Below, in pieces: positions 1 to 64,000 of a stretch of 64,000 bases of DNA. Made by a program: the position numbers and the translations under genes. The notes beneath the pieces were generated by a model. It did not search any database. It saw only the letters and a program-made list of their open reading frames with translations, and was not told the origin of the DNA. Numbering within the stretch: the first letter of the stretch is position 1; the number at the start of each line of letters is the position of its first letter. Source of the DNA: a virus; the IMG/VR virus record IMGVR_UViG_3300029554_000001. The stretch is one strand, 5' to 3'.

Positions 1-1350
1 AAAACAGAAGAAGAAATAGAATTAGAACTAAATAAAGATGAAAATAAATCAATTAAAAAGAATTTAAAATATTATAAGAATTTTGATGGATTTAAAATTG
101 GTTTAGGAAATGAAATTTATTTAGTAGATAGACCTATCGAAGATGAAAAAATTAGCAAGTTTTTTCACTTTATTTTAATTGCAAAAGATAAAAAGGGTTA
201 TGAACAAATAAAAAGAATTTCTTCTGATAGCGCTTGGAAAAATTGGTATCGTTCTGGAATAATGGAAAGAGTTCCGACTTATAAAGATGAACTTGAGTCT
301 ATTATTGGGGATGAAAAAGGTCATATTATAGCACAATCTGCGTGTTTAGGTTCAGAATTGGATAATTTAATTCTTGAATATTTAAATACGAACGATAAAA
401 GTATTAAACAAAAAATTGACGCTTTTATTAAATGGTGTATAAAAATATTCGGAAAAGAAAATTTTTATTTGGAAATTCAACCTTGTGTAATTAAACAAGA
501 CAAAGATGGAAACAATTTACCACATGAACAAGCAATGGTAAATCAATTTATGTTTGTTTTAAGTAAAGCTTATGGATTGAAAGTCATTTGTAGTACTGAT
601 AGCCATTATTTAACAAAAAATGATGCAAAAATTCATGAGGCATATTTAAAAGCAGATGACAATGAAAAATCTCGTAACAGAGAAGTGGCTAGTTTTTATG
701 AAACGACTTATATGTTTTCTATAAGTGAACTAGTAGAAACGCTGTCATATCATTTAACAATTGACCAAATTAAAGAAGCTTTAATAAATACTCAACGTAT
801 TTATGATAGTATTGAAGTCTTTGATTTATATCACTCCACTATTGTTCCTACTGATAAAAAGATTCCTCCATTTAAGGTAAAGCATATTTTTAAAGATTGG
901 TATGATAAATATGAATATTTAAAAAAGTATGCCGAATCTGAGGATAAACAAGACCAGTATTTGCTTTATTTGGTAGAACAAGGGTTTGAAAAGAAAAAAC
1001 AATGGGGAGATTCCTCTTATCATTTTGCCACTTATGATGAAAATGGTAAAATTATAGAAGAACATGATAAAATAGTAACTCAAGAAGAAAAAATTGCTCG
1101 TATTAATGAAGAGTTTAGTAGCTTTTGGCAAATTTCTGAGCGTTTAAATCAAAAATTATCTGCATATTATGTACTTGTTAGAGGATTGGTACATGAAGTT
1201 ATGTGGAAAGTTTCTTTTGTTGGTGTTGCGCGTGGTTCAGCAGGGGGTAGTTATATTTGCTATCTTTCTGAAATTACTCAAATTAATCCTCTAAAATATG
1301 ACTTGCCTTTCTGGAGACATAGTTCTCCTTTAAGACCAGAGTTGCCAGAT
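1..1350 (+). CDS. DNA polymerase III alpha-type (DnaE/PolC-like) replicase, exon 1; 5' end outside window
   Basis: Frame 1 is open from nt 1. HFILIAKDKKGYEQIKRISS and FWRHSSPLRPELPD match the DnaE PHP-to-palm region. The ORF is cut exactly at the PD|IDVD catalytic motif; the TAA at 1351 is intronic. Confidence 0.85.
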
Positions 1351-2053
1351 TAAATTATTCTAACATTTATTTAAATATTTTAATGAAAGGGGGAATTATG
1401 AGCGTAGAAATAATAAAAGAAAAAGGAAAATATATTTTTAATCAAGAAGCTATTGATTGTGTTGTTAAAAAGTATCAAGAACATAAAGGGTCTGTTACAA
1501 TATAGAAAGAATTAAAAACAGAGTATAATATAGATGTTAGTATTCATGGTATTTATTTAATTTTACATAATAGAGTAGAAATTAGAGATGACCGTGAATA
1601 GGCTTTAAAATATACTTGCGATGATAATTTCTTTAAAGAAATAGATACAGAAGAAAAAGCTTATTGGTTATAAATAGGTTTTAAGATTAGTAACTTTACT
1701 TTATAAAGACGCTACTATTTATTTGGATAGAAAATATGAAAAATATTTAAAAATGTTAGAAATTAGTCGAGAACAGCAGTAATGTTGTTTGTTAAGTCCT
1801 GTAAACCTAAATTGCAATAGGGTGTGCAGAAATGTGCTAACGGTGAAAGCCTACAGTTAAAATAACCATGGTAATACCGTGCCAAGCTTATATGTAAATA
1901 TATGAAGGTGTAACGACTAGCCCAAAGGGGCGTAGGGTGGAGAAGCTGCCACTCGAAAGACGGATACCCTAATAGTTCGGCTAAGGGTAAAAAGATAGTC
2001 TACTCCGACTCTGAATAGAGTGTTAAAGTATTAGGAAACTAACGGTAGTAAGG
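1351..2053 (+). mobile_element. Group I self-splicing intron (T4 td-like, IA2-type) interrupting the polymerase gene
   Basis: Exon 1 ends in U (..CCAGAU) and the intron ends in G (..GUAAGG). Exons rejoin in frame to give PD-IDVD. The 3' core UAACGACUAGCCCAAAGGGGCGUAGGGU...CUCGAAAGACGGAUA closely resembles my memory of the td intron P7-P9 region (UAACGACUAUCCCUUUGGGGAGUAGGGU...CUCGAAACGAUAGA). The GC-richer block 1790-2053 has no ORF. Confidence 0.75.
1398..1673 (+). pseudogene. Truncated LAGLIDADG-type homing endonuclease remnant inside the intron (2 in-frame TAG)
   Basis: RBS GAAAGGGGG precedes ATG 1398. The ORF ends at ..DTEEKAYWL-TAA, just where the LAGLIDADG helix (AYWLGf..DG) should begin. 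Out-of-frame fragments follow (IGFKISNFTL, KDATIYLDRKYEKYLKML). Confidence 0.5.
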
Positions 2054-4642
2054 ATTGATGTAGATAGTGAGGCTTTAAAACGACCACTTATTTTCCAAAA
2101 TATGCATGATTATTATGGAGATGAGAATGTTTTAAATACTCTTACTTTAAAAACAGAGGGAACAAAATCTACAATTTTAGTGTGTGCTAAAGGGTTTGGA
2201 ATAAATAATGATGATGCACAACATTTGGCAGATTTGGTTCCTTTTGAAAGAGGTTCAAACTGGTCATTAAAAGATTGTTTTTACGGGAATGAAGAAAATG
2301 GTAGAATGCCTGTAAAAGAATTTATTAATGAAGTAAATAAGTACGAAGGGTTGAAAGATACTCTTTTTAAGATTGAAGGACTTATTTGTGGTAGGTCTAT
2401 TCATGCTTCGGCATCTTATATTTTTGATGCTGGATATATTGTTCAAAATAGCAAAATGAGAGCGCCGAATGGTACAACTATCACTGCCTATAATATGGAA
2501 GATTCAGATTATATGGGTGGTTTGAAGATAGACACTTTGACTATTGAAATGCTAGATAAGTTACATACAGCAATAGATTTGCTAATTGAAGCAAAAATAA
2601 TTGAAGATAAAGGAAGTTATAAAGCTAATTATGATACTTATCTTCATCCTGATGTGCTTGATTATAATGATTATAAAATGTGGAATTTGTTAGACAAAAA
2701 CCAAATTTTAGATGCATTTCAATTTGATAGTGCAATGGGACAACAAGTTATTACAAAAACTCAACCTCGTTCTATGTTAGAACTTTCTACAGCTAATAGC
2801 TTAATGAGACTTATGGCGCAAGAAGGTGCAACAGAAGCCCCTATGGATACTTATCGTCGTTATAAAAATAATATTCAATTATGGTATAACGAAATGAAAG
2901 AAAATAAATTATCCAACCATGAGCAAGAAATTATGAAGAAACATTTAGGTAAACTTTATGGGGTTGCTGATACTCAGGAAAGTATTATGGAAATGAGTAT
3001 GGACCCTGAAATAAGCGGGTTTGATGTAGTTCTTGCGAATAAGCTTAGAAAATCGGTGGCCAAAAAAAAGAAAGATTTGATTGCTGCTGTTCATGAAAAA
3101 TTTTACAAAAAGGGCGCAGAATTAGGCACTTCAAAAGAACTGCTTAATTATGTTTGGGATGTACAAATTAAAAGACAGCTCGGATATTCTTTTTCAAAAA
3201 ACCATTGTATGCCCTATACAGCCATTTGTCTTCAGTGTATGAACATTGTACAAAAATATGGGGCGTTATATTGGAATTGCGCTTGTTTAATTGTTAATAG
3301 TGGAAGTACAGATGAAGAAAATGTTGATAACAATAGTGGCGTTAACTACGGTAGAATTGCTAAAGCTATGGGCAATATGATTAATGCTGGCATTAAAATT
3401 TCTTTACCTGATATTAATCGTGCTCGTTTTGGTTTTTACCCTGACAAAGACAGCAATGAAATTATTTATGGCTTAAGACCTATTCAGGGATTAGGAGGGA
3501 AAATAGCTAAAGCAATCGTAGATAACAGACCTTATGCCTCAGTTGAAGATTTTTATTCTAAAATGCAAGAATTTAAAGAGTCTGCAAAAGAGAATAAGTT
3601 TGGCGATACGGCTATGATTTCTCTTATCAAAGCGCGGTGTTTTGATAATCTTGAGAAAAAAGATAGAAGAGCAATTATGGAAGGCTTTATTAGGATTATT
3701 TCAAGTCCTGTTAAGTCTCTTAGTATGCCAAATATAGAAGATTTGGCAAATCTTGATTTATTAACTGAAAATCAAAAAAAGTTTGAATTAAGATTATATA
3801 GATTTAGAAACTATGTTTTCCAGAAAAAATTCTTTTATAAACAAATAGGTAAAAGTGCAAGTACAGCTTATTATATCCTTGAAAATAAATTTGCATGGCC
3901 ATTCTTTGAAAAATATTTCCTTAATGACATGATTGATAAAAAAGATTACGACTGGAGCGATGAGGGACAAAGAGTTGTTAAAAGAGGTAGTTTAGACCGA
4001 GTTTTTAATAAACTCATGGCAGATTTTAAAGATGATGTCTTAAGTGACCCTAAAATGCTTGCGGCTGTAAATGAAGCAAAATTTAAGATGGTATGGGATG
4101 AAAAAGCGACGGGGAATCTGTCTAAATGGGAAATGGATTCTATGTGTTATTATTATCATTCTCATGAGTTGTCAAAAGTAAATAAAGAAAAATATAATAT
4201 AATTAATTTTGAGGATTTGCCTCCTGATGGACCAGTTGTTCAAACTTACCTGTATAGAGGACAAGAAAAGAGTCGTTTTGCATTAAGTAGGATTTGTGGA
4301 ACTGTATTGGATAAAAATAAAAATAAGAATACTGTTGATTTATTAACTCCAACAGGGGTAGTAACTTTAAAATTTTATAAAGGTGCTTTTAATTTTTACG
4401 ATAGGCAATTGTCGAAAGATAATGAAGATGGAACAAAGACCGTAATTGAAAAGTCTTGGTTTTCCAGAGGTAATAAGTTATTGATTACTGGTTATAGACG
4501 TGATACACAATTTGTTCCTCGTAAATATTCTGACAGTTTATATAAACATTCTGTTCAATTAATTAAAAGTATTGATGATAATGGCGAGTTAGTTTTAACA
4601 TCGGATAGAGCGGATAAAGAAAGGGAGGAAAATGAGTTCTGA
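2054..4642 (+). CDS. DNA polymerase III alpha-type replicase, exon 2
   Basis: In frame with exon 1 after intron removal (IDVDSEALKRPLIFQNMHDYYG matches DnaE DxDF....YG). An 860-codon ORF ending in TGA. Confidence 0.85.
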   Translation: MDVDSEALKRPLIFQNMHDYYGDENVLNTLTLKTEGTKSTILVCAKGFGINNDDAQHLADLVPFERGSNWSLKDCFYGNEENGRMPVKEFINEVNKYEGLKDTLFKIEGLICGRSIHASASYIFDAGYIVQNSKMRAPNGTTITAYNMEDSDYMGGLKIDTLTIEMLDKLHTAIDLLIEAKIIEDKGSYKANYDTYLHPDVLDYNDYKMWNLLDKNQILDAFQFDSAMGQQVITKTQPRSMLELSTANSLMRLMAQEGATEAPMDTYRRYKNNIQLWYNEMKENKLSNHEQEIMKKHLGKLYGVADTQESIMEMSMDPEISGFDVVLANKLRKSVAKKKKDLIAAVHEKFYKKGAELGTSKELLNYVWDVQIKRQLGYSFSKNHCMPYTAICLQCMNIVQKYGALYWNCACLIVNSGSTDEENVDNNSGVNYGRIAKAMGNMINAGIKISLPDINRARFGFYPDKDSNEIIYGLRPIQGLGGKIAKAIVDNRPYASVEDFYSKMQEFKESAKENKFGDTAMISLIKARCFDNLEKKDRRAIMEGFIRIISSPVKSLSMPNIEDLANLDLLTENQKKFELRLYRFRNYVFQKKFFYKQIGKSASTAYYILENKFAWPFFEKYFLNDMIDKKDYDWSDEGQRVVKRGSLDRVFNKLMADFKDDVLSDPKMLAAVNEAKFKMVWDEKATGNLSKWEMDSMCYYYHSHELSKVNKEKYNIINFEDLPPDGPVVQTYLYRGQEKSRFALSRICGTVLDKNKNKNTVDLLTPTGVVTLKFYKGAFNFYDRQLSKDNEDGTKTVIEKSWFSRGNKLLITGYRRDTQFVPRKYSDSLYKHSVQLIKSIDDNGELVLTSDRADKEREENEF

Positions 4643-7097
4643 ATTCGTTGAAGAAAAATTCATAAAGATAAAAGCGTCTCATTCTAAGACCCTTTATCCG
4701 AGTGCTGGAATTGGGTCAGACGGTAAAAATTGGGGAATAGTTTCTTGGAATATTCTTGAGGTAGAACAAGGGACTCCTACCATGAGTGTTTATGGTGAAG
4801 TTACTTTTACGGGAGAATACACAGATGGAATTGACCCCAATTCTGCCTATGTGTTATTAGGCAAAGAGGTTGAGCATCCCAAATATGGTGTTCAATATCA
4901 ATTAATTTATTATAATAAAGATATTGATTTTTCTAACCAGAAGAATCAAAGAGCTTTTTTAAGAACTTTTTTATCAGAAGGTCAAATGGATGAGTTGTTT
5001 GCTGTATGCGATGACCCATTACAAGCTATTGCAGACCATGATATAGAAACTTTAAAGAAAGCTAAAGGTATTGGAGATTATATTTCTAATTGTATTATTG
5101 AGCGTTTCGAAGCCAGTAAAGATATGTCTACTGTATATTTAGAGCTTGATAAGGTTGGTTTTTCTCCAAACTTTATTTCTAAACTAATTGAAAAATATAA
5201 AGCTCCACAAAAGGTAATTGATATTGTAAAAAACAATCCTTATCAGTTAGTAAAAGATATTAAAGGAGTAGGATTTTTTACTGCGGATAAAGTGGCTTTA
5301 AGGTCAGGTTATAAAACTTATGACACAAAGAGAATTAAATCTTATATCTTATGGTATCTTGATGCCCAAGGAGAAGAAGGCCATTCTTGGGTGTCCGCTG
5401 GTGAATTAATGGGCTCGTTATATGAAGACCTTGGCGGAAAACAAAGTTTAATAGTAGAAGATGAAGATGGTAATCTTGTAAACAATGTTGGTAAAGCTAT
5501 TAAAGAACTTCAAGATGAGGAGTTAATTCGTGTTGAAGAGGGCGATACTAAATCAGGTCGAAGAGTTTATTTAATGAGCTTTTGGAATCTTGAAAAAGAT
5601 ATTGCTTATCATCTTAAAAGATTACTTCAAGGTAATAATTATTTTGTTGCTAATGATTTTGAAGAGAAAATAAAAAGAGCAGAAGAGAAACAAGGTTTTC
5701 AGTTTACTCAAGAGCAAATAGACGGAATTAAGCTGGGAATTGAAAAACAAGTTTGCGTAATTTCTGGTTTAGCTGGTTCTGGTAAAAGTTCGTTAGTTAC
5801 AGGTATTTTATCTGTACTTGATGAATATACTTTTGCTCAATGTGCTTTAAGTGGTAAAGCGGCGGCAAGATTACAAGAAGTTACTGGCAAAGAAGGTTTT
5901 ACTATTCACCGACTTCTTGGATATACTGGTGGTTGTGGTTTTTCTTATGGAGAAGATAATCCATTACCTTATGATATCATTATTTTAGATGAAGTTAGTA
6001 TGGTGGGTGGAGAAATTTTTCTCGATTTAATTAGAGCAATTCCCACAGGCAGTAAACTTTTAATGCTTGGTGATATGGGACAGCTTGAATCTATTGGTTC
6101 TCTTAATTTAGCTGCGGATATGATTAATAGCAAAGAAATTCCTACTGTTGAACTTAAAGAAGTACATAGACAAGCAAAGGCTTCTGGTATTTTAACTACC
6201 GCTTATAATGTAAGAAATGGTATTCAATTATATCAAGATACTGATTATGAAGGTGTTGAAATTCGCGGAGAACTGAAAGATATGGTACTTGATATTAGAA
6301 ATGAAAAAGATGATGATAGAAAAGATACCATTGCTTATTTTGAAAAATATTTTAATAGCCCTCTTGTAAATGGTGACATTGAAAAAATTCAAATTATTTC
6401 TCCTGTGAAAGAACGTGGAGATGCTTGTGTTCACAATTTAAATCTTGATATTCAAAAATTAATTAATCCTGTTGATTTGAATGAATCTCGTCCAAGAATT
6501 TACGTTCAAAAGATGAAAGATGCTTCTGGAAATGACAGGTCTTTTTGGATTCAAGAAGGTGATAAAGTAATGTGTATTAAAAACAATTATAAAGTTTTTG
6601 ATACAAGTGGAGCACAAACAGCTATGTATAATGGGTGGACTGGTGTAGTTACAAGTATTGATTATGAAAATGCCATCGTTGATTTCGATTTAGGAGATGC
6701 ACCTATTATTTTAAAACACAAAGAAGTTAAGGAACATTTAATTCTAGGATATGCTTGTACTACTCATAAATATCAAGGTTCTGGTTGCCCTGTAATTATT
6801 GGAATAATAGATTATAGTACTCCTCCAATGATGCTTTGTCAGCAACAGATTTACACTTTATTAACCAGAGCTAAGAAATTGTGTGTACTTGTAGCTCAAA
6901 CTAAAGCCTTACGACGTTCTATTGATACAAATTTTGTTTCAACAAAAAGAACATTCCTACCTGAATTTTTGAAGTAGGAATACAGATAGCTTAGAGAATA
7001 GTATAATGTGCTTCATAGAAAAGAAGATGAAGAGCGTAGAACTTTAATTAGGCAACTAAAAGATTGGAAAGAAAAAGATGAAGTACAAGAGGAATAA
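4632..7097 (+). CDS. RecD/RecD2-like SF1 DNA helicase
   Basis: Walker A GLAGSGKSS, Walker B IIILDEVSMV, GDMGQLESIG, and C-terminal YACTTHKYQGSG / LLTRAKK. The track stop at 6975 is TAG. Reading 3 TAGs (6975, 6987, 6999) as sense extends 40 codons to TAA 7095-7097, which lies inside a terminator hairpin. Confidence 0.85.
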
Positions 7098-7111
7098 TTT
7101 TTATTATCCTC
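7089..7111 (+). terminator. Intrinsic terminator-like hairpin abutting the next promoter
   Basis: GAGGAATAAT-TTTT-ATTATCCTC, immediately followed by TTGACA. Confidence 0.55.
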
Positions 7112-7140
7112 TTGACAACTTCATTTGATTATGTTATTAT
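7112..7140 (+). promoter_or_regulatory. sigma70-like promoter
   Basis: TTGACA (7112-7117), 17 nt spacer, TATTAT (7135-7140). Confidence 0.6.
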
Positions 7141-7163
7141 ATGAATGATTCAAAGGAGTAACT

Positions 7164-7610
7164 ATGAATCGAGAAGAACGTAGAGCGGTTGTAAAGAAGC
7201 TCACTAAAAAAGGTTTAACAAAAGAAAGCGCTATTACTTTTGTTAAAAGAATGGACAGTATTACCACCAATCCCATTACTGCATGGGAGGGTGAAAAAGT
7301 AACTTTAGATTATAATCGAATTATTACCTATCCAGATTGGAAACAAATGAGAGAAGATTATAGAAATTGGGTTACTGAACACAAAAATGATATTTTTACA
7401 GTTGAGTTTGACTCTTTGAAAAAAGAAAGACAAACTGCTGATTATAATAGCCTTGTTCAATTTGTAGAAGATGAAACTAAACCAAAATGGCTGTTTTGGG
7501 CAGGAGATTTAATTCCTGTTGAGGGACAAACAAGACCTGATACTGATAAAGAAAAGTTAGTAAAAGAATTCAACGAGAAGATTGATAGTATTCTATCTAA
7601 GATGGAATAA
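7164..7610 (+). CDS. Hypothetical protein
   Basis: 148-codon ORF with RBS AAAGGAG upstream. No family recognised. Confidence 0.7.
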   Translation: MNREERRAVVKKLTKKGLTKESAITFVKRMDSITTNPITAWEGEKVTLDYNRIITYPDWKQMREDYRNWVTEHKNDIFTVEFDSLKKERQTADYNSLVQFVEDETKPKWLFWAGDLIPVEGQTRPDTDKEKLVKEFNEKIDSILSKME

Positions 7611-7621
7611 GGAGGACAAAA

Positions 7622-8587
7622 ATGGAACATACGAATTTTATGATGATGATTGGAGTTGTTGCAAGTGGTAAATCCACTCTTGCTCAAAATCTCAAAAATA
7701 TGCTGACTAAAATGGGTCAGCCTACAATGATTGTTTCATCGGATGAAATTCGTGAAACTGTTTTTGGAGATGTAAACGACCAGACTCATAATGACGAGGT
7801 TTTTAAGGAAGTTCGTCGCCGTATTAACAATTGCATTGATAAAATGAATGTTATTGTTGATGCAACTAATATTAATGTTAAATCTCGTAAGAGCTTGTTG
7901 GATATTGTTCGCAATAAGGAGAATGTTACTAAAGTAGCTTATGTTATGACTACTCCCGTTGCTGTTTGTAAAAGACAGAATAAAGCGAGAACTCGTACAG
8001 TTCCCGAAGAAGTTATTGACAGACAGATTGGCAAGTTTGAAATTCCTTTTTATGAAGAAGGTTTTGATACAATTAATTTAATTGGTTGGAATTTTAATCA
8101 GTTTGAAGTAATTGTCCCTCAGTCTAATTGGACTACTGATGATGATTATATTATGAGTTTGATGAAGGGCTTTGACCAGAAAACTTGTCATCATAAGTAC
8201 ACTTTAGATGAACATTGTAGAATTTGTGCCGAAGAAGTTGCTAAAAGAACTGATGATAAGATTCTTTATAGAGCTGCACAAATTCATGACTTAGGCAAGT
8301 TAACTACTGGACAGCCCAAGGAAGATGGTTCTGGAGATTATAGATATTATAGTCATCATAATGTAGGAACGTATGACCTTTTAGCAAATCTTGATTGTAT
8401 TGGATTTACTAACATGGACGATATCTTAAAATGTCTGTTTTATGTTAATTTTCATATGCTTCCATTCTTTCTTGAAACTGAAAAGTCTAAATCTAAATGG
8501 GAAAAGATTATGGGAAAAGAAAACCTTGATAAGCTTTTTTTGTTTAACGAATGCGATAAAATTGCAAGTGGGACTTCTGAAAAATAA
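7622..8587 (+). CDS. Polynucleotide kinase-like P-loop domain fused to an HD phosphohydrolase (RNA end-healing enzyme candidate)
   Basis: N-terminal GVVASGKST P-loop, SSDEIRE and DATN (Pnk/AAA_33-like). C-terminal HHKYTLDEHC...QIHDLGK...YYSHHNVG (HD motif). Sits directly upstream of the RNA ligase. Confidence 0.75.
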   Translation: MEHTNFMMMIGVVASGKSTLAQNLKNMLTKMGQPTMIVSSDEIRETVFGDVNDQTHNDEVFKEVRRRINNCIDKMNVIVDATNINVKSRKSLLDIVRNKENVTKVAYVMTTPVAVCKRQNKARTRTVPEEVIDRQIGKFEIPFYEEGFDTINLIGWNFNQFEVIVPQSNWTTDDDYIMSLMKGFDQKTCHHKYTLDEHCRICAEEVAKRTDDKILYRAAQIHDLGKLTTGQPKEDGSGDYRYYSHHNVGTYDLLANLDCIGFTNMDDILKCLFYVNFHMLPFFLETEKSKSKWEKIMGKENLDKLFLFNECDKIASGTSEK

Positions 8588-8622
8588 TTCAGAAGATAAA
8601 AATTAGTAAAGGAGAGTTTAAG

Positions 8623-9981
8623 ATGAATTTTCATTTTAAGAAAGAGTTTCTTTGGCATCCTCTTTATGAATATGTTATGACTGTTAAAAGAAAGTATATT
8701 CAATCTTATACTCTCCTTAACAACGAACCTTGTCCTGAAAATTACAATTTTAATGATTGGCTCGACAGAATTTTTGAGGCGTGGGAGAATATTACTCCTA
8801 AACTTAATGAAAAGTTGAGTAAGATTTTTGACCCTCTTCAGATTACTTGTTATGACCATTATGTACTTTTTAAGTATAAAGGTTTTATTGAATTGTCTGA
8901 TGATTATGATTTAAATTCTTTTTTTGAATTATATGATGGTCTTTATAGGGAATGTCGTTCTTGTGTCTTTGATTTAAAGAATGACGAAATTGCTTTGGCT
9001 TCTTTGGCAAAGTTTAAGAATTATGGCGAGGATGATGGTGATTGGTCTCCTAAAAAAATTAGGTCTAAATATCATTTTGCTCATGCAGTTTTTATTACTA
9101 ATAAACTTGATGGTTCTTATCAGCAATATAGATATATTGCAGAGGAAGACAGAATTTTAGGTTCTGGTTCTCAGGCATTAGACCCTGTAGAATCTTGGAG
9201 ACTTGCGGCGGGTTATAAACTTTTATCTGAGGGACAAAAAGAATTAATTAGGGATTACCCTGATTACACTTTTATTTTTGAATATATTTCTCCAAAAAAT
9301 CCCATTGTTGTTAAGTATGATGAATCTCAAGAAGGATTGTATTTACTTGCGGCAAGGGATGTTAAGGATGGCAAGGAAGTTTCTTTTGATATTCTTAGTG
9401 ACATGGCTGAGGAATATGATTCTAAAATGACTCAATGGTATTATAATGCTACTTTGTTTAGTGTTTTAGCCGATACCGATAATTATCTTTCTTCTGAAAA
9501 AGAAGGTTGGGTAGTTGATATGGTTGATGGATATAAAAATCATTTTAGATGCAAAATTAAAACATCAGATTATGTCTTGATACATAAAGCATTATCTAAA
9601 AATATATCTCCTAACGCAGTTATTAATGCTATTCATGAAGATAGATTTGATGACTTTTTAGCAAAGTGTCCTGAAGCGTATAGAGAATTAATTATGCAGT
9701 ATTATAATACTGTTCATGAATATCTTAATCTTTATAAAGAGCTTATTGATAAAATTTTAATTAAAGGAAATGCAGAATGTGTAGATTTTTGGAATGATAA
9801 AAAAGAAGCAATGCTTTGGATGGATAAACTTCCCAAAGTGTTAAAGGGCAGAACAAAGACCAAATATCTTGGACAGGAAAATGATTTCTTGTTAAAGAGA
9901 CAGTTTTGCTATAAATATTCTGAAATTACAAAAGCCCTACACAATTTAAAGCGTTTTAAAAATTCTATGGTGGAAGGGTAA
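8623..9981 (+). CDS. RNA ligase, T4 Rnl1-like family
   Basis: Nucleotidyltransferase motifs: I NKLDGS, III FIFEYISPKNPIVVKY, IV EGWVVDM, V RCKIKTSDY. Confidence 0.8.
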   Translation: MNFHFKKEFLWHPLYEYVMTVKRKYIQSYTLLNNEPCPENYNFNDWLDRIFEAWENITPKLNEKLSKIFDPLQITCYDHYVLFKYKGFIELSDDYDLNSFFELYDGLYRECRSCVFDLKNDEIALASLAKFKNYGEDDGDWSPKKIRSKYHFAHAVFITNKLDGSYQQYRYIAEEDRILGSGSQALDPVESWRLAAGYKLLSEGQKELIRDYPDYTFIFEYISPKNPIVVKYDESQEGLYLLAARDVKDGKEVSFDILSDMAEEYDSKMTQWYYNATLFSVLADTDNYLSSEKEGWVVDMVDGYKNHFRCKIKTSDYVLIHKALSKNISPNAVINAIHEDRFDDFLAKCPEAYRELIMQYYNTVHEYLNLYKELIDKILIKGNAECVDFWNDKKEAMLWMDKLPKVLKGRTKTKYLGQENDFLLKRQFCYKYSEITKALHNLKRFKNSMVEG

Positions 9982-9997
9982 CTTTCCACCATTTTTA
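9969..9997 (+). terminator. Intrinsic terminator
   Basis: GGTGGAA-loop-TTCCACC followed by ATTTTTAT. Confidence 0.65.
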
Positions 9998-10054
9998 TAT
10001 ATTATACAATAAAACAGAAACAAATTAAAATTAAACAAAAAAGGATTGACAAAT

Positions 10055-10528
10055 ATGGATGTAAAGATTAAATTGCTGTCTAAGACAGCTAAAATGCCTA
10101 CTAAGGCGCACGAGACTGATGCTTGCTTCGACCTTTATGCTGATTGTCCTGATGATAGTTATTATAGTTGGGATGTTCAGAAAGATGTTGCAGGAATCAA
10201 GATTCGTCCTCACGAAACGGTAAAGGTAAAGACTGGTATTGCAACGGCAATTCCTGTTGGATATTGGGGTGCTGTCTTTGCTCGTAGTGGGTTGGCTACA
10301 AAGCAAAGTTTGCGTCCTGCAAATTGCGTTGGAGTAATTGATGCAGATTATCGTGGTGAATGGATTGTTGCTCTTCATAATGATAGTACTGAAACACAAA
10401 TTATTAGACACGGAGATAGGATTGCTCAAGCTATGATTCTTCCTGTGCTTCCCACTACTTTTGAACAAGTAGAAGAACTTCCCGATACTGAGCGCGGCGC
10501 TGGCGGATTTGGAAGTTCTGGTAATTAA
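10055..10528 (+). CDS. dut: dUTP diphosphatase
   Basis: ACFDLYA, ARSGLA, GVIDADYRGEW and C-terminal RGAGGFGSSG dUTPase motifs. ATG 10055 follows AAGGA. Confidence 0.9.
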   Translation: MDVKIKLLSKTAKMPTKAHETDACFDLYADCPDDSYYSWDVQKDVAGIKIRPHETVKVKTGIATAIPVGYWGAVFARSGLATKQSLRPANCVGVIDADYRGEWIVALHNDSTETQIIRHGDRIAQAMILPVLPTTFEQVEELPDTERGAGGFGSSGN

Positions 10529-10546
10529 AATTTAAAGGAGAAAGTT

Positions 10547-10990
10547 ATGTAGGATTTTTGGAAATTAGCCTTAGAAAATCTTTTGGCAGCTTTGGTGGGA
10601 TTTTCTATTTTTGGCATGGCATATCTTTCTAATGTTAGTTTCTCTTTGTATTATAATATTAAAATTGCAGGAGAGACTTTTGAAAAACAAAGATTAATAA
10701 ATAGCCTTTATAAAATTTTAGCTTTTGCGGGTGGTACAATGTTACTTGTACTTTCTACCTCTTTAATTATTCCTTGGGCAAACAAAAACAATCTTCCTAT
10801 TCCTGCTGAATATAGTACTGTTATTTCAACAGTGGCAACTTTAGGAGTATGTTTATCTGGTTCTTTGAAATATATTTTAGAAGCTTTTAATAAGATGAAG
10901 AAAATTCTGGCTATTAAAGATGAAAATAATACTATTGAAACAGCAAGAGCAAATGCTCTGAAATCTAATAAAGATGTAGAGGGAGAGTAA
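10547..10990 (+). CDS. Membrane protein (TAG as codon 2)
   Basis: RBS AAAGGAG then ATG 10547, with TAG at 10550 in frame with the track ORF at 10583. Multiple hydrophobic helices. Confidence 0.6.
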
Positions 10991-10992
10991 TT

Positions 10993-11535
10993 ATGGCTCT
11001 CCCTAATTATAATAAGCTCGTTATAGGAGATACTGAAACTACTGGATTTAAAGAAAATAGAATTGTTAGTATTGCAATTTTAGTGTATGAAAACGGCAAA
11101 AAAATTGCTGATAAATATATATTAGTAAATCCGTAGACCTAGATTGAAAGTGGAGCATCTAAAGTTAATGGTATCACTTATGATACTATTAAAAATTGCC
11201 CTACATTTGACGAAGTTTGGGAAGAAATAAAAGATTATATGACAGATAGTGTTTGGATTTTTCATAATGCTAAATATGATGCTAACAAAGTAATCTATCC
11301 AGAATTAAAAAGATATCACATTCCAATTCCAAATCATGCTGTTTGTTGTACCTTAGAAAATGCGAAACGTTTAATTCCAAAAGCAGAAGTAGCTAATTAT
11401 AAATTAGGGACTTTGCTTGAACATTTTGGCTATACTTTAGAAAATGCTCATAGCGCAGATGCAGATACTTGGGGTTGTATGAAATTATATAATTAGTTAG
11501 TTAAATTATCTGATGGTAATTTAGATGTTACATAA
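10993..11535 (+). CDS. DnaQ-like DEDDh 3'-5' exonuclease (3 in-frame TAG)
   Basis: Exo I VIGDTETTG, Exo II IFHNAKYDANK, Exo III HSADADTWG. TAGs at 11134, 11140 and 11494 join the fragments in one frame. True stop is TAA 11533. Confidence 0.8.
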
Positions 11536-11558
11536 AAGGACAAAAGGAGATTGATGTT

Positions 11559-11762
11559 ATGGTTGTTTTGTATACCACTAATTGCCCTCGTTGTATTGTT
11601 TTAGAAAAAAAACTTAAGCAAAAGGGAATTGAATTTGAAGCCAGAACTGATTTCGATATAAAGGAAATGATTAAAAAGGGTTTTGCTTCTGCTCCATTAC
11701 TTGAAGTTGATGGAGAAATTATGGCTTTTAATGAAGCAAATCAATGGATTAATAATAATTAA
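11559..11762 (+). CDS. Glutaredoxin/NrdH-like redoxin
   Basis: 67 aa with a CPRC motif at the start of a thioredoxin-fold-sized protein. Immediately upstream of nrdD. Confidence 0.65.
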   Translation: MVVLYTTNCPRCIVLEKKLKQKGIEFEARTDFDIKEMIKKGFASAPLLEVDGEIMAFNEANQWINNN

Positions 11763-11780
11763 AAAGGAGGAAAATTTTAT

Positions 11781-13709
11781 ATGGACATTTCACTTCGTTT
11801 AACAAAAGATTTTGAAAGATGCCTTGAAGATTTAAAAAAGAAATATGGTGAAGATTTCGAATATATTAATGGGGTTCATTCTAGTTAGTTAGATTTTTCA
11901 GAATTCTTAGATAAATTCGTAAATCAAAGCACAATGGCAGATGCTACTATCGACCCTAATGCAAATGCTAGCCATAGAGATATTCGTTCTTTTATGACTG
12001 AAAAGGGGAAGAGTGAAGATAAGCTTTTTGGTTTAAATAAAATTTTCCTTGAAATTAAGAAAAAATGGGGGCTGCGTACTGCTAAAGCTTGGTTAGAATA
12101 GGAATTTAGCAAGGGTTTTTATCTTAACGATTCTGCTACGGCAAGTTATTTTCCCTATTGCTGGGCAAACGATTTAACTCGTTTGGCAAGAGAGGGATTA
12201 TTTTTCCTTGGAGGATATAATAATCAGCCTCCTAAACATTTGGACACATATTTTGATGATGTTATTGAGTTTGTTTCGTTCCTCAGTAACCGTCAATCTC
12301 GGGCCGTTGGTCTCCCAAATGTAATTATTTGGGCTTATTATTTCTGGAAAATGGATATAAAGAATGGGCATTATTTTAAAGACCCAGATACTTATTTAAG
12401 ACAATATTTTCAGAAATTTGTTTACAGATTAAATCAGCCATTCCTTAGAATTGACTAGTGCGCTTTTACAAATGTAAGTATTTTTGACCGTCCTTATCTT
12501 GAATCTTTGTTTGGTGGTTTGGAATTCCCAGATGGGTCTTTCGCTATTGACCAAATTGAAGAAATTATGAAGTGCCAGCGTTTATTTATGGATGTAGTAA
12601 GTGATATTCGCAGTGAAAACATGTTTACTTTCCCTGTTTTAACTTATTCTTTACTTTATAAAGATGGCAAATTTGAAGATGAAGAAACTGCTCGATGGGC
12701 TTGTTATCATAACATTAAGTGGTCTGATTCTAATTTCTTTGTATCTGATAATGTTGGAGTACTTTCAAATTGTTGTCGTTTGCTTTCTGACACTCAAAAG
12801 CTTGATGCTTTTGTTAATTCTATTGGTGGTACAGCATTGTCTGTTGGGTCTTGTCGTGTGAGTACAATTAATCTTATGCGCATTGCATATGAGACTAAAT
12901 TTAATAAAAAGAAATATATTGAACTTCTTAAAGACCGTGTACTTTTGGATTGTAAGGCATTAACTAGTATGCGTCACATTTTAGAGCGCAATATAGAAAA
13001 AGGTTTACTTCCTAACTATCAAGAAGGAGCAGTCGAACTTGACAAGCAATATTGTACTATTGGTATTCTTGGAATGTATGAAGTTATTGATTCTTTTGGA
13101 TTAATTAATACTGACGAGTTTGGTAATAAATATTATACAGAAGAGGGATTGGAATTTGCTTGCCAGATTCTTGATACTATCAATGAAGTAAAAGATAATT
13201 TTGAATGTGATTTTTCTTTTAATGTTGAATCTATTCCTCGGGAAAATTGCGCTGGTGTAATTTGTACCGCAGATAATCTCTTGTTTGAGCAAGATAAATA
13301 TTTTATTTACTCAAATTAGTGGGTCTCATTAACCGAACAATGCACTATTAAAGAAAAGTGTCGTTTAGGAAGCGTACTTGATGAAAAATGTGGTGGCGGC
13401 TGCATTGCTCATATTGATATTGAAAATCGTTTTGCAACAAAAGAAAGTGCTTGGGATATGCTTAATTACATTGCTTCTAAAGGTGTAATTTATTTTGCGT
13501 TTACAACTAAAATTAATGTTTGTGAAGATAAACATTCTTTCATTGGAACTCAAACATGTCCTATTTGTGGAAAGCCTGTAGCAGACCAATATGCAAGAGT
13601 AGTAGGTTTTTATACTCCAGTAAGTAGTTATCAAAAGATTAGAAAAAAGGAATTTAATTTAAGACGTTGGTATAATGTTTTAGATGCAGATTCTATTATG
13701 AAAGGATAA
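11781..13709 (+). CDS. nrdD: Anaerobic (class III) ribonucleoside-triphosphate reductase (4 in-frame TAG)
   Basis: Four track ORFs (12183, 12507, 13458 plus the 5' part) share one frame with ATG 11781. They are joined by TAGs at 11886, 12099, 12456 and 13317. C-terminal Zn ribbon CPICG and glycyl-radical region RVVGFYTP. Confidence 0.85.
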
Positions 13710-13713
13710 ATTT

Positions 13714-14208
13714 ATGGAAGAGAAGATTCATCTTAAAGGTGTTGTCATGGAGGACTTTGTTAATTATGCGAAGCCCTCCCTCTTCCTTATCACTTGTAAA
13801 TGTGATTGGAAATGTTGTCATGAAGCTAATATTCCAATTACTGTATGTCAAAATGAACCTGTGGTAAGACAAGCTACTAAAGAATTTTTAATTTCTTCTA
13901 TTTATAAAGCTTATATAGATAATGAAATTACAAAGGCAGTCGTAATAGGAGGTTTAGAGCCTATGTTGCAATTTGAAGAAGTTTTGTCTTTGTTGGATTA
14001 TTTTAGAAAGCAAAATTGTAATGATGACTTTGTAATTTATACGGGATATTATAAAGAAGAAATAGGAAAAGAAATTGAGCAATTAAAAAAATATCCCAAT
14101 GTAGTTTTAAAATATGGTCGTTACAAACCAAATTCAATTTCACGTTATGATGATGTTTTACAAATTACATTAGTTTCTGATAACCAATATGCAGAGAGGA
14201 TATCTTAA
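13714..14208 (+). CDS. nrdG: NrdG-like anaerobic RNR activase (atypical Cys motif)
   Basis: Positioned after nrdD. GGLEPM and VIYTGYY match NrdG GGDP / TGY. The Cys cluster is CKCDWKCC rather than the canonical CX3CX2C. Confidence 0.55.
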   Translation: MEEKIHLKGVVMEDFVNYAKPSLFLITCKCDWKCCHEANIPITVCQNEPVVRQATKEFLISSIYKAYIDNEITKAVVIGGLEPMLQFEEVLSLLDYFRKQNCNDDFVIYTGYYKEEIGKEIEQLKKYPNVVLKYGRYKPNSISRYDDVLQITLVSDNQYAERIS

Positions 14209-14417
14209 TGTTAAAAATTGTATTGAATGATGACAAAGATTTAGTAGACGAAACAAATCGTCAGCTTGTAGAAATGAAAGAGAAATATGGAAAACAATAT
14301 TGTCCATGTGGTTTAACTCGAACTGATGATATGGTTTGTATTTGCAAAGCCTTTAGAGAACAAAATTATGCTGGTGAATGTAATTGCGGAAAATATAAAA
14401 AGATAGAAGTTGATTAA
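14208..14417 (+). CDS. Small Cys-rich protein (CPC..CIC..CNC)
   Basis: 69-aa ORF overlapping the upstream stop (TAATG). Seven Cys arranged in paired motifs. Confidence 0.6.
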   Translation: MLKIVLNDDKDLVDETNRQLVEMKEKYGKQYCPCGLTRTDDMVCICKAFREQNYAGECNCGKYKKIEVD

Positions 14418-14440
14418 GGGGTATTATACCCCTTTCAACT
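14416..14440 (+). terminator. Terminator-like hairpin
   Basis: AAGGGGTA-TTA-TACCCCTT followed by a T-rich tract. Confidence 0.5.
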
Positions 14441-14456
14441 TATTTCTTATAACTTC

Positions 14457-14485
14457 TTGACAAGACAAAATTTATTTGTTATAAT
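14457..14485 (+). promoter_or_regulatory. sigma70-like promoter
   Basis: TTGACA, 17 nt spacer, TATAAT. Confidence 0.65.
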
Positions 14486-14552
14486 GTCATTAAGTAAGAA
14501 TAGATAAATGTATTTATATATTGTTACTTATTTACATTAAGGAAGGTAAATT

Positions 14553-15368
14553 ATGAATTTAGAAAAAGTTAACAACAGAGTTCATTCAGATTATGAATTT
14601 TTGAATGAACTTGGATATAATGTAGTCGGCGTATTTGTTTATGGTAGTAATAATTACGGAATGGCTACGGAACATTCTGATGTTGACACAAAAGCAATTG
14701 TGCTTCCTCATTTTGATGATATTGTTGATTCTAAAGATTGGGTTAGTAAAGAATATCATCGAGATGAAGATGGAGGAAAGCTTGAAGTTAAAGACATTCG
14801 CTTAATGTTTAATAGTTATTTAAAACAAAACATTAATTTTACAGAAACTTTATTTACTAAATATTTTGAGCTTAATCCTGAATATGCTGGACTGTGGTTG
14901 GGGGCTGTTGTTAAAAATAGAGAAGCTATTGCGCATTATTGTCCTCACAAAGCTGTATTAACAATGTATGGTAACATGAAAACAAAATACAAACAAATGT
15001 TTCATAGAGCCCCTCACAATGAATTTGATATTGATAATTATGGATATGGGTTGAAGGATTTTCATCATATTGCAAGATTAGCAGATTTTATTAAAAGATA
15101 TATAGCAGATGAACCATATGAAAAAATTTTAATTCCTAAAAATCCAGAATTATTAATTAGTTATAAAACCACTCCTATTCCAGTTGAAGATGCTAAAAGA
15201 ATTGCAGAAAACTTAATTACCGAAGCAGAAGTTTTGGTAGATGAATATGTAATGGATAAGCATTTTGAGACTAACAAAGAAGTAGAAGATGTTTTAAGAA
15301 ATGTACAAAGGACAATGATAGCTAATTTTTTAAAGAAAGAGCTTTTAGAAAGTGAGACTAAATTATGA
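14553..15368 (+). CDS. Pol-beta superfamily nucleotidyltransferase (RlaP/PF10127-like)
   Basis: VYGSNNYGMATEHSDVDTKAIV matches the GS..YG....SD.D NTase signature. The roughly 270 aa size is typical of RNA-ligase-associated NTases. Confidence 0.55.
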   Translation: MNLEKVNNRVHSDYEFLNELGYNVVGVFVYGSNNYGMATEHSDVDTKAIVLPHFDDIVDSKDWVSKEYHRDEDGGKLEVKDIRLMFNSYLKQNINFTETLFTKYFELNPEYAGLWLGAVVKNREAIAHYCPHKAVLTMYGNMKTKYKQMFHRAPHNEFDIDNYGYGLKDFHHIARLADFIKRYIADEPYEKILIPKNPELLISYKTTPIPVEDAKRIAENLITEAEVLVDEYVMDKHFETNKEVEDVLRNVQRTMIANFLKKELLESETKL

Positions 15369-15442
15369 GTTATGCAGTAGTTGGTATTTTAGTTGTTTGG
15401 GTTGTTTTATCTTTTCTTATTATGAGCACAATTGACAAGTAA
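15365..15442 (+). CDS. Possible 25-aa hydrophobic peptide
   Basis: ATGA overlap with the upstream stop. Sequence MSYAVVGILVVWVVLSFLIMSTIDK. Confidence 0.3.
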   Translation: MSYAVVGILVVWVVLSFLIMSTIDK

Positions 15443-17430
15443 TGGAGATTAATATGAATAATTACGAAAATATTGCACGCATTAAGGAATTAACGAGTTT
15501 GTTAAATAAGTATCGAGATAAATATTATAATTATAGCGAATCTCTGGTTTCTGATGCAGAATATGATAAGCTGTTTGACGAATTGCGTGAATTAGAAACA
15601 GAAGAGAATTTTATTCTTTCAAATTCTCCCACTCAAACTGTTGGCTATGAAACTGTTGATTCGCTAAAAAAGGTTAAACATGACCATTTAATGCTTTCAC
15701 TTGATAAAACAAAAAGTTGTCAGGATTTGCTTAATTTTGCAGAAGATAGAGAAGTAGCTTTATCTATGAAGTTAGACGGTCTTACTATGTCTGTTAAATA
15801 TGAAAATGGCAAGCTTGTTTCTGCTGAAACTCGTGGCAATGGTGTTGAAGGCACTGATGTTCTTAATAATGCCAAAGTTATGAAGAATCTTCCTTTAACT
15901 ATTGATAGCGAAGAAACCCTTGTTATTGATGGTGAATGTATTATTCTTAGAGAAGATTTTGAACGAATTAACGCAGAACTTCCTGATGGAGAGCAATATG
16001 CTACTCAGCGCAACCTTGCAAGTGGTAGTCTTTCTCTTTTGGACAATAAAATTACGTCTCAGAGAGGTCTTCAATTTTGGGCTTGGAGTTTGATTGAGGG
16101 AACTACGGGTAGTTTTAGAAAAGATATGAATAAGCTTCAGTCTTTGGGATTTACTATTGTTCCCTGTATTTATTTCAATGGTGGTAATGTTGACCTTTAT
16201 GGAATTGAAGATTTAACTATTAAATTGAAACAGACTGCTGATAAGAAAGGCATTCCTGTTGATGGCTGTGTTATTACTTATGATGACATTGCTTATGGTT
16301 TAAGTCTTGGTAACACTGGTCATCATTTCCGTAAGAGTTTAGCTTTTAAGTATGAAGATGAAACTGCTGGAACTATTCTTAGAGACATTGAATGGGCAGT
16401 TGGTAAAACTGGCGTAATTACTCCTACTGCTGTGTTTGAGTCTGTTATTCTTGATAATACAGAAGTAAGTCGCGCATCTGTTCATAATATTAGTATTATC
16501 AAGTCTCTTGGTTTGAGAAAAAATTGTACTGTTAAAGTTGCAAAAATGAACATGATTATTCCCCAGATTGTTTTTTGTAACAAAGATGGTGATGCAGATT
16601 TTGAAATTCCAAAGACTTGCCCGTGCTGTGGTAAGCCTACTACAACTAAAATTTCTGAATCTGGTGCTGAGACTCTTTGGTGCGAAAATCCAGATTGCCC
16701 TGAAAAAAATTTAGCTAAGTTTGTTCAGTTTGTATCTAAGCCAGCAATGAATATTGATGGTTTAAGTGAAGCTACCCTTAAGAGATTTATTGATGCTGGG
16801 TATGTTAAGAAGTATGCAGACCTTTATCATCTTGATAAGTATAAAAACGAAATTATTGAGATGGATGGTTTTGGGGAAAAGTCTTATAGTAAGTTAATTG
16901 AATCTATTGAAAAGTCTCGCCATGTTAAACTTGAAAATCTTCTTGTCGCTTTAAGTATTCCCAATATTGGCAAGACAGCGGCAAAGGAAATCAGTAAACA
17001 TTTTAATGGAGATTGGGTGGCTTTTGAAGAAGCTCTTGATTTTAATAATTTTGATTTCTCTACTTTAGATGGCTTTGGTGAAACAATGTCTCAGGCTATG
17101 CATAACTGGTGGAATAGTGAAGATTTATTGTTTACAAATCTTATTTTTGAATTAAATTTAGTTTGGGATAAGCCAGTACAGATTGCAACGAATGAGTTTA
17201 TCAATGGTAAAACTTTCTGTGTTACAGGTGCTTTTAATACCATGAAACGTTCGGAAATCGAAAAGATTATTACTGATAATTGTGGTAAGTTAACTGGTTC
17301 TGTTTCTAAAAAAACTGATTATCTTTTAACGAACGAAGCTAATAGTGGTTCATCTAAAGCTAAGAAAGCCGCTGAATTAGGGACTTCTATTATGAACGAA
17401 GAAGAATTTTTGAAAAGGATTGGAAAATAA
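15442..17430 (+). CDS. ligA: NAD-dependent DNA ligase
   Basis: Adenylation motif SMKLDGLT, Zn finger CPCCG...C..PDC, HhH region, and a C-terminal BRCT-like FCVTGAF...KTDYLL. Confidence 0.9.
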   Translation: MEINMNNYENIARIKELTSLLNKYRDKYYNYSESLVSDAEYDKLFDELRELETEENFILSNSPTQTVGYETVDSLKKVKHDHLMLSLDKTKSCQDLLNFAEDREVALSMKLDGLTMSVKYENGKLVSAETRGNGVEGTDVLNNAKVMKNLPLTIDSEETLVIDGECIILREDFERINAELPDGEQYATQRNLASGSLSLLDNKITSQRGLQFWAWSLIEGTTGSFRKDMNKLQSLGFTIVPCIYFNGGNVDLYGIEDLTIKLKQTADKKGIPVDGCVITYDDIAYGLSLGNTGHHFRKSLAFKYEDETAGTILRDIEWAVGKTGVITPTAVFESVILDNTEVSRASVHNISIIKSLGLRKNCTVKVAKMNMIIPQIVFCNKDGDADFEIPKTCPCCGKPTTTKISESGAETLWCENPDCPEKNLAKFVQFVSKPAMNIDGLSEATLKRFIDAGYVKKYADLYHLDKYKNEIIEMDGFGEKSYSKLIESIEKSRHVKLENLLVALSIPNIGKTAAKEISKHFNGDWVAFEEALDFNNFDFSTLDGFGETMSQAMHNWWNSEDLLFTNLIFELNLVWDKPVQIATNEFINGKTFCVTGAFNTMKRSEIEKIITDNCGKLTGSVSKKTDYLLTNEANSGSSKAKKAAELGTSIMNEEEFLKRIGK

Positions 17431-17431
17431 T

Positions 17432-17866
17432 ATGGAAGCAATTAAAAATTTTTTTGATGCCTATGCTTTTCTCTCTAATTTTTATAATGCACCTGTAAGT
17501 TATAATGGCTTAACCTATCACAATTCAGAAGCAGCGTTTCAAGCACAAAAAGAAATTAGAGATGAAGACCGTAAAAAATATATTTTCATGAATCCAGCTC
17601 AAGCAAAACTTGCTGGTAGGAATTGTAAGTTGCGTAAAGATTGGGAAGATATTAAAGAGCAAACAATGTATGAAATTGTTAGTGCAAAATTTACTCAGAA
17701 CAAAAATCTCGCCAAACTTCTTCTTGATACTGGTGACGCTTATCTTGAAGAGGGAAATTGGTGGCATGATACTACATGGGGAGTTTGCAATGGTGTTGGA
17801 GAAAATAAGTTAGGAAAGATTCTTATGCGCGTAAGAGAAGAACTTGATGGAGGAATTTGGGAATGA
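17432..17866 (+). CDS. NADAR (YbiA/DUF1768) family protein
   Basis: FLSNFY...YHNSEAAFQAQK...WG signature of NADAR ADP-ribose-processing enzymes. Confidence 0.75.
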   Translation: MEAIKNFFDAYAFLSNFYNAPVSYNGLTYHNSEAAFQAQKEIRDEDRKKYIFMNPAQAKLAGRNCKLRKDWEDIKEQTMYEIVSAKFTQNKNLAKLLLDTGDAYLEEGNWWHDTTWGVCNGVGENKLGKILMRVREELDGGIWE

Positions 17867-18294
17867 ATAGTCAGATGGCTAATAAAGTAGACCATACTAT
17901 TGATGGTAAATGTTCTGGATGTGGAGCTTGTTGTTCTGCAATTCTTTGTGTAAGTGATGCAGAAGTAAAGAAGATTAAAAAGTATCTTGGTCAGCATCCA
18001 GAAGTAAAAATGATTAATCGTAATACTGCTTTAGATAAAGATTTTAAAGATATTTGTCCTTTTTTGAACAAGGAAAACAAGTGCCAAATTTATGAAGTAC
18101 GACCTGAGATTTGTTCTCGTTTTATTTGTTCTGCTTTTAAGGATACTTCTATTCCTCCTCTTAATCATAGAAATAAGAGAATCATTAATATGATTACTAC
18201 ATTTATGGGAGAAAAGACTTGTCCAAATGCTCCTGACCTCGTAGGGTTGAATAAGTTTTATGAAAGTAAAAAGAAAGAGGTTTATGGGAAATGA
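17857..18294 (+). CDS. YkgJ-family Zn/Fe-S cluster protein
   Basis: CSGCGACCS ... CPFL..ENKCQIYEVRPEICSRF (CxxCxxCC family pattern). Confidence 0.7.
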   Translation: MGMNSQMANKVDHTIDGKCSGCGACCSAILCVSDAEVKKIKKYLGQHPEVKMINRNTALDKDFKDICPFLNKENKCQIYEVRPEICSRFICSAFKDTSIPPLNHRNKRIINMITTFMGEKTCPNAPDLVGLNKFYESKKKEVYGK

Positions 18295-18560
18295 CAATTA
18301 AATATTGTTGTGAAAAGTGTGGAAAAGAGTTTTAGTCTTTAGGCGAATGTTATTTACATGAGAGAAAATGTATTGACGGGATAGATGGAAAGAAAGCCGT
18401 TTTAATGCTTGAAGAATTAAGTTATCCTTATGGGCAAGCTGTTTGTAAACATTGTGATAATCATTATATGGTTTATGGATGTGAGCTTTCTTGTAAGTAT
18501 GAAAGGTCTTGTAAAAAGAGAGATAATTATCCTTTCTGGAAAGAAGAGGAAAAGGAATGA
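18291..18560 (+). CDS. Small zinc-finger-like protein (1 in-frame TAG)
   Basis: ATGA overlap. CCEKCGKEF-TAG-SLGECYLHERKC, with TAG at 18333. Ends at TGA 18558. Confidence 0.55.
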
Positions 18561-18826
18561 ATTTTCCAAAAAAGCAGCCTTTAGAATCTACTAAATGGCT
18601 AAAATATAAATTTAATAGAAAAGAAGATAATATTGAAGATGCTCAGACAAATTTGTTAAACTGGACAATTCTTAGTTATAATCCTGTTCAAAAAGATTAT
18701 GTTTTAGCTGGTGTAATTACTAAAGTTACAGAAGATTATGTGGAATTTTTAGGAGACCCTTCTGTTGTTAATACCAGATGGTTTCAGGAATCGTCTGTAG
18801 GGCATAGTTTGGAGTGTTTAAGTTAA
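18557..18826 (+). CDS. Hypothetical protein
   Basis: 89-aa ORF translationally coupled to its neighbours. Confidence 0.6.
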   Translation: MNFPKKQPLESTKWLKYKFNRKEDNIEDAQTNLLNWTILSYNPVQKDYVLAGVITKVTEDYVEFLGDPSVVNTRWFQESSVGHSLECLS

Positions 18827-19437
18827 TGAATTATTATATTTCAGATTTGCACTTTGGGCATAAAAACATTATTAATTTTGACCATCGCCCATATGATACA
18901 ACAGAAGAAATGGAGCTTGGCTTAATTTCTCGTTGGAATAAACAAGTTTCAAATGCAGACCATGTATATGTACTTGGAGATTTTCTGTGGAAAGCAGGGT
19001 CAGATGAATGGATTCGTATTTTAAATAAGTTAAACGGTAATGTTCATTTAATTCAAGGCAATCATGACTGTAACCAATATTCTACAGGAGTTAGGAAAAA
19101 ATTAGCTGAAATTTGTCATTATAAAGAAGTAACTGAGACAGTTGATGGTAAACTTTATAGAGTAATTCTTTCTCATTTTGCAATTCTTTCATATTATGGG
19201 TCTTGTTATGATAATTGTTTCCATTTACATGGACATACTCATACAACCAAAGAACAAGACTTGGTAGAAGATTTTGCTAAAATGGCAAAAGAAAAATTAA
19301 AAAATTCCAATGGGAATGAATATTTAAATAGAGCACAGATGATTAATGTTGGATGTATGATGCCTTATATGAATTATACTCCACAAACTTTTGAATATCT
19401 TTTGATGAAATATAAGAAGGGAGAAATAAAGGCGTAA
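18826..19437 (+). CDS. Calcineurin-like metallophosphoesterase
   Basis: DLHFGH, GDF, GNHD and HGHTH motifs. Confidence 0.85.
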   Translation: MNYYISDLHFGHKNIINFDHRPYDTTEEMELGLISRWNKQVSNADHVYVLGDFLWKAGSDEWIRILNKLNGNVHLIQGNHDCNQYSTGVRKKLAEICHYKEVTETVDGKLYRVILSHFAILSYYGSCYDNCFHLHGHTHTTKEQDLVEDFAKMAKEKLKNSNGNEYLNRAQMINVGCMMPYMNYTPQTFEYLLMKYKKGEIKA

Positions 19438-20216
19438 TGAAAGTAACCCTTTTGAATCCTACTGTATTAGAGGATTTATATAAAAACCACGGTGAATTTG
19501 CTTGTGAATGTTATAATACAGATAAAAAATATGCTGAACGAGTGGGGAAGAAATGTGAAGATTCAGGTCACATGAGTGGTTCTCGTTGTGAATATATTAA
19601 ATTTGAAATTGAAGCAGATAGAGGCACTTTAGAACAGATGATGCGCTCTGAAATTGGAGTGCGTTATGATAATCAGGACAAGTATGCTTACATGGATTTG
19701 ATTGAAGCAATTCCCCGTGTAAGTCCTGATGAGATTGTTAAGAATCTGGCTTCATTTAGATATATTGACAAAAATAATTTTACTTATATTATACCAAGTA
19801 ATATTGAAAAAAATGAGAAAGCCAAGGCTTTGTATCAAAACCTTATGAGTAATATTGATACAACTCGTAGGCTTATTCGTGATATCCTTACTGAGAATGG
19901 TGTTAAGATTAATGCCGCAGTAGAAGATGCTAATTTTGTTTTGCCAAGAGCAACTAATACCACTTTAGCGATAGGTTTTACTCCTGAAGCTTTAATTACA
20001 TTTATGCATAAACGTTTATGTACCCGTGCTCAAGAACCTATTCGCAAAATTGCTGTTGAAATGAAAAGACAAATTGCAGGAATTAATCCAGTGTTTGCTA
20101 AAGAACTTGTTCCTCATTGTCAATATCTTCTTTGGTGTCCAGAGGGCGATAAGTGTTGTGGTAGATATCCTACTCGTGAAGAATTGAGGGATAAATTATG
20201 GAAGCAAGAATTGTAA
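19437..20216 (+). CDS. thyX: FAD-dependent thymidylate synthase-like (ThyX)
   Basis: Divergent, but HMSGSR..EY and FMHKRLCTRAQEPIRKIA resemble ThyX core segments. Nucleotide-metabolism context. Confidence 0.55.
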   Translation: MKVTLLNPTVLEDLYKNHGEFACECYNTDKKYAERVGKKCEDSGHMSGSRCEYIKFEIEADRGTLEQMMRSEIGVRYDNQDKYAYMDLIEAIPRVSPDEIVKNLASFRYIDKNNFTYIIPSNIEKNEKAKALYQNLMSNIDTTRRLIRDILTENGVKINAAVEDANFVLPRATNTTLAIGFTPEALITFMHKRLCTRAQEPIRKIAVEMKRQIAGINPVFAKELVPHCQYLLWCPEGDKCCGRYPTREELRDKLWKQEL

Positions 20217-20749
20217 TAATTAATGGCTCTGGAGGTAGTGGAAAATCTACTTTCGTAAGGTTGTGTAAAGAAATTTTAGAAAGTCAAACAAATTGGAATG
20301 TGCTGGAATTATCTACCGTAGATTGGGTAAAAGCAGTAGCTCAGTTCGCTGGATGGGATGGTAGCAAAGAAGAAAAAGATAGAAAATTTCTTCACGAATT
20401 AAAGATGGCGTTGGAAGAGTGGGATAATTCTCCCAATCAAAAAGTGTTTGACCAGATTAACACAGTGCTCAACAATGAAATGCTAAACAAAAGAAATTGG
20501 CTTTTCTTTGTTAATATTAGAGAACCTAAGTGTATTGGAGCTTTTATTAAACAAAATGAAACAGCAACAGGTTTATCTTGTAAAACTATGTTGGTTGAAA
20601 ATGCAAATGTAGCCCCTATTATTTCCAATCCTGCTGATGGAGAAGTTCATTATTATCATTATGACACAATAATTAGCAATAGCTCTGATTTAGAAAATCT
20701 TAAAAAATGGGCTCATGATTATTTAGAATACGTTCAAAAAATAATTTAA
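20198..20749 (+). CDS. P-loop NTPase (dNMP kinase-like)
   Basis: INGSGGSGKST Walker A at the N-terminus of a 183-aa protein. Confidence 0.5.
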   Translation: MEARIVIINGSGGSGKSTFVRLCKEILESQTNWNVLELSTVDWVKAVAQFAGWDGSKEEKDRKFLHELKMALEEWDNSPNQKVFDQINTVLNNEMLNKRNWLFFVNIREPKCIGAFIKQNETATGLSCKTMLVENANVAPIISNPADGEVHYYHYDTIISNSSDLENLKKWAHDYLEYVQKII

Positions 20750-20813
20750 AAAGTATTGACAATATGGTTCTACTTATGATATACTTACTCATAGGTAGAA
20801 TCATATTTTTAAT

Positions 20814-21086
20814 ATGGAGTATATTATGAAGAGAAAATTAAGTTTCATCGCTTTACAAAACATGGACGGTCATACAGTATGGGTTCATGATTTAGCAAAT
20901 GATTACTATGACCAAGAATGTATTGTAAAAGTTAATGTTGTTAGGACTATTAATCCTTTTAAGAATCAAAAAAAGAAAATTGTTGAATTTGTAGAATCTA
21001 TTGAATTAACTAATGAAGAGTTTAGATTCGTGTATGGATTAAACGGAAAATGTTTAGATGGAGAATTTGAGGTGTACGTAAAATGA
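20814..21086 (+). CDS. Hypothetical protein
   Basis: ORF downstream of TTGACA...TATACT. No family recognised. Confidence 0.6.
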   Translation: MEYIMKRKLSFIALQNMDGHTVWVHDLANDYYDQECIVKVNVVRTINPFKNQKKKIVEFVESIELTNEEFRFVYGLNGKCLDGEFEVYVK

Positions 21087-21346
21087 TTTGTCAAGTTAAT
21101 GCTTACCATTATGAAAAAGGTAATAAGGTTGTTGTTTCTCTTGGGCGTGTAGAAGAAAAGGGAACTGATATTATTCTTAACGCTCAATATCCAGAATGTT
21201 TTAAGCTTATTAAAAAATATATTGACAACAAAGGGTTTAAGAGTTATTATTATAATTGTTATGTTACTCCAGAAGGGGTTTATAATGTAGATTATGGTAG
21301 TTACTCGGATTTTTGTGAGTTTTATAAGGTGAATGATGATGAGTAA
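21083..21346 (+). CDS. Hypothetical protein
   Basis: ATGA-coupled ORF. Confidence 0.6.
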   Translation: MICQVNAYHYEKGNKVVVSLGRVEEKGTDIILNAQYPECFKLIKKYIDNKGFKSYYYNCYVTPEGVYNVDYGSYSDFCEFYKVNDDE

Positions 21347-21929
21347 AAAGAATTATAGCTGGCTTAATTTAAGCTATTTAAATAAATCTTATAAAGGATT
21401 ACCTTTTTTACATCCAAAAAATTTAAAAGACCTTTATCCTGTACACAAGCAGAGAAAAGATAGAGCTTTTAAGGGTTGGTGTAATAGGGACATTTGGAAT
21501 TTTGATGGTTGGTTTCAACAGGTAATCCCTGAAATGTTAGAAGAATTAGCTAAAACTCATGTTGGCTACCCAATGATTGATTTTGACAAAACTCGTCAAA
21601 CTGGCAAACGAGAATATCGTGGTTGGAATGAGCTTACAAGAGAAAAGTTCAATTCTGACGAAGAATACAAAACCGCAGAAGAAGCCCAGTGTAAGGCATG
21701 GGAAGATTACCTGAAAGAAATTGCAACTCATATTCGCAATTCTACTGAAGAGACTTGTCCTAAGAAAAACTCTGTTCTTGAAAAGTATGACGGATGGGCA
21801 AATAAAATTCCCGAAGAAGAACAAGAACAGTATTATCAAGAAAGCGCTGAAATTGATAAGTATATGCAAGCTGAAATTGAAAAAGCTTTAGATATGATTA
21901 AGCCTATCTTTTTTGATTTGTGGGATTAA
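21333..21929 (+). CDS. Hypothetical protein
   Basis: 198-aa ORF overlapping the upstream stop. Confidence 0.6.
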   Translation: MMMSKKNYSWLNLSYLNKSYKGLPFLHPKNLKDLYPVHKQRKDRAFKGWCNRDIWNFDGWFQQVIPEMLEELAKTHVGYPMIDFDKTRQTGKREYRGWNELTREKFNSDEEYKTAEEAQCKAWEDYLKEIATHIRNSTEETCPKKNSVLEKYDGWANKIPEEEQEQYYQESAEIDKYMQAEIEKALDMIKPIFFDLWD

Positions 21930-21933
21930 AAAA

Positions 21934-22113
21934 ATGAGTAAAAAAAGAGTAAAAATTTTAACCTATGATTCACTAATTTTTGAATCTCGTTTAAATATGT
22001 GGCTTAGTAGTTCTAAAAAGAATATTACAGATATTCAATTTACTACAAGATACGATGACGTGTTAGGCAGGGAAAGATATACTGCTTTTATTAAATATGA
22101 GGTAGATAAATGA
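21934..22113 (+). CDS. Hypothetical small protein
   Basis: ATG 21934 lies just after the upstream stop. Confidence 0.5.
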   Translation: MSKKRVKILTYDSLIFESRLNMWLSSSKKNITDIQFTTRYDDVLGRERYTAFIKYEVDK

Positions 22114-23228
22114 TTTATTTAGACCATGCGGCTACAACTTTTGTATCGTCTGAAATCATTGATATTATTAAAGATGATTTAGCTGAATATTGGGGTAATG
22201 CAAGCACGACCTATGGTTTAGGGCGTAAGAGTAAAAATTTAATTGAGGAAAGTCGTGCAAAAATTGCGCATGTTATGTGTGCTTTTCCAGAAGAAATTTA
22301 TTTTACTTCTGGTAGTAGCGAAGGTAATGCGTGGGCTTTAGCTCAAAAAAGCAAATGTTTATGTAGTCCTTATGAGCATCATAATATCACAGAAAATCCC
22401 AAGTCAATAATTATTGATAAGAATTATCTTATTGATGCTGTTAAAGTTACAGAGAAAAGTGAAGAGTTGGGTTTTCTGTGGGGAGATTATAGTGGATTTC
22501 TTTTGTCTTGGATGTATGTAAATAATGAGACAGGAGAAATTTTTAATCCTCGTGAACATATGGATTTAGCTCATAGACTTAATATGTATTATCATTGTGA
22601 TATGACACAGGCTTTAGGTAATGTTCCTATTGATATTAGACACATGGCTGACATTGCTACTTTTAGTGGACATAAGGTGCATTCTCCTAAAGGTGTTGGC
22701 TTTATTTATTTTTCAAAAGATACTTTTCCTGTTGAGAAGATTAAGCCTTTAATTTATGGTGGAGACCAAGAAAGTAATCGTAGAGCTGGTACTGAAAATA
22801 TTCCTTATATTCATGCTTTAGCTTTAACTGTTGATAAAGCTGTTGCCCATCAAAAAGAAAAAGATTTAGCTTGTAAGAAAATGAAGAGAGCTTTTCTTGA
22901 AGAACTTGGTAAATTATTTGAACCAAATGATTATATGATTGTTTCTCCTGCAAATAGTATTAATTCTACAGTGTGTGTTTGCTTTCACAATGTAGAGGGA
23001 GAAATTCTTCAATCTATGTTAGATGAAAAGGAAATTTATGTAGGGACAGGAAGTGCGTGTAATACAGGAGATATGAAAGCATCTGCTGTGTTAGAAGCTA
23101 TGAAGATTCCAGAAGATTATATTCGTGGAGAAATTAGAATTTCTATGAATGAAACTCAAAATACAGTTGAAGATGTAATTGAAACTGCAAGAGTATTACA
23201 TGAATGTTATAAAATGGTTAGGAGTTGA
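22110..23228 (+). CDS. Cysteine desulfurase (NifS/IscS-like class V aminotransferase)
   Basis: PLP-lysine motif FSGHKVHSPKGVGF, RRAGTENI, and a C-terminal GSACN active-site Cys loop. Confidence 0.85.
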   Translation: MIYLDHAATTFVSSEIIDIIKDDLAEYWGNASTTYGLGRKSKNLIEESRAKIAHVMCAFPEEIYFTSGSSEGNAWALAQKSKCLCSPYEHHNITENPKSIIIDKNYLIDAVKVTEKSEELGFLWGDYSGFLLSWMYVNNETGEIFNPREHMDLAHRLNMYYHCDMTQALGNVPIDIRHMADIATFSGHKVHSPKGVGFIYFSKDTFPVEKIKPLIYGGDQESNRRAGTENIPYIHALALTVDKAVAHQKEKDLACKKMKRAFLEELGKLFEPNDYMIVSPANSINSTVCVCFHNVEGEILQSMLDEKEIYVGTGSACNTGDMKASAVLEAMKIPEDYIRGEIRISMNETQNTVEDVIETARVLHECYKMVRS

Positions 23229-23233
23229 TTATA

Positions 23234-25012
23234 ATGAACTTTAAGCCAAGTACATATCAACAAGATATTTTAGATTTTTTTCTTAACAATCCTCAAAGTA
23301 ACATGCTTGTAAATGCTTTGGCTGGAAGTGGTAAGTCAACAACTGCTTGTATGCTTTCTGAACATTCAAAAACTTCTGATTTATATATTGCATTTAATGC
23401 AAGTGTAGTTGAGGAGTTTAAGAAAAAGATTAAGAATCCTAAGACTAAGGTTATGACGATGCATTCTTTAGCATATTCTATTATGCTTTATAATGTAGAA
23501 CAAGAATCTAAGGATTCAGGAGAAAAGCCAAAAGGTTTTGGTTCTCAGCGCTCTAAAAGAACTGTGAGTTTAGATAATTTTAAGCCACATAAAATTCTTG
23601 ATGAAGAAATCACAAAACGTTATGGTAGATATATTGAATTTGCCAAGCGAGTTTTCTTGAAAGATAATTATGTAAATCTTTATAATTTGTGCAGATTAAC
23701 TCTTACCGATATGTCTTCAAATAAAGATGTATCTCGTTTAATTGATGACCATGTATTATTTTTGTATTATGGTGACGAAGGTTATTCTGCGCCTGATATT
23801 AGTGAAATTACTTCTACATTGAAGATTCTTGATACTAAAAGTAGACAACAATTTGAAACTCAAGGTGTAATTGATTTTACTGATATGTTGTGGATTACTT
23901 TTAATAAACTGAAATATGATAATTGGGAAGTCCCTTATTGGGCTTTGTATACAAATATTTATTGTGATGAGGTTCAAGATTTTTCTAATATTCAATTAAA
24001 TTTTCTAAAGTTTATTAAAAGAACTAAGGGTAGATATGTTTTTATTGGAGATTTTCATCAGGCCATTTATAATTTTGCTGGTGCTAATGCTCAAGCTTTT
24101 AATCAAATTCCTAAGATGTTTGCTCCTGTAGAAACTTTTGATTTACCTATTTGTTATCGTTGTGCTAAGTCTCATCTTAGTAGAGTAAATAGAGAATATG
24201 GGATTCCTATTCTTCCTTGTGATGATGCTCCAATGGGGTTTGTTAAAACTATTGACAAAAACAAAATTTCAGAGTATGCTAAAGCAGGAGATATGGTAAT
24301 TTCCAGAAAAAACAAATGGATAGCTGAGGTAGTGCTTGATTTAGCTCGAAATGGAACACCTATTTTTATTGAGGATAAAGATATGGTAGCGGCAATTAAA
24401 AGACAGATTTTATCATCCAAATGCACCTCGGTTGGCACACTCGAAAAATTCCTTCAAAAAGTAATAAGTAATTATAATAAAAAACTCTTTGAAATCGTTT
24501 CAAAAAATGTCCGTGAGGGGGGACACGAGGAAGAGCGTTTGGAAGCCGTGGCGGAGACAAATTCTAAGATAGATAATACGAGCTTTTTGTTAGAGATTTT
24601 GGAAGGGTATCTTGAAAATCATGCCTCTTCTGATAGTATTTCTAAATTTTCTAATTTTATTGATAAACTATTAAATACTACACCTTCTCCTAATTGTGTT
24701 AGACTTTGTAGTATTCATAAAGCTAAAGGCCTTGAAGCTACGAATGTTTTTGTTTTGAATGAAGCTAAAATTAATTATGATTTTAGGAACAGTAAAGAAC
24801 AAAATATTCAGGAAAAGAATTTAAGTTATATTGCAACTACTCGTGCAAAAGAGGGTTTGTATCTTGTTAAAGAACCTTCTAAGACAATAACTACTAGAAA
24901 GACTGATTATCTTCTTTCAGATAACTATCTTCTTCCAGATAACGATGTTTTAAAGAAAAGGGAACAGGATTTTAAGAAAGCTATTGTACGAGAAATTATG
25001 AGTTGTTTTTAA
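23234..25012 (+). CDS. UvrD/PcrA-like SF1 helicase
   Basis: NALAGSGKST Walker A, YCDEVQDF (DExx), FIGDFHQAIYNFAGA, SIHKAKGLE, YIATTRAKE. Confidence 0.85.
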   Translation: MNFKPSTYQQDILDFFLNNPQSNMLVNALAGSGKSTTACMLSEHSKTSDLYIAFNASVVEEFKKKIKNPKTKVMTMHSLAYSIMLYNVEQESKDSGEKPKGFGSQRSKRTVSLDNFKPHKILDEEITKRYGRYIEFAKRVFLKDNYVNLYNLCRLTLTDMSSNKDVSRLIDDHVLFLYYGDEGYSAPDISEITSTLKILDTKSRQQFETQGVIDFTDMLWITFNKLKYDNWEVPYWALYTNIYCDEVQDFSNIQLNFLKFIKRTKGRYVFIGDFHQAIYNFAGANAQAFNQIPKMFAPVETFDLPICYRCAKSHLSRVNREYGIPILPCDDAPMGFVKTIDKNKISEYAKAGDMVISRKNKWIAEVVLDLARNGTPIFIEDKDMVAAIKRQILSSKCTSVGTLEKFLQKVISNYNKKLFEIVSKNVREGGHEEERLEAVAETNSKIDNTSFLLEILEGYLENHASSDSISKFSNFIDKLLNTTPSPNCVRLCSIHKAKGLEATNVFVLNEAKINYDFRNSKEQNIQEKNLSYIATTRAKEGLYLVKEPSKTITTRKTDYLLSDNYLLPDNDVLKKREQDFKKAIVREIMSCF

Positions 25013-25026
25013 GAAAGGATAATTTG

Positions 25027-25239
25027 ATGGCTAAGATTGAATGTAAAGGTTGTACTCCTAATTGTCCTTATTTTCCATATATGGATGGAACAGTTGATTG
25101 GGAATATAATGAGGAAGGATTGAAAGTCAGAAAGAAGAAAAAAATTTTTGTTTGTTCTTATGACGGTCATCAAATTACAAATTGGACTGATGCGTGTCCA
25201 AAAGAATTAGATAGAATACTTAGTGAAAAAATTAATTAA
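25027..25239 (+). CDS. Small Cys-rich protein
   Basis: RBS AAGGA upstream; CKGCTPNCP ... C..C. Confidence 0.55.
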   Translation: MAKIECKGCTPNCPYFPYMDGTVDWEYNEEGLKVRKKKKIFVCSYDGHQITNWTDACPKELDRILSEKIN

Positions 25240-25259
25240 TTATAAAAGGAGTATTTAAA

Positions 25260-25988
25260 ATGGCTAATATTTTTAGTCGCAATTACAAGTTCGATGAGCC
25301 AAAAGTAACTTCTACTCAGGACAAGGGTTATTTTACTACCGAAGTTGCTTCTACTGATGAAGATGGTAAGATTGTTTCTTCTTCTGGTTATGTTTCTGTT
25401 TGGAAGCCCAAGGTAATGCATTGTCCTGACTGTGGTTGTCCTCTTATCCTTAATAACGGTGAGCTTGAATTTGCCGATGAAGATGATGACCTCTATGACT
25501 CTGACGATGACCTCTATGAAACTTGTGTTGAGTATGAGGAAGTAAATAAAGATATGTTTGACCTTCCTCCTTATTACAACATTTGTTATGGCATTCCTGC
25601 GGACCTTTCTTTGGGTAGTGATACTGCTCGTAGACTTGATAATTATTATCATATTGTTGATAAGATTTCTGATAAGTTTGATGAGCGTTGTGCTGGTGAA
25701 ACTATTTGGCTTCGGAATTTGTTTTTGCTTATGATTGCTAACAAGAAGTATGAACCAATTACTATGACCAATCTTGAACATTGTATTGAAGACCTCGCTC
25801 AGTATTGCATTAATGAAGAGATTTCTTATCTTGCTATGCCTTTTATTGGGTGTGGTAAGGGGAAACTTGATTGGACGGATGTTCGTGCTATGATTATTAA
25901 AGTTTTTACTGAAGCTATCAACGAGGCTAAAAAGTTTGATTCTGAATATAATGGTTACAAGATTCATCTTACATTTTGCTACCAGTAA
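25260..25988 (+). CDS. Hypothetical protein (C-terminal half weakly macro-like)
   Basis: RBS AAAGGAG upstream. C-terminal YLAMPFIGCGKGKLDW resembles the macro-domain aFP.igtG..g segment. Weak call. Confidence 0.6.
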   Translation: MANIFSRNYKFDEPKVTSTQDKGYFTTEVASTDEDGKIVSSSGYVSVWKPKVMHCPDCGCPLILNNGELEFADEDDDLYDSDDDLYETCVEYEEVNKDMFDLPPYYNICYGIPADLSLGSDTARRLDNYYHIVDKISDKFDERCAGETIWLRNLFLLMIANKKYEPITMTNLEHCIEDLAQYCINEEISYLAMPFIGCGKGKLDWTDVRAMIIKVFTEAINEAKKFDSEYNGYKIHLTFCYQ

Positions 25989-26096
25989 ATTTGACCGATT
26001 GGATTAGTAAAAAATAACTGAATAAACCCTTGACAAATGTAAATCTCTATGGTAATCTAATCATAGAGATTTACTTATTAAGAAAGGAAGTGGAAA

Positions 26097-27023
26097 ATGC
26101 CCTATAAAAAAAGAAAAGATAATTTGTGGTGTGTTTATAAGCATACAAGCCCTTCTGATGGAGTATATATAGGAATAACAAGTGATTATCCTTTAGCAAG
26201 ATGGAGAAATGGTCGAGGATATGATTGTTGTGAAGTTATGAATAAAGCTATAAAAAAATATGGCTGGGAAAATTTTACTCATGAAATATTATTTGATAAT
26301 TTAACAAAAGAAGAAGCTTGTTAGAAAGAAATAGAATTAATAGCCTTTTACAAAAATTAGGGACATTGTTATAATTTAGCTGAGCGGGGAACTAATGGAT
26401 TAGCTTCAGAAGAAACTAAAAAGAAAATGTCTTCAAATAGACAGCGGAAAAACGCTCATGGTTGGCGGCATATTGTTTCTTCAGAAACTAAACAAACGGT
26501 AGCTAAAAAAATAAAAGGTATTAAAAGAAATTCAAAGACTAAAGAAAAATTAAGTAGCACGCATAGTAAAAAAGTTTATTAGTATAATTTAAACGGAGAA
26601 TTAATTCAGGAATGGGACAGTGTATATCAAGCATCTAATATATTAGGATTAGCTCGAAGCCCAATTACACGTTGTAGATTATATTAGCAAAAAATTTATT
26701 AGAACTGTTTATGGCTGCTTGATTATATTGATGCTATATTAATATAGAAATATTTAAACAATGAAATCATTATTCCTCCGATTAAAAATAAGTCTTTATT
26801 ACAAAAGAAAGTAAGTTGTTTTTAGGATGAGAAAAAAATTAAAACTTTTGATTCTATAAAAGAAGCTTCAAAATGGTCAAAAATTACTGAACAGCAAATT
26901 CGGTATGCTTGTAAAAACAATAAAATTGCAGGAGAATATTATTGGAAATATGAAGAAGATTATTTTGGTGACAATTATTTTCTTTATTGGGCCAATAATC
27001 AGGATAAAATAAAATAGGAGTAA
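26097..27023 (+). CDS. GIY-YIG homing endonuclease (8 in-frame TAG)
   Basis: VYKHTSPSDGVYIGIT...RW..G and YNLAERG (GIY-YIG core), plus basic NUMOD-like repeats. 308 codons with 8 TAG and no TAA or TGA until 27021. Confidence 0.8.
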
Positions 27024-27024
27024 T

Positions 27025-28284
27025 ATGGAATATTGTAAATATCTTATTTTAGTAGACCCTAATAATAATGGGGTTGATTCAAATAAATTCTACAAAATGG
27101 CTGGAAATGGTGATGATACGTTTACTGTAGAATTTGGTCGTGTTGGTGCCACTCCTCAGACTAAAACTTATCCTATGTCTAAATGGAATTCTACTCTTGC
27201 CTCTAAGTTGAAGAAGGGATATGTTGACCGTTCTGATTTGATGCAGGAAGTTATTGCTGATTCCAAAATTGAGGATAAGTCTAATGGAGTAGATGAATTT
27301 AGTTTGGTTCAAAACCTATCTGTCCGAGAGATTGTTAAACGTCTTTGGGATTATGCTAATAAGACTATTCAATCTGCTTATTCTGTTCGTGCTGAAGCTG
27401 TTACTCAGGCTATGATTGATGCTGCTCAGGAAAAGATTGACTATATTGCAGCGAATTACAAAAACTGGTCTGTTGAGGAATTTAACAAGAATTTAAATGA
27501 GTTGTTCATTATTGTCCCTCGTAAGATGAAGCGTGTTTCTGACTGTCTTGTTTCTGATTCTTCTGAATACGACAAAAAGCTTTCTGAGGAACAAAGCTTG
27601 CTTGATACTATGGCTGGTCAGGTTTATAAGCCAAAGGCGAGAATTGTTGATGCTGGTTCTGAAATTAAGGCTTCTGAAAGTATTTTACAGAAGATGGGTA
27701 TTACCATGGAAGAAGCTACTCAGGAAGATATTGCTAAAATTAAAAAGGCAATGGGGGATTCTGCTGGAAAGTTTTACAAGGCTTGGCGTGTTACTAATCT
27801 TGAGACTGAAGAAAGATATCAGAAATTTACTTCAGAAAATAATATTGGTAATGTAAAATTATTCTGCCATGGTAGCCGAAATCAGAATTGGTTTAACATT
27901 CTTAAGATGGGTTTAAAGATTCGCCCCGCAGGAGTTATTACAACAGGTTTGATGTTTGGAAAGGGCGCCTATTTCTCGAATAGTGAGAAGTATCATGGAG
28001 GGGTAGCCAAATCTATTGGTTATACTTCTTTAGGTGGATATTGGACTCGTGATTATCAGAATTGCGGCTTTATTGCTTTCTTTGATGTGGCTATTGGAGA
28101 TAGTGTTGATGCCTATTCTTTTGATTCTAAGTATTATTCTTATAATCTTGAGAGGCTAAAAAAGGACAATCCTAAAGCTTGGAGTTTGTGGGCTCATGGC
28201 AATACTTCTATGCTTCGCAACGATGAAATTATCGTTTACGATGATAGACAAATGACTATTCGATATTTAGTGGAGATTAGATAA
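27025..28284 (+). CDS. WGR domain + PARP catalytic domain protein
   Basis: N-terminal KFYKMAGNGDDTFTVEFGRVGA (WGR). C-terminal H-Y-E signature: LFCHGSRNQNW, GKGAYFS, NDEIIVYD. Confidence 0.8.
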   Translation: MEYCKYLILVDPNNNGVDSNKFYKMAGNGDDTFTVEFGRVGATPQTKTYPMSKWNSTLASKLKKGYVDRSDLMQEVIADSKIEDKSNGVDEFSLVQNLSVREIVKRLWDYANKTIQSAYSVRAEAVTQAMIDAAQEKIDYIAANYKNWSVEEFNKNLNELFIIVPRKMKRVSDCLVSDSSEYDKKLSEEQSLLDTMAGQVYKPKARIVDAGSEIKASESILQKMGITMEEATQEDIAKIKKAMGDSAGKFYKAWRVTNLETEERYQKFTSENNIGNVKLFCHGSRNQNWFNILKMGLKIRPAGVITTGLMFGKGAYFSNSEKYHGGVAKSIGYTSLGGYWTRDYQNCGFIAFFDVAIGDSVDAYSFDSKYYSYNLERLKKDNPKAWSLWAHGNTSMLRNDEIIVYDDRQMTIRYLVEIR

Positions 28285-29037
28285 ATGAAAGAGCCTGTAA
28301 AAATTGGAGACGTTTTCGGTCGTTTGAAGGTTTTGTACAAGTGTGATTACTAGTATCATGGACCTAATCGGAAACGAGCTAATTTGTGGCATGTGCAATG
28401 TTAGTGCGAAAATAAAACAGAATTTGATGTTTTAACAAATAGTTTGACTTCTGGTAACACAAGGTCTTGTGGTTGTTTACAAAAAGAGGCTACTATTGAG
28501 AGTGGAAAGAAAAGAAGAAAATTAAACAAATATGATTTAAGTGGAGAATATGGGATAGGATATACTTCTAAAAATGAACCTTTTTATTTTGATTTAGAAG
28601 ATTATGATAAAATAAAAGAATATGTTTGGGTATATAATAAAGAAAAATATCCTGTTACAACTGTTTATAAAAATAATCAGCCTCATTATTTACATTTAAA
28701 AAGATTTGTTTTAGATATTACTGACTCTAAAATAGATGTAGACCATAAAAACCATGTTCCTTATGATTGCAGAAAAGAAAACTTAAGACCTTTAGAACAT
28801 TATCAAAATATTGGTCATTGTAAAATTTATACTAATAATACTTCTGGTGTTAAAGGCGTAAGTTACGATAAAATGCGAAATAAATGGAAAGCTTCTTTAG
28901 TTGTAAATAAAGAAACTAAATTAAACAAACGTTTTGATACTTTTGAAGAAGCTGTAAAAGCACGTCAAGACGCAGAAGAAAAATATCAACAAGGATTTAG
29001 ATACAATTCTGATGAAGATTTGTATAATAGAGGATAA
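28285..29037 (+). CDS. HNH-type homing endonuclease with AP2 DNA-binding domain (2 in-frame TAG)
   Basis: GDVFGRLKV...SCGC N-terminus, VDHKNH...NLR (HNH), GVKGVSYDKMRNKWKASL...FDTFEEAVKAR (AP2). TAGs join ATG 28285 to the track ORF at 28444. Confidence 0.75.
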
Positions 29038-29042
29038 ATAAA

Positions 29043-29531
29043 ATGATTGGTGAAATGCAGACTGTTTCTAGCGTAACTTTTGGTATTCCTTCTGATTTTC
29101 CTTCTCTTGTAGACTCTGTTGTGGGTTCTCTTAAAAAGGGATATAGAGATTATTGTTTTACAAATAAGCAACTAAAAGAAATTATTGAAAAATGCCACGA
29201 GGCAAATGTAAGTTTTGCTTATCGTAAGCAGTTAGATGAAGATTACAAGATTGAATATATTGAACTTATTCCTTGTACTTTTTATTTCGCAGAAACAGTC
29301 GAGGAAAATAAAGTCGAAAACATTCAGGTAGCAATGGAAAATCTTCCTGTGGCATTAATTTTCTGTCCTAAAAATAATAAGACTGATATTACTATTGATG
29401 CTGATTATCAGGAAAAGAATGAAAAAAGGGCAAAGAGTTATAAGAAGCTTGCATATTTCGATGATGATGGTTGTCCAGTATATATTGAAGACCTTACGAG
29501 AATGAGAAAGGAAAAAGAAAATGGAGTATAA
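29043..29531 (+). CDS. Hypothetical protein
   Basis: 162-aa ORF; no family recognised. Confidence 0.6.
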   Translation: MIGEMQTVSSVTFGIPSDFPSLVDSVVGSLKKGYRDYCFTNKQLKEIIEKCHEANVSFAYRKQLDEDYKIEYIELIPCTFYFAETVEENKVENIQVAMENLPVALIFCPKNNKTDITIDADYQEKNEKRAKSYKKLAYFDDDGCPVYIEDLTRMRKEKENGV

Positions 29532-30354
29532 AACATTAGGCGATAGAATGAAAGGAGCTTACGAGAATAAATATCGCAATTATCTTCCTGAGAATCTTCC
29601 TGTTATTGTTAGGCTTGATGGGCAGCACTTTCATTCCTTCTGTCGTGGTATGAAGAAACCTTTTGACCCAATTTTTGTTAAAACTATGCAACAAACTATG
29701 CTTAAGCTCTGTGAAATTATTCCTAATGTTAAGTTTGGTTATGTTGAATCTGATGAAATTTCTCTTGTCATGATTCAAAGTGAAAGAAATTCTCAGCCTT
29801 GGTTTGATAATAATATTCAAAAGATTGTTAGTACATCTGCTGCGCTTTGCACTCTTTGGTTTAATAATTATTTTGCTGAGAATACTATTATTGATACAAC
29901 TTTGGATATCTTTAATATGGACCAAGATTCTTATGATTGGCGAATGGTTCGTAAGGGAAAAGAAATGCCTACTTTTGATAGTAGAGTATTTGTTGTCCCT
30001 GCCTTTGAAGTGCATAATTATTTTGTTTGGAGACAGCAGGATTGTACTCGAAATTCTATTCAGGCAGTTGCTCAATCTTTGTATCCTCAAAAAGAACTTC
30101 ATGGTATTAACACTACTAAATTGCAGGATAAGATGTTTACTGAAAAGGGTGTAAATTGGAACGATTATACGACAGTAGAGAAACGTGGTACTTGTGCTTA
30201 TCGTGTTCCTACTACTGTTATTGGCAAAGATGGTCAGGAGGCTATTCGTTATAAATGGGTTCTTGATTATGAAATGCCGATTTTAACAAGTGAAGAGGGT
30301 AAAAACTTTATTAGTCAAAAGGTATTTACCAATGAGTTTATTCAAAAATCCTGA
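29521..30354 (+). CDS. Thg1-like protein (tRNA-His guanylyltransferase family 3'-5' nucleotidyltransferase)
   Basis: IVRLDGQHFHSF, KPFD, GYVESDEISLV, FDSRVFVVP....YFVWRQQDCTRNS and EKRGT align with the Thg1/TLP signature blocks. Confidence 0.85.
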   Translation: MEYKTLGDRMKGAYENKYRNYLPENLPVIVRLDGQHFHSFCRGMKKPFDPIFVKTMQQTMLKLCEIIPNVKFGYVESDEISLVMIQSERNSQPWFDNNIQKIVSTSAALCTLWFNNYFAENTIIDTTLDIFNMDQDSYDWRMVRKGKEMPTFDSRVFVVPAFEVHNYFVWRQQDCTRNSIQAVAQSLYPQKELHGINTTKLQDKMFTEKGVNWNDYTTVEKRGTCAYRVPTTVIGKDGQEAIRYKWVLDYEMPILTSEEGKNFISQKVFTNEFIQKS

Positions 30355-30748
30355 ACGTGCTAAATAGCTTGTAGATTTTAGCGGACTAAATGTTGAGGGA
30401 ACTAGTATATATCCTTCTGATTTAGATTTTATCTTAGAACTTTGGGATGTCGGATATATGTTCGGAGAGTTTAAATATAAAGGAAAAGAAGTCGAAAGAG
30501 GGCAAGATTTATATTTAACTCGTATTGTAAGAGCTACAGAAAAAGCAGATAAATTTACTATTAGCTTTGTTGCAGACCATTATATATCTGACACTCACGA
30601 AATGATTCCTGCCGATAAATGTATTGTAAGAAAATATATGTTTACTGGTATATATACATGGCTGTATCCAAAAGAGAAAACTACAGTCAAAGAGTTGCAG
30701 GATTGGTTTGTCCAAAAATGTAGATTTAAAAAACAATATAAAAACTAA
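30332..30748 (+). CDS. Hypothetical protein (1 in-frame TAG)
   Basis: ATG 30332 is in frame with the track ORF at 30458 through TAG 30365. Confidence 0.55.
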
Positions 30749-30817
30749 TATTAATCTATTGACAAAAAATTAAAATTGTGCTATATTATTTTTATAAAAA
30801 GAAAGGAGATAAATCCA

Positions 30818-31345
30818 ATGCAGTTTCAAGTTATGAGTCGTAGAGATTGTGTTAAGTATAGTTATGGTTCTCATGAAGAATCTTCTATTGTAATTAGCAT
30901 TAACGATTCTGCCGATATTGGAGTGCGTCAACTTCCTAACAAGTTTAATAATATTAAAGCGCAATTATCTCTCTTTTTTGATGATATTCAGCCATATAGA
31001 GGTATGAAATACTGGAAGAAAGATGAAGGCGTAATTATAGAAAATTATACAAACGCAGATGGGTTTGTATATGAGTCTCGCATGTATCAGCTTATGACTG
31101 AAAAAGATGCTAAGAAAATTATTGGTTTTGTCAATAAATGGTATAATAAAGTAGATAAGATTATTGTTCATTGTAATGCTGGTATTAGTCGTTCTTCTGG
31201 AGTTTGTGCTGGTATTATGAAATGTTTTACTGGGGATGATAGCCAGATTTATGATAATCCGTATTATCATCCAAATACTTTGTGTTATAATCTTATTTTA
31301 AATGAATATTACAAGGAAGGAGGAAAAAGCAATGGAGAGGATTAA
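30818..31345 (+). CDS. Cys-based phosphatase (PTP/dual-specificity-like, HCX5R)
   Basis: IVHCNAGISRSSG active-site loop. RBS AAAGGAG before ATG 30818. Promoter TTGACA..TATATT upstream. Confidence 0.7.
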   Translation: MQFQVMSRRDCVKYSYGSHEESSIVISINDSADIGVRQLPNKFNNIKAQLSLFFDDIQPYRGMKYWKKDEGVIIENYTNADGFVYESRMYQLMTEKDAKKIIGFVNKWYNKVDKIIVHCNAGISRSSGVCAGIMKCFTGDDSQIYDNPYYHPNTLCYNLILNEYYKEGGKSNGED

Positions 31346-31655
31346 TGCAAAAGTGGGGACGCTTGATACGGGTCGAGGAGTATGCGGTATTTGTTCAGGA
31401 TGCGAAAACGAATTGATTTGCAAATACACAGACGATGTGTTCGAAGCAGAGAAGGCTTTTAATGAGCTCAAGAAAAGTATTAAAGATTATCCTGAGTGTC
31501 TTTCTGTAAAGCTTACTTGTAAATATAAGAAGTATGTTACTACCAAGGCTGACATGTGGGGGTCAGATTGGGCTGGTTCTACTTATACTCGTACAAGTGC
31601 GAATTCTAATTTAGATATTACTCCTACATTGAAAAAGTCAGAATTTTTTTATTAA
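31332..31655 (+). CDS. Hypothetical Cys-containing protein
   Basis: RBS GGAGGA before ATG 31332. Confidence 0.55.
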   Translation: MERINAKVGTLDTGRGVCGICSGCENELICKYTDDVFEAEKAFNELKKSIKDYPECLSVKLTCKYKKYVTTKADMWGSDWAGSTYTRTSANSNLDITPTLKKSEFFY

Positions 31656-31696
31656 ACCATTGACAAATTAATGTTTGTGTGGTAATATAAATATAC

Positions 31697-31900
31697 AGTT
31701 GGTTAATCGGCAGTTACGAGAAGACAAGATAACTCGTAAAGAAATGTGGTGCAACAGCTTTCTTGTCAAAGTGCCTAATATGTTGCCAAAAGACACCTTG
31801 CATCCAACTATAAAATCAAAAGGTAGCGAGTGTATCATTTTAACGGTTTTGGGTACACATCTAAATAAAACTTTGAGAAAAAATAAAAAGAAAGTTTTAT
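31697..31900 (+). ncRNA. Candidate ~200-nt structured RNA (promoter to terminator, no credible ORF)
   Basis: TTGACA..TAATAT promoter at 31661-31689. Helices TTACGAG/CTCGTAA, GCAACA/TGTTGC and AGTTGG/CCAACT. Terminal hairpin AAAACTTT...AAAGTTTT at 31867-31898. Confidence 0.4.
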
Positions 31901-31975
31901 TAAAGCCTTGACAATTTGATGATTGTATGTTATGATTATCATGTTGAAAGGGAAAAGACAAACAATAAAAAATAT

Positions 31976-32061
31976 GCGGGTATGGTGGAATTGGTAGACA
32001 CACTTGATTTAAGTTCAAATGTCTTGCAGACGTGAGGGTTCGAGTCCCTCTACCCGTACCA
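31976..32061 (+). tRNA. tRNA-Leu (anticodon TAA), class II
   Basis: Acceptor GCGGGTA/TACCCGT (G1.U72), loop TTTAAGT, long variable arm, T-arm GAGGG-TTCGAGT-CCCTC, encoded ACCA. Confidence 0.85.
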
Positions 32062-32151
32062 TTCGCTTTTGCGGAACAAACTTGAGGCGAGGGAAGTTAG
32101 AAAACAGTAGTACCTGTACTATGAATTGATTTATAACTCGCCCACATATTA

Positions 32152-32227
32152 CGGGGATTAGCGCAGTTGATAGCGCGCGTGGTTTGGGACCATGAGGCCG
32201 TGGGTTTGAGTCCCACATCTCCGACCA
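32152..32227 (+). tRNA. tRNA-Pro (anticodon TGG)
   Basis: CGGGGAT/ATCTCCG, D-arm GCGC..GCGC, loop TTTGGGA, T-arm GTGGG-TTTGAGT-CCCAC, ACCA. Confidence 0.85.
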
Positions 32228-32265
32228 TATTTTTTAAATTTGTTACAAAAAGTGAGGAATTAATT

Positions 32266-32577
32266 ATGCAGAAGAGTTGGAATAAGTTTGTTGCTGGTCT
32301 TCTTGTTGTTGTGATTTTTGTTGCAGTTTTGGCATTGTCTGGTTGTAACAATAGCAAGAATAGTATCGGGGCTGATGTAGATAGCGTTCCTGTTGGTTTT
32401 ACTGATACTGGTTATATGGTAAAGAATGAACAAAATCGTGTTTATCATATTGTTTCTGATATGAATGGCTGGCTTTATTATTGTTCTGATGTTGAAGGCA
32501 ATCTTACTCCTATTCTAAATGCCTTTGGTACTCCTACTAAGGATACTACTCCTTTTGAGGAAATTAATAATGGTTGA
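32266..32577 (+). CDS. Lipoprotein
   Basis: Signal peptide with lipobox: MQKSWNKFVAGLLVVVIFVAVLALSGC. Confidence 0.7.
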   Translation: MQKSWNKFVAGLLVVVIFVAVLALSGCNNSKNSIGADVDSVPVGFTDTGYMVKNEQNRVYHIVSDMNGWLYYCSDVEGNLTPILNAFGTPTKDTTPFEEINNG

Positions 32578-32932
32578 AAATTATTCTCCCGATGAAAAGT
32601 TCCTTACTCAAGAATTTACTCTAAAGAGAGATGAGTTGGGAAGCTGGCTTACAGATGCAATGTGGGAAGGTCTTAAAGATTGTTTTAGGACTCCCATTTG
32701 CGAAGAAATGACTTGTGAGAAAGATATTGGCTATGAAAGAGTCGTTGGGTTTGTAAGAACTCTTTATGTTGACCCTGAAAATAATTTTGTAACATTTGAG
32801 GGGCTTTTTTGGCCTACGTATTCTTCTAAAACTAAAGAAGAGTGGAATAATATTAATCTTTCTGGTGTTTCTTTTTATGTTGTAGGAGAAAAGAATCCTA
32901 CAAAGATTCCTGTGTCTTGTTTTACAGTGTGA
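32570..32932 (+). CDS. Hypothetical protein
   Basis: ATG overlaps the upstream stop. Confidence 0.6.
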   Translation: MVENYSPDEKFLTQEFTLKRDELGSWLTDAMWEGLKDCFRTPICEEMTCEKDIGYERVVGFVRTLYVDPENNFVTFEGLFWPTYSSKTKEEWNNINLSGVSFYVVGEKNPTKIPVSCFTV

Positions 32933-32940
32933 GGTAAATT

Positions 32941-33375
32941 ATGTCTAAGAAGAGTTTTAAATATCGTAATTAGGTTGTTTGTCCGAAATGTCATCAAAAG
33001 TATTCAGCTAATTCTAATTATGAATGTCCTTATTGTCATACAAAATTCTACGACTTGAGTTTTGTTGATACAAAAACAGAAAATGGTTCGCCTGTTTATG
33101 TAAGATATAAATGTAATGGGTATACTGGCTTTGCAGAAAATCCTAAAGAAGAGTATGATGTATTTATTACAGTAGCAACATTAGGGATTAATGTCGAAAA
33201 CAATTTTAGTCATAATTATGATTATGTTTATAATTTTCGAAATGAATTTTATGCAAGACATTTACAAACCTCTTCTTTTAATGTAAAGGCAGAAATGGAA
33301 GCATTAGCTACTTCAGGAGAAAACGGTGAGCCTATTCTCTTTGTAGTTGAAGCTGTCCCTAAGAAGAAAAAATAA
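32941..33375 (+). CDS. Hypothetical Zn-ribbon protein (1 in-frame TAG)
   Basis: MSKKSFKYRN-TAG-VVCPKCHQ...CPYCH. TAG 32971 joins to the track ORF at 33055. Confidence 0.6.
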
Positions 33376-33381
33376 GGTATG

Positions 33382-33456
33382 CGTCTATAGTCTAACTGGA
33401 TAAAACAAATCTCTCCTAAAGATTAGTTCTGAGTTCGAGTCTCGGTAGGCGTGCCA
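33382..33456 (+). tRNA. tRNA-Arg (anticodon CCT)
   Basis: GCGTCTA/TAGGCGT, loop CTCCTAA, T-arm CTGAG-TTCGAGT-CTCGG, GCCA. Confidence 0.85.
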
Positions 33457-33469
33457 GAAAGGAAAAGAT

Positions 33470-33709
33470 ATGCCCAAGTGGTTGATTATTGGAATTGTTT
33501 TAATTCTTAATCATATTCTGTGGATTTTCTTTGCTCATGTAATGAAGTGCATCGCAGAAAAAAATGAAAATTATTGGGATTTTAAGGCTGACCCATTTGA
33601 ATCTTTGGGCGCATTTTTCTTTCCCTTATTTGTATTTATTTTTTCTGCTGCTAAGTTTGTCAGTAGAAAAGCCATTTATTCTGGCAAATTTGATGATAAT
33701 GAAAAGTAA
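33470..33709 (+). CDS. Small membrane protein
   Basis: Two hydrophobic helices; RBS GAAAGGAAAAG upstream. Confidence 0.6.
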   Translation: MPKWLIIGIVLILNHILWIFFAHVMKCIAEKNENYWDFKADPFESLGAFFFPLFVFIFSAAKFVSRKAIYSGKFDDNEK

Positions 33710-33791
33710 AGGAAATAAAAAAATTCTTTTATTAAATACTTGACAGATTTAAATATCTGTGTTACCCTATAAGAGAAGTGAGGAACATAAG

Positions 33792-34079
33792 TTGGAACTT
33801 TCTAAGAATCCTTCAATTAGATTCCTAACAGTTGTAAATGGTAAGGCTTGGTGTGATAATGATTCCGAAACTAAAAAGTTTAAGTTGACTAATACACCTC
33901 CTGAGCCTTTAAGAAAAGCTGTAGATGTTATTGCAGAAGATTTGGGAATTGATTTTCCTATGAGTTCTGCTAATTATGTTGCTAAAGTATACAAAGATTT
34001 TCTTGTAAAACATTTTGATTCATACCATCAGTATTATAAAAAGTTACAGGAAAATTTGCAAGAAACAGATAAAGAATAA
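33792..34079 (+). CDS. Hypothetical protein (TTG start proposed)
   Basis: The track GTG start at 33759 lies inside the promoter. TTG 33792 follows GTGAGGAA. Confidence 0.5.
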   Translation: MELSKNPSIRFLTVVNGKAWCDNDSETKKFKLTNTPPEPLRKAVDVIAEDLGIDFPMSSANYVAKVYKDFLVKHFDSYHQYYKKLQENLQETDKE

Positions 34080-34090
34080 AGGAGAAGGTT

Positions 34091-34564
34091 ATGTCAGTGT
34101 CTATTATTCAGGGAGATGTCCTTAAGACTTCGGCAAAGTATATTTGTCATCAGGTTAATACCTTTGGTGTAATGGGCGCTGGTGTTGCTCTTCAAATTAA
34201 GAAGAATTATCCTCATGTTTATTTGGAGTATAATAAGTTTTGTAGTTATCATACTCCTGAAGAGCTCTATGGTAAAGTTCTTCGAATTGAGGAAAATAAA
34301 GATAGAGTTTTCTTGAACATGTTTTCTCAGATTGGTATTGGTGGACCAAATGTAAACACCAATTATGAATATTTTCATGAATGTCTTCTTAAGATTCGTG
34401 AAATGATTCCTATTGGAGAAGAGATTGCTATGCCTTATATGATTGGGTGTGGTCTTGCTGGTGGAGATTGGTCTATTATTAGCGCAGATATTTCTGATAC
34501 TTTAGGACTAAGCCATATTGTACGTTTGTATGATTTTAATGGCGTGACTTCTGTGAAAAAGTAA
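34091..34564 (+). CDS. Macro domain protein (ADP-ribose binding/hydrolase)
   Basis: ICHQVNTFGVMGAGVALQIKKNYP and MPYMIGCGLAGGDW match the macro-domain signature. Confidence 0.8.
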   Translation: MSVSIIQGDVLKTSAKYICHQVNTFGVMGAGVALQIKKNYPHVYLEYNKFCSYHTPEELYGKVLRIEENKDRVFLNMFSQIGIGGPNVNTNYEYFHECLLKIREMIPIGEEIAMPYMIGCGLAGGDWSIISADISDTLGLSHIVRLYDFNGVTSVKK

Positions 34565-34566
34565 TT

Positions 34567-35040
34567 ATGAAAGTTTGGCTTAAATATATAGATTATTGTT
34601 ATGAAGATTATTCTCTTGATGCTGTAATGACAGAAGAGGCTATGCTTAAAGATAAACAGAGTTATTATCTTGAAGCGACTGTTAAACTTTCTGAGGATAT
34701 TAAATATCTTACAGATAAAGTAGAAATTGCTAAAAAAGAAAGACAACCTTATATTGAACAGCATAAAGAATATTGTCAGAGAAAGAATGACTTAATTAAA
34801 TCTTTAGATTCATTAGCAACTCTTTCTGATGACCAACAAAAACGTATTTATATTTTACTTAAAGATGTAAAAGCAAAGTTGCGCAAATATACAAAAGAGA
34901 TTGAAAGAAAAAGTTTTTATATCAAAGATTTAGAACGAAAAATTGAAAGACTCAAAAACCAAACTGAGGAAGAAATTCTTGATTCTTATTTAAGAGAAAA
35001 TCGTATTGCTTATGAGAGTTGGGAAGTTCTTGAACATTAA
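34567..35040 (+). CDS. Coiled-coil protein
   Basis: 157-aa ORF rich in K, E and heptad-like repeats. Confidence 0.6.
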   Translation: MKVWLKYIDYCYEDYSLDAVMTEEAMLKDKQSYYLEATVKLSEDIKYLTDKVEIAKKERQPYIEQHKEYCQRKNDLIKSLDSLATLSDDQQKRIYILLKDVKAKLRKYTKEIERKSFYIKDLERKIERLKNQTEEEILDSYLRENRIAYESWEVLEH

Positions 35041-35197
35041 ATATTAATTAAGATAGATACTCCATTGGTTAAGTCTACGTTTGTCTGGTTAAGCTCATTA
35101 CTTTACTGGTATCTTAGTAGGAAACCTATCAGGCTAGCATGAGGTCTCTACGGAGCGTGGGGTTTGATACCATTCATGCGTGAGTGGTATCATATAT

Positions 35198-35273
35198 GCA
35201 GGATTAGTGTTAGCGGTTAGCACGACGGTCTTCCAAACCGTAAGGGCGAGTTCGAATCTCGTATCTTGCTCCA
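35198..35273 (+). tRNA. tRNA-Gly (anticodon TCC)
   Basis: GCAGGAT/ATCTTGC, ACGGT-CTTCCAA-ACCGT, GCGAG-TTCGAAT-CTCGT, TCCA. Confidence 0.9.
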
Positions 35274-35295
35274 TTAAATTTTATTTAATAAACAC

Positions 35296-35324
35296 TTGAC
35301 AAAGCGTTTGTTAGATGTTATAAT
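35296..35324 (+). promoter_or_regulatory. sigma70-like promoter
   Basis: TTGACA, 17 nt spacer, TATAAT. Confidence 0.65.
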
Positions 35325-35351
35325 TCAAAATGTAAAAAGGAAGTACGAAAA

Positions 35352-35798
35352 ATGACTGATATTACCCCTATCGTAGTTGCTGTAATTGGTTTGTGCTCTT
35401 TGATTTTTACAATCGTTCTTATTCCTTATCTTAAGAAGAAGGGTAAGTTGGACGATGTTAATCATGCTCTTACTCAAGCAGAACTTATTCATAAGTATGC
35501 TTTGATTGCAGTTAAGGCTGTTGAGCAGATGTTCCCTCGGGAAATTGAAAAGCGTTTACAGGAAGCAACAAAGTATTTTAATCGGCAGATGGAAGCTCTT
35601 GGTATTACTCTTGATGCAGATGAAGTTCGTAAGGCTATTGAAGCCGCTGTTTATGAGGTGAATCGTGAACTTCACGATGAAAAGTTGAAGGAGAGCCAGC
35701 TTCAAAATACCAATCCTGTTCCTTCGAATGACAAGATTGACAACACTGGTAATGTTATCCCTGATGAAGATACTGTAACTGAAGAAGCAGTAGGCTAA
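35352..35798 (+). CDS. N-terminally anchored membrane protein (LL-H holin-like)
   Basis: A single N-terminal TM (ITPIVVAVIGLCSLIFTIVLIPYL) followed by a charged helical tail. Functional call is weak. Confidence 0.6.
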   Translation: MTDITPIVVAVIGLCSLIFTIVLIPYLKKKGKLDDVNHALTQAELIHKYALIAVKAVEQMFPREIEKRLQEATKYFNRQMEALGITLDADEVRKAIEAAVYEVNRELHDEKLKESQLQNTNPVPSNDKIDNTGNVIPDEDTVTEEAVG

Positions 35799-35953
35799 GA
35801 TAATTTTCCTTTCTTATCTTAATAAATGTGTTGTTGAGACGCAATTACTCAGCGTCTATAAATAAGTTAAGTAACGTGAGGTTTGTTGGTAAAATACGTA
35901 AGTCCTTTCAGGAATGAAAAAAACCAATATTATTAAAATATAAGGAGGCTCTT

Positions 35954-36691
35954 ATGAAACATACTGTTATGGATTAGATTACAGATAAAGAATTTGAACA
36001 AATAGTTAAAAATTCTTATTCTTATCGAGAAGTAGCTGAAAAATGTGGGTATTGTTGTATAAGTGGAGCTTCTTCTAATATTGTGAAAAAGAGAATTTAG
36101 AAATTAAATTTAGATGTTTTTCATTTTAAAAAATCGCTTCATGTTTATCGACCAGATGATGAAATTTTTGTTGAGGATTCAAAAGTAGGGCAGACAGTTT
36201 TAAGAAAACGTTTTTTAGCCTTGAATGTAGTTGAATATAAATGTTCAATATGTGGATAGGAACCATTTTGGAATGGAAAGCCTTTATCGTTAACATTAGA
36301 CCATATAAATGGTAAAAACCATGATAACAGGTTTGACAATTTAAGGTGGGTTTGTCCTAATTGTGATAGATAGCTTCCCACTTTTGGACGGCGTAATGCT
36401 ATTCACGAAGCAAAATATAATTATTGTGTTGATTGTGGAATTGTTATTACTTTTAATGCAACAAGATGTAAAAAATGTGCAGATAAAGTTAAAGCAGAAA
36501 AACAAAAAAATATCAACAAACCAAACAGAGAAGAATTGAAAAAATTAATTAGAGAAAAGAATTTTTTAACTTTAGGAAAAGAGTTTAATGTCTCTGATAA
36601 TACTATTAGAAATTGGTGCGAAAGTTATAATCTTCCAAAAAAAACAAGAGAAATAAGATTAATAAAAGACCAAGATTGGGAATTTTTGTAA
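35954..36691 (+). CDS. HNH homing endonuclease (4 in-frame TAG)
   Basis: LDHINGKNHDNRFDNLRWVCPNCD (HNH), Zn ribbons, and a C-terminal HTH-like NTIRNWC. TAGs at 35975, 36098, 36257 and 36371; codon-by-codon check runs to TAA 36689. Confidence 0.8.
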
Positions 36692-36697
36692 TTAGAT

Positions 36698-36775
36698 GAG
36701 AGTATAGTTCAACTGGTTAGAATGCCGTCTTTACACGTCGGAGGCTTACAGGTTCGAGTCCTGTTACTCTCACCA
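36698..36775 (+). tRNA. tRNA-Val (anticodon TAC)
   Basis: GAGAGTA/TACTCTC, loop TTTACAC, ACAGG-TTCGAGT-CCTGT, ACCA. Confidence 0.85.
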
Positions 36776-36797
36776 TCAGACTTAAATTTAAACAAAA

Positions 36798-36921
36798 GTT
36801 GACACTCACAGCAAATTTATTTTATGTTTTTGGAATAACGTCGTGTAAGGTTCGACTCCTTATTAACAAATCCCTTGAGCAAGGAATAGTTAACCGTGGA
36901 TGGCTAGAAAAAAGTGTCAAG
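36798..36921 (+). ncRNA. ACAGCAA-stem module A (T-arm plus capped-hairpin payload)
   Basis: 5' G-TTGACACT-C-ACAGCAA ... AGTGTCAA-G 3' (8 bp, compensated variant of TAGAC/GTCTA). Payload is the T-arm TAAGG-TTCGACT-CCTTA (36846-36862) then the capped helix TTAAC...GTTAA. Confidence 0.7.
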
Positions 36922-36934
36922 ATTGCTCACTTAT

Positions 36935-37025
36935 GGAGTAGTAAGCCTAATTGGTAAGGCACCAGTTTGCTAAATTGGTAGTAGCTTGAAAGAGCGTACT
37001 GGTTCGAGTCCAGTCTACTTCGCCA
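36935..37025 (+). tRNA. tRNA-Ser (anticodon GCT), class II
   Basis: GGAGTAG/CTACTTC, CCAGT-TTGCTAA-ATTGG, long variable arm, ACTGG-TTCGAGT-CCAGT, GCCA. Confidence 0.85.
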
Positions 37026-37146
37026 CAGAATTTATTATAGCTGCTCGTAGTAAATTCGTAGTATTAGAAGCAGTAAAGGTACGAGTATGGTATCCGGCAC
37101 AGGAGTGGTCGTTAAGGGCGAGATAAAGCTGAACTCCTTTTTATAT

Positions 37147-37265
37147 CCCCATTAGTGTAATGGAGCATTCTCGTTAACTGACGTTGAGTAAACACTAAGG
37201 TAGCTCCTTAGTGATAACAGACACATCGGGAGAGGAAGTTGGTTCGAATCCAATTATGGGGTCCA
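37147..37265 (+). tRNA. tRNA-like gene with a 53-nt insertion in the anticodon loop (anticodon unresolved)
   Basis: Acceptor CCCCATT/TATGGGG (one mismatch), anticodon stem TCTCG (37169-73)/CGGGA (37227-31), T-arm GTTGG-TTCGAAT-CCAAT, TCCA. The insert contains an 8-bp hairpin CACTAAGG/CCTTAGTG. Confidence 0.55.
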
Positions 37266-37400
37266 GTAACCACGATACCGCCTTGAAAAAGGTCGTGGAG
37301 GTTCGCCTAACAGATGGAGTATCGCTTAATGTTAGGATGTGTATATGGCGCACCTAAGTTCAGACCGTTCAGAACCTACAACCATATTAGCGGTGACAGC

Positions 37401-37501
37401 TTGGAGAGACAGCAAATATGCGGCAACTGGTGTAATAATAAAAGTAGCCATGGACAATACTTTTATTATGTTTGGAGTTCGATTCTTCGATGCCGCTCCA
37501 A
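37401..37501 (+). ncRNA. ACAGCAA-led atypical tRNA-like RNA (module variant B)
   Basis: TTGGAG-AG-ACAGCAA-ATAT, then acceptor GCGGCAA/ATGCCGC, a 12-bp hairpin ATAATAAAAGTA/TACTTTTATTAT (loop GCCATGGACAA), T-arm TGGAG-TTCGATT-CTTCG, and T-CCA. The leader TTGGAG pairs with CTCCAA, overlapping the CCA. Confidence 0.5.
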
Positions 37502-37860
37502 AAGACAGAATGGTTAGATATTTCTTGATGTCTTCAAAAAACAAGAAATCCGTAAGGTCTGTACGAAACATTCCTTGGAATACAGTTTAGCTGGTTACAA
37601 TGTATTCGACACTGAACCGCCCTCCAAGTCTGATGGACTGGTAACAATAGAAAGACCGTTGCTTTGCTTAACTGGGTACGTTAAACCCTTATGCAATGAG
37701 CAAAACTGATAATGAAAATGACCAAGATAGTTGAGTGTAAGCCCCTTATAAGGAATAGCCTCTCCTCAGCCAAACCGAGGACAGATAAGTGAAAAGCTGG
37801 TCTGTCAGTAGTTATCAGTTTTTGTTCCTTATATATTTAATAAAATAAAAGGGTGTTTTT
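37502..37860 (+). ncRNA. ORF-free structured region (unknown RNA)
   Basis: GC-richer than the coding DNA. Long-range pairing AACTGATAA (about 37697)/TTATCAGTT (about 37812) and several local hairpins. Track ORFs here lack RBSs. Confidence 0.3.
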
Positions 37861-38181
37861 ATGGATTACATTGATAAGCAGTTTGCTAAACGTGGATATA
37901 AATTAGTACGTCAAAATGAATATGGCGCTTATTATGAAAGAAAAGATAATAAGTTTAATTATACAAGTGAGCTTGATATTATAGCCAAAGCAAATGGTAA
38001 GCATCTTGTTCAGTGTTATGATGCCCAAGTAGTTTATGGTCATCCTGAAAAGGATTCTAACAACTATCGTGTTATGAATGAAGTTGATGGAATTGATGCT
38101 TCTCTTTCTTTTTGGATTTGGTTAAAGTTTCATCAGCTTAAAAGAAAGTATAAATGGGATAAGGTGAAGAAACATGATTGA
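37861..38181 (+). CDS. Hypothetical protein
   Basis: 106-aa ORF after AAAAGGGTG. Confidence 0.6.
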   Translation: MDYIDKQFAKRGYKLVRQNEYGAYYERKDNKFNYTSELDIIAKANGKHLVQCYDAQVVYGHPEKDSNNYRVMNEVDGIDASLSFWIWLKFHQLKRKYKWDKVKKHD

Positions 38182-38446
38182 GACATATATTAAGAAGCCT
38201 GTTGCTGTTCAAGCAATTATTTGGACCGGCGATAATGAGGATGAAATTACAAGCTTTGTTGGTGCTCATTGTTGTGTTACGACAGAGCATACTATGAATG
38301 GCGTTAAGAAGAATCTTATTATGTATACTCTCGAAGGTTATCACTGTGCCTCTGTTGGCGATTATATTGTCAAAGGTATTAAGGGAGAATTTTATCCTGT
38401 TAAGCCTGATATTATGGAATTAACTTATGTTAAGGTGACTGAGTAA
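38174..38446 (+). CDS. Hypothetical protein
   Basis: Overlaps the upstream stop. Confidence 0.6.
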   Translation: MIETYIKKPVAVQAIIWTGDNEDEITSFVGAHCCVTTEHTMNGVKKNLIMYTLEGYHCASVGDYIVKGIKGEFYPVKPDIMELTYVKVTE

Positions 38447-38826
38447 TGGATACTTCTTTGTTTGAAATTGTTGGTCATTATTCTATTTGGACTGGTGAAA
38501 TTACTAAATTCCGAGTTGATGATATTCTAAGAGATAAAGAATTTAATTATTGGTATAAGATAGATTCTGAAACTATTGAATATCCTTGGGAAGTTCGTAT
38601 TTTAGATGCTACTCAAGTTTGGACTAATGCTGACTGTTATCAAGATAGTACATCAGGTAAATGGATTTATAGATGCATTCCTTATGACGGTTTAATCTTT
38701 ACCCTTGAAGCTAATTCTATGACAGAATTGGTAGACCTTATTAGAGATTTTGTTACTCCTCCTGAAGACATGGAAACTAAACTTGTTGCAAGTTCTAATT
38801 ATGATTGTTTTACTCAAAAGTTCTAA
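38446..38826 (+). CDS. Hypothetical protein
   Basis: TAATG coupling. Confidence 0.6.
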   Translation: MDTSLFEIVGHYSIWTGEITKFRVDDILRDKEFNYWYKIDSETIEYPWEVRILDATQVWTNADCYQDSTSGKWIYRCIPYDGLIFTLEANSMTELVDLIRDFVTPPEDMETKLVASSNYDCFTQKF

Positions 38827-38931
38827 TAAAGACTTGACAAAGATTTAAAAGTGTGGTAAGATAAATACATCTTAAGAGAAGAGAAAAACAAAAAACTTCT
38901 CAAAAAGACAAAAATAAATTTTAATAAGTGG

Positions 38932-38960
38932 TTGACATCTTAAAGATGATATGCTATAAT
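38932..38960 (+). promoter_or_regulatory. sigma70-like promoter (extended -10) driving an RNA cluster
   Basis: TTGACA, 17 nt spacer, TGcTATAAT. Confidence 0.65.
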
Positions 38961-38992
38961 AAGTGCATAAATAAAACCTCCTGAATAATAAA

Positions 38993-39109
38993 GTAGACTC
39001 TTACAGCAAATTTTCTAAAGGATAACACAATTGTCTTGAAAACAATCATTAGCGAGTTCGATTCTCGTCAGAGGGCGCTCTGTGGTGAATAATACGCAAA
39101 AGAGTCTAG
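38993..39109 (+). ncRNA. ACAGCAA-stem module 1 (anticodon-arm mimic, T-arm and capped helix)
   Basis: G-TAGACTCT-T-ACAGCAA ... AGAGTCTA-G. Payload is ATTGT-CTTGAAA-ACAAT (39030-39046; same loop as tRNA-Ser-TGA), T-arm GCGAG-TTCGATT-CTCGT, and the capped helix CAGAG-GGCG-CTCTG. Confidence 0.7.
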
Positions 39110-39121
39110 GTTAATTAATTT

Positions 39122-39197
39122 GGTCGGTTAGTCAAGTGGGCTAAGACACTGGCCTTTCACGTCAGTAGCACGGGTTCGAACCCCGTACCGACTACCA
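39122..39197 (+). tRNA. tRNA-Glu (anticodon TTC)
   Basis: GGTCGGT/ACCGACT, CTGGC-CTTTCAC-GTCAG, ACGGG-TTCGAAC-CCCGT, ACCA. Confidence 0.85.
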
Positions 39198-39370
39198 TTA
39201 TTCAAATCAGAAATCCGTTCTTATGATAGTGTGAGTAAGTTTTATCGGAATTAAATGAGGGGAACTTAAATCTATCGAAGGGTTAAGAAATAATTGTTTG
39301 ACGAAAAGTTGTTTCTCCTTTCTCTCTATCTGAGATGAATAATTTCCTTTCTGTAAGATGATATTGTAAA

Positions 39371-39504
39371 GTAGAGACTAACAGCAATTTTAAAATTATG
39401 TTAAAAAACCAAGCTCCCATTCTTCGGTTCGAATCCGAACGTCTTCAGTTGAAGTATGTAGCCAAGTGGTTTAAGGCAGGAGCCCATAATAACAATGTCT
39501 CTAG
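39371..39504 (+). ncRNA. ACAGCAA-stem module 2 carrying a circularly permuted tRNA-Gln-like body
   Basis: G-TAGAGAC-TA-ACAGCAA ... GTCTCTA-G. Internal order: GCTCC, var CATTC, T-arm TTCGG-TTCGAAT-CCGAA, acceptor 3' CGTCTTC, cap AGTTG, acceptor 5' AAGTATG, TA, D-arm GCC-AAGTGGTTTAA-GGC, A, GGAGC. Confidence 0.7.
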
Positions 39505-39511
39505 TATTTAT

Positions 39512-39588
39512 GCCCGTGTAGCTCAGTTGGTAGAAGCATTTGCCTTTTAAGCAAAGGGTCGAGAGTTCGAGTCTCTCCACGAGCACCA
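39512..39588 (+). tRNA. tRNA-Lys (anticodon TTT)
   Basis: GCCCGTG/CACGAGC (C3.A70 mismatch), TTTGC-CTTTTAA-GCAAA, GAGAG-TTCGAGT-CTCTC, ACCA. Confidence 0.85.
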
Positions 39589-39604
39589 AAAGCATTAGTA
39601 CATT

Positions 39605-39669
39605 GTAGACGCTTACAGCAATTTTAATTGTACTTATCTGTTAAATAAGAATACACAAAAAGCGTCTAG
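39605..39669 (+). ncRNA. ACAGCAA-stem module 3 (65 nt; bare anticodon-stem-loop mimic, GUU loop)
   Basis: G-TAGACGCT-T-ACAGCAA ... AGCGTCTA-G. The apical hairpin CTTAT-CTGTTAA-ATAAG (39633-39649) has the same 7-nt loop as tRNA-Asn at 40971. Confidence 0.7.
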
Positions 39670-39696
39670 CCCCTTTCTAAAGGAGAACAATTAAAT

Positions 39697-39781
39697 GGGT
39701 GAGTAGTGAATCGGCAAACACGCTTGACTGTAAATCAAGTTCCTGACGGAGTAGAAGGGTCGGCACCTTCCTCACCCACCA
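39697..39781 (+). tRNA. tRNA-Tyr (anticodon GTA), class II, unusual T-loop
   Basis: GGGTGAG/CTCACCC, CTTGA-CTGTAAA-TCAAG, long variable arm, T-arm GAAGG-GTCGGCA-CCTTC (G replaces T54), ACCA. Confidence 0.8.
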
Positions 39782-39807
39782 ATTTAAAATTTAAAGGAGA
39801 AAATATT

Positions 39808-39978
39808 ATGGGTTTTATGGGAGAAATTTCAGAAAATATTGGTTGGAATGATTGTATTAATTATCTTCTAAAAAATGTTGATAAATTTCAATCAACTTTA
39901 GAAGGTGGAGCTTATGATTATTTTCCAAATGATGAAATTAAAGAAATTTTAAAGAATTTAATTAGACCGGAAATCTAA
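39808..39978 (+). CDS. Hypothetical small protein
   Basis: RBS AAAGGAG before ATG 39808. The upstream part of the track ORF overlaps tRNA-Tyr. Confidence 0.55.
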   Translation: MGFMGEISENIGWNDCINYLLKNVDKFQSTLEGGAYDYFPNDEIKEILKNLIRPEI

Positions 39979-40000
39979 TAAAATTTTTGTTTTAAAACTC

Positions 40001-40029
40001 TTGACAAAATGAAAATTTTATGCTATAGT
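40001..40029 (+). promoter_or_regulatory. sigma70-like promoter (extended -10)
   Basis: TTGACA, 17 nt spacer, TGcTATAGT. Confidence 0.65.
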
Positions 40030-40106
40030 AAAAATATGATAAAGATACAAATTTATTTGTAAGCTAATTGTTCATTTTTTATTGTTCATAAAAGCATTCC
40101 TTTCAA

Positions 40107-40237
40107 GTAGACTCTAACAGCAACTTTACAATCACAAATGCTAAGGACCTGTTTGTTGGAGGTTCGAATCCTTCACTCCCGACCATCGGGAGTTAGCTCA
40201 ACGGATAGAGCAACAGATTTTGTAAAAATGAGTCTAG
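40107..40237 (+). ncRNA. ACAGCAA-stem module 4 carrying a circularly permuted tRNA with encoded ACCA
   Basis: G-TAGACTC-TA-ACAGCAA ... GAGTCTA-G with a second helix TTTACAA/TTGTAAA. Internal order: CCTGT, TTGTT, T-arm GGAGG-TTCGAAT-CCTTC, acceptor 3' ACTCCCG, A-CCA-T, acceptor 5' CGGGAGT (perfect 7 bp), TA, D-arm GCTC-AACGGATA-GAGC, A, ACAGA. Confidence 0.75.
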
Positions 40238-40292
40238 TTAATAAATTGACGCTCCTATTTTCTTCAAATAGGCAAATATAAATTCCTTTCAA

Positions 40293-40410
40293 GTAGACAC
40301 GTACAGCAAAATTACTTGATGCTTTAATGTGGAAAATTAACGATAAGGTTCGACTCCTTAATCTTCTTTAGAAGATGCGTGGTTGCTGGAAATCAAAAAA
40401 ACGTGTCTAG
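40293..40410 (+). ncRNA. ACAGCAA-stem module 5 (anticodon-arm mimic GGA, T-arm and capped helix)
   Basis: G-TAGACACG-T-ACAGCAA ... CGTGTCTA-G. Payload is TTAAT-GTGGAAA-ATTAA (40324-40340), T-arm TAAGG-TTCGACT-CCTTA (identical to module A), and ATCTTCT-TT-AGAAGAT. Confidence 0.7.
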
Positions 40411-40419
40411 GTTAAATAT

Positions 40420-40504
40420 GGCTGAGTGGCGAAATTGGCATACGCAGTTGCTTCAAGTACAACCCTCGAAAGAGATGTGGGTTCAAGTCCCACCTCAGCT
40501 ACCA
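40420..40504 (+). tRNA. tRNA-Leu (anticodon CAA), class II
   Basis: GGCTGAG/CTCAGCT, loop TTCAAGT, long variable arm, GTGGG-TTCAAGT-CCCAC, ACCA. Confidence 0.8.
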
Positions 40505-40970
40505 TAATTGCATCTCAATTGGCAGATAGCGAATGCAATTTATATTAAACTGCCCGATTCAGCAAGGATGGCTAAAGCCTTGTCGGTGCTCCATATATTT
40601 GAACTCATTTTTAGTCCGTTAAGCTAAAACCCTCTCTCCCGACCGAAGAAGGTGTAGAATACAAGTTAATGGTATTCGAATGGGAAGAACACCAACTATA
40701 AGATAAGGCAACTTACCAAGGTGCAAATATGGCAAGAAAACCTTTTGGACGAAATTGGTGCCGTGCTTACGGGGATAGATAGTTGCGCATCTATCTAAAC
40801 AAAAACTCTGATTACTGCAACTAAATCGGGGTAGGTATTGAGGTTATGGGTCATGTAACCTTAAAACACAATAAGCCGAGCATACTGCTTATTGCTCCTA
40901 ACAGGTGGTGCTGAGGATGAACAACAAAAGCCAAGTTATAGAGTTCTTGTAAAAAACTCTATTGTTATTT
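40505..40970 (+). ncRNA. ORF-free ~465-nt structured region (unknown RNA)
   Basis: No ORF in any frame in the track. GC-richer than flanks. Local helices include ATTGCAT/ATGCAAT and GATAGAT/ATCTATC. Confidence 0.3.
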
Positions 40971-41047
40971 GGAAGTATAGCTCAGTTGGCTAGAGCGCTT
41001 GGCTGTTAACCAAGATGTCACAAGTTCAAGTCTTGTTATTTCCGCCA
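40971..41047 (+). tRNA. tRNA-Asn (anticodon GTT)
   Basis: GGAAGTA/TATTTCC, CTTGG-CTGTTAA-CCAAG, ACAAG-TTCAAGT-CTTGT, GCCA. Confidence 0.9.
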
Positions 41048-41048
41048 A

Positions 41049-41125
41049 AAGTGGAGGGTGTAGGTTCGAGTCCTGCCCTGCTCGTGGGAAACCCTTGCAG
41101 GAAGCTGCTAGGTACAGCGCCACTT
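41049..41125 (+). ncRNA. Circularly permuted tRNA-like domain (no ACAGCAA stem)
   Basis: Closing stem AAGTGG/CCACTT. Order: var AGGGT, T-arm GTAGG-TTCGAGT-CCTGC, capped helix CCTGC...GCAGG, AA, D-arm-like GCTG-CTAGGTA-CAGC, G. Starts 1 nt after the CCA of tRNA-Asn. Confidence 0.5.
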
Positions 41126-41181
41126 AGAATTTCTTTCACCTTATTACGCGAAATATGGGATTGAGATGTTGCTTTAGTCGG

Positions 41182-41207
41182 GTTCTTTTACAGCAGAAAA
41201 TAAGAAC
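41182..41207 (+). ncRNA. Minimal hairpin bearing a TTACAGCAG loop (possible degenerate module)
   Basis: GTTCTT-TTACAGCAGAAAAT-AAGAAC. Confidence 0.3.
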
Positions 41208-41399
41208 GCACCTGTTTAATTGGGTTTTTTAGTTCAGTAAAAACAAGAAAAACCTCGGTTGTTTAGAAATTTTCTTCTGATATTGAATGAAAACATTTAG
41301 AGAATTCTCTCATTGCAATGCCGAAAGGTAGCAAGATATGAAAACAGCTAATTGGTGAACATATTTGCTACCGAGTAGGGATAAGAGAGAATTAAATAT

Positions 41400-41475
41400 G
41401 CTTTGGTAGCTCAATTGGTAGAGCAGTGGACTGAAAATCCACGTGTAGCCAGTTCGATTCTGGCCTAAAGCACCA
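41400..41475 (+). tRNA. tRNA-Phe (anticodon GAA)
   Basis: GCTTTGG/CTAAAGC, GTGGA-CTGAAAA-TCCAC, GCCAG-TTCGATT-CTGGC, ACCA. Confidence 0.9.
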
Positions 41476-41476
41476 T

Positions 41477-41560
41477 TGCTGGCGAGTGAAACGGATATAT
41501 AAATCACGCTTGGCTCATACCCAAGTAATAGTGGGTTCGACTCCCATGCTTCAGCAACCA
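41477..41560 (+). tRNA. tRNA with CAT anticodon (Met or Ile2), irregular acceptor/T junction and oversized D-loop
   Basis: CTTGG-CTCATAC-CCAAG is a perfect anticodon arm. T-arm GTGGG-TTCGACT-CCCAT. Acceptor TGCTGGC/TTCAGCA has 2 extra nt (GC) after the T-stem. ACCA. Confidence 0.55.
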
Positions 41561-41584
41561 AAAAATAAAAGGAAGTAAATTCTA

Positions 41585-41893
41585 ATGACTATTAATTTTA
41601 AGATTTACATTTATTAGACAGCAAATAATAAAAAGTTTGTTTATAGATGTCCTCATTGTAATAAAGGGATAATGCAAGTAGCAGAAACTAAAACTGCTAA
41701 AGATGAAACTAATTTTTTATCTTGGAATTATACTTGCCCAGTTTGTAAGAAGCAGATTGTCTCTATTGAAAAAGACGGTTGTTCTTCTTTTAAAAGTGTG
41801 TTCCCTCCAATGACTCAAATTAGTGATAAAGAATTTACTGATATTAAAAAGGATGTAGGAGAGAAGGGTATTTATCTATTCTCTGAAACATAA
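41585..41893 (+). CDS. Zn-ribbon protein (1 in-frame TAG)
   Basis: ATG 41585 and TAG 41615 are in frame with the track ORF at 41672. CPHC...CPVC. Confidence 0.55.
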
Positions 41894-41896
41894 AAT

Positions 41897-41992
41897 GCTA
41901 GCGTACAGAAATTGGTTATAACTGCCTAGACTTGAAATCTTGTGTGTTGACGTTGAATCAGCCTGTGGGTTCGAATCCTACCGCTAGCGCCA
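41897..41992 (+). tRNA. tRNA-Ser (anticodon TGA), class II
   Basis: GCTAGCG/CGCTAGC, CTAGA-CTTGAAA-TCTTG, long variable arm, GTGGG-TTCGAAT-CCTAC, GCCA. Confidence 0.8.
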
Positions 41993-42010
41993 TTAAACGG
42001 AGTCTTTAAT

Positions 42011-42217
42011 ATGAAAATTTGGAATGGAAATGATTTTGAATATCTTGGTTATTTTGTAAAAAATAATAAGAAAGCCAAATATTTTGAGGTTTTTGATAAG
42101 AATGGCAATCTTCTTTTCAAACAAACTAATTGGGGTCATGCTTGTGTGACTTCAGTTAAACATAAGATTGAAGACTTTCATAAAAAATATGGACAGGAGA
42201 TTAAAAATGAACAATAA
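42011..42217 (+). CDS. Hypothetical small protein
   Basis: 68-aa ORF. Confidence 0.55.
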   Translation: MKIWNGNDFEYLGYFVKNNKKAKYFEVFDKNGNLLFKQTNWGHACVTSVKHKIEDFHKKYGQEIKNEQ

Positions 42218-42722
42218 TAATTCAATCGAAATCGAACGTAAGTTTTTAATCTCTGGTTTTCCTAAAGTCGATTTTGATGAAGTCGGAATTGTTAAAACTA
42301 TCTATATTAATATCAAATATAATTCTGATGGAAAAATTTTACAGGAAATTCGTATAAGACGTTGGTTTGAAAGTGGCAAAGGTTATCGTCCAGATGCTCT
42401 TACTTTTAAATCTGGTGGTACTTTAACTCGTACTGAAATTGAAACAAATCTTACAGATAATTCTTTGTTTGACTGTTTTAATGAACTTGGTTATAATCCT
42501 ATTGTAAAAGATTATAGAGGTCTTTACAATAATGGCTATTTAATTGAATTCAATCTTGTAGATGGCGGTACTGATACTGCTTTCTATTATGCCGAAGTTG
42601 AATTTGATTCTGAGGAAGAAGCTAACAGTTATGTTTGGCCTTTTCCTGAAGTATTTATTGAGGAAGTTACTAATAAGCCTGAATATAAGATGGCAAATTA
42701 TTGGAAACGTACTCGTGGATAA
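42207..42722 (+). CDS. CYTH-domain (triphosphate tunnel metalloenzyme) protein
   Basis: N-terminal IEIERKFLI (ExExK signature). RBS GGACAGGAG before ATG 42207. Confidence 0.7.
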   Translation: MNNNNSIEIERKFLISGFPKVDFDEVGIVKTIYINIKYNSDGKILQEIRIRRWFESGKGYRPDALTFKSGGTLTRTEIETNLTDNSLFDCFNELGYNPIVKDYRGLYNNGYLIEFNLVDGGTDTAFYYAEVEFDSEEEANSYVWPFPEVFIEEVTNKPEYKMANYWKRTRG

Positions 42723-42746
42723 GGACTATTGTTTAGTCCTTTATTT

Positions 42747-42822
42747 GCTGGATTAGCTCAGTTGGTAGAGCGATTGATTTGTAATCAATAGGTCGGGGGT
42801 TCGAATCCGTCATCCAGCTCCA
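42747..42822 (+). tRNA. tRNA-Thr (anticodon TGT)
   Basis: GCTGGAT/ATCCAGC, ATTGA-TTTGTAA-TCAAT, T-loop TTCGAAT, TCCA. Confidence 0.85.
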
Positions 42823-42857
42823 CAAATTTTCTTGTCAAATAAAAGAGGATTTTTATT

Positions 42858-43031
42858 ATGGATGAATTTTTAATCTCAGAAGAGAATATGAAAATCTTTG
42901 AGCAGATTAAAGCTTTAAAGAAAGATAAATATACCATGAAAGATGTTAATACCATTTGCGAATTGCTTGGGGTTAAATTGTTTTGGTATCAAAAGTTTGT
43001 TCTTCTTCATCTTCTTAATGATAAAAATTAA
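42858..43031 (+). CDS. Possible 57-aa protein
   Basis: RBS AAAAGAGGA before ATG 42858. Below the track length cutoff. Confidence 0.4.
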   Translation: MDEFLISEENMKIFEQIKALKKDKYTMKDVNTICELLGVKLFWYQKFVLLHLLNDKN

Positions 43032-43042
43032 ATGAGGTACAT

Positions 43043-43324
43043 ATGCCGATAAGAAACGGAAACAATGATATTTATAGTGACATTTTCTTCCAATATTTGA
43101 ATGAGAATGAAGAGAAGATGATTGATGAAGTGGCTTCTAAGCTTGAAAAACACAATCCAGTTCTTTATCCTAAAGATGTTTCAGTAGCAATTTCGAAATC
43201 CATTTATAGTGATTATAAGAAATATCTTTATGAACATGGATATACTTTTAAGAAAGAATACTTAGAAGAATACTTAGAAGAATACTTTAAAAATTTAACA
43301 GAAGAAATTCTTAAAAACTCTTGA
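43043..43324 (+). CDS. Hypothetical protein
   Basis: 93-aa ORF containing the internal repeat EEYLEEYLEEY. Confidence 0.55.
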   Translation: MPIRNGNNDIYSDIFFQYLNENEEKMIDEVASKLEKHNPVLYPKDVSVAISKSIYSDYKKYLYEHGYTFKKEYLEEYLEEYFKNLTEEILKNS

Positions 43325-43404
43325 CAAAAGAAATTGAATGTGATATACTAAATTATAGTTTCAAATCTATTATCCAGTTTTATTAAATTTTAAGTGTGAT
43401 TAAA

Positions 43405-43638
43405 ATGAGTAAACAGATTAAATTGACTCCTTTACAAAAATTAGAGTTTATCAAAATGTGGTTGGGAAAGGATTTCTTTTTTCCTAAGCAACGTGAAGAA
43501 AAACTTTTAGATTTGTTAAAGGATGAAAAAGAAATCAAATGCTCAAAAGACTATAATTCTTACTTAGCTACTTTAAAATTTCTTGAACAAGTTCTTACAG
43601 ATGCTCAAACATGGGATGAATTTGTTGAGGATGAATAA
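43405..43638 (+). CDS. Hypothetical protein
   Basis: ATG 43405 lies downstream of TTGACA..TATACT. Confidence 0.55.
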   Translation: MSKQIKLTPLQKLEFIKMWLGKDFFFPKQREEKLLDLLKDEKEIKCSKDYNSYLATLKFLEQVLTDAQTWDEFVEDE

Positions 43639-43658
43639 AAAGAAATTTTAAAAAGTAC

Positions 43659-43687
43659 TTGACAAGATGAAGAGTATATGTTATACT
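43659..43687 (+). promoter_or_regulatory. sigma70-like promoter driving the distal RNA cluster
   Basis: TTGACA, 17 nt spacer, TATACT. Confidence 0.65.
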
Positions 43688-43719
43688 TAAGATGTGGTTG
43701 AGAGATACAACCTAAAAAT

Positions 43720-43815
43720 GCGGGAGTTAAGGAGAGGCCACCTTACCACATTCCGAGTGTGGGTTAAATCCGTCAAGAACGGTGCTCGCGGGTTCGAATC
43801 CCGTCTCCCGCTCCA
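43720..43815 (+). tRNA. Class II (long variable arm) tRNA with apparent CCG anticodon
   Basis: GCGGGAG/CTCCCGC, D-arm AAGG..CCTT, CCACA-TTCCGAG-TGTGG, about 25-nt variable arm with CCGT/ACGG stem, GCGGG-TTCGAAT-CCCGT, TCCA. Confidence 0.6.
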
Positions 43816-43942
43816 TTCCTTAGTAGTTTAAAAGACGATAAACAAATTAAAATACCCTTCAGTCGGAAAGCCTCTAATGAGTATAGAATGGCACTCAAGT
43901 AGGGAGTTCTGGATGGGCGAATCGGAACCACCAGCTAAGGAA
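43816..43942 (+). ncRNA. Cloverleaf-like element closed by an 8-bp stem
   Basis: TTCCTTAG/CTAAGGAA closing stem, then TA and D-arm-like GTTT..AAAC. Shares the 13-mer AGTAGTTTAAAAG (43822-43834) with the insert of tRNA-Ile (44638-44650). Confidence 0.35.
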
Positions 43943-43950
43943 AAATATAT

Positions 43951-44110
43951 AGGGGTGTAGCCAAGCGGTAAGGCAAGGGACTTTCAAGAATTAATTCAAG
44001 TAGAATCCAGTGGATTAGTTTAAAGACTGTTTCGACGGTATATTGGTTCAAGTCCAATATTCTTGACCAGACTCCCTGACTCGAAGGTTCAAATCCTTCC
44101 ATCCCTGCCA
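43951..44110 (+). tRNA. tRNA-Gln (anticodon TTG) interrupted by a 85-nt tRNA-like insert
   Basis: AGGGGTG/CATCCCT, Gln-type D-arm GCC-AAGCGGTAA-GGC, anticodon stem AGGGA (43976-80)/TCCCT (44073-77), GAAGG-TTCAAAT-CCTTC, G73, CCA. Loop halves CTTT (43981-84) and GAC (44070-72) sum to CTTTGAC. Confidence 0.75.
43985..44069 (+). tRNA. Nested tRNA-like gene inside the tRNA-Gln anticodon loop
   Basis: Perfect acceptor CAAGAAT/ATTCTTG, TA, D-arm ATTC-AAGTA-GAAT, stem CAGT/ACTG with a 14-nt loop, T-arm ATTGG-TTCAAGT-CCAAT, then A-CCA. Confidence 0.6.
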
Positions 44111-44139
44111 TAAGTAACAATTCAAATTATCGTTTACGT

Positions 44140-44284
44140 GTAGACGCTTACAGCAAACAATAATAAAATCAAATTCTAGTAAAAAAGATATAAATTAATA
44201 TTTAAAAAAGATTTTGGGTATTGTTCCTTGCTAATTAGTTTATGATGCTTTCATGATTCTCCTTTGTTAGTATTATGCGTCTAG
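44140..44284 (+). ncRNA. ACAGCAA-stem module 6 (AT-rich ~120-nt payload)
   Basis: G-TAGACGC-TT-ACAGCAA ... GCGTCTA-G. Confidence 0.6.
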
Positions 44285-44291
44285 TTTATAA

Positions 44292-44358
44292 GTGCCGTAC
44301 CAAGGTTGGGGTCGCTCGACGGAGGGCTTAAGAAGGGGTTCGAATCCCCCACGGTGCA
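44292..44358 (+). ncRNA. 67-nt tRNA-like element (acceptor and T-arm only)
   Basis: GTGCCGT/ACGGTGC (2 G.U pairs), T-arm (A)GGGG-TTCGAAT-CCCC(C). No convincing anticodon arm. Confidence 0.35.
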
Positions 44359-44414
44359 AGATTGAATTGTTTGGAGTACTACAAACAAGATGGTAAGTTA
44401 TTGATGATTTAAAA

Positions 44415-44479
44415 GTAAACCCTTACAGCAATTTAACTACTTAATTTTTGCTTGAAAAAAGATTATGGATAGGGTTTAG
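44415..44479 (+). ncRNA. ACAGCAA-stem module 7 (65 nt)
   Basis: G-TAAACCCT-T-ACAGCAA ... AGGGTTTA-G (G>A in the 5' strand compensated by C>T in the 3' strand). U/A-stem hairpin containing the CTTGAAA string (44451-57). Confidence 0.65.
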
Positions 44480-44495
44480 ATTTGTAATGTTAAAA

Positions 44496-44585
44496 GTAGA
44501 CACTAACAGCAATTTTAAAAAGTATTCTATATATATATTAAAATGCCAAAATTTAATTGTACATATTAACTTTTAAAGTGTCTAG
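44496..44585 (+). ncRNA. ACAGCAA-stem module 8 (AT-rich payload)
   Basis: G-TAGACACT-A-ACAGCAA ... AGTGTCTA-G. Confidence 0.6.
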
Positions 44586-44595
44586 GATTTTATAT

Positions 44596-44731
44596 AGGAC
44601 GGTAGCTTAATCGGTTTAAGCCTCCGACTTATCTGAGAGTAGTTTAAAAGTAAAACTGTTAATGTAAGTGCAAGACTTGCCTTTCAGACCAAATCGGAAG
44701 ATTGTGAGTTCGAGTCTCACCCGTCCCACCA
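44596..44731 (+). tRNA. tRNA-Ile (anticodon TAT) interrupted by a 59-nt minihelix insert
   Basis: AGGACGG/CCGTCCC (A1.C72 mismatch), D-arm GCTT..AAGC, anticodon stem TCCGA (44623-27)/TCGGA (44694-98), GTGAG-TTCGAGT-CTCAC, ACCA. Loop halves CTTAT (44628-32) and AA (44692-93) sum to CTTATAA. Confidence 0.75.
44633..44691 (+). ncRNA. Nested acceptor-stem/D-arm minihelix ending in ACCA
   Basis: CTGAGAG/CTTTCAG (7 bp, one G.U), TA, GTTT-AAAAGTA-AAAC, short hairpin, then A-CCA. Confidence 0.55.
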
Positions 44732-44749
44732 TTTATAATTAAAAATAAA

Positions 44750-44819
44750 GTAGACTCTTACAGCGATTACTTAGAGACTTGTGATGTGGGATTACATATG
44801 TTTTGAAAAATGAGTCTAG
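44750..44819 (+). ncRNA. ACAGCAA-stem module 9 (loop variant ACAGCGA)
   Basis: G-TAGACTC-TT-ACAGCGA ... GAGTCTA-G with internal hairpin TGTGAT-GTGGG-ATTACA. Confidence 0.6.
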
Positions 44820-44828
44820 CTTTATTAA

Positions 44829-44905
44829 GCGCCTGTAGTCTAATTGGATAAAACCGCACTCTTCTAAAGTGTATCTTATGAGTTCGAATCTCGTCAGGCG
44901 TGCCA
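44829..44905 (+). tRNA. tRNA-Arg (anticodon TCT)
   Basis: GCGCCTG/CAGGCGT, GCACT-CTTCTAA-AGTGT, ATGAG-TTCGAAT-CTCGT, GCCA. Confidence 0.85.
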
Positions 44906-44934
44906 CTTAAGGTCATTTGACTTTATTTAACATT

Positions 44935-45005
44935 GCGGCGTAGTATAATGGTCAATGCGCACGGCTCTAACCCGTGAAATGCTCGTTCGATTCGAAGTCG
45001 CCGCT
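44935..45005 (+). tRNA. Candidate amber-suppressor tRNA (anticodon CTA)
   Basis: Perfect anticodon arm CACGG-CTCTAAC-CCGTG (44960-44976). Acceptor GCGGCG/CGCCGC, TA, D-arm GTA-TAATGGTCAA-TGC. T-loop TTCGATT with an imperfect stem GCTCG/CGAAG. No encoded CCA. Confidence 0.6.
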
Positions 45006-45112
45006 GAAATATCTAAGGAAAAGTATTTTTCCTTTTGACATATAAGCAGAATAAACAAAAAATTAAAATAAAAACTAAAGTAAAACAAAGAAATTAAAGG
45101 AGACAAAAAATT

Positions 45113-45568
45113 ATGTGTGACAACTGCAAGAACGACATTTCCCGACCGTCTAATTCTTCTATTGCTTATGGTGTTTATGAGAGTGGTGGCGTAGTCAAGG
45201 CTGAGGTAACTGATACTGCATTTGATGCAATGCATGTTATTACTCGTCTTTGTGAAAAGGCTGATATGAAGACTATTTCTCTCGAAGGTATTTGGGAGAA
45301 CACTCTTCTTGAAAACAGCTATCGTGGTAAGGCTAAGGTAAACCATGCTGATGGTGACAAGTTCGTTGAAGATATTGGTAAGGAATTTGCTCGTGGCAAG
45401 GCTCTTGAAAAGTATCATCGAGCATTTGACCGTAAGATTCTTGCAATGCTTCTTGATGCACGAGTTCTGGTTGCAACCATTGAACATTATTGTGCTAAGA
45501 AGAGCATCAACACTGAAAAGATTCCTTCGATTGAAGCGATTTCTAAGAAGCGCTTTGGTTGTAAGTAA
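45113..45568 (+). CDS. Hypothetical protein
   Basis: RBS AAAGGAG upstream; 151 aa. Confidence 0.65.
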   Translation: MCDNCKNDISRPSNSSIAYGVYESGGVVKAEVTDTAFDAMHVITRLCEKADMKTISLEGIWENTLLENSYRGKAKVNHADGDKFVEDIGKEFARGKALEKYHRAFDRKILAMLLDARVLVATIEHYCAKKSINTEKIPSIEAISKKRFGCK

Positions 45569-45739
45569 TTAAAAATAAAAAGTAGTCCGTTTAAAATTTT
45601 CATAAATTCACTCCAAAAAGAGGAAGAGGTCGAATGGCTTCTTCCTTTTTTTACACATTTTTTATAGAATTTTTTAATAAATGCTTGACAAGAAAAGATA
45701 TATATGGTAATATTTAGACAAATAGAAAGGAGAGTTGAT

Positions 45740-46159
45740 ATGGCAATTAATAACATTACATACGGAGAGGTTGAGGAATTTTTCTCGGAGCTTATTTCTC
45801 CCACAACTCCTAAAGCTCGTAAGTATTATGTTTATGGTACTTATCAAAGAGCTATTGAGGACGCAAAGGTTGAGAAGGAATTTGAAGATGTTTTCAAGAG
45901 TTCTGGTGGATATCAGTGGAGTTACAGTGCCACCATGATTGGTGAAGACATGTGCGTTATTACTTGGTATGACAAGGGAGAGGTAAAGGGCTATATTCCT
46001 TGTTATAAGGATAAAGAAGGACACATTCACGATTCTTCGGCTGCTTTTCTTGATTTTGATGAGGCAGTACTTGGGTGTGTAGCTTTTAAGAAAACCAATG
46101 AAGTAAATGCTGTTGAATGGATGTGCAAGCTTATTGCAAACAATGATTCAAAGCATTAA
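45740..46159 (+). CDS. Hypothetical protein
   Basis: Promoter TTGACA..TAATAT and RBS GAAAGGAG before ATG 45740. Confidence 0.65.
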   Translation: MAINNITYGEVEEFFSELISPTTPKARKYYVYGTYQRAIEDAKVEKEFEDVFKSSGGYQWSYSATMIGEDMCVITWYDKGEVKGYIPCYKDKEGHIHDSSAAFLDFDEAVLGCVAFKKTNEVNAVEWMCKLIANNDSKH

Positions 46160-46210
46160 AATTAAATTAAAGCAATAAAAATTTAAAACAATAAAAAGAG
46201 GTAAAATAAA

Positions 46211-46576
46211 ATGCGTAAGCTTAATACGATTCAGAAGAGAAACAACCTTAATACTGTGTACGCAGTGGATGAAAAGGGTGTTGGAAATGCCAATCATGTT
46301 TACAATGTTGTTGTAACTGATGGTCAGGGTAATGAGACTCCCTATTCTATTGCTTTCCAGAATGGTCCTCGTAAGGAAATGGATTCAATTCATGGACTTC
46401 TTGATACAGACCTTCTTGAGATTGTTCGTGACCGTCTTCAGGGATTTCAGTCTGGCGAGTTTGCTTGTCGTGAAAATGCGATTGCACTTACTCATCTCGA
46501 AGAGTGTTTGCTCTGGATGAATCTTCGTGTTGAAAATCGTGCAGAACGTGGAGTGCTTGGCACTAATAATAAGTAA
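46211..46576 (+). CDS. Conserved phage protein of unknown function
   Basis: 121 aa with IAFQNGPRKE...LLEIVRDRLQGFQSG.F.CRENA...LEE.L.W...R...R..RGV.GT, a pattern I recall from other phage hypotheticals. Confidence 0.65.
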   Translation: MRKLNTIQKRNNLNTVYAVDEKGVGNANHVYNVVVTDGQGNETPYSIAFQNGPRKEMDSIHGLLDTDLLEIVRDRLQGFQSGEFACRENAIALTHLEECLLWMNLRVENRAERGVLGTNNK

Positions 46577-47019
46577 TGATGGATGGAAAGAATCTTACTG
46601 TAATTAAAGGGGGGAAGGATGAAAATTCTTCTCCTTCTTTAGAAAATAGACCAATTCCAAAGTGCAAATTCTGTTCTCAGCCAATGATTGCTGGAGAGAA
46701 AGATACCTATTATTGCACTTGTAAGAATTATTTATCTTATTTGCGTTTATTAGAACAAATGCAAAAGTTAGAAGAAACTTATAAAACCAATATGGCTACT
46801 TATCAATCTATTGCTCAAAAGCTTTTGCAGGATTCTGATTACTATAAAAAGGTAATTGCTCTTACAAGAAAGAGACAGGAAGAAGAAAAAGAAGAAAAAA
46901 ATAATCCTAAGAAGCCAGTAAAGATAATTGACTTTACAGAAATAAACAATAATAAAAATAAGACAAAAGCTGAAGACGATGATATTTTAGGATATTATTG
47001 GTTTCCTCCAATTAACTAA
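46576..47019 (+). CDS. Hypothetical protein (Zn-ribbon plus K/E-rich tail)
   Basis: TAATG coupling; CKFC...CTC. Confidence 0.6.
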   Translation: MMDGKNLTVIKGGKDENSSPSLENRPIPKCKFCSQPMIAGEKDTYYCTCKNYLSYLRLLEQMQKLEETYKTNMATYQSIAQKLLQDSDYYKKVIALTRKRQEEEKEEKNNPKKPVKIIDFTEINNNKNKTKAEDDDILGYYWFPPIN

Positions 47020-47062
47020 ATTATTAATAAAACAAAGTAAAAAGAAAGGAGACAAAAAAAAT

Positions 47063-47344
47063 ATGCCACAGTGGGAAAGATGGCAAGGAGAATTACTTCA
47101 CAGTCTCCAAGATATTATAACATATAGTCATTTAGGACTTGTATTTACTTTAATTCCAAACGAAGAAATTTCTATAGACCAAGAAGAAAAAGATTTGCAT
47201 TTATCAATTAAAGCAATGGTTTATAAGAAATATTATAATTCTATTTCGCCCCCAAGATGGACTTGGAATGATTCTTTAGCATCCGCAAAAAATAATTTAA
47301 TGGTATTTATCAATGAATGGTTAAAGAGAAGGGGGCTGATGTAA
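47063..47344 (+). CDS. Hypothetical protein
   Basis: RBS AAAGGAG upstream. Confidence 0.6.
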   Translation: MPQWERWQGELLHSLQDIITYSHLGLVFTLIPNEEISIDQEEKDLHLSIKAMVYKKYYNSISPPRWTWNDSLASAKNNLMVFINEWLKRRGLM

Positions 47345-47352
47345 TACAGACG

Positions 47353-47715
47353 ATGGAAAATAATAATAAAAAATTGCATGGTATTTTAGGATTAATTCTT
47401 AATGCTTTTTACTTTTTTATTGGAGCTTATTATTTAACTACTTGTCATACGACAAGTATATTGTCATATATTGTTTTAGTAATAGCCTTCTCTGTTTATG
47501 TTGGGTATTGTTATACTTTTGGTGTTAAATGGGAGATTAAGCGTATTCAATCTAACGAAGAGAAAATTGAAAACATAGAAAAGAAAATCGAAACAATGGA
47601 GAAGAGTATCAATTATCTTATGGAACACTCTCCTTTAGATGAAGAAAAATATAATAGATATTTAGATATTTCTGAACAAGAGGGGTTTGACCCAATTACA
47701 CATCAGCGACTTTAA
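47353..47715 (+). CDS. Membrane protein
   Basis: Two TM helices followed by a coiled-coil segment. Confidence 0.55.
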   Translation: MENNNKKLHGILGLILNAFYFFIGAYYLTTCHTTSILSYIVLVIAFSVYVGYCYTFGVKWEIKRIQSNEEKIENIEKKIETMEKSINYLMEHSPLDEEKYNRYLDISEQEGFDPITHQRL

Positions 47716-47774
47716 AAAAATTTTTGAAAAGTATGTAATAAGCACTTGACAAAATAAAAGTTAAGTGCTATTAT

Positions 47775-48040
47775 ATAACCAAGCTAAAGGTAACACTTTA
47801 GCGAACAAGGAAAGGCTTAAGACAAGATGTAGCAAGCATTATTTAATTGATTTGGTTGTAAAGCGTTTCACCAACGCAGATTGCTACGACGAACTAAACT
47901 TGCTTAAAGGTAGCGGGAGCAATCCTCTAAAAGATTTCCGATGGTGGTTTGGAACTTCTCTATTTGGTGTAAGAAGGTAAATGGATAAGGCAACATTCGT
48001 GTTAGCGTTTATCGTGTAGGAAATTTTAGAGTAGATAAAA
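47775..48040 (+). ncRNA. Candidate ~260-nt structured leader or RNA
   Basis: Promoter TTGACA..TATTAT at 47746-47774. Helices GCTAAAG/CTTTAGC and GTAGCAA/TTGCTAC. The track ORF 47765-47980 starts inside the promoter and lacks an RBS. Confidence 0.35.
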
Positions 48041-48055
48041 AGAAAGGGAAATATA

Positions 48056-48418
48056 ATGTCTACTAAAATTTACGAAATTATTCCTTATGAAGTAGAAACT
48101 TTGAAGTGGGAAAAAGACAATTGGGAAGAAGTTGTAGAGTTTTTTAAAGCTCATAATGTTGAAATTAAGAATATTGTTAAATATTCTGAAAAGGCGCTTG
48201 AAAGTTTTAAAAAGCTTAATAAGACTTGGTTTGAAAAAAATATTGATAATGAAGGTAGACATGCTTTTGTTGCTTATAGACCGGAAGATGATTCTCATGA
48301 TGAATATGAAGAATTTGTTGAACTTGGGGATTATTTTGTAATTGGAAAAGATGGCTTAGTTTATGTAAAACATGGATTTAATTTTGAGAATATGTTTAGG
48401 GAGAAAGAAAATGTTTGA
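48056..48418 (+). CDS. Hypothetical protein
   Basis: RBS AAAGGGAAA upstream; 120 aa. Confidence 0.6.
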   Translation: MSTKIYEIIPYEVETLKWEKDNWEEVVEFFKAHNVEIKNIVKYSEKALESFKKLNKTWFEKNIDNEGRHAFVAYRPEDDSHDEYEEFVELGDYFVIGKDGLVYVKHGFNFENMFREKENV

Positions 48419-48788
48419 AGTTAAGTTTCTTCGTCATAACAAAGAAAAATACAGAAGCAATGTTTCTCAAGAGTATTCTTTCAAGAAAACTTTTAATACT
48501 GTAACAGAATTTATGCAGTATTTGGATAAAGCTCCTCGACTTTCTGTTTCAGTAGTTAATTATAGTGGTCTTAGTCATTCTGAATGGTATGCTTTTTGTC
48601 AAAAAAGGCATCAGAAACTTTGGAATGATAGACTTAAATATAAAAAAGAACATCCTGAAATTTCTTGGATTGACCAGTATCTTACGCCTGAGCACAAAAA
48701 AAGAGAATTCCTTAATTTGTTAAAAGGTGGAAAGTTTGAGCCTGCTCATAATCTTCCCAAAAATTATTATAAGAAGCATGATTTGTAA
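48411..48788 (+). CDS. Hypothetical protein
   Basis: ATG 48411 follows GGGAGAAAG and overlaps the upstream stop. Confidence 0.6.
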   Translation: MFEVKFLRHNKEKYRSNVSQEYSFKKTFNTVTEFMQYLDKAPRLSVSVVNYSGLSHSEWYAFCQKRHQKLWNDRLKYKKEHPEISWIDQYLTPEHKKREFLNLLKGGKFEPAHNLPKNYYKKHDL

Positions 48789-48806
48789 CTTAAATTGATT
48801 TAATAT

Positions 48807-48856
48807 AAAGTTGTCAAGAAAAAGTTTTTAGAACTTCTTGACAACTTTATTTTTTT
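48807..48856 (+). terminator. 14-bp perfect hairpin terminator whose 3' arm carries the next -35
   Basis: AAAGTTGTCAAGAA / TTCTTGACAACTTT followed by ATTTTTTT. Confidence 0.7.
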
Positions 48857-48866
48857 GTGGTATACT
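48838..48866 (+). promoter_or_regulatory. sigma70-like promoter embedded in the terminator arm
   Basis: TTGACA (48838-43), 17 nt spacer, TATACT (48861-66). Confidence 0.6.
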
Positions 48867-48898
48867 TTATTTACAAAAATATTCAAGGAGTTTTTGAA

Positions 48899-49144
48899 AT
48901 GGAAAAAACTTTTAATATCAAGTGTACGATGGAAGAAAGATGGATTGATTCTTTTCTTTCTATGTTACGTTATATGGAAGCCTGTGGAAAAATTGGACAT
49001 TCTACTTTAATTGGTTTCTATAGTGATGGTGATGGAGATTTCCGACCTCTGTTTGAACCTGATGTACAATTTAATAGAGATGATGGCTATGTTCCTGAAA
49101 AGGATAGTGGCAAAATCCCTTCGAGGATTTATGATGCTGGCTAA
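48899..49144 (+). CDS. Hypothetical protein
   Basis: RBS AAGGAG before ATG 48899. Confidence 0.6.
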   Translation: MEKTFNIKCTMEERWIDSFLSMLRYMEACGKIGHSTLIGFYSDGDGDFRPLFEPDVQFNRDDGYVPEKDSGKIPSRIYDAG

Positions 49145-49173
49145 AAGTTAGCCAAGATTGGAGACTTTAATGA

Positions 49174-49389
49174 TTGGAAGTATTGGAAAGTAAAACAGTT
49201 GTTCCTTTTACGCCAGAAGAATTTGCCGAAAGAGCGCAAGAGATTGTAGATTTATGTCAAGGTGATGCAACTCTTTTAAATGGTTGGGGACATAGAGCAA
49301 TGGATAGTTTAATGGAAGATGTGTTATGGTCTTTAGGTTTTGATAAACGGATTGAAATTTTTGACCAGCTACGTCGGGTGAGGTATTGA
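49174..49389 (+). CDS. Hypothetical protein (TTG start)
   Basis: 71-codon ORF; GGAGA upstream. Confidence 0.45.
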   Translation: MEVLESKTVVPFTPEEFAERAQEIVDLCQGDATLLNGWGHRAMDSLMEDVLWSLGFDKRIEIFDQLRRVRY

Positions 49390-49399
49390 AAGGCATAAT

Positions 49400-49948
49400 A
49401 TGAAACAAATTAGGAAAAATGTTTTTGAGACTAATTCTTCAAGTGTTCATTCATTGAGTATTAGTGGTAAAGATAATTATGATTATACTCAACTTAATGA
49501 TTATATTGAAGAAGATTATGGTCACAATGGTTACGGCAAGTATCTAAAATTAAATTTTGAATCTTTTGGATGGGGTTGGGACTCTGATTTAGATGAAAAT
49601 AGCGCAATAGCTAAACTTGAATATATCTTAACTGCGATAACTTGTTTCCAAGGTTATAATATTAATTGGAGCAGTAGAGAAGATAAAGAAGAAGCTATTA
49701 AAGAAGTTATGGAATCTGATGATTTCCAAAAGTTTGAAGATGATGTAAAGTATGCTCTTTCTAAACATGATATTCACATTATAGGAATTAAAATTAGTCC
49801 TGATGAAGATGGTTATGTAGACCATCAAAGTCTTGATTATTATGTTTCTGATGGGATGTATTATATTTTTGCAAGAGATGGAATTACATTAGAAGATTAT
49901 ATTTTTAATAAATGTTATAGTTTGATTATCGACAATGACAATCACTAA
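49400..49948 (+). CDS. FETNSSSxH-family protein, paralogue 1
   Basis: N-terminus MKQIRKNVFETNSSSVHSLSI, later DGYVDHQS. One of four paralogues. Confidence 0.7.
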   Translation: MKQIRKNVFETNSSSVHSLSISGKDNYDYTQLNDYIEEDYGHNGYGKYLKLNFESFGWGWDSDLDENSAIAKLEYILTAITCFQGYNINWSSREDKEEAIKEVMESDDFQKFEDDVKYALSKHDIHIIGIKISPDEDGYVDHQSLDYYVSDGMYYIFARDGITLEDYIFNKCYSLIIDNDNH

Positions 49949-49989
49949 CACAAAATAAAATAAAAGTGAAAATTTAAGGAGTATTATAA

Positions 49990-50196
49990 ATGTCTAATAA
50001 CAATAGTTGTATGTTTAAGTGCAAGAAGAAGAACTCAATTGATGGAAAGATTTATCGTGTATATCAGATTTTACCACTCCCTAGTCAGCTTGGTACTCTT
50101 GGTCTGATAGGCATTATGTATTGTGAACAGGACAAGAAGTTTGACGCTAATGATTTAAGCCAGTTTGAAATTATTGAAGAGATTTCCCTTCAGTAA
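49990..50196 (+). CDS. Hypothetical small protein
   Basis: RBS AAGGAG upstream. Confidence 0.55.
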   Translation: MSNNNSCMFKCKKKNSIDGKIYRVYQILPLPSQLGTLGLIGIMYCEQDKKFDANDLSQFEIIEEISLQ

Positions 50197-50295
50197 TTAA
50201 ATCAAAAAACTAACAAAACAATTTAATAAATACTTGACATTTACCTCTCCTTATGATATTCTCTTAATAGAAAAAAATAAGGAGAGTTGTTTTTT

Positions 50296-51090
50296 ATGAA
50301 CATTTATAATCAGTATAATCGCTTTGTTCATTTTGTCGGTGATATTCTTATTACTGACCCTTGTTATATTATCCGCGAAGACGGTAAGATGAATTACAAG
50401 ACTTATCCTAATATGGAAGATTATTATTCTAAATACAAGATTATTGGGAATGGGCATAAGGGTTATCCTACTCCTGATATGTATGAAGATGTTACTTGGG
50501 TTGACATGAAGAACCCCTGTATTTCTGCCACCGCTTCTAAAAGCGCTCTTTCTCCCGAGGAGGAACATGCTATTGCTGTAGCTTATCGTGATTGGCAGAA
50601 TGGAGAGCATACTAGTGACCCTAACATCCATAGGGTTTCTTTTTCTCCCACTTACGAAGCTGAAAACAAAGCTTACAACGAAGCTGTAACAAAGTGGGAA
50701 AAAGAACAGGAAGATGACTGGGGAAAGTGTTGCTGTGGAGGAGCCATGATGGAACTTGGTATTAAAACCTCTATTGTTTGCGACACTATTTATGGTGATT
50801 GGTCTTGCACTACTTATAATAGTTTAACTAAGAAAAAACTTGGAGAGTTCTGTGCTGATTCTGGTCAGGTTGGTATTTTCCTTATGAGCGAAGTTCTTGA
50901 ATACAACCCCAATCTTGACCTTCCCAAGCACTGTGCTACTATTATTAAAAACTTTGACGGACATATTCGTGTCAACAAGAAGAATAATGGCAAGTACACT
51001 TATGATGGCGAAGAATATGATGATATTGTTGCAGAGGTTGAAGGTGTCAGCAATACCTTGAATTTCAAAAGTGTTCAGACTGGATTTTAA
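50296..51090 (+). CDS. Hypothetical protein
   Basis: Promoter TTGACA upstream and RBS AAGGAGAG before ATG 50296. Confidence 0.65.
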   Translation: MNIYNQYNRFVHFVGDILITDPCYIIREDGKMNYKTYPNMEDYYSKYKIIGNGHKGYPTPDMYEDVTWVDMKNPCISATASKSALSPEEEHAIAVAYRDWQNGEHTSDPNIHRVSFSPTYEAENKAYNEAVTKWEKEQEDDWGKCCCGGAMMELGIKTSIVCDTIYGDWSCTTYNSLTKKKLGEFCADSGQVGIFLMSEVLEYNPNLDLPKHCATIIKNFDGHIRVNKKNNGKYTYDGEEYDDIVAEVEGVSNTLNFKSVQTGF

Positions 51091-51099
51091 GGAGATAAT

Positions 51100-51732
51100 A
51101 TGAAACAGATTAGACGTAATGTTTTTGAAACTAACAGTAGCTCAAGTCATTCTCTTGTAATTACGACTGACAATGAGCACTATACCAGAGAAGAAATTAA
51201 TAAAAATTTTTATATGACTGATGGTATCGTAAGATTGTGGGAGTCTTCTCTTGAATTTTATCGCTCTCCTTTTGACATGCTTGTGACTTTTAAGGATAAG
51301 CTGAGATATGCTATTGCATCTTCTAATGGCAATCTTGTAGACCAGTGTAGAGAACTTTGTTATAAGTATGTGGATGGATTTGTAGACTTTGAATTTGACA
51401 CCAAAGATTATGTTTGGGATTCAGAAGTTAAAGATTATGTAGAAACAGATGACCCCATTCCTAACTATGGTGGTACTGATGACTATCAAATTGAGGGATG
51501 GCTTAAGTATTATAATGTATCTCTTGAGGAATTTTTAACTAATAAGAAATATATTGTAGTTGTGGATGGAGACGAGTATTGCGTATGGTCTAATATTAAA
51601 GATTCTGGTTTGGTTGATGTAAAAAAAATTATTCACGATAGCTATGAAGAATCCGAAGCAGAATGGCGTGAGCAATATTTAGCTCGACTGGAAAAGGAGA
51701 AAAAAGATGCAGACTCCAAACATGAGGACTAA
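51100..51732 (+). CDS. FETNSSSxH-family protein, paralogue 2
   Basis: N-terminus MKQIRRNVFETNSSSSHSLVI. Confidence 0.7.
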   Translation: MKQIRRNVFETNSSSSHSLVITTDNEHYTREEINKNFYMTDGIVRLWESSLEFYRSPFDMLVTFKDKLRYAIASSNGNLVDQCRELCYKYVDGFVDFEFDTKDYVWDSEVKDYVETDDPIPNYGGTDDYQIEGWLKYYNVSLEEFLTNKKYIVVVDGDEYCVWSNIKDSGLVDVKKIIHDSYEESEAEWREQYLARLEKEKKDADSKHED

Positions 51733-52138
51733 GCACAAAATGAAGCGCTATGAATTATCTGATTATTTTCTTTCTTTGACTACAGGGGAACAAATTAGTC
51801 TCCTTACTAATACAGGGTTTAAAAAGGGGTTTTGGAGAGAACCTGAAAAGTTGAGTCATTATTGGATGACTTATCATTTTTGTCTTTTTAACTCCGAAAA
51901 AGAAAGAATTTCGTATGAATTTAGTTTTGATGTAGCGATTGACATTTATGACCTTAAATCTTGGAATGATTTTGATAATCTTGAAGTTATTGATGATGAT
52001 TTTGGTCAACCGTACTATGCTTTTTTTAGAGCTCAAGATAGCGGACATAGTTTTCCTTTTCTTGATATGATTATTAAGAAATATGAAAATCAAATGAGTA
52101 AATTGGTAGAAGCTAAAATTTTAAAAGAGGTAAATTAA
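51707..52138 (+). CDS. Hypothetical protein
   Basis: RBS AAGGAG 7 nt before ATG 51707. Confidence 0.6.
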   Translation: MQTPNMRTKHKMKRYELSDYFLSLTTGEQISLLTNTGFKKGFWREPEKLSHYWMTYHFCLFNSEKERISYEFSFDVAIDIYDLKSWNDFDNLEVIDDDFGQPYYAFFRAQDSGHSFPFLDMIIKKYENQMSKLVEAKILKEVN

Positions 52139-52576
52139 ATGAAGCAAATTCGTAAGAATGTATTTGAAACGAATTCTTCTTCTACTCATACCCTTGCCAT
52201 TTGTACCGAGGATGAGTATAAAAAATGGCAAGAAGGTAAAATGCTTTTTAACAAATGGAATGAAACTTTTATTAAAAACTCCATTAATATTACTAAGCAA
52301 GATAAAGTAGAAGCCGAAGAAAGATATAACACATATAAAGGGAAATATTATAAAGACTGGTCTGAACTTACAGAAGCAGAAAGAGACGAGTATACTTATA
52401 ATTATATTGCCCAGCAACGCAGACAGGAAAAGAGCTTTTCTTTTGAAGAGGATGGTTTGACCTATCAAGAATTTATGCAAGATTGTAGTAATGGGGGACT
52501 TGAAACCGAAACTTCTCGCTATATTTCCCCGAGTGGAGACAAGCTTGTTATTACTTGTGCTTATGGTTATAACTAA
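52139..52576 (+). CDS. FETNSSSxH-family protein, paralogue 3
   Basis: N-terminus MKQIRKNVFETNSSSTHTLAI. Confidence 0.7.
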   Translation: MKQIRKNVFETNSSSTHTLAICTEDEYKKWQEGKMLFNKWNETFIKNSINITKQDKVEAEERYNTYKGKYYKDWSELTEAERDEYTYNYIAQQRRQEKSFSFEEDGLTYQEFMQDCSNGGLETETSRYISPSGDKLVITCAYGYN

Positions 52577-52592
52577 TAGTTAAAAATATTTT

Positions 52593-52642
52593 AATAAGTC
52601 AAGGAGAATATTTTTTATTAACTCCTTGACTTATTTGTTTTT
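52593..52642 (+). terminator. 14-bp perfect hairpin terminator whose 3' arm carries the next -35
   Basis: AATAAGTCAAGGAG / CTCCTTGACTTATT followed by TGTTTTTG. Confidence 0.7.
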
Positions 52643-52654
52643 GTGCGGTATAAT
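52626..52654 (+). promoter_or_regulatory. sigma70-like promoter embedded in the terminator arm
   Basis: TTGACT, 17 nt spacer, TATAAT. Confidence 0.6.
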
Positions 52655-52680
52655 TTAATTACTCGAAAGGAGATGTAATT

Positions 52681-53079
52681 ATGCTCGAAGGAATTAATAT
52701 TATTAGTACAGAAGTAACTAAAGATGTAGACGTTTCTCTTTTTATTTTTATTTGTGGAATTGCTTGCGTTTTGATGTTTTGTTCAATCCAACTTCTAAAA
52801 GCTGGTTTTGGAATTACAAAATCTACTTCGCACAAACTCTTTAAAATTGTTTTTAACAGTTTAAATATTGTTATTTTAGGAATTTGCTTATTCTTTTCTT
52901 CTGTTATTGTAAGCAAAGCTCTTAATGATTGTTTTTTCAATCCAGTTTATACCACAAAATATACTGTAACAATTTCCGATGAAGTTAGCTACAATGAATT
53001 TACTAAAAAATATAAAGTTCTTGAATACAATGAAAAAGATAACACTTATGTAATTAGGGAGAAAGAAAATGTCAATTGA
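52681..53079 (+). CDS. Two-TM membrane protein, tandem paralogue 1
   Basis: MLEGINIISTE.., two TM helices, and C-terminal FNPVY..KY.V...D..S..F..KY......DN.Y.I.E. Confidence 0.65.
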   Translation: MLEGINIISTEVTKDVDVSLFIFICGIACVLMFCSIQLLKAGFGITKSTSHKLFKIVFNSLNIVILGICLFFSSVIVSKALNDCFFNPVYTTKYTVTISDEVSYNEFTKKYKVLEYNEKDNTYVIREKENVN

Positions 53080-53455
53080 AAATAATCCAGCAATTGAAGT
53101 ACTTAATACAGTTACAACTACAAGTAACGGAAACATGTTTATTCTTATTATGTCTGTTGTTATTGTTGTTATTGGAATTGCTGGTATATGCGTATTTATT
53201 GTAGATTGGGTTAAAAGAAGAGGGTCAATGGATGGATTTTGTGCTATTATTGTCGCAACAATTATTTTCTGCGTAATTGCAGGATTCAATGTTTATGCAA
53301 TGAAGCATCCAGTTGAAACTATTTCTTATGAAGTTAGATTTACTGACCCTGACCATTTTTCTTTAACTGATTATGAAAAACTTGAAGAAGACTATATTGT
53401 TTCCAGAAAAGGGAAAATTTACACATTAAAAGAAAGGGTTGACAAAGATGATTGA
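53069..53455 (+). CDS. Two-TM membrane protein, tandem paralogue 2
   Basis: Overlaps its neighbours; same TM and C-terminal layout. Confidence 0.65.
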   Translation: MSIENNPAIEVLNTVTTTSNGNMFILIMSVVIVVIGIAGICVFIVDWVKRRGSMDGFCAIIVATIIFCVIAGFNVYAMKHPVETISYEVRFTDPDHFSLTDYEKLEEDYIVSRKGKIYTLKERVDKDD

Positions 53456-53807
53456 TGGTGTTAATCTAATTACTACTGAAACTATTTGTATTTCTGGTGG
53501 TTTTTTAAGTAATTTAATTCCTGCTATTATTGCAGCACTAGGTTGTATTGTTGCAATTATTGTATCAATTTCTTGGGTTAAGAAAGAAGAAGCATGGGTC
53601 GCATTTTTCTTTTGTTTATCTATGGGTCTTTGTTTAGGTATTGTTTCTTTTATTTGTTTCAATGATGCCTTTAATCCAAGATATGAAGAGCGATATCTTG
53701 TTCAGTTAGACGATAAAATTTCTTCTGAGTTTATTGACAAATATGATATTGTAGAACGAAAAGATAATAATGTCTATATAATTAAAGAGAGGAATACAGA
53801 TGATTGA
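53448..53807 (+). CDS. Two-TM membrane protein, tandem paralogue 3
   Basis: MIDGVNLITTE.., ...FNPRYEERYLVQLDD....F..KY......NNVYIIKER. Confidence 0.65.
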   Translation: MIDGVNLITTETICISGGFLSNLIPAIIAALGCIVAIIVSISWVKKEEAWVAFFFCLSMGLCLGIVSFICFNDAFNPRYEERYLVQLDDKISSEFIDKYDIVERKDNNVYIIKERNTDD

Positions 53808-54153
53808 TGGTGTTGAAGTTTTAACTTCCGAAATGGTCAGAACATCTCCTGAATTTGATGAGCTAATTTTTGTTGGGATTCTTTTTATAGGTTTCGCCTT
53901 AGTTATATTTTATTGCTTTGGCTACTGTGTTAAAAACAAATTTGGTTGGTTAGCTCTTGTTAGTGCTATAGGTGTTATTTTACTTAGTTTGGTTGCTGGT
54001 AAGATGTTTAAAGATGCTTTCTTTCCAATCTATGAAGAAAGATATATGGTACAATTAAAAGAAGAAGTTTCTTTAGATTTTATAAAGAATTATGAGATTC
54101 TTGAAGATAAAGGAAATGATATCTATATTGTTCGAGAGAAAGGAAACGAATAA
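53800..54153 (+). CDS. Two-TM membrane protein, tandem paralogue 4
   Basis: MIDGVEVLTSE.., ...FFPIYEERYMVQLKE....F..NY......NDIYIVREK. Confidence 0.65.
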   Translation: MIDGVEVLTSEMVRTSPEFDELIFVGILFIGFALVIFYCFGYCVKNKFGWLALVSAIGVILLSLVAGKMFKDAFFPIYEERYMVQLKEEVSLDFIKNYEILEDKGNDIYIVREKGNE

Positions 54154-54252
54154 AAATGAAGTTTTATTGGGTTAATTTTACCTGAAAATATCTTTTTTTA
54201 GACTTGTTTTTATTTGAAAAGTTGCAAAAATAATATAAAATAGGAGAAAGTA

Positions 54253-54423
54253 ATGAAGATTTATTGTGCATATGACCACCTGAATTGTGAGTCTGCTCCA
54301 AAGTCTCAGGAAGAGATTCATGCTTGTGAATATTATGGTTCTTACCTATGTAATGCTTGCCCCTCTCGTTATGATGGTGACAAGGTAAAGAAATATATGG
54401 AGGATAATCCTCGTGAACACTAA
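54253..54423 (+). CDS. Possible 56-aa Cys-rich protein
   Basis: RBS AGGAGAAAG before ATG 54253. Codon check runs to TAA 54421. Confidence 0.45.
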   Translation: MKIYCAYDHLNCESAPKSQEEIHACEYYGSYLCNACPSRYDGDKVKKYMEDNPREH

Positions 54424-54679
54424 TGGAGTTAAACTGTATAATGAACGTGTAACGAAAGAATTCCTTAAGTATCGTAAGGTTCGTCGTATTTATTGCAGTG
54501 ATTGTGATGTTGAAATGAAGCTGGGTGAAATGAATTATACTACTTATGCTACTTATCCGCCCATTTATGAGTTTGTATGTCCCAAGTGTAATCACAAAAT
54601 GACTTCTTCTGTTATGTATCCTGTAATTGAAGAAGTTTGGGAAAATGAAGATGATATGAAAAGAGAGGTAATGGACTAA
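54413..54679 (+). CDS. Zn-ribbon protein (GTG start)
   Basis: GGAGGA lies 8 nt before GTG 54413. CSDC...CPKC. Confidence 0.55.
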   Translation: MNTNGVKLYNERVTKEFLKYRKVRRIYCSDCDVEMKLGEMNYTTYATYPPIYEFVCPKCNHKMTSSVMYPVIEEVWENEDDMKREVMD

Positions 54680-55635
54680 TGAGCAATATTAAGACTTACC
54701 AGAATGGCAACTATGTCGTGACCATCGACTTGGATAGCGGAACCAAGACTCGTGAAAATGATTTGAGCTTTTTCAAGGCTGATTTTCCAGAGTGCTGTGA
54801 TTATAAAATTACTAATAATTGCGCACAGGGTTGTAGTTTTTGCCATGAGAACAGCACTCCTAATGGTAAGCATGGCGATATTCTCGGTGAACAGGGTATC
54901 AAGGTTCTTGAAAGTTTCCATGAATACACCGAGCTTGCAATCGGAGGTGGAGACCCCCTTTCTCACCCTGATTTGATTCCGTTCCTTCGCAAGTGCAAAG
55001 AGTTGAATCTTATTCCCAATATTACGGTTCATCAGTTTGAATTTATGAAGAATCAGGAACTCATTGAACAGCTTGTTAATGAAAAGCTCATCTATGGTAT
55101 TGGTGTCTCTCTTGTTGACCCTCTTCAGCCGCAGTTTCTCAAAACTATTTCTAAGTATCCCAATCTTGTTCTCCATGTCATTAATGGTATTGTGACGATG
55201 GATACTCTTCGTACTCTTAAGAATCGTGGGCTTAAGATTCTTATTCTTGGCTACAAGACAGTTCGTCGTGGTGAAGAGTATGTTAAGGAAGATTGGGCTA
55301 AGGAACTTGTAGCAAATAAGCAGAAGGCAATCTATGACAATCTTGGTCGCATGATTGATGAAAAGTGGTTCTCTGTTATTAGTTTTGACAATCTTGCTAT
55401 TAAACAGCTTGAGCCTAAGCGTCTTATGTCTGAGGAAGATTGGAATACTATGTATATGGGTGAAGACTATGATAATATGTCTAGTGCTTCTATGTACATT
55501 GATGCAGTAGAAATGCAATTTGCTTGTAACTCTTGTGATGTAAATCATCGTTATGATGTTGGCAATAAGACTGTTACTGAAATGTATCAGTTCTTGAGGG
55601 ATTTAAAGGAGAATAGCAATGAAACAGATTCGTAA
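54679..55635 (+). CDS. Radical SAM enzyme
   Basis: CAQGCSFC (CX3CX2C) near the N-terminus, plus GGGDPL. Confidence 0.75.
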   Translation: MSNIKTYQNGNYVVTIDLDSGTKTRENDLSFFKADFPECCDYKITNNCAQGCSFCHENSTPNGKHGDILGEQGIKVLESFHEYTELAIGGGDPLSHPDLIPFLRKCKELNLIPNITVHQFEFMKNQELIEQLVNEKLIYGIGVSLVDPLQPQFLKTISKYPNLVLHVINGIVTMDTLRTLKNRGLKILILGYKTVRRGEEYVKEDWAKELVANKQKAIYDNLGRMIDEKWFSVISFDNLAIKQLEPKRLMSEEDWNTMYMGEDYDNMSSASMYIDAVEMQFACNSCDVNHRYDVGNKTVTEMYQFLRDLKENSNETDS

Positions 55636-56203
55636 GAATGTATTCGAAACTAATTCTAGCTCTTGTCATTCACTTGTTATTTCAAAAGATAATTATGGTC
55701 CAGAACATATTCCAGCTTATTTAAATTTTAATGCGGATGAAGATTATGGTTGGGACAGATGTTGTTACTCTTCCACAGAAGATAAAGCTTCTTATCTTTA
55801 CACTGCTATGCTTAATTGTGATATGTTTGCTCAAGCAAAAGATTTTAAGCGTAAACTTGAAGAAGATTTTAAGATTAAAATTTTCGTCCCCACCTATAAA
55901 AGAGAGACAAGTAAATATGGTGGTTGGGAATTTTGGGATTGTAGCGGTTCTGTAGACCATGCAGGAGAACTTGTTCCCTTTATTAATGAAATTCTTGAAG
56001 ACGATGATAAATTGAAGCGTTTCCTTTTCGACCCAAAAAGTTGTATTTATACTGGCAATGATAATGGTTGCAACCCTGATGACAATTGTTATGTTGCTGA
56101 TGTAGATGAAAATGGTGAACATTACGATTGGGACATTGAAAAAAATGTTAAACATCCTCTTTGGGATGGAGAACATTATGAATATTACTTTAAGGGGAAT
56201 TAA
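55619..56203 (+). CDS. FETNSSSxH-family protein, paralogue 4
   Basis: N-terminus MKQIRKNVFETNSSSCHSLVI, later GSVDHAGE. Overlaps the 3' end of the radical SAM gene. Confidence 0.7.
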   Translation: MKQIRKNVFETNSSSCHSLVISKDNYGPEHIPAYLNFNADEDYGWDRCCYSSTEDKASYLYTAMLNCDMFAQAKDFKRKLEEDFKIKIFVPTYKRETSKYGGWEFWDCSGSVDHAGELVPFINEILEDDDKLKRFLFDPKSCIYTGNDNGCNPDDNCYVADVDENGEHYDWDIEKNVKHPLWDGEHYEYYFKGN

Positions 56204-56205
56204 TA

Positions 56206-56580
56206 ATGAATAACACAGGAGATTATTATCCCGTTAAAGGATATTGTAATGAAAAAGGCATTTCTTGTGAATATGCTAATATTAGAGGATATTGTGGTTT
56301 AACTGCGTGCTTGAAGCATAATTCTGTTCAGTTGAATAATACATCTGATTTTAGTTTAAATTTTTCTCGCTCTGAAAAATCTAAGATGTTTATTAAACTT
56401 GAGCCAAAAGAATTTAACATGCAGAAAAATTTTGATGATACAGTTAATTTAAATTTTACTCTGCCTATTATAAATCAGGATTCTAATGAAGAAACTGGTA
56501 CTTTAAAAGTAAAAATTCCTCGTGCTAAATATGAATTCGAAAAAGGTGGAATTAAAATTTTTCTCTTAAAATCTGAGTAA
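56206..56580 (+). CDS. Hypothetical protein
   Basis: 124-aa ORF directly after paralogue 4. Confidence 0.6.
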   Translation: MNNTGDYYPVKGYCNEKGISCEYANIRGYCGLTACLKHNSVQLNNTSDFSLNFSRSEKSKMFIKLEPKEFNMQKNFDDTVNLNFTLPIINQDSNEETGTLKVKIPRAKYEFEKGGIKIFLLKSE

Positions 56581-56609
56581 GGGTATAATTGGGTATAAGA
56601 GGGTATAAT

Positions 56610-57080
56610 ATGGTTGATATTAAATGGCTTTAGACTCAAGAAGGATAGAAAGCTTATTAGACTTGGATAAGGAAATTAGCAAACCGAGCAGAAGATAGGA
56701 CAGATATTCCAATTTTAGTAGATACCAACGGAGAAATTTAGGTTTGGGTAACAATAAATAAAAAATATCTATCTAAAGAGCAATTTGAAAAACTTGCTGA
56801 TAAATCTGATGGTGAAATTACTACAAAATTAGAATTTAAAACAAAAGATATTATTATAAGAGAGCTTACTTCTATCGCAAAGAGCAGAGAGGCTTTAGCA
56901 GATAATGAAGATGAAAGAGAACTTTTATGTCCCCTTGTTTCATTGTTTCAAGGAATAGAAGATGCTATTACTAATGATATTTGCTATAAAGCTCAAAATG
57001 CTAAACAGCTTTTTATAAACAATTTCGAAAAAAATTTAGGAAAAAACGAAAATAATTCTAATAACCTCTTGACAAACTAA
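56610..57080 (+). CDS. Hypothetical protein (4 in-frame TAG)
   Basis: 156 codons from ATG 56610 to TAA 57078, with TAGs at 56631, 56646, 56658 and one further downstream. No other stop in frame. Confidence 0.55.
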
Positions 57081-57097
57081 GATACATCTGTTATAGT
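57069..57097 (+). promoter_or_regulatory. sigma70-like promoter for the module-10/Ro-like transcript
   Basis: TTGACA (57069-74), 17 nt spacer, TATAGT (57092-97). Confidence 0.65.
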
Positions 57098-57114
57098 ATC
57101 TATTGTCATAAGTA

Positions 57115-57177
57115 GTTAGACTCTCACAGCAAACTACAAAAAACTTTTATTTTGGAAAAAGGACAAAAAGAGTCTAG
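57115..57177 (+). ncRNA. ACAGCAA-stem module 10, in the 5' leader of the Ro60-like gene
   Basis: GT-TAGACTCT-C-ACAGCAA (57117-57132) ... AGAGTCTA-G (57169-57177). Followed by the hairpin TCCTTT-AGA-AAAGGA (57178-57192), which includes the AAGGAG RBS. Confidence 0.65.
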
Positions 57178-57199
57178 TCCTTTAGAAAAGGAGAAAATT

Positions 57200-58930
57200 A
57201 TGTATAACTACAACAATCCTAACAAGAAGAATAACACTAAGGCTTGGGCTCCTAAGCCTGAAAAGCCTGTTACTAAGTCCAACCGAGTTAGCCGTAAGGC
57301 TTCTTTCATGGACAAGGTTGAGAATACTGCCAAGGGCTACTACACTCAGGTTGCAATTCCTTCTCTTCCTGCTGATAAGCAGTACACTTCTAATGGTGCT
57401 ATTGCCTACAAGTCCTCTGGTTCTGCTCTTCTTGATATCAATACTTCCATTACCGCTCTTCGTAGTCTTCCTGATGGTAATATTGTGAAGAAGTTCCGTG
57501 CAGCTTATTCTGAGAATCCTCGTCTCGCTATTCGTTGGCTGTTCTATGCTGGCGATATCCGTGAGGGTCAGGGTGAGCGCCGTCTCTTCCAGATTTGCCT
57601 TAAGGATATGATGAACAATGGTGGTGCTCAGATTGTGGCGAACCTGATTCCTATGATTCCTGAGTATTCTCGTTGGGATTATATCTATGTTGTCATGGAT
57701 AATCCTACTACTAAGCCTGTTGTTCGTGAACTGATTCGTAAGCAGTGGAAGGAAGATATGGCTAATATGAAGAAGGGCAAGTCCATTAGCCTTATGGCGA
57801 AGTGGCTTGATAGTGCTTCTTCTCACAGCCATGATACTCGTAAGCGTGGTCTTAAGACTATGGATATGCTCGGTCTGACTGAACGTGAGTATCGTAAGGG
57901 GCTGTCTGCTCTCCGTAAGCACCTTGATGTTGTTGAGCGTAAGATGTCTTCTCAGAATTGGCAGAGCATTAATTACGAGACTGTTCCTTCTAAGGCAAAC
58001 CTTAATTACAACAAGGCTTTCCTTCGTAATGATGAGGAGCGCCGTCGTGCCTATTTGAACGCTCTTACTAAGGGCGAGGCAAAGATTAATTCTTCCGTAT
58101 CTAATCCTTGTGACATTGTTCACAAGTATTGCGAGAATGATTGGGGTACTTCTCCTCATTCTTATGATGCCGCCCTTGAAGGCATGTGGAAGGCTCTTCC
58201 CAATCTTGTAACCGATGATAGTTCCACTATTGTTGTTGCCGATGGTTCTGGTTCTATGTGTGCTACCGTGGGTCGTACTCGTATGACTGCTCTTGAGGTT
58301 GCTAACTCTCTTGCAATTTACTTTGCAGAGCGTGCTAAGGGTGCATACAAGGGTCGTTACATTACTTTCTCTGCACGTCCTCAGATGGTTAATGTTAATC
58401 ATGACTCTTTGCGTGCAAATCTTAGAGAAGCTGCTCGTCATAGTGAGGTTGCTAATACCAACCTTGAAGCAGTATTTGACCTGATTCTTGATACTGCAAT
58501 TAAGAATCATTCTCCTCAGAGTGATTTGCCTAAGAATATTCTGATTATCAGTGATGGTGGTTGGGATTCTATGGTAAATATCCGTAATGTTAGCACTGGC
58601 AGTAATGGTTACGGTGGTTATGGTTATTGGGGTTATAACAGCACTCGTGCTACTGCTAAGGAAGCTCCTGCTTTCCTTAAGTCCATTGAGCAGAAGTACA
58701 AGAACGCTTCCTATGAGTGTCCAAAAATTTGTTTTTGGAATGTGTGCGGAAATGGTAACACTAATAATGGTCTTCCTATGACCAAGAATGACTATGGTAT
58801 CATGGTCAGCGGGTTTAGTGTTCAAACTTTGAAAATGATTCTCAGTGGCAAGACTAATCCTTGGGATGCACTTATGGAAGTGGTCTTGGATAAGCGTTAT
58901 GACAAGATTGAGGAGCTTGCTTTTAAGTAA
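57200..58930 (+). CDS. Ro60-like protein: helical N-domain (DUF2828/TROVE-like) plus vWA domain with MIDAS
   Basis: GAIAYKSSGSALLD, ENPRLAIRWLFYAGDIREGQGERRLF, MIDAS VVADGSGSM. C-terminal ICFWNV...NNGLP...YGIMVSGFSVQTLKMI parallels Ro60 LIVCGM..NGF.IADP.DRGMLDMCGFDTGALDVI. Confidence 0.65.
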   Translation: MYNYNNPNKKNNTKAWAPKPEKPVTKSNRVSRKASFMDKVENTAKGYYTQVAIPSLPADKQYTSNGAIAYKSSGSALLDINTSITALRSLPDGNIVKKFRAAYSENPRLAIRWLFYAGDIREGQGERRLFQICLKDMMNNGGAQIVANLIPMIPEYSRWDYIYVVMDNPTTKPVVRELIRKQWKEDMANMKKGKSISLMAKWLDSASSHSHDTRKRGLKTMDMLGLTEREYRKGLSALRKHLDVVERKMSSQNWQSINYETVPSKANLNYNKAFLRNDEERRRAYLNALTKGEAKINSSVSNPCDIVHKYCENDWGTSPHSYDAALEGMWKALPNLVTDDSSTIVVADGSGSMCATVGRTRMTALEVANSLAIYFAERAKGAYKGRYITFSARPQMVNVNHDSLRANLREAARHSEVANTNLEAVFDLILDTAIKNHSPQSDLPKNILIISDGGWDSMVNIRNVSTGSNGYGGYGYWGYNSTRATAKEAPAFLKSIEQKYKNASYECPKICFWNVCGNGNTNNGLPMTKNDYGIMVSGFSVQTLKMILSGKTNPWDALMEVVLDKRYDKIEELAFK

Positions 58931-58995
58931 GTTTTAAATATAAAAGGGGGAAGGGAATTATTCTCTTCTCCTTTTTTGCCTATAAAGGAGTGAAA

Positions 58996-60312
58996 ATGGA
59001 AACTGTAAAGCAAAATAAACAATTAATGGAAATTTGGGATACAGAAGAAAATAAAAAACAAAATATTTTCCCCGAAAATATTTCTTTGGGAAGTTCTAAA
59101 ATAAAAATAAACTGGAAAGATAAATATGGTCATAAATGGCAAAGAGCTGTTTCTGTATAGTTAAGAGCAAAAAATATATGCCCCATTTGTGCTAATAAAA
59201 AAATAATAAGAGAAAATAGCTTTGCTACTCTTTATCCAGAGATTTTAAAAGACTGGGATTATGATAAAAATACAATATCGCCATTTAATATTTCTCCAAA
59301 ATCAGGTCGAAAAGTTTGGTGGAAGTGTTTTATTTGTGGATTTAATTGGTAGACCAGAGTAAGCCATAGAACACAAAATGGAACTGGTTGTCCTGAATGC
59401 TCTAAAAGCATAATTTCACAGAAAAAATAGGCAACTGATTATTAGCATAGTTTGGCTAATCTTTATCCTTAGTTATTATCAGAGTGGGATTATAATAAAA
59501 ATGATAAAAAACCATCAGAAATTTATGCCCATTCTTCTTATAACGCATGGTGGAAATGCGAATTTGGGCATTCTTGGTAGGCGAAAGTACATTCTCGAAC
59601 AAGAGAAAAACCTGCTGGATGTCCAATTTGTCTAAAAAGATATTGTAGCAGTTTTCCAGAGTAGGCTATTTATTATTACTTTTAGTAGGTAACTAAAACT
59701 ATTAATAGAGATTAGAGCTTTGGAAGAGAAAAAGAAATAGATATTTATTGCCCAAAATTAAAAATTGGAATAGAATATAATCGGTCATTTTTCCATCAAA
59801 ATGAAAAAACAGAAGATAAAATTAAGTTCTTTAAAGAAAAAGGCATTAGACTAATTGTTGTTACAGATGCAAAAGAGAACAAAGTAGATAATGATTGTAT
59901 TTATCATAAAGAGACAGATGAGGATTTATCTTGGGCTATTAAAGAAATTTTTAAAATAATTCAAATAGAACCTCCATTAATTGATATTGGCAAAGACAGA
60001 AATTCTATTTTGGATAACTATATGTTTTCCATGAAAGAAAAAAGTTTATTAGCTAAAGTACCTGATGTTATATATCAATGGGATTATGAAAAAAATTACC
60101 CTTTAAAACCAGAATAGTTTTTACCACAGAGTCGTTTTGAAGCTAATTGGAAATGCTCAAATCGGCATTTATGGAAGCAAAGAATTTGTAATAAAGTAAC
60201 TCATCAAAATGGAAAATATCATATCTCTCAATGTAGCATCTGTAAACCAATTAAAGGTGGATTTAAATTGTCCCCGTTTGCCACTGAACTAACTTATGAA
60301 AGAGAGGGGTAA
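58996..60312 (+). CDS. Homing-endonuclease-like protein: repeated treble-clef Zn ribbons plus Vsr/PD-(D/E)xK-like core (11 in-frame TAG)
   Basis: Repeats WxCxxGHxW..(x)..R....GCPxC. FPEQAIYYYF and EIDIYCPKLKIGIEYN..FFH. 438 codons checked one by one: 11 TAG, no TAA or TGA before 60310. Confidence 0.75.
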
Positions 60313-60330
60313 TTCCCTCTCTTTTTTTTA
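60301..60330 (+). terminator. Intrinsic terminator
   Basis: AGAGAGGG-loop-CCCTCTCT followed by T8. Confidence 0.7.
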
Positions 60331-60411
60331 TTGTTTTCTATTGACAAACAAGGAAAATTGTGTTATTCTTCATATACAATCACAATTATATTAAGTGAAA
60401 GGTGTATTATT

Positions 60412-60654
60412 ATGGGCTATTTTCGTAATTTAACTAATGCGGAACTTTGGTCGGCTTGTTCAGAGCTTAAAGAAATTGAAAAAAAGAATCCTCCAAAAAA
60501 CAAAGAGAATTGGCCTATTAAGTACGGAAGCTATTTTTCTAAGGCAGTAGATTATTATGACCATTTCGTATCTATGCCAGTTACAGTAGCGGTAAGCGAA
60601 CTTAAATTTGAGGTAGAAAGACGAGGTATTATTAATGACTGTAAAAGAGTATAA
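60412..60654 (+). CDS. Hypothetical protein
   Basis: ATG 60412 after GAAAGGTG. The upstream part of the track ORF overlaps the promoter. Confidence 0.55.
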   Translation: MGYFRNLTNAELWSACSELKEIEKKNPPKNKENWPIKYGSYFSKAVDYYDHFVSMPVTVAVSELKFEVERRGIINDCKRV

Positions 60655-61063
60655 TGAATGGCGTAAAGAATTTGGTCGTGTTCAAGTTTTACTTTATGCT
60701 TTTCCAAATGTTTTAAAGAAAATTGGCAATGAAGATTTAATCAAAGAGCTTAAGATTTTAGGTTATGATGAGCATACTCTTGACTTTCTTAATTCAGCCA
60801 TGGATGCTTTTGAGAAAGCTGAAAAGGAAGAACTTATGAAAGATATGAATGTTCAACCTGACCCAAATACTACTACTCCTAAAAAAGCACCTGTTATACC
60901 AGAAGAGCCTAAAAATCCTTCTATTTCTAATTATCATCTTCAACCTGCTTGGTGTAGTAATTGTATTCATAGTTGGGGAGTAGACTGTTTTAGAGACCCT
61001 CTAAATGATATACCTTGTCCTAATTATAGAAGAGACCCGCCCGATGGAGGCTTTTACGGATAA
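60635..61063 (+). CDS. Hypothetical protein
   Basis: 142-aa ORF with a Cys-rich C-terminus. Confidence 0.6.
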   Translation: MTVKEYNEWRKEFGRVQVLLYAFPNVLKKIGNEDLIKELKILGYDEHTLDFLNSAMDAFEKAEKEELMKDMNVQPDPNTTTPKKAPVIPEEPKNPSISNYHLQPAWCSNCIHSWGVDCFRDPLNDIPCPNYRRDPPDGGFYG

Positions 61064-62013
61064 TGAGAGTTTTATCTTTGTTTGATGGTATTTGTTGCGG
61101 TCATCTGGCACTTGAGAGAGCTAGAATTAAGATTGATTCTTATGATGCTTATGAAATTGAAAAGAACGCAATTAAAGCCACAGAAACAAATTTCCCTGAT
61201 GTAGTTCAGCATGGAGATGTAACTATAGAAGATTTTACCAAATACAAAGGTAAAATTGAGTTACTTATTGGGGGTTCTCCTTGTACAAATTTGAGCATGG
61301 CTGGTAATGGTCAAGGATTAAAAGGTTCTCAAAGTAAATTGTTTTATGAATATGCTCGTGCAATAAAAGAAGCCCATCCAAAATATTTTTTACTTGAAAA
61401 TGTAATTATGAAAAAAGAATGGGAAGATATTATTACAAATATTCTTGGAGTAGAACCCATTGAAATTAATTCTTCTCTTGTTTCAGCACAGAACAGACGT
61501 AGACTTTATTGGACTAATATCCCTAATGTAACACTTCCCGAAGATAAAAACATTACTCTGGAAGATATTCTTGAAGATATTGAATTTCCTAATCCTGCGG
61601 CAATTAGAGGGCGCAGATTAAACAAAGCCACTATTGTTGGTCGCAGATTAGATAAAAATGGTCATAGAAAAGATACTGATAAAACAATTCCTATTACTCA
61701 GTGTCTTGAAGTCCGCGCTACAAATACAGACAAATCAAATTGTCTCACTACTGTAGACAAGGATAATGTTCTTACACCACTTTCTATTGGTAGACATCCA
61801 GATGCTTTTAAAAATAATTTGCCTTTTAGATATTATACTACTAAAGAAATGTGTCGTTTACAGACTGTTCCTGATGATTTTCTTAATATGATTCCAGATA
61901 GTGCAGCAAGAAAAGCGTTAGGAAACGGATGGACAGTAGATGTAATTGCCCATATTCTCAGTTTTCTTCCAGATGAATATAAAGAGGATAAAACAAATGA
62001 AAACGATGATTAA
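61063..62013 (+). CDS. DNA (cytosine-5)-methyltransferase
   Basis: Motif I LFDGICCG, IV GGSPCTNLS, VI LLENV, VIII QNRRRLYW, X GNGWTV. Confidence 0.9.
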   Translation: MRVLSLFDGICCGHLALERARIKIDSYDAYEIEKNAIKATETNFPDVVQHGDVTIEDFTKYKGKIELLIGGSPCTNLSMAGNGQGLKGSQSKLFYEYARAIKEAHPKYFLLENVIMKKEWEDIITNILGVEPIEINSSLVSAQNRRRLYWTNIPNVTLPEDKNITLEDILEDIEFPNPAAIRGRRLNKATIVGRRLDKNGHRKDTDKTIPITQCLEVRATNTDKSNCLTTVDKDNVLTPLSIGRHPDAFKNNLPFRYYTTKEMCRLQTVPDDFLNMIPDSAARKALGNGWTVDVIAHILSFLPDEYKEDKTNENDD

Positions 62014-62200
62014 GATTGGTGAAAAAGAATTTGTTAATGGCGATATCTATTACAATCCTTTTTTCGGTGATTTATGGATAATTCAAAACGATACAAAAAT
62101 TAAGAAAATTAATGATAGTTATATTACTGATATTGATGATGTTGCTGAATTTGTATATGTTGGTCATATAGATTTAGAATAGCAAGGAGTGATAAAATGA
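61997..62200 (+). CDS. Hypothetical small protein (1 in-frame TAG)
   Basis: ATG 61997 after AGAGGA. TAG 62180 read through to TGA 62198. Confidence 0.5.
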
Positions 62201-62562
62201 GCTACGATATTAGTTACAGAGTCCAATGTAAGGATAATCCTAAACTTTGGGCTGATGTTGGAAACTGTGAAGCAAATATTACTTACAATTTGCGTGAAAT
62301 GATTTAGAAATCTACAAGCTTGGAGTGGAAAAATGAAGAAGATAATGGTCTTGTAAAAGATGTTATTCCTTTTATTATTCACGGTTTAGAAGAGCTTGAA
62401 AGATTCCCAAATAAATATAAACAGTATGAATCTCCTAATGGATGGGGAACAATTAATGGATGCAAGAGTTTCTTTACCCGATGTATTTTAGATTGGACTA
62501 ATTTTACAAAAGATAGTTGGACCTCTCCATATAAAGATATTGTACATTTCTGGATTGTTTAA
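62197..62562 (+). CDS. Hypothetical protein (1 in-frame TAG)
   Basis: ATGA coupling. TAG 62305 joins to the track ORF at 62320. Confidence 0.55.
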
Positions 62563-62753
62563 TGGATTTGTTTAATATTAATTTAGTTTACGGCCTATTT
62601 TGTTTTTATTTTAGCACTATAATAGGAATTGCAGGGTTAGACCATTCTACTGGAACAATTCTAACCCCTTTCTGTTTATTTATTAGTGGCTGTTTGTTTA
62701 TGATTGGAATACATTTTTTAAAACTATATCCAAAAGATAAAAAAGGAGATTAA
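62562..62753 (+). CDS. Small membrane protein
   Basis: Two hydrophobic helices. Confidence 0.55.
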   Translation: MDLFNINLVYGLFCFYFSTIIGIAGLDHSTGTILTPFCLFISGCLFMIGIHFLKLYPKDKKGD

Positions 62754-62754
62754 A

Positions 62755-62982
62755 ATGACAATTGAACGACTTAGAGATATTCTCAATGATGTAGCAAACG
62801 GTGCGAATTGGGAACTGTATAAAAACTCATTAGTAGTAATTAGTGTAGAAGATTCCAGAAACACCGTGGGAAGTAGGCCTTATACAAAAGTTCGCTCAGT
62901 AGGCATGGGCTTTGATTGGGAAGCGGGTCAATTTAGAATTGAACCTGAAAATAAATTAATGGAGGTTAGTAAAAGAAAATGA
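62755..62982 (+). CDS. Hypothetical protein
   Basis: 75-aa ORF after GGAGA. Confidence 0.55.
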   Translation: MTIERLRDILNDVANGANWELYKNSLVVISVEDSRNTVGSRPYTKVRSVGMGFDWEAGQFRIEPENKLMEVSKRK

Positions 62983-63251
62983 ACACTACTCAAGTTGCTT
63001 TGTGCATCATTCTTGCTATCGGAGTTTTAACAATTTTCTTTTTAGCAGGAACTATTATTGGTGGTATCCATGCTTATTCAAAGGCTTTTACAGAAGCCGA
63101 AGAAACTCATAAAAATTTAGATGAGGCTAAAGAAGGTCTTATTAAATCTTTAGAGGAAAAAGCAGAAGCACAAAAAGAACTTATTGAATCCTATGAAGAG
63201 TTGGTAAAAACTCTTCAAGAAAAAAATAATAAACCCTTGACAGAGAACTAA
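62979..63251 (+). CDS. N-terminally anchored coiled-coil protein
   Basis: TM helix followed by a K/E-rich helix. Confidence 0.55.
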   Translation: MNTTQVALCIILAIGVLTIFFLAGTIIGGIHAYSKAFTEAEETHKNLDEAKEGLIKSLEEKAEAQKELIESYEELVKTLQEKNNKPLTEN

Positions 63252-63265
63252 TCTTATGGTATATT
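63237..63265 (+). promoter_or_regulatory. sigma70-like promoter for a long noncoding transcript
   Basis: TTGACA, 17 nt spacer, TATATT. Confidence 0.6.
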
Positions 63266-63271
63266 AAGATT

Positions 63272-63925
63272 GTCCCAAGGGAAAGGATGAAAAAAGTGCG
63301 GAAGAGATTCCCACTGATTTGCACTACACAGGCCTGATAGACAAATCACGTTCTTGACTGTAAGATGCACAATTGAATATTCAATAATAGCTGAGATGCA
63401 ATGACTTCTTAGATATGTATAAGACGATTTATACTGTCGGAAGCATCCTTCGTAGGAATAGGAACTATGAAGATACTAAGAGCGGCAAGCTCTCCACCTG
63501 AAAGTTAATGGTGGAAATTCTTGCAAGAATCACGAAATCCTACCTTCCGAATTCTTGCTCGGTAGTGTAGGTTGATTGCCAACTAAAGATGTTGGACAAA
63601 GAGCGCGACTTCATTTAGAGGTCAGGACCAGAGGCTCATAGTGAGGTGAACGTTGTCTATTCCTCACCTTTAATAAGAATCCGATGGGGGTCGGAGCGCT
63701 TATTATCGTATTTGAATAACCTACGGGTAGGTTGTTCGCAGTTTTACAGAAGACTTATAAACACTTGTCCGTCGAAATGGGTAGCCGCAAACGGGAAAGT
63801 TTCAATGAGTGCAGGAAGTAATGTAACGGGGAATAACTTCTAAGTCTTCGCAATTTATTGGATTAGCTAATTTAATAAAAGGTCTCATAATTAATTTAAT
63901 ATTGATTATGAGACTATTATTTTTA
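63272..63925 (+). ncRNA. ~650-nt promoter-to-terminator noncoding RNA (unknown class; large ornate RNA candidate)
   Basis: No credible ORF; the only track ORF (63646-63843) lacks an RBS. GC-richer than flanks. Ends in a 10-bp terminator GTCTCATAAT/ATTATGAGAC plus a T-run (63882-63925). Confidence 0.5.
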
Positions 63926-63940
63926 TAATAGAGGTGTAAC

Positions 63941-64000
63941 ATGGACAATTTCTGGAAGACATCACTGGAAAATAAGAAGAAAGAATGGAAGACGGTTCTC
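63941..64000 (+). CDS. Hypothetical protein, 5' fragment (continues beyond window)
   Basis: RBS GAGGTG before ATG 63941. MDNFWKTSLEN resembles the N-terminus MQDFWKLALEN of the 10547 protein. Confidence 0.45.
   Translation, partial: MDNFWKTSLENKKKEWKTVL

Follow-up and report, generated by a model that had tools for sequence, protein, structure and literature searches.

The window, that is, the whole 64,000-nucleotide stretch of viral DNA analysed here (IMG/VR record IMGVR_UViG_3300029554_000001), carries in one cluster four paralogous genes and the gene of a radical SAM (rSAM) enzyme:

49400-49948, + strand: paralogue 1, 182 aa, subfamily A-like, with the N-terminal motif, GYVDH, and a C-terminal ...IIDNDNH
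51100-51732, + strand: paralogue 2, 210 aa, subfamily C, with the N-terminal motif, a DKLRYAIAS helix, and VVVDGDEY
52139-52576, + strand: paralogue 3, 145 aa, subfamily B (short type)
54679-55635, + strand: radical SAM enzyme, 318 aa, C48-x3-C52-x2-C55, phrog_16999
55619-56203, + strand: paralogue 4, 194 aa, canonical subfamily A, its start overlapping the rSAM stop by 17 nt

All four paralogues start with MKQIR[KR]NVFETNSSSxH[ST]L, as an initial sequence-only reading of the cluster had proposed, and 17/19 of the first residues are the same in all four, the variable positions being 6 (K/R), 16 (V/S/T/C), and 18 (S/T). The segments concerned are:

49400-49456, + strand: N-terminal motif of paralogue 1, MKQIRKNVFETNSSSVHSL
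51100-51156, + strand: N-terminal motif of paralogue 2, MKQIRRNVFETNSSSSHSL
52139-52195, + strand: N-terminal motif of paralogue 3, MKQIRKNVFETNSSSTHTL
55619-55675, + strand: N-terminal motif of paralogue 4, MKQIRKNVFETNSSSCHSL

The many synonymous codon differences that had been claimed amount to 5-9 of the 19 codons per pair of copies, including TCN/AGY serine switches, and only 1-3 differences per pair are non-synonymous. Since the differences are mostly synonymous and few alter the protein, the N-terminal identity is kept at the protein level, and the comparison of the four copies agrees with the earlier view that selection acts on the peptide rather than on the DNA. The same synonymous divergence rules out recent duplication, gene conversion, and an RNA element as the source of the identity. 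Beyond the N-terminus, the four proteins are 31-35% identical in gapped alignment. The xVDH motif noted in two of them takes the form GYVDH in paralogue 1 and GSVDH in paralogue 4, and the ...IIDNDNH end of paralogue 1 is the counterpart of the TGNDN strand. The invariant residues of paralogue 4 comprise R5, E10-T11-N12-S13-S14-S15, H17, G44-W45, Y59-L60, D113-H114, T145-G146-x-D148-N149, and the C-terminal N194. Paralogue 3 has residues 1-27 alone in common with subfamily A, and its type usually sits immediately upstream of the rSAM gene in other phages; an orthologue of paralogue 2 is encoded in the module of another locus, L005 (E 2e-26).

The four tandem two-TM proteins described between these genes correspond to ORFs 52681-54153, each with two hydrophobic segments and all with similar C-terminal halves; in a comparison of 46 loci, these and the interleaved ORFs fall outside the conserved module. 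The stop codon of every cluster ORF is TAA or TGA, and the TAG recoding elsewhere in the window therefore leaves these genes untouched.

The proteins with the ETNSSSxH motif, here termed clients, form a family of 5,561 clusters at 50% identity, without a match in Pfam, NCBIfam, or PADLOC and without a name in any source. The family is indeed uncharacterised, its sole profile match being phrog_28997, 'unknown function'; a search for a known housekeeping family, which had been suggested as one way to overturn the finding, returned none. Paralogue 4 matches phrog_28997 as a full-length profile (E 6.9e-20 over residues 3-150), and paralogues 1-3 match it by their first 21-30 residues alone (E 1e-3 to 1e-2). 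Clients are 100-320 aa long and follow the consensus start M-[KR]-x-[IV]-R-x-x-[VT]-F-E-T-N-S-S-S-x-H, a basic peptide (pI of the first 22 aa, 9.3-10.8) that precedes acidic and widely different bodies. Across 94 diverse members, invariance is limited to R, E, T, N, S, S, S, and H, and 326/335 members have the motif 8-9 residues from Met1. Bodies of different types show no detectable similarity by hhalign (probability <1%), and full-length subfamilies A and B align over residues 1-27 alone (E 3e-21). Subfamily A has D113-H114, D148-N149, and G44-W45 as additional invariant residues and is connected with subfamily C by intermediates via YVDH and ITxG[GN]D[EN]; subfamily B and more than 20 further body types keep the N-terminal peptide alone, without D-H or GNDN. 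The AF2 model of paralogue 4 is confident and globular (pLDDT 91.3), with residues 1-14 devoid of regular structure (mean pLDDT 57 for residues 1-10 and 80 for residues 11-20) and H17 inside the first core strand. No PDB fold match was detected for this model, nor any fold or profile similarity of the family to a known hydrolase or transferase.

The CX3CX2C gene whose 3' end had been seen to overlap paralogue 4 (shared nucleotides 55619-55635) can be assigned to the radical SAM superfamily on motif, profile score, and predicted fold. It passes the PF04055 gathering score (42.5 bits against 29.5), C48, C52, and C55 are kept by all of 38 diverse orthologues, the window protein having the aromatic F54 ahead of the last Cys, and at least 30 rSAM structures match its AF2 model (pLDDT 87) at E<=1e-3. 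These three are the only invariant Cys residues among the 38 orthologues, with no conserved cysteines for an auxiliary Fe–S cluster; the C-terminal CNSC of the window enzyme is missing in relatives such as L005 and does not mark a SPASM/twitch domain. No PqqD/RRE (wHTH) domain was found in or beside the enzyme by Pfam or NCBIfam. Its N-terminus is predicted to be a three-stranded sheet (residues 4-26), among the most conserved parts of the protein, and its first 22 aa have a pI of 4.2. The best Foldseek matches of the model are CteB (1.9e-8), precursor-bound SuiB (9e-8, TMq 0.62), EpeE, anSMEcpe, and PqqE, with viperin and QueE weaker by 3-4 orders of magnitude, and the weak NCBIfam matches are for the most part maturases; such ranks among rSAM enzymes are a weak guide to substrate type. 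Several identities were rejected: viperin/pVip (viperin_w_prok, 19.1 bits against a cut-off of 180; the PADLOC pVip match, E 6.5e-5, is confined to the cluster-binding region), HxsC (22.8 bits against 267.9, E 3.6e-5), and NrdG/PflA (NrdG, 24.3 bits against 126.1), the client motif also lacking a conserved Gly.

The two gene families are coupled in both directions. An rSAM orthologue is present in 141/163 loci fetched via the client family, and 1-3 family copies occur in 77/80 loci fetched via the rSAM, with a flank of only ±3 kb, and in 17/17 of a second set; the apparent exceptions, L028 and L029, are contigs that encode the rSAM 27-30 kb off, with further copies beside it. Synteny in relatives, proposed earlier as a check, is kept both ways down to 35% identity. 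Within -5/+4 kb of 46 diverse rSAM representatives (<65% identity), the rSAM and client families occur in 46/46 loci each and the next best family in 5/46, so that no other conserved gene or pathway gene accompanies the module there, some relatives having FolD, an adenylosuccinate-synthetase-like gene, or a CCA-adding enzyme as neighbours. All 109/109 client copies lie on the same strand as the rSAM, the nearest a median of 15 nt away, in tightly packed and frequently overlapping genes. No client–rSAM fusion was found in ~260 loci, the long ORF of locus L120 being an upstream Cys-rich gene read in frame. A single rSAM is accompanied by 1-9 client copies. Gut jumbo phages, Lak megaphages, and cyanophage Ma-LMM01 carry the module, as does prophage-like DNA from cultured Firmicutes, and the motif is identical in phages whose virion modules are unrelated. 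In Ma-LMM01, gp130 (a family member), gp129, and gp128 (the rSAM) are all placed in the middle class B5 by their expression, with an annotated promoter upstream of gp130 only (PMC5780444 supplement); this phage also encodes the alpha and beta subunits of ribonucleotide reductase (transcriptome paper). One rSAM and 1-9 otherwise unrelated acidic proteins constitute a previously undescribed two-part phage module.

For the N-terminal peptide, both a catalytic or metal-binding motif and a leader recognised by the rSAM had been envisaged. The evidence leans toward an element recognised by the rSAM, since dissimilar body types have the peptide alone in common, at a fixed distance from Met1, up to nine copies accompany a single rSAM, and the nearest structures of this enzyme are peptide or protein maturases. 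The link with the rSAM has held up in its genomic part. A 'leader' in the RiPP sense fits badly, because clients are folded proteins and the subfamily A motif continues directly into the first core strand. Tentatively, and with a little less than an even chance of being right, we propose for the rSAM the role of a dedicated maturase, one that recognises the N-terminal motif of the diversified clients and modifies it. The enzyme would bind the peptide, possibly via its own conserved acidic three-stranded sheet, and use a 5'-deoxyadenosyl radical to modify a residue within E-T-N-S-S-S-x-H; a single enzyme could in this way mature or activate every paralogue, just as QhpD or a sulfatase-maturing enzyme acts on its own protein substrates. 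Once modified, the loop of subfamilies A and C would lie next to further invariant polar residues (D113-H114, G-[ND]-D-[NE]), and together they would make up an active or ligand-binding site; the varied acidic bodies may confer differing target specificities, with host takeover or counter-defence as plausible roles. This proposal is supported by the two-way coupling and the conservation of just these two families, by the unstructured, low-pLDDT start of the paralogue 4 model, by the complementary charge of client and rSAM N-termini, by the shared expression class in Ma-LMM01, and by the precedent of HXS, where an rSAM matures a protein effector in phage–bacterium conflict (PMC13128918). Moreover, it is conceivable, albeit rather doubtful, that this minimal rSAM turns part of the motif into an undescribed protein-derived cofactor or reactive group that arms acidic effectors against hosts. 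If true, phages from cyanophages to megaphages would arm fast-diversifying effectors of a new fold through one maturase.

Several features weigh against a maturase. The rSAM lacks an auxiliary cluster, while the structurally closest maturases are all SPASM/twitch enzymes, and its chemistry would therefore differ from theirs; an RRE domain was not detected, and in L028 and L029 a distance of 27-30 kb separates some family copies from the rSAM. In addition, a set of eight polar residues without variation (R, E, T, N, S, S, S, H) is commoner in catalytic or ligand-binding loops than in recognition leaders, H17 lies within the first core strand, and the other invariant polar residues of subfamilies A and C suggest an active site of their own. 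The same residues, the A–C intermediates, and the confident globular body speak for clients that are themselves enzymes or ligand binders, in which the loop, joined in A and C by D-H and G-[ND]-D-[NE], would bind a metal, phosphate, or cofactor; unmodified clients and the rSAM would then serve one pathway for a small molecule, nucleotide, DNA, or tRNA. Several small-molecule rSAM enzymes also lack an auxiliary cluster, and nucleotide, folate, and tRNA genes adjoin the module in some relatives. Nevertheless, because many body types keep the peptide alone, an active site built from the body could not be general; 1-9 copies per rSAM are needless for a fixed pathway, no conserved pathway gene lies nearby, the family resembles no known hydrolase or transferase, and model confidence is low at residues 1-10. 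We regard such self-sufficient enzymes as improbable, at roughly one chance in four.

It is less probable still, and on balance unlikely, that the peptide is a docking element only and the paralogues are interchangeable adaptor or regulatory subunits, not substrates, that bind the rSAM and direct or gate it toward different targets, for example host proteins or nucleic acids. Many variable partners for one enzyme, packed and often overlapping genes suggestive of translational coupling, N-termini of opposite charge, and the invariance of both the peptide and the rSAM N-terminal sheet would suit this arrangement, but eight invariant small polar residues are seldom needed for pure docking, partner and rSAM are fused in none of the ~260 loci, and a target is not evident. 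It is very improbable that the peptide serves for targeting or processing, for example as a capsid-targeting sequence cleaved after VFE, and sends diverse proteins into the virion or to the cell exterior, the rSAM being linked for another reason: diverse acidic phage paralogues with a common short N-terminal peptide do recall the T4 internal proteins, and V-F-E (hydrophobic-x-Glu) resembles prohead-protease sites, but the sole partner across cyanophage, Lak, and gut phages is the rSAM and not a capsid, scaffold, or protease gene, the motif is the same despite unrelated virion modules, Ma-LMM01 expression is middle and not late, and the invariant NSSSxH downstream of the supposed cleavage site is left unexplained.

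Among known systems, the maturase proposed here resembles anSME/AtsB and their sulfatases, where a short, invariant stretch close to the N-terminus lets one rSAM serve many folded paralogues and ends up within the active site, and anSMEcpe is among the top structural matches of the phage enzyme. However, the anSME client motif, (C/S)xPxR, is absent from phage clients, which have ETNSSSxH; anSME carries a SPASM domain with two auxiliary clusters, which the phage rSAM lacks; sulfatases have the alkaline-phosphatase fold, whereas clients match no solved fold and have a single sulfatase hit, at E 0.28; and anSME systems are cellular, not phage-borne. QhpD is an rSAM that acts on a protein-sized substrate with an N-terminal leader, QhpC, the gamma subunit of quinohemoprotein amine dehydrogenase, to yield a protein-derived catalytic feature. 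Unlike the phage enzyme, QhpD is a cellular SPASM enzyme that makes Cys-Asp/Glu thioethers in a single substrate, and no sequence relationship of the QhpD–QhpC pair to the phage module was detected. SuiB/SuiA, CteB/CteA, PqqE/PqqA, and EpeE/EpeX likewise join a conserved recognition segment at the N-terminus to a hypervariable remainder, and RiPP rSAM systems may have several substrate genes beside a single rSAM; the phage module shows this same arrangement, encoded beside its putative maturase. RiPP substrates are short peptides, though, and not folded proteins of client size, their maturases have an RRE/PqqD-like wHTH and a SPASM/twitch cluster, neither of which was detected in the phage module, and the phage segment is far more invariant than typical RiPP leaders.

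NrdG/PflA are, like the phage rSAM, small and without an auxiliary cluster, they act on a conserved motif of a folded protein, as the phage enzyme is proposed to do, and NrdG is commonly encoded by phages. Their partner needs the RVxG glycyl-radical motif, whereas clients show no conserved Gly in theirs; a distinct NrdG-like gene adjoins NrdD elsewhere in the window (12102-14208), and PflA does not appear among the 50 best structural matches to the rSAM model. T4 internal proteins are diverse, fast-evolving phage paralogues with a short N-terminal peptide in common, but that peptide is found in T4-like phages alone and belongs with the prohead core and protease, whereas the present motif is distributed over unrelated phage groups and goes with an rSAM gene. 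Finally, the HXS anti-phage system, in which the HxsA effector is matured by the rSAM enzymes HxsB/HxsC (PMC13128918), stands on the bacterial side and employs two rSAMs plus HxsD, in contrast to one rSAM per phage locus, and HxsA has His-Xaa-Ser repeats and a peptidoglycan-binding domain where clients have a single S-x-H and no repeats; like the module proposed here, it joins an rSAM-matured effector, modified in a His/Ser-rich element, to the conflict between phage and bacterium.

The genomic link between the family of proteins carrying the N-terminal motif ETNSSSxH and a gene for a radical SAM enzyme (rSAM) is the strongest result of this analysis. The genes concerned lie in the window as follows.

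Family members and rSAM gene in the window (coordinates, description)
49400-49948, paralogue 1, 182 aa
51100-51732, paralogue 2, 210 aa, body type of subfamily C
52139-52576, paralogue 3, 145 aa, body type of subfamily B
54679-55635, rSAM ORF with C48-x3-C52-x2-C55, above the Pfam gathering score
55619-56203, paralogue 4, 194 aa, canonical body type of subfamily A

The sequence-only reading had described four ORFs with a common N-terminus, synonymous differences within it, divergence past it and an overlap between the rSAM gene and paralogue 4, and all of this holds. Every one of the four begins MKQIR[KR]NVFETNSSSxH[ST]L, and each pair differs synonymously at 5-9 of the first 19 codons, including TCN/AGY serine switches, and by residue-changing codons at just 1-3. 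Since the synonymous differences outnumber the others, the N-terminal peptide itself is the target of selection; the same synonymous differences rule out an RNA element or gene conversion behind the common N-terminus and exclude recent duplication as its origin. Over a gapped alignment, identity among the four paralogues past this peptide is 31-35%. The rSAM gene and paralogue 4 overlap by 17 nt, within a stretch of ORFs packed head to tail from 54253 to 56580, and a scan of the cluster for promoters and terminators gave no excess over shuffled expectation.

Synteny with rSAM, which had been seen in the window only, is conserved in relatives and in both directions of search. Among 163 loci fetched by family homology from viral contigs, metagenome assemblies and genome bins, 141 contain within the fetched DNA an rSAM orthologue with 35-96% identity to that of the window, and only five lack one although each side has 5 kb or more of flank (loci L001, L002, L028, L029 and L108). 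The rest of the contig was inspected for L028 and L029, two IMG/VR contigs that are exceptions in appearance only, as the rSAM gene lies 27-30 kb off with more family copies beside it. Conversely, 77 of 80 loci fetched by rSAM homology carry family copies (1-3) within a flank of only ±3 kb, as do all 17 loci of an earlier rSAM-fetched set. Around 46 rSAM representatives sharing less than 65% identity, the only genes conserved within -5/+4 kb are the two families themselves (46/46 each), the next most frequent neighbour family reaching 5/46. Family copies number 1 (13 loci), 2 (19), 3 (6), 4 (4), 5 (3) or 9 (1) per locus, all of them (109/109) on the rSAM strand, and the nearest copy lies at a median of 15 nt from rSAM. 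The usual gene order is subfamily A, subfamily B, then rSAM, of which the window, with four copies, is a spread-out form. The largest expansion, nine copies in one locus, occurs in L142 and L161 (Fibrobacter and Prevotella genome bins), where the bodies belong to several unrelated groups. In two of the three rSAM loci with no ETNSSSxH copy within ±3 kb, ORFs just downstream of rSAM (L221, 2674-3141; L222, 3927-4412) begin MHSRIFQIE, which may be an alternative client motif. A 511-aa ORF in L120 that resembled a fusion of rSAM with a partner arises because a Cys-rich ORF further upstream is read in frame with rSAM; the other long ORFs are start-calling artefacts.

Four tandem paralogous ORFs at 52681-54153 (117-132 aa) have two hydrophobic segments each and similar charged C-terminal halves (...Y.V.EK...); conservation of these two-TM proteins and of the interleaved ORFs is limited to close relatives, and they are outside the module formed by rSAM and the family copies. 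Two small Cys-rich, zinc-ribbon-like ORFs (54253-54679; 56 and 88 aa) lie immediately upstream of rSAM and overlap it, and the 56-aa ORF is found again beside the module in relatives of about 50% identity (L022-L027). A 267-aa ORF between paralogues 1 and 2 (50287-51090) has no family match and has a homologue near the module in L081 and L085. The region just downstream (57152-58930) encodes a protein of TROVE/Ro-like type that includes a vWA domain (DUF2828 and DUF7788) and matches phrog_850, 'RNA-binding protein' (E 2.5e-116); a homologue occupies an equal relative position in L166 and L167.

A profile built from 57 homologues retrieves 5,561 clusters (50% identity) at E<=1e-3 and 2,496 at E<=1e-10; the 150 best-scoring are about 143-201 aa long and consist of a single domain, and the label is 'hypothetical' in every source. 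The four paralogues and 94 divergent members gave no match in Pfam, NCBIfam or PADLOC, and the family stays uncharacterised, as had been supposed, its one profile match being phrog_28997 ('unknown function'), full length in paralogue 4 and at the N-terminus alone in paralogues 1-3. Among 335 distinct members gathered from the fetched loci by a motif pattern in which Arg and offset were left free, the motif starts 8-9 residues past Met1 in 326 and Arg stands four residues before Phe in all 335; the profile-search alignment, which is not motif-selected, has identical invariant residues. Across the 94 diverse members, only eight columns are invariant (R, E, T, N, S, S, S and H), mean column identity is 10% and none carries a Pfam domain. 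Within the canonical subfamily, invariance extends to R5, E10, T11, N12, S13, S14, S15, H17, G44, W45, Y59 and L60 in the N-terminal half and to D113, H114, T145, G146, D148, N149 and the C-terminal N194. Paralogues 1, 2 and 4 form one cluster, A-C intermediates carrying YVDH, ITxG[GN]D[EN] and a C-terminal KGN; paralogue 3 belongs to the separate, short subfamily B, and more than 20 further small groups have no detectable similarity past the N-terminus. By hhalign, full-length A against B confines the alignment to residues 1-27 (E 3e-21), and the bodies alone give a probability below 1%. The bodies are acidic (median pI 4.4), and the 22 N-terminal residues basic (pI 9.3-10.8).

The AlphaFold2 model of paralogue 4 is confident (pLDDT 91.3, pTM 0.87), with residues 1-14 devoid of regular secondary structure and mean pLDDT rising from 57 over residues 1-10 to 80 over residues 11-20. 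Foldseek of this model against the PDB found no match (best E 0.64, TM <0.2), and in BFVD it returned one uncharacterised Myoviridae protein and, weakly, a 461-aa 'Radical_SAM' phage protein (E 0.43). No PDB sequence matched the family profile significantly; the best was a sulfatase (E 0.28). A site like that of alkaline phosphatase or sulfatases was therefore considered, and dropped because Foldseek found no such fold and the motif order differs. Likenesses to HAD, SGNH, Toprim and histidine phosphatase proteins, to the flavodoxin phosphate loop and to pyruvoyl self-processing were weighed against motif order and modelled secondary structure; none fits, and the fold search supported none.

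The rSAM enzyme is a member of no curated family, and sequence profiles gave only sub-threshold matches, mostly to SPASM/twitch-clade maturases, MoaA, viperin and NrdG. Its model (pLDDT 87) is closest to CteB (E 1.9e-8) and to precursor-bound SuiB (E 9e-8, TMq 0.62), followed by AbmM, EpeE, anSMEcpe and PqqE; viperin and QueE match at E 3e-4 to 1e-3, and PflA is absent from the top 50 structure matches. The only invariant cysteines among 38 diverse orthologues are C48, C52 and C55, and the enzyme therefore has no auxiliary cluster. The N-terminal 26 residues, modelled as a three-stranded sheet, are acidic and highly conserved (Y7, N9, G10, G21, T22).

The window is phage-like, with 32% G+C, almost all genes on one strand and 17 tRNA genes that form an array (31976-45005, all +) immediately upstream of the cluster region. 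Its closest relatives are IMG/VR viral contigs of 148-220 kb with 90-96% protein identity and a contig of 123 kb whose bin is labelled 'uncultured Clostridium sp.', and no GenBank phage showed DNA similarity to it. The gene for NrdD, the anaerobic ribonucleotide reductase (12102-13709), contains two in-frame TAG codons, yet matches the NrdD profile from one end to the other (E 3e-143), and at 44935-45005 there is a tRNA with anticodon CTA ('tRNA-Pyl' per ARAGORN); in at least some genes of the phage, TAG is probably translated as a sense codon. An NrdG-like activase ORF (13702-14208) directly follows NrdD, and a role of the cluster rSAM as NrdD activase was rejected on account of this pair.

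The module is also found in cyanophage Ma-LMM01 and its relatives, where gp130 is the family member, gp128 ('Fe-S oxidoreductase') is the rSAM and the intervening gp129 is unrelated, in Lak megaphages (five copies plus rSAM in Lak-A1), and in many gut and rumen phage contigs. Two cultured strains, Thomasclavelia cocleata DSM 1551 and Eubacterium plexicaudatum ASF492, carry it in prophage-like DNA, next to genes for anti-repressor, methyltransferase and tRNA nucleotidyltransferase. In the Ma-LMM01 infection transcriptome, gp128, gp129 and gp130 all belong to class B5 ('middle'), with four successive values of 0, 0, about 10 and about 10, and of the three only gp130 has an annotated middle promoter upstream (PMC5780444), which fits a single transcript. 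Known anti-defence families (AcrIC5, Sequestin and the Acb2/Tad1 hairpin) occur a few kb from family copies or rSAM in several relatives (L001, 4317-4523; L002, 726-1142 and 5153-5359; L166, 1659-2024); this is no more than an association, suggesting a location in accessory or counter-defence regions. The module of L005, a phage of 160 kb, has two N6/N4 methyltransferases and a Sequestin-family gene on its upstream side and, 3 kb downstream, an adenylosuccinate-synthetase-like gene (PF00709; 15710-16819), a kind of enzyme used by phages for 2-aminoadenine genomes.

One conserved rSAM accompanied by 1-9 co-oriented, often overlapping genes whose products have in common only an invariant peptide, fixed in position at the N-terminus, with no other gene conserved nearby, is the arrangement of a maturase with its clients. 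The genomic, sequence and expression features given above are observations; from them we infer, tentatively but as the likeliest mechanism, a maturase that would bind and modify the client motif, and with it the biological role of the module. The enzyme would bind the basic N-terminal peptide, perhaps through its own acidic N-terminal sheet, and would modify a residue inside E-T-N-S-S-S-x-H. That these residues, small and polar, are so extremely invariant suggests that the loop, once modified, has a function of its own and serves as a protein-derived group for catalysis or binding. Its neighbours in subfamilies A and C would be D113-H114 and G-[ND]-D-[NE]. As the auxiliary cluster is absent, the chemistry cannot be a plain copy of that of SPASM enzymes. 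That the module hides a new protein-derived cofactor or reactive group is a rather unlikely extension. The invariant polar residues also support autonomous enzymes sharing a pathway with rSAM, a less probable reading, which is weakened by body types that keep the peptide alone, a varying copy number and the lack of any further conserved pathway gene. Unmodified docking adaptors seem less probable again. A capsid-targeting or processing signal, as in T4 internal proteins, is very improbable, weakened by middle-class expression and by rSAM being the sole conserved partner among unrelated phage groups.

If the maturase reading is true, the module would represent a new rSAM-dependent protein maturation, phage-specific and very widespread, acting on a family of more than 5,500 clusters (50% identity) that is yet without Pfam model, name or solved structure. 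It would provide rSAM enzymology with a new substrate motif and, given an enzyme without auxiliary cluster, probably new chemistry, and would bring under one logic thousands of genes now called 'hypothetical' in gut jumbo phages, Lak megaphages and cyanophages. The diversified clients may prove to be effectors of host takeover or counter-defence that form a class of their own, new to science. The module is open to experiment, as Ma-LMM01 is cultured, the prophage-like copies lie in cultured strains and the minimal system consists of two genes.

Literature searches on the motif strings and on phage rSAM systems turned up, within the library covered, no paper with the motif or an account of the module. 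Systems of the general kind, in which an rSAM enzyme has its own peptide or protein substrates, are already known; a recent case from phage-bacterium conflict is the HXS defence system (PMC13128918). The motif, the client fold, a minimal maturase without auxiliary cluster and the spread over very different phages appear to be new. A functional modified loop, as proposed here, would be comparable to formylglycine in sulfatases and to the cross-linked QhpC subunit.

Follow-up and report, generated by a model that had tools for sequence, protein, structure and literature searches.

A candidate Ro/Y-RNA system of the DUF2828 type in an uncultured phage: a Ro60-like protein gene and eleven Y-RNA-like modules

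The DNA analyzed here is a 64,000-nt stretch of the IMG/VR virus record IMGVR_UViG_3300029554_000001 (hereafter, the window). Positions 57069-58977 form a self-contained transcription unit with a promoter, a 61-nt structured RNA, a hairpin at the ribosome-binding site (RBS), an open reading frame (ORF) and a terminator, namely:

57069-57097, plus strand: sigma-70-type promoter, TTGACA-17-TATAGT, with a TG extended -10
57117-57177, plus strand: leader module of the short type, 61 nt, with a terminal stem, ACAGCAA, an A/U-rich loop and a final G
57178-57193, plus strand: hairpin TCCTTT-AGA-AAAGGA (57178-57192) and the Shine-Dalgarno sequence AAGGAG that it overlaps (57188-57193)
57200-58930, plus strand: gene for a DUF2828+DUF7788 protein (Ro60-like helical domain and a vWA domain with MIDAS), 576 aa plus stop
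58942-58977, plus strand: probable intrinsic terminator, formed by a 16-bp hairpin that leads into a U tract

This arrangement agrees with the first-pass annotation, which had placed a promoter at 57069-57097 and, behind it, a module copy, a hairpin over the AAGGAG RBS and the ORF; all of these elements lie where it had put them. The promoter matches 11 of the 12 consensus positions, includes the TG and is kept in relatives. The leader module is closed by the 5′ strand TAGACTCT (57117-57124) and the 3′ strand AGAGTCTA (57169-57176), with ACAGCAA at 57126-57132 and the final G at 57177. In relatives whose proteins are 54-92% identical the same architecture is kept, and the stems differ in sequence while retaining complementarity (for example TATGCCT/AGGCATA and CGACCG/CGGTCG). 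The hairpin that follows covers the Shine-Dalgarno sequence AAGGAG, 3′ of which lies the ATG of the ORF at 57200. It is retained only in relatives of at least 75% identity and shows no compensatory change among relatives. The terminator (-18.7 kcal/mol, z = -3.3) was not called by a simple pattern scan. Compared with shuffled sequences, the folding energy gives z = -1.0 for the whole leader, for which folding stability was accordingly dropped as evidence, and z = -2.4 for the leader module. Folding energy by itself is weak evidence for both, and the support comes from sequence comparison.

The ORF product carries NPRLAIRWLFYAGDIREGQGERRLF at aa 106-130 and DGSGS at aa 348-352. A helical N-terminal domain of the DUF2828 type and a vWA domain with MIDAS had been proposed for it, and both were recovered by Pfam: DUF2828 (PF11443; 113.0 bits, E = 2e-32) and the vWA-like DUF7788 (PF25043; 113.1 bits, E = 1.5e-32) pass their gathering cut-offs of 29 and 27.1, respectively, and are both present in all homologues listed. 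Of the MIDAS (DxSxS...T...D) residues, D348, S350, T420 and D452 do not vary across 60 homologues, and conservation of S352 is at least 90%. In addition, the protein matches PHROG 850, ‘RNA-binding protein’ (2e-116).

An AlphaFold model of the protein (pLDDT 70; region 247-300 below 50) was compared with the PDB using Foldseek, a check suggested by the first-pass annotation. The three best matches are full-length Ro60 chains, namely 2i91_A, 9nep_A and 9nfa_A (E 9e-7 to 1e-5, 600-607 aligned columns, TM 0.41-0.49), and every non-Ro60 match is restricted to the vWA domain. At the sequence level, no TROVE domain was found by the Pfam search at E ≤ 0.1, and neither phmmer nor a 60-sequence profile retrieved a Ro60 chain from the PDB sequences at E ≤ 10. 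The C-terminal pattern that had been given as shared with Ro60 did not hold up: the actual sequence is G-I-M-V-S-G-F-S, with one variable residue where the pattern has two, and phmmer with the C-terminal segment returned no Ro60 chain from the PDB, so this parallel is without search support. With a model of moderate quality, the ORF product appears to be a divergent Ro60-like protein of the DUF2828/DUF7788 family.

By tblastn, DUF2828 protein matches occur in 695 phage records, including Felixounavirus, A511/P100-like, Campylobacter CP8-like and mycobacteriophage cluster L phages; phages in wide use as models and in therapy are among these. A511 gp57 and cluster L gp55 belong to the same family as the window protein (31-32% identity over 88-89% of the protein). 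In phage genomes the homologues are annotated as hypothetical or as ‘Ro-like RNA binding protein’, and among the papers searched, no functional one mentions DUF2828, PF11443 or DUF7788. The phage of the window is uncultured, and megablast of positions 56000-60000 against GenBank phages gave no match.

Apart from the leader copy, ten modules are found in the tRNA array at 36.8-44.8 kb, as had been claimed. All are on the plus strand, namely:

36798-36921, plus strand: long module with a tRNA-like domain (T arm, hairpin, D-like arm), stem TTGACACT/AGTGTCAA
38993-39109, plus strand: long module with a T arm and a closed hairpin, the first element after a promoter at 38919-38965
39371-39504, plus strand: long module with a T arm, hairpin and D arm, stem TAGAGAC/GTCTCTA
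39605-39669, plus strand: short module (z = -3.6), followed by a copy of the leader hairpin, a Shine-Dalgarno sequence, an ATG and tRNA-Tyr
40107-40237, plus strand: long module with a YrlA-like domain at 40131-40229 (z = -3.3 for the MFE fold)
40293-40410, plus strand: long module with a T arm and a closed hairpin, stem TAGACACG/CGTGTCTA
44140-44284, plus strand: long module without a recognisable T loop
44415-44479, plus strand: short module, stem TAAACCCT/AGGGTTTA
44496-44585, plus strand: module of intermediate length, stem TAGACACT/AGTGTCTA
44750-44819, plus strand: short module with the variant motif ACAGCGA

In every module the two ends pair into a 7-8 bp Watson-Crick terminal stem, which differs between copies in a compensatory way. 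A single-stranded ACAGCAA-type motif follows the 5′ strand at a distance of 1-2 nt, the 3′ side is A-rich, and one unpaired G comes after the stem. The interiors vary, from an A/U-rich loop in the short type to a permuted tRNA-like domain in five of the long ones. The idea of an ‘ACAGCAA stem’ as a common protein-binding handle therefore needs amending: all 11 modules do share a handle, but ACAGCAA lies next to the stem and not in it. Pairing of ACAGCAA elsewhere within the module was considered and rejected, as its complement is not enriched inside modules. A search of the window with GTAGACNCTNACAGCAA, allowing up to 3 mismatches, gave 12 matches against 1.1 expected, 11 of which are modules, and a strict structural scan returned exactly these 11, all on the plus strand. 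Allowing one motif mismatch adds 4 matches, compared with 1-6 in shuffled sequences, and these were discarded as background. The tRNA-array region is also rich in tRNA-like fragments and in tRNAs with insertions.

We asked whether the handle and the gene occur together in other phages. Because handles selected by a scan make a count of covariation circular, we relied on the closure rate compared with the opposite strand and shuffled sequences, on the 3′ G where it was not selected for, and on RNAalifold applied to long modules. The strand of the gene carries 160 closed handles in 80 IMG/VR metagenomic loci, whereas the complementary strand has 2 and shuffled sequences gave 1; at least one handle is present in 70 of the 80 loci. 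ACAGCAA itself occurs 366 times on the gene strand and 42 times on the other. When the scan was run without the G requirement, a G still followed the 3′ strand in 126 of 130 distinct modules. It had been noted that modules in relatives lacking the gene would speak against a link; among 15 IMG/VR contigs with multiple modules, the gene is present in 14, and the exception is a 53-kb fragment.

Among cultured phages, handles flank the gene in Bacillus PK-3, Listeria A511, E. coli JH2 and mycobacteriophage Winky, as well as in Staphylococcus CF9, Enterococcus 21C1 and Campylobacter CP8. No strict handle was found within 5 kb in 3 of the 10 cultured phages (Vibrio QD01, Erwinia Kaldavass and Staphylococcus Alsa_3); in Vibrio QD01 a weaker variant is present. 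Conservation of the motif, of the covarying stems and of the 3′ G is strict across phages whose proteins are only about 30% identical. The distal stem is phage-specific (UAGAC here, UGGAC in Winky, AGGAA in A511 and AGACC in JH2), whereas ACAGCAA is invariant. This co-occurrence may fit DUF2828 as the reader of the handle, or another conserved factor.

The interiors of the long modules resemble YrlA. Modules 36798, 39371 and 40107 have the YrlA order of T arm, closed acceptor hairpin and D arm, while in modules 38993 and 40293 the T arm and hairpin are accompanied by a degenerate D arm. Module 40107-40237, with the T arm GGAGGUUCGAAUCCUUC, the acceptor hairpin CUCCCG-ACCAU-CGGGAG and a D arm, matches the full Rfam YrlA model (RF02553, 1-114) at 40131-40229 with 42.2 bits (E = 7.6e-7), which is below the Rfam gathering score of 69. 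The other window modules, including the four tRNA-like ones, gave no YrlA match at E = 5 or better. Module 2 of Winky scores 21.7 bits, and the AUGC bulge of the YrlA model aligns there to UACAGCAAU. RNAalifold on 11 long modules from 7 phages recovered the terminal stem, the T arm and the hairpin, with compensatory changes in 15 of 16 pairs. In the window the tRNA-like copies lie 17-20 kb upstream of the gene on the same strand, and the adjacent leader copy is of the short type; in other phages tRNA-like copies lie 0.1-3 kb from the gene. At gathering thresholds, Rfam identifies only tRNAs in the window, and at permissive E-values the handle falls within none of its families, whether in the window or in A511, PK-3, JH2 or Winky.

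The closest known counterpart is Ro60 (Rsr) with YrlA/YrlB RNAs in Salmonella Typhimurium and Mycobacterium smegmatis (PMC4201824). Both systems have a protein of the ring-plus-vWA/MIDAS type (with a putative ring in the window protein) and small RNAs encoded on the same strand, RNAs whose ends pair in a terminal stem and that bear a conserved motif immediately 3′ of its 5′ strand, a long RNA class with a permuted tRNA-like domain next to a short class without it, and RNA-repair genes nearby. Genes for an Rnl1-type RNA ligase, a kinase, a Thg1-like enzyme and a nucleotidyltransferase are found in the window as well. The two systems differ in that the window protein belongs to DUF2828/DUF7788 instead of TROVE and has no sequence-level Ro60 match. 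Furthermore, the conserved Ro60-site motif on the 5′ strand of Y RNAs, GNCGAAN0-1G (Chen et al. 2014, PMC4201824), is absent from the modules, which have ACAGCAA at that position and the 3′ G and whose Rfam YrlA match is below threshold. There are also eleven copies here, ten in a tRNA array 12-20 kb away and one in the gene leader. In Deinococcus radiodurans, the Y RNA of the Rsr-Yrn1-PNPase complex (RYPER) tethers the ring protein to an exoribonuclease, which offers a plausible functional model, although protein family and RNA motif differ and PNPase recruitment is a feature of RYPER.

Precedents exist in phages. Thermus phage phiLo has a Ro-type protein, phiRo60, with Y-like RNAs Yrl1 and Yrl2 just upstream (Hu et al. 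2025, PMC12135203; PDB 9KOP, 9L5Y), and the phiRo60 particle, which binds host PNPase, has established that a phage can make a Ro particle (PMC12135203). Unlike the window protein, phiRo60 was identified through a database search and is described as homologous to Ro60; it is absent from the sequence and fold matches of the window protein, and no ACAGCAA handle or tRNA-array setting is reported in PMC12135203. DUF2828-type Ro-like proteins of cultured phages (CKA15_055, A511 gp57, Bas63 gp130 and cluster L gp55) share with the window protein a gene position beside tRNA genes. The best HHpred match of Listeria CKA15_055 is Rsr; the protein was found in virion preparations, and abundant upstream non-coding transcripts were speculated to be Y RNAs (PMC12282133). 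Bas63 gp130 is structurally similar to Ro60 and counters the ppl defence system, and some ‘tRNAs’ of that phage were speculated to be Y RNAs (PMC11482910). We liken these two proteins to the window protein by the kind of phage; the Listeria and Felixounavirus phages of these studies are of kinds among which homologues occurred. Neither study defines an RNA partner, and the handle described here supplies candidate RNAs.

Taken together, the fold, the RNAs and their linkage to the gene support the central reading of the first-pass annotation, a Ro60-like protein tied to multi-copy Y-RNA-like modules. The unit is probably a DUF2828-type Ro/Y-RNA particle, with the 11 modules as its putative RNA partners. 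The analysis shows the anatomy of the unit, the covariation, the similarity of fold and the joint occurrence of gene and RNAs; as to binding, processing, feedback and biological role, we infer the following. The protein would bind the handle, and the ten array copies would be co-transcribed with the tRNAs and freed by tRNA-processing nucleases. Their tRNA-like interiors would engage tRNA-recognising enzymes or nucleases, and the particle would act in the surveillance, repair or decay of tRNA and other RNA during infection, possibly in counter-defence. The leader copy would co-express one partner RNA per mRNA and, because it abuts the RBS, may let the protein damp its own translation.

This last step could instead be the main purpose of the leader copy, i.e. 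a cis-acting translational operator through which the protein represses its own synthesis, with the array copies as competitors or decoys that titrate the protein. Such an account is compatible with a Ro/Y-RNA particle, and we regard it as a real though somewhat improbable possibility. The handle ends one base 5′ of the hairpin that covers the Shine-Dalgarno sequence, and in about two-thirds of the distinct loci listed the last handle ends 8-52 nt before the estimated start codon. In relatives at 54-56% identity, which have no hairpin, the handle ends 0-5 nt before a Shine-Dalgarno-like purine run (AGAAAGGA in locus L005 and GAATGGAG in locus L007), and in Vibrio QD01 the Shine-Dalgarno sequence would fall inside the weak handle, which would also pair with the start codon. 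On the other hand, all modules are downstream of the gene in Winky and CF9, and the PK-3 handle is 85 nt from the start. The hairpin lacks compensatory changes and is missing from more distant relatives, a near copy of it stands behind module 39605 without a genuine ORF after it, and the leader fold is no more stable than shuffles (z = -1.0). The autoregulation that had been read from the RBS hairpin finds weak support at best, given its confinement to relatives of at least 75% identity and the downstream position of modules elsewhere.

The modules might also be punctuation or processing signals of polycistronic tRNA transcripts that are read by host RNases, in which case the proximity of DUF2828 genes would merely reflect a common location near tRNA arrays. 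Ten of the 11 copies do lie between tRNA genes, DUF2828 genes adjoin tRNA arrays in PK-3, JH2, A511, 21C1 and CP8, and a 7-bp stem with one unpaired base would resemble a tRNA acceptor stem with its discriminator. Yet the modules follow the gene and not tRNAs in CF9 and in Winky, neither of which has an adjacent tRNA array (the 7.4-kb Winky locus contains no tRNA), and five modules bear elaborate tRNA mimics that would be superfluous for cleavage. Phage T5 also has small stable RNAs, some of them tRNA-like, among its tRNA genes (RNA1, RNA2, RNA3, RNAI, III, IV and X), but none carries the handle, and in the first 50 kb of T5, which hold its large tRNA array, there is neither a handle nor a DUF2828 homologue. 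Finally, ACAGCAA is invariant over hosts in Actinobacteria, Firmicutes, Gamma- and Epsilonproteobacteria while the distal stem is phage-specific, a pattern more in keeping with a reader encoded by the phage than with a host RNase. We consider this explanation improbable.

A third account, in which the modules would be tRNA genes in decay or selfish repeats, without a function of their own, and the protein a generic vWA protein unrelated to RNA, is hardly credible: the tRNA-derived arms of the long modules and the fragment-rich region would suit it, but the conservation of motif, covarying stems and 3′ G at about 30% protein identity, the strand bias of ACAGCAA and a Ro60 fold match that extends past the vWA domain all go against it.

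Returning to the Ro/Y-RNA particle, a broader reading can be put forward only tentatively, and it is rather unlikely to hold in full. DUF2828 and the ACAGCAA-handle RNAs would constitute a distinct, phage-wide RNP system running in parallel with Ro60/Y RNA. It would occur in hundreds of phages that carry tRNAs and have Firmicutes, Actinobacteria or Proteobacteria as hosts, and the leader copy would keep synthesis of the protein self-limiting. The 7-bp stem with its unpaired G would mimic the acceptor end of tRNA, so that the RNAs would be excised by the tRNA-processing machinery. Their tRNA-mimic cargo might act against host defences that sense or attack tRNAs and RNA, as hinted by the action of Bas63 gp130 against ppl, or alternatively might reprogram host RNA decay.

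Ro60/Y-RNA particles are a long-studied RNA-surveillance system whose function is unsettled. Phage systems with defined RNAs have so far been canonical TROVE-type examples only, and a searchable RNA handle beside DUF2828 genes provides concrete candidate partner RNAs and also accounts for unannotated gaps in phage tRNA regions. It can now be tested whether the abundant non-coding transcripts of Listeria phage CKA15 include handle RNAs, and what Bas63 gp130 needs in order to counter ppl. The modules further suggest a broader origin or diversification of tRNA mimicry in Ro-type particles than is apparent from the YrlA family. In some DUF2828-associated modules of other phages the order is D arm, anticodon-like arm, T arm, so that the T and D arms are reversed relative to YrlA; a reversed arm orientation has been described for Yrn1 (Chen et al. 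2014, PMC4201824).

The plus strand between 57069 and 58977 forms one compact transcription unit, in which a copy of the module (a Y-like RNA unit) precedes the gene of a DUF2828 protein. Its elements are as follows:

57069-57097 (+), promoter, TTGACA-17-TATAGT with a TG extended -10, matching the consensus at 11 of 12 positions
57117-57177 (+), leader module of 61 nt with paired ends TAGACTCT/AGAGTCTA
57126-57132 (+), ACAGCAA of the leader module, the closing G of which is at 57177
57178-57192 (+), hairpin TCCTTT-AGA-AAAGGA, overlapping the Shine-Dalgarno sequence AAGGAG
57200-58930 (+), ORF of 576 aa, ATG at 57200
58942-58977 (+), 16-bp hairpin running into a U tract (z = -3.3), a terminator that probably ends the transcription unit

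Every sequence motif quoted in the first-pass annotation is found in the window. The core of its interpretation, namely a Ro-like protein linked to Y-like modules, is upheld by the analyses described here, while the regulatory detail that it attached to the leader is unproven. The DUF2828 gene has a G+C content of 0.39-0.46, compared to 0.29-0.34 in its flanks. Over 57500-58500 the G+C content is 0.44-0.46 and the codon choice is also markedly different, with CTT, CCT, GCT and TCT being frequent; high expression or recent acquisition could lie behind both features.

The encoded protein matches Pfam DUF2828 (E 2e-32) and DUF7788, a vWA-like domain (E 1.5e-32), as well as PHROGs family 850, ‘RNA-binding protein’ (E 2e-116). 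Across 60 aligned homologues, the MIDAS residues D348, S350, T420 and D452 do not vary. Kinship to Ro60 or TROVE is not detectable by sequence. An AlphaFold2 model was built on the 60-homologue alignment (mean pLDDT 70), and its top three PDB matches are all full-length Ro60, namely 2i91_A, 9nep_A and 9nfa_A (E 9e-7 to 1e-5, ∼600 aligned columns, TM 0.41-0.49); the remaining matches cover the vWA domain only, with E > 0.01. The modest TM-scores are unsurprising, since solved Ro60 structures differ from one another by an RMSD of 5.8-6.5 Å (PMC12135203). The protein is a DUF2828/DUF7788 member, Ro60-like by fold and outside TROVE by sequence.

By tblastn, the family is matched in 695 phage records under various gene annotations (DUF2828, vWFA, RNA-binding or ‘Ro-like RNA binding protein’), and it is also carried by giant viruses. 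Two putative members have been reported to resemble Ro60/Rsr, namely CKA15_055 from a P100-like Listeria phage (PMC12282133) and Bas63 gp130 (PMC11482910). In a close relative (IMG/VR contig 3300045988_170802, locus L150, 5001-7523), the protein match spans 2523 nt vs. the usual ∼1680, so that the DUF2828 gene may be interrupted by an intron, intein or homing element. TROVE-type Ro60/Y-RNA pairs are already known from 22 phages (PMC4201824) and from phiLo (PMC12135203). For the DUF2828 type, two papers speculate on Y RNAs, and the RNA is defined in neither.

Within the window, the motif GTAGACNCTNACAGCAA (up to three mismatches) has 12 matches vs. 1.1 expected, and 11 of these are the modules. 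In all 11, the eight bases after the first G are followed 50-135 nt downstream by a Watson-Crick complement of 7-8 bp and then a G, and stem differences between modules are compensatory (TTGACACT/AGTGTCAA, TAGACACG/CGTGTCTA, TAAACCCT/AGGGTTTA and TAGAGAC/GTCTCTA). We refer to the terminal stem, the ACAGCAA just after its 5′ strand and the G after its 3′ strand as the handle. A strict structural scan of the window recovers only the 11 modules, all on the plus strand, and a relaxed-motif scan adds only background-level extras. The complement of ACAGCAA is not enriched inside the modules, so the motif is most likely single-stranded. The handle is covered by no family of Rfam 15 and is not mentioned in the literature searched; it may be described in other papers.

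Ten of the modules lie between tRNA genes (36.8-44.8 kb). The short set measures 61-90 nt and has an A/U-rich loop interior, and the long set measures 117-145 nt. In five of the long set, a T arm with a GGTTCGAnTCC loop is followed by a closed hairpin, and three of these five also have a clear D arm. The module at 40107-40237 aligns to the whole Rfam YrlA model with 42.2 bits (E 7.6e-7 in 8.7 kb; gathering score 69), and the loop of its acceptor-like hairpin, ACCAU, resembles a tRNA 3′ end fused to a 5′ end. The module RNAs have the YrlA architecture in common, miss the YrlA score threshold and lack the YrlA binding motif. A weak match to the YrlA model (22.8 bits, E 0.31), consisting of a T arm and then a hairpin, also occurs outside the handle modules at 41052-41122, directly after tRNA-Asn.

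The linkage of gene and module extends well beyond the window. Promoter, module and hairpin are all retained in relatives whose protein is 92, 85 or 75% identical. At 54-56% identity, a leader element persists, and its stems are very different yet complementary (TATGCCT..ACAGCAA..AGGCATA-G and CGACCG..TCAGCAA..CGGTCG-AG). The DUF2828 gene is present in 14 of the 15 IMG/VR contigs carrying the exact motif in multiple copies, the exception being a 53-kb fragment. Furthermore, seven cultured phages, whose proteins are ∼30% identical to the window protein, carry the handle (a 7-bp stem, 2 nt, ACAGCAA, interior, 3′ strand and G) beside their DUF2828 gene and on its strand.

Handle copies in the cultured phages
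Bacillus PK-3: 5
Listeria A511: 3
E. coli JH2: 2
Mycobacteriophage Winky: 3
Staphylococcus CF9: 3
Enterococcus 21C1: 2-3
Campylobacter CP8: 2

PK-3, JH2, Winky and 21C1 each carry one or more long copies whose interior is arranged as T arm - hairpin - D arm. Across 80 IMG/VR loci (homologues with 5 kb on each side), the gene strand holds 366 occurrences of ACAGCAA, compared to 42 on the other strand and 56 in shuffles; for closed handles, the counts are 160, 2 and 1, respectively. At least one closed handle is present in 70 of these loci, mostly upstream and no more than a few hundred bases from the gene. When the scan does not require the G, it directly follows the 3′ strand in 126 of 130 distinct modules, and the module consensus is (A/U)AGAC(A/G)C-NN-ACAGCAA ... 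G(Y)GUCU(U/A)-G. RNAalifold, applied to 11 long modules from seven phages, independently predicts the terminal stem, T arm and hairpin start, with compensatory changes in 15 of 16 pairs. Two controls bear on the linkage. The modules of Winky and CF9 come after the gene and outside any tRNA array, and neither a DUF2828 homologue nor a handle is found in the first 50 kb of phage T5, which includes its tRNA array and classic stable RNAs.

Some loci carry further RNAs. The T5 tRNA region (locus L218, 28000-41600) has eight ‘stable RNAs with unknown functions’, some tRNA-like, none with the ACAGCAA handle. Some handle modules of other phages (loci L172 4651-4773, L180 7481-7603 and L181 7511-7630) surround a tRNA body whose arms follow the normal order of D arm, anticodon-like arm and T arm, not the permuted YrlA order, with the handle replacing the acceptor stem. 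In Listeria phage A511, a ROOL RNA match (record 26196-26747, locus L129 1459-2010; 87.5 bits, gathering score 99.1, E 1.6e-16) sits upstream of gp57, with the tRNAs on one side and the handle modules on the other. Assuming collinear genomes, it corresponds in position to region 26,236-26,727 of phage CKA15, the most abundant ‘non-coding’ transcript, whose RNA was not named (PMC12282133).

In bacterial Y RNAs, the protein site consists of the terminal stem and a conserved motif after its 5′ strand, and the remaining module is variable, with one class mimicking tRNA (PMC4201824). The phage modules share this anatomy of stem-and-motif handle and variable interior, and in Winky module 2 the Rfam YrlA model places its own terminal stem on the handle and its 5′ bulge on the ACAGCAA; for these reasons the DUF2828 protein is taken to bind the handle. 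The distal five stem positions are near-fixed per genome (UAGAC in the window, UGGAC in Winky, AGGAA in A511 and AGACC in JH2) and the inner pairs vary within a genome with compensation, a pattern consistent with a reader that the phage itself encodes. The array modules share promoters with tRNAs and would presumably be freed by tRNA-processing nucleases, and we infer that the 7-bp stem with one unpaired G mimics an acceptor stem with its discriminator.

The leader module adjoins the ribosome-binding site, a position that invites the idea of feedback on translation. Of the distinct loci listed, roughly two thirds have their last handle ending 8-52 nt ahead of the estimated start codon. However, the modules of Winky and CF9 lie 3′ of the gene, and the RBS hairpin is retained in close relatives only. 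In addition, the module at 39605-39669 is followed by CCCCTTTCTAAAGGAGAACAATTAAATG (39670-39700), a near copy of the leader hairpin, Shine-Dalgarno sequence and ATG; this ATG opens a 3-codon ORF only, running into tRNA-Tyr (39697), and the segment looks like a duplicated leader. Autoregulation is a tentative proposal, and the safer reading is that the leader module is a co-expressed partner RNA. In Vibrio phage QD01 (locus L135, 4945-4990), ACGACAT-tat-ACAGCAA stands 28 nt before the gene, and its sole complement, ATGTC, overlaps the start codon with the Shine-Dalgarno sequence in the loop; this weak handle could couple folding or binding to translation.

Possible roles of the particle include RNA repair or quality control, exoribonuclease control and counter-defence. 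Bearing on these are the binding of host PNPase by the phiLo particle (PMC12135203), the action of Bas63 gp130 against the ppl defence system (PMC11482910) and a set of RNA-repair-type genes in the window (7622-9981, 14553-15368, 29521-30354, 34091-35040 and 27025-28284). Their products are a kinase (AAA_33/KTI12-like), an RNA ligase of the T4 Rnl1 type, a nucleotidyltransferase, a Thg1-like tRNA 5′-end enzyme and two phosphatases within the tRNA array; a PARP+WGR protein is encoded as well.

Three tRNA-like genes (37147-37265, 43951-44110 and 44596-44731; aragorn, introns allowed) carry insertions of 46-85 nt in the anticodon region, unusually short for phage tRNAs, one with its own T-arm-like hairpin; two of the three score 49 bits against the Rfam tRNA model over 133-157 nt. 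Suppressor-like tRNAs at 44935-45005 and 44596-44731 have the anticodons cta (amber, called tRNA-Pyl) and tca (opal, called tRNA-SeC, with an insertion), which possibly points to the recoding of stop codons in this phage. Finally, four paralogous ORFs starting at 49400, 51100, 52139 and 55619 all open with MKQIRKNVFETNSSS; one is PHROG 28997, to which PHROG assigns no function, and one has as its neighbour a radical-SAM gene (54679-55635), shortly before the promoter-module-DUF2828 unit.
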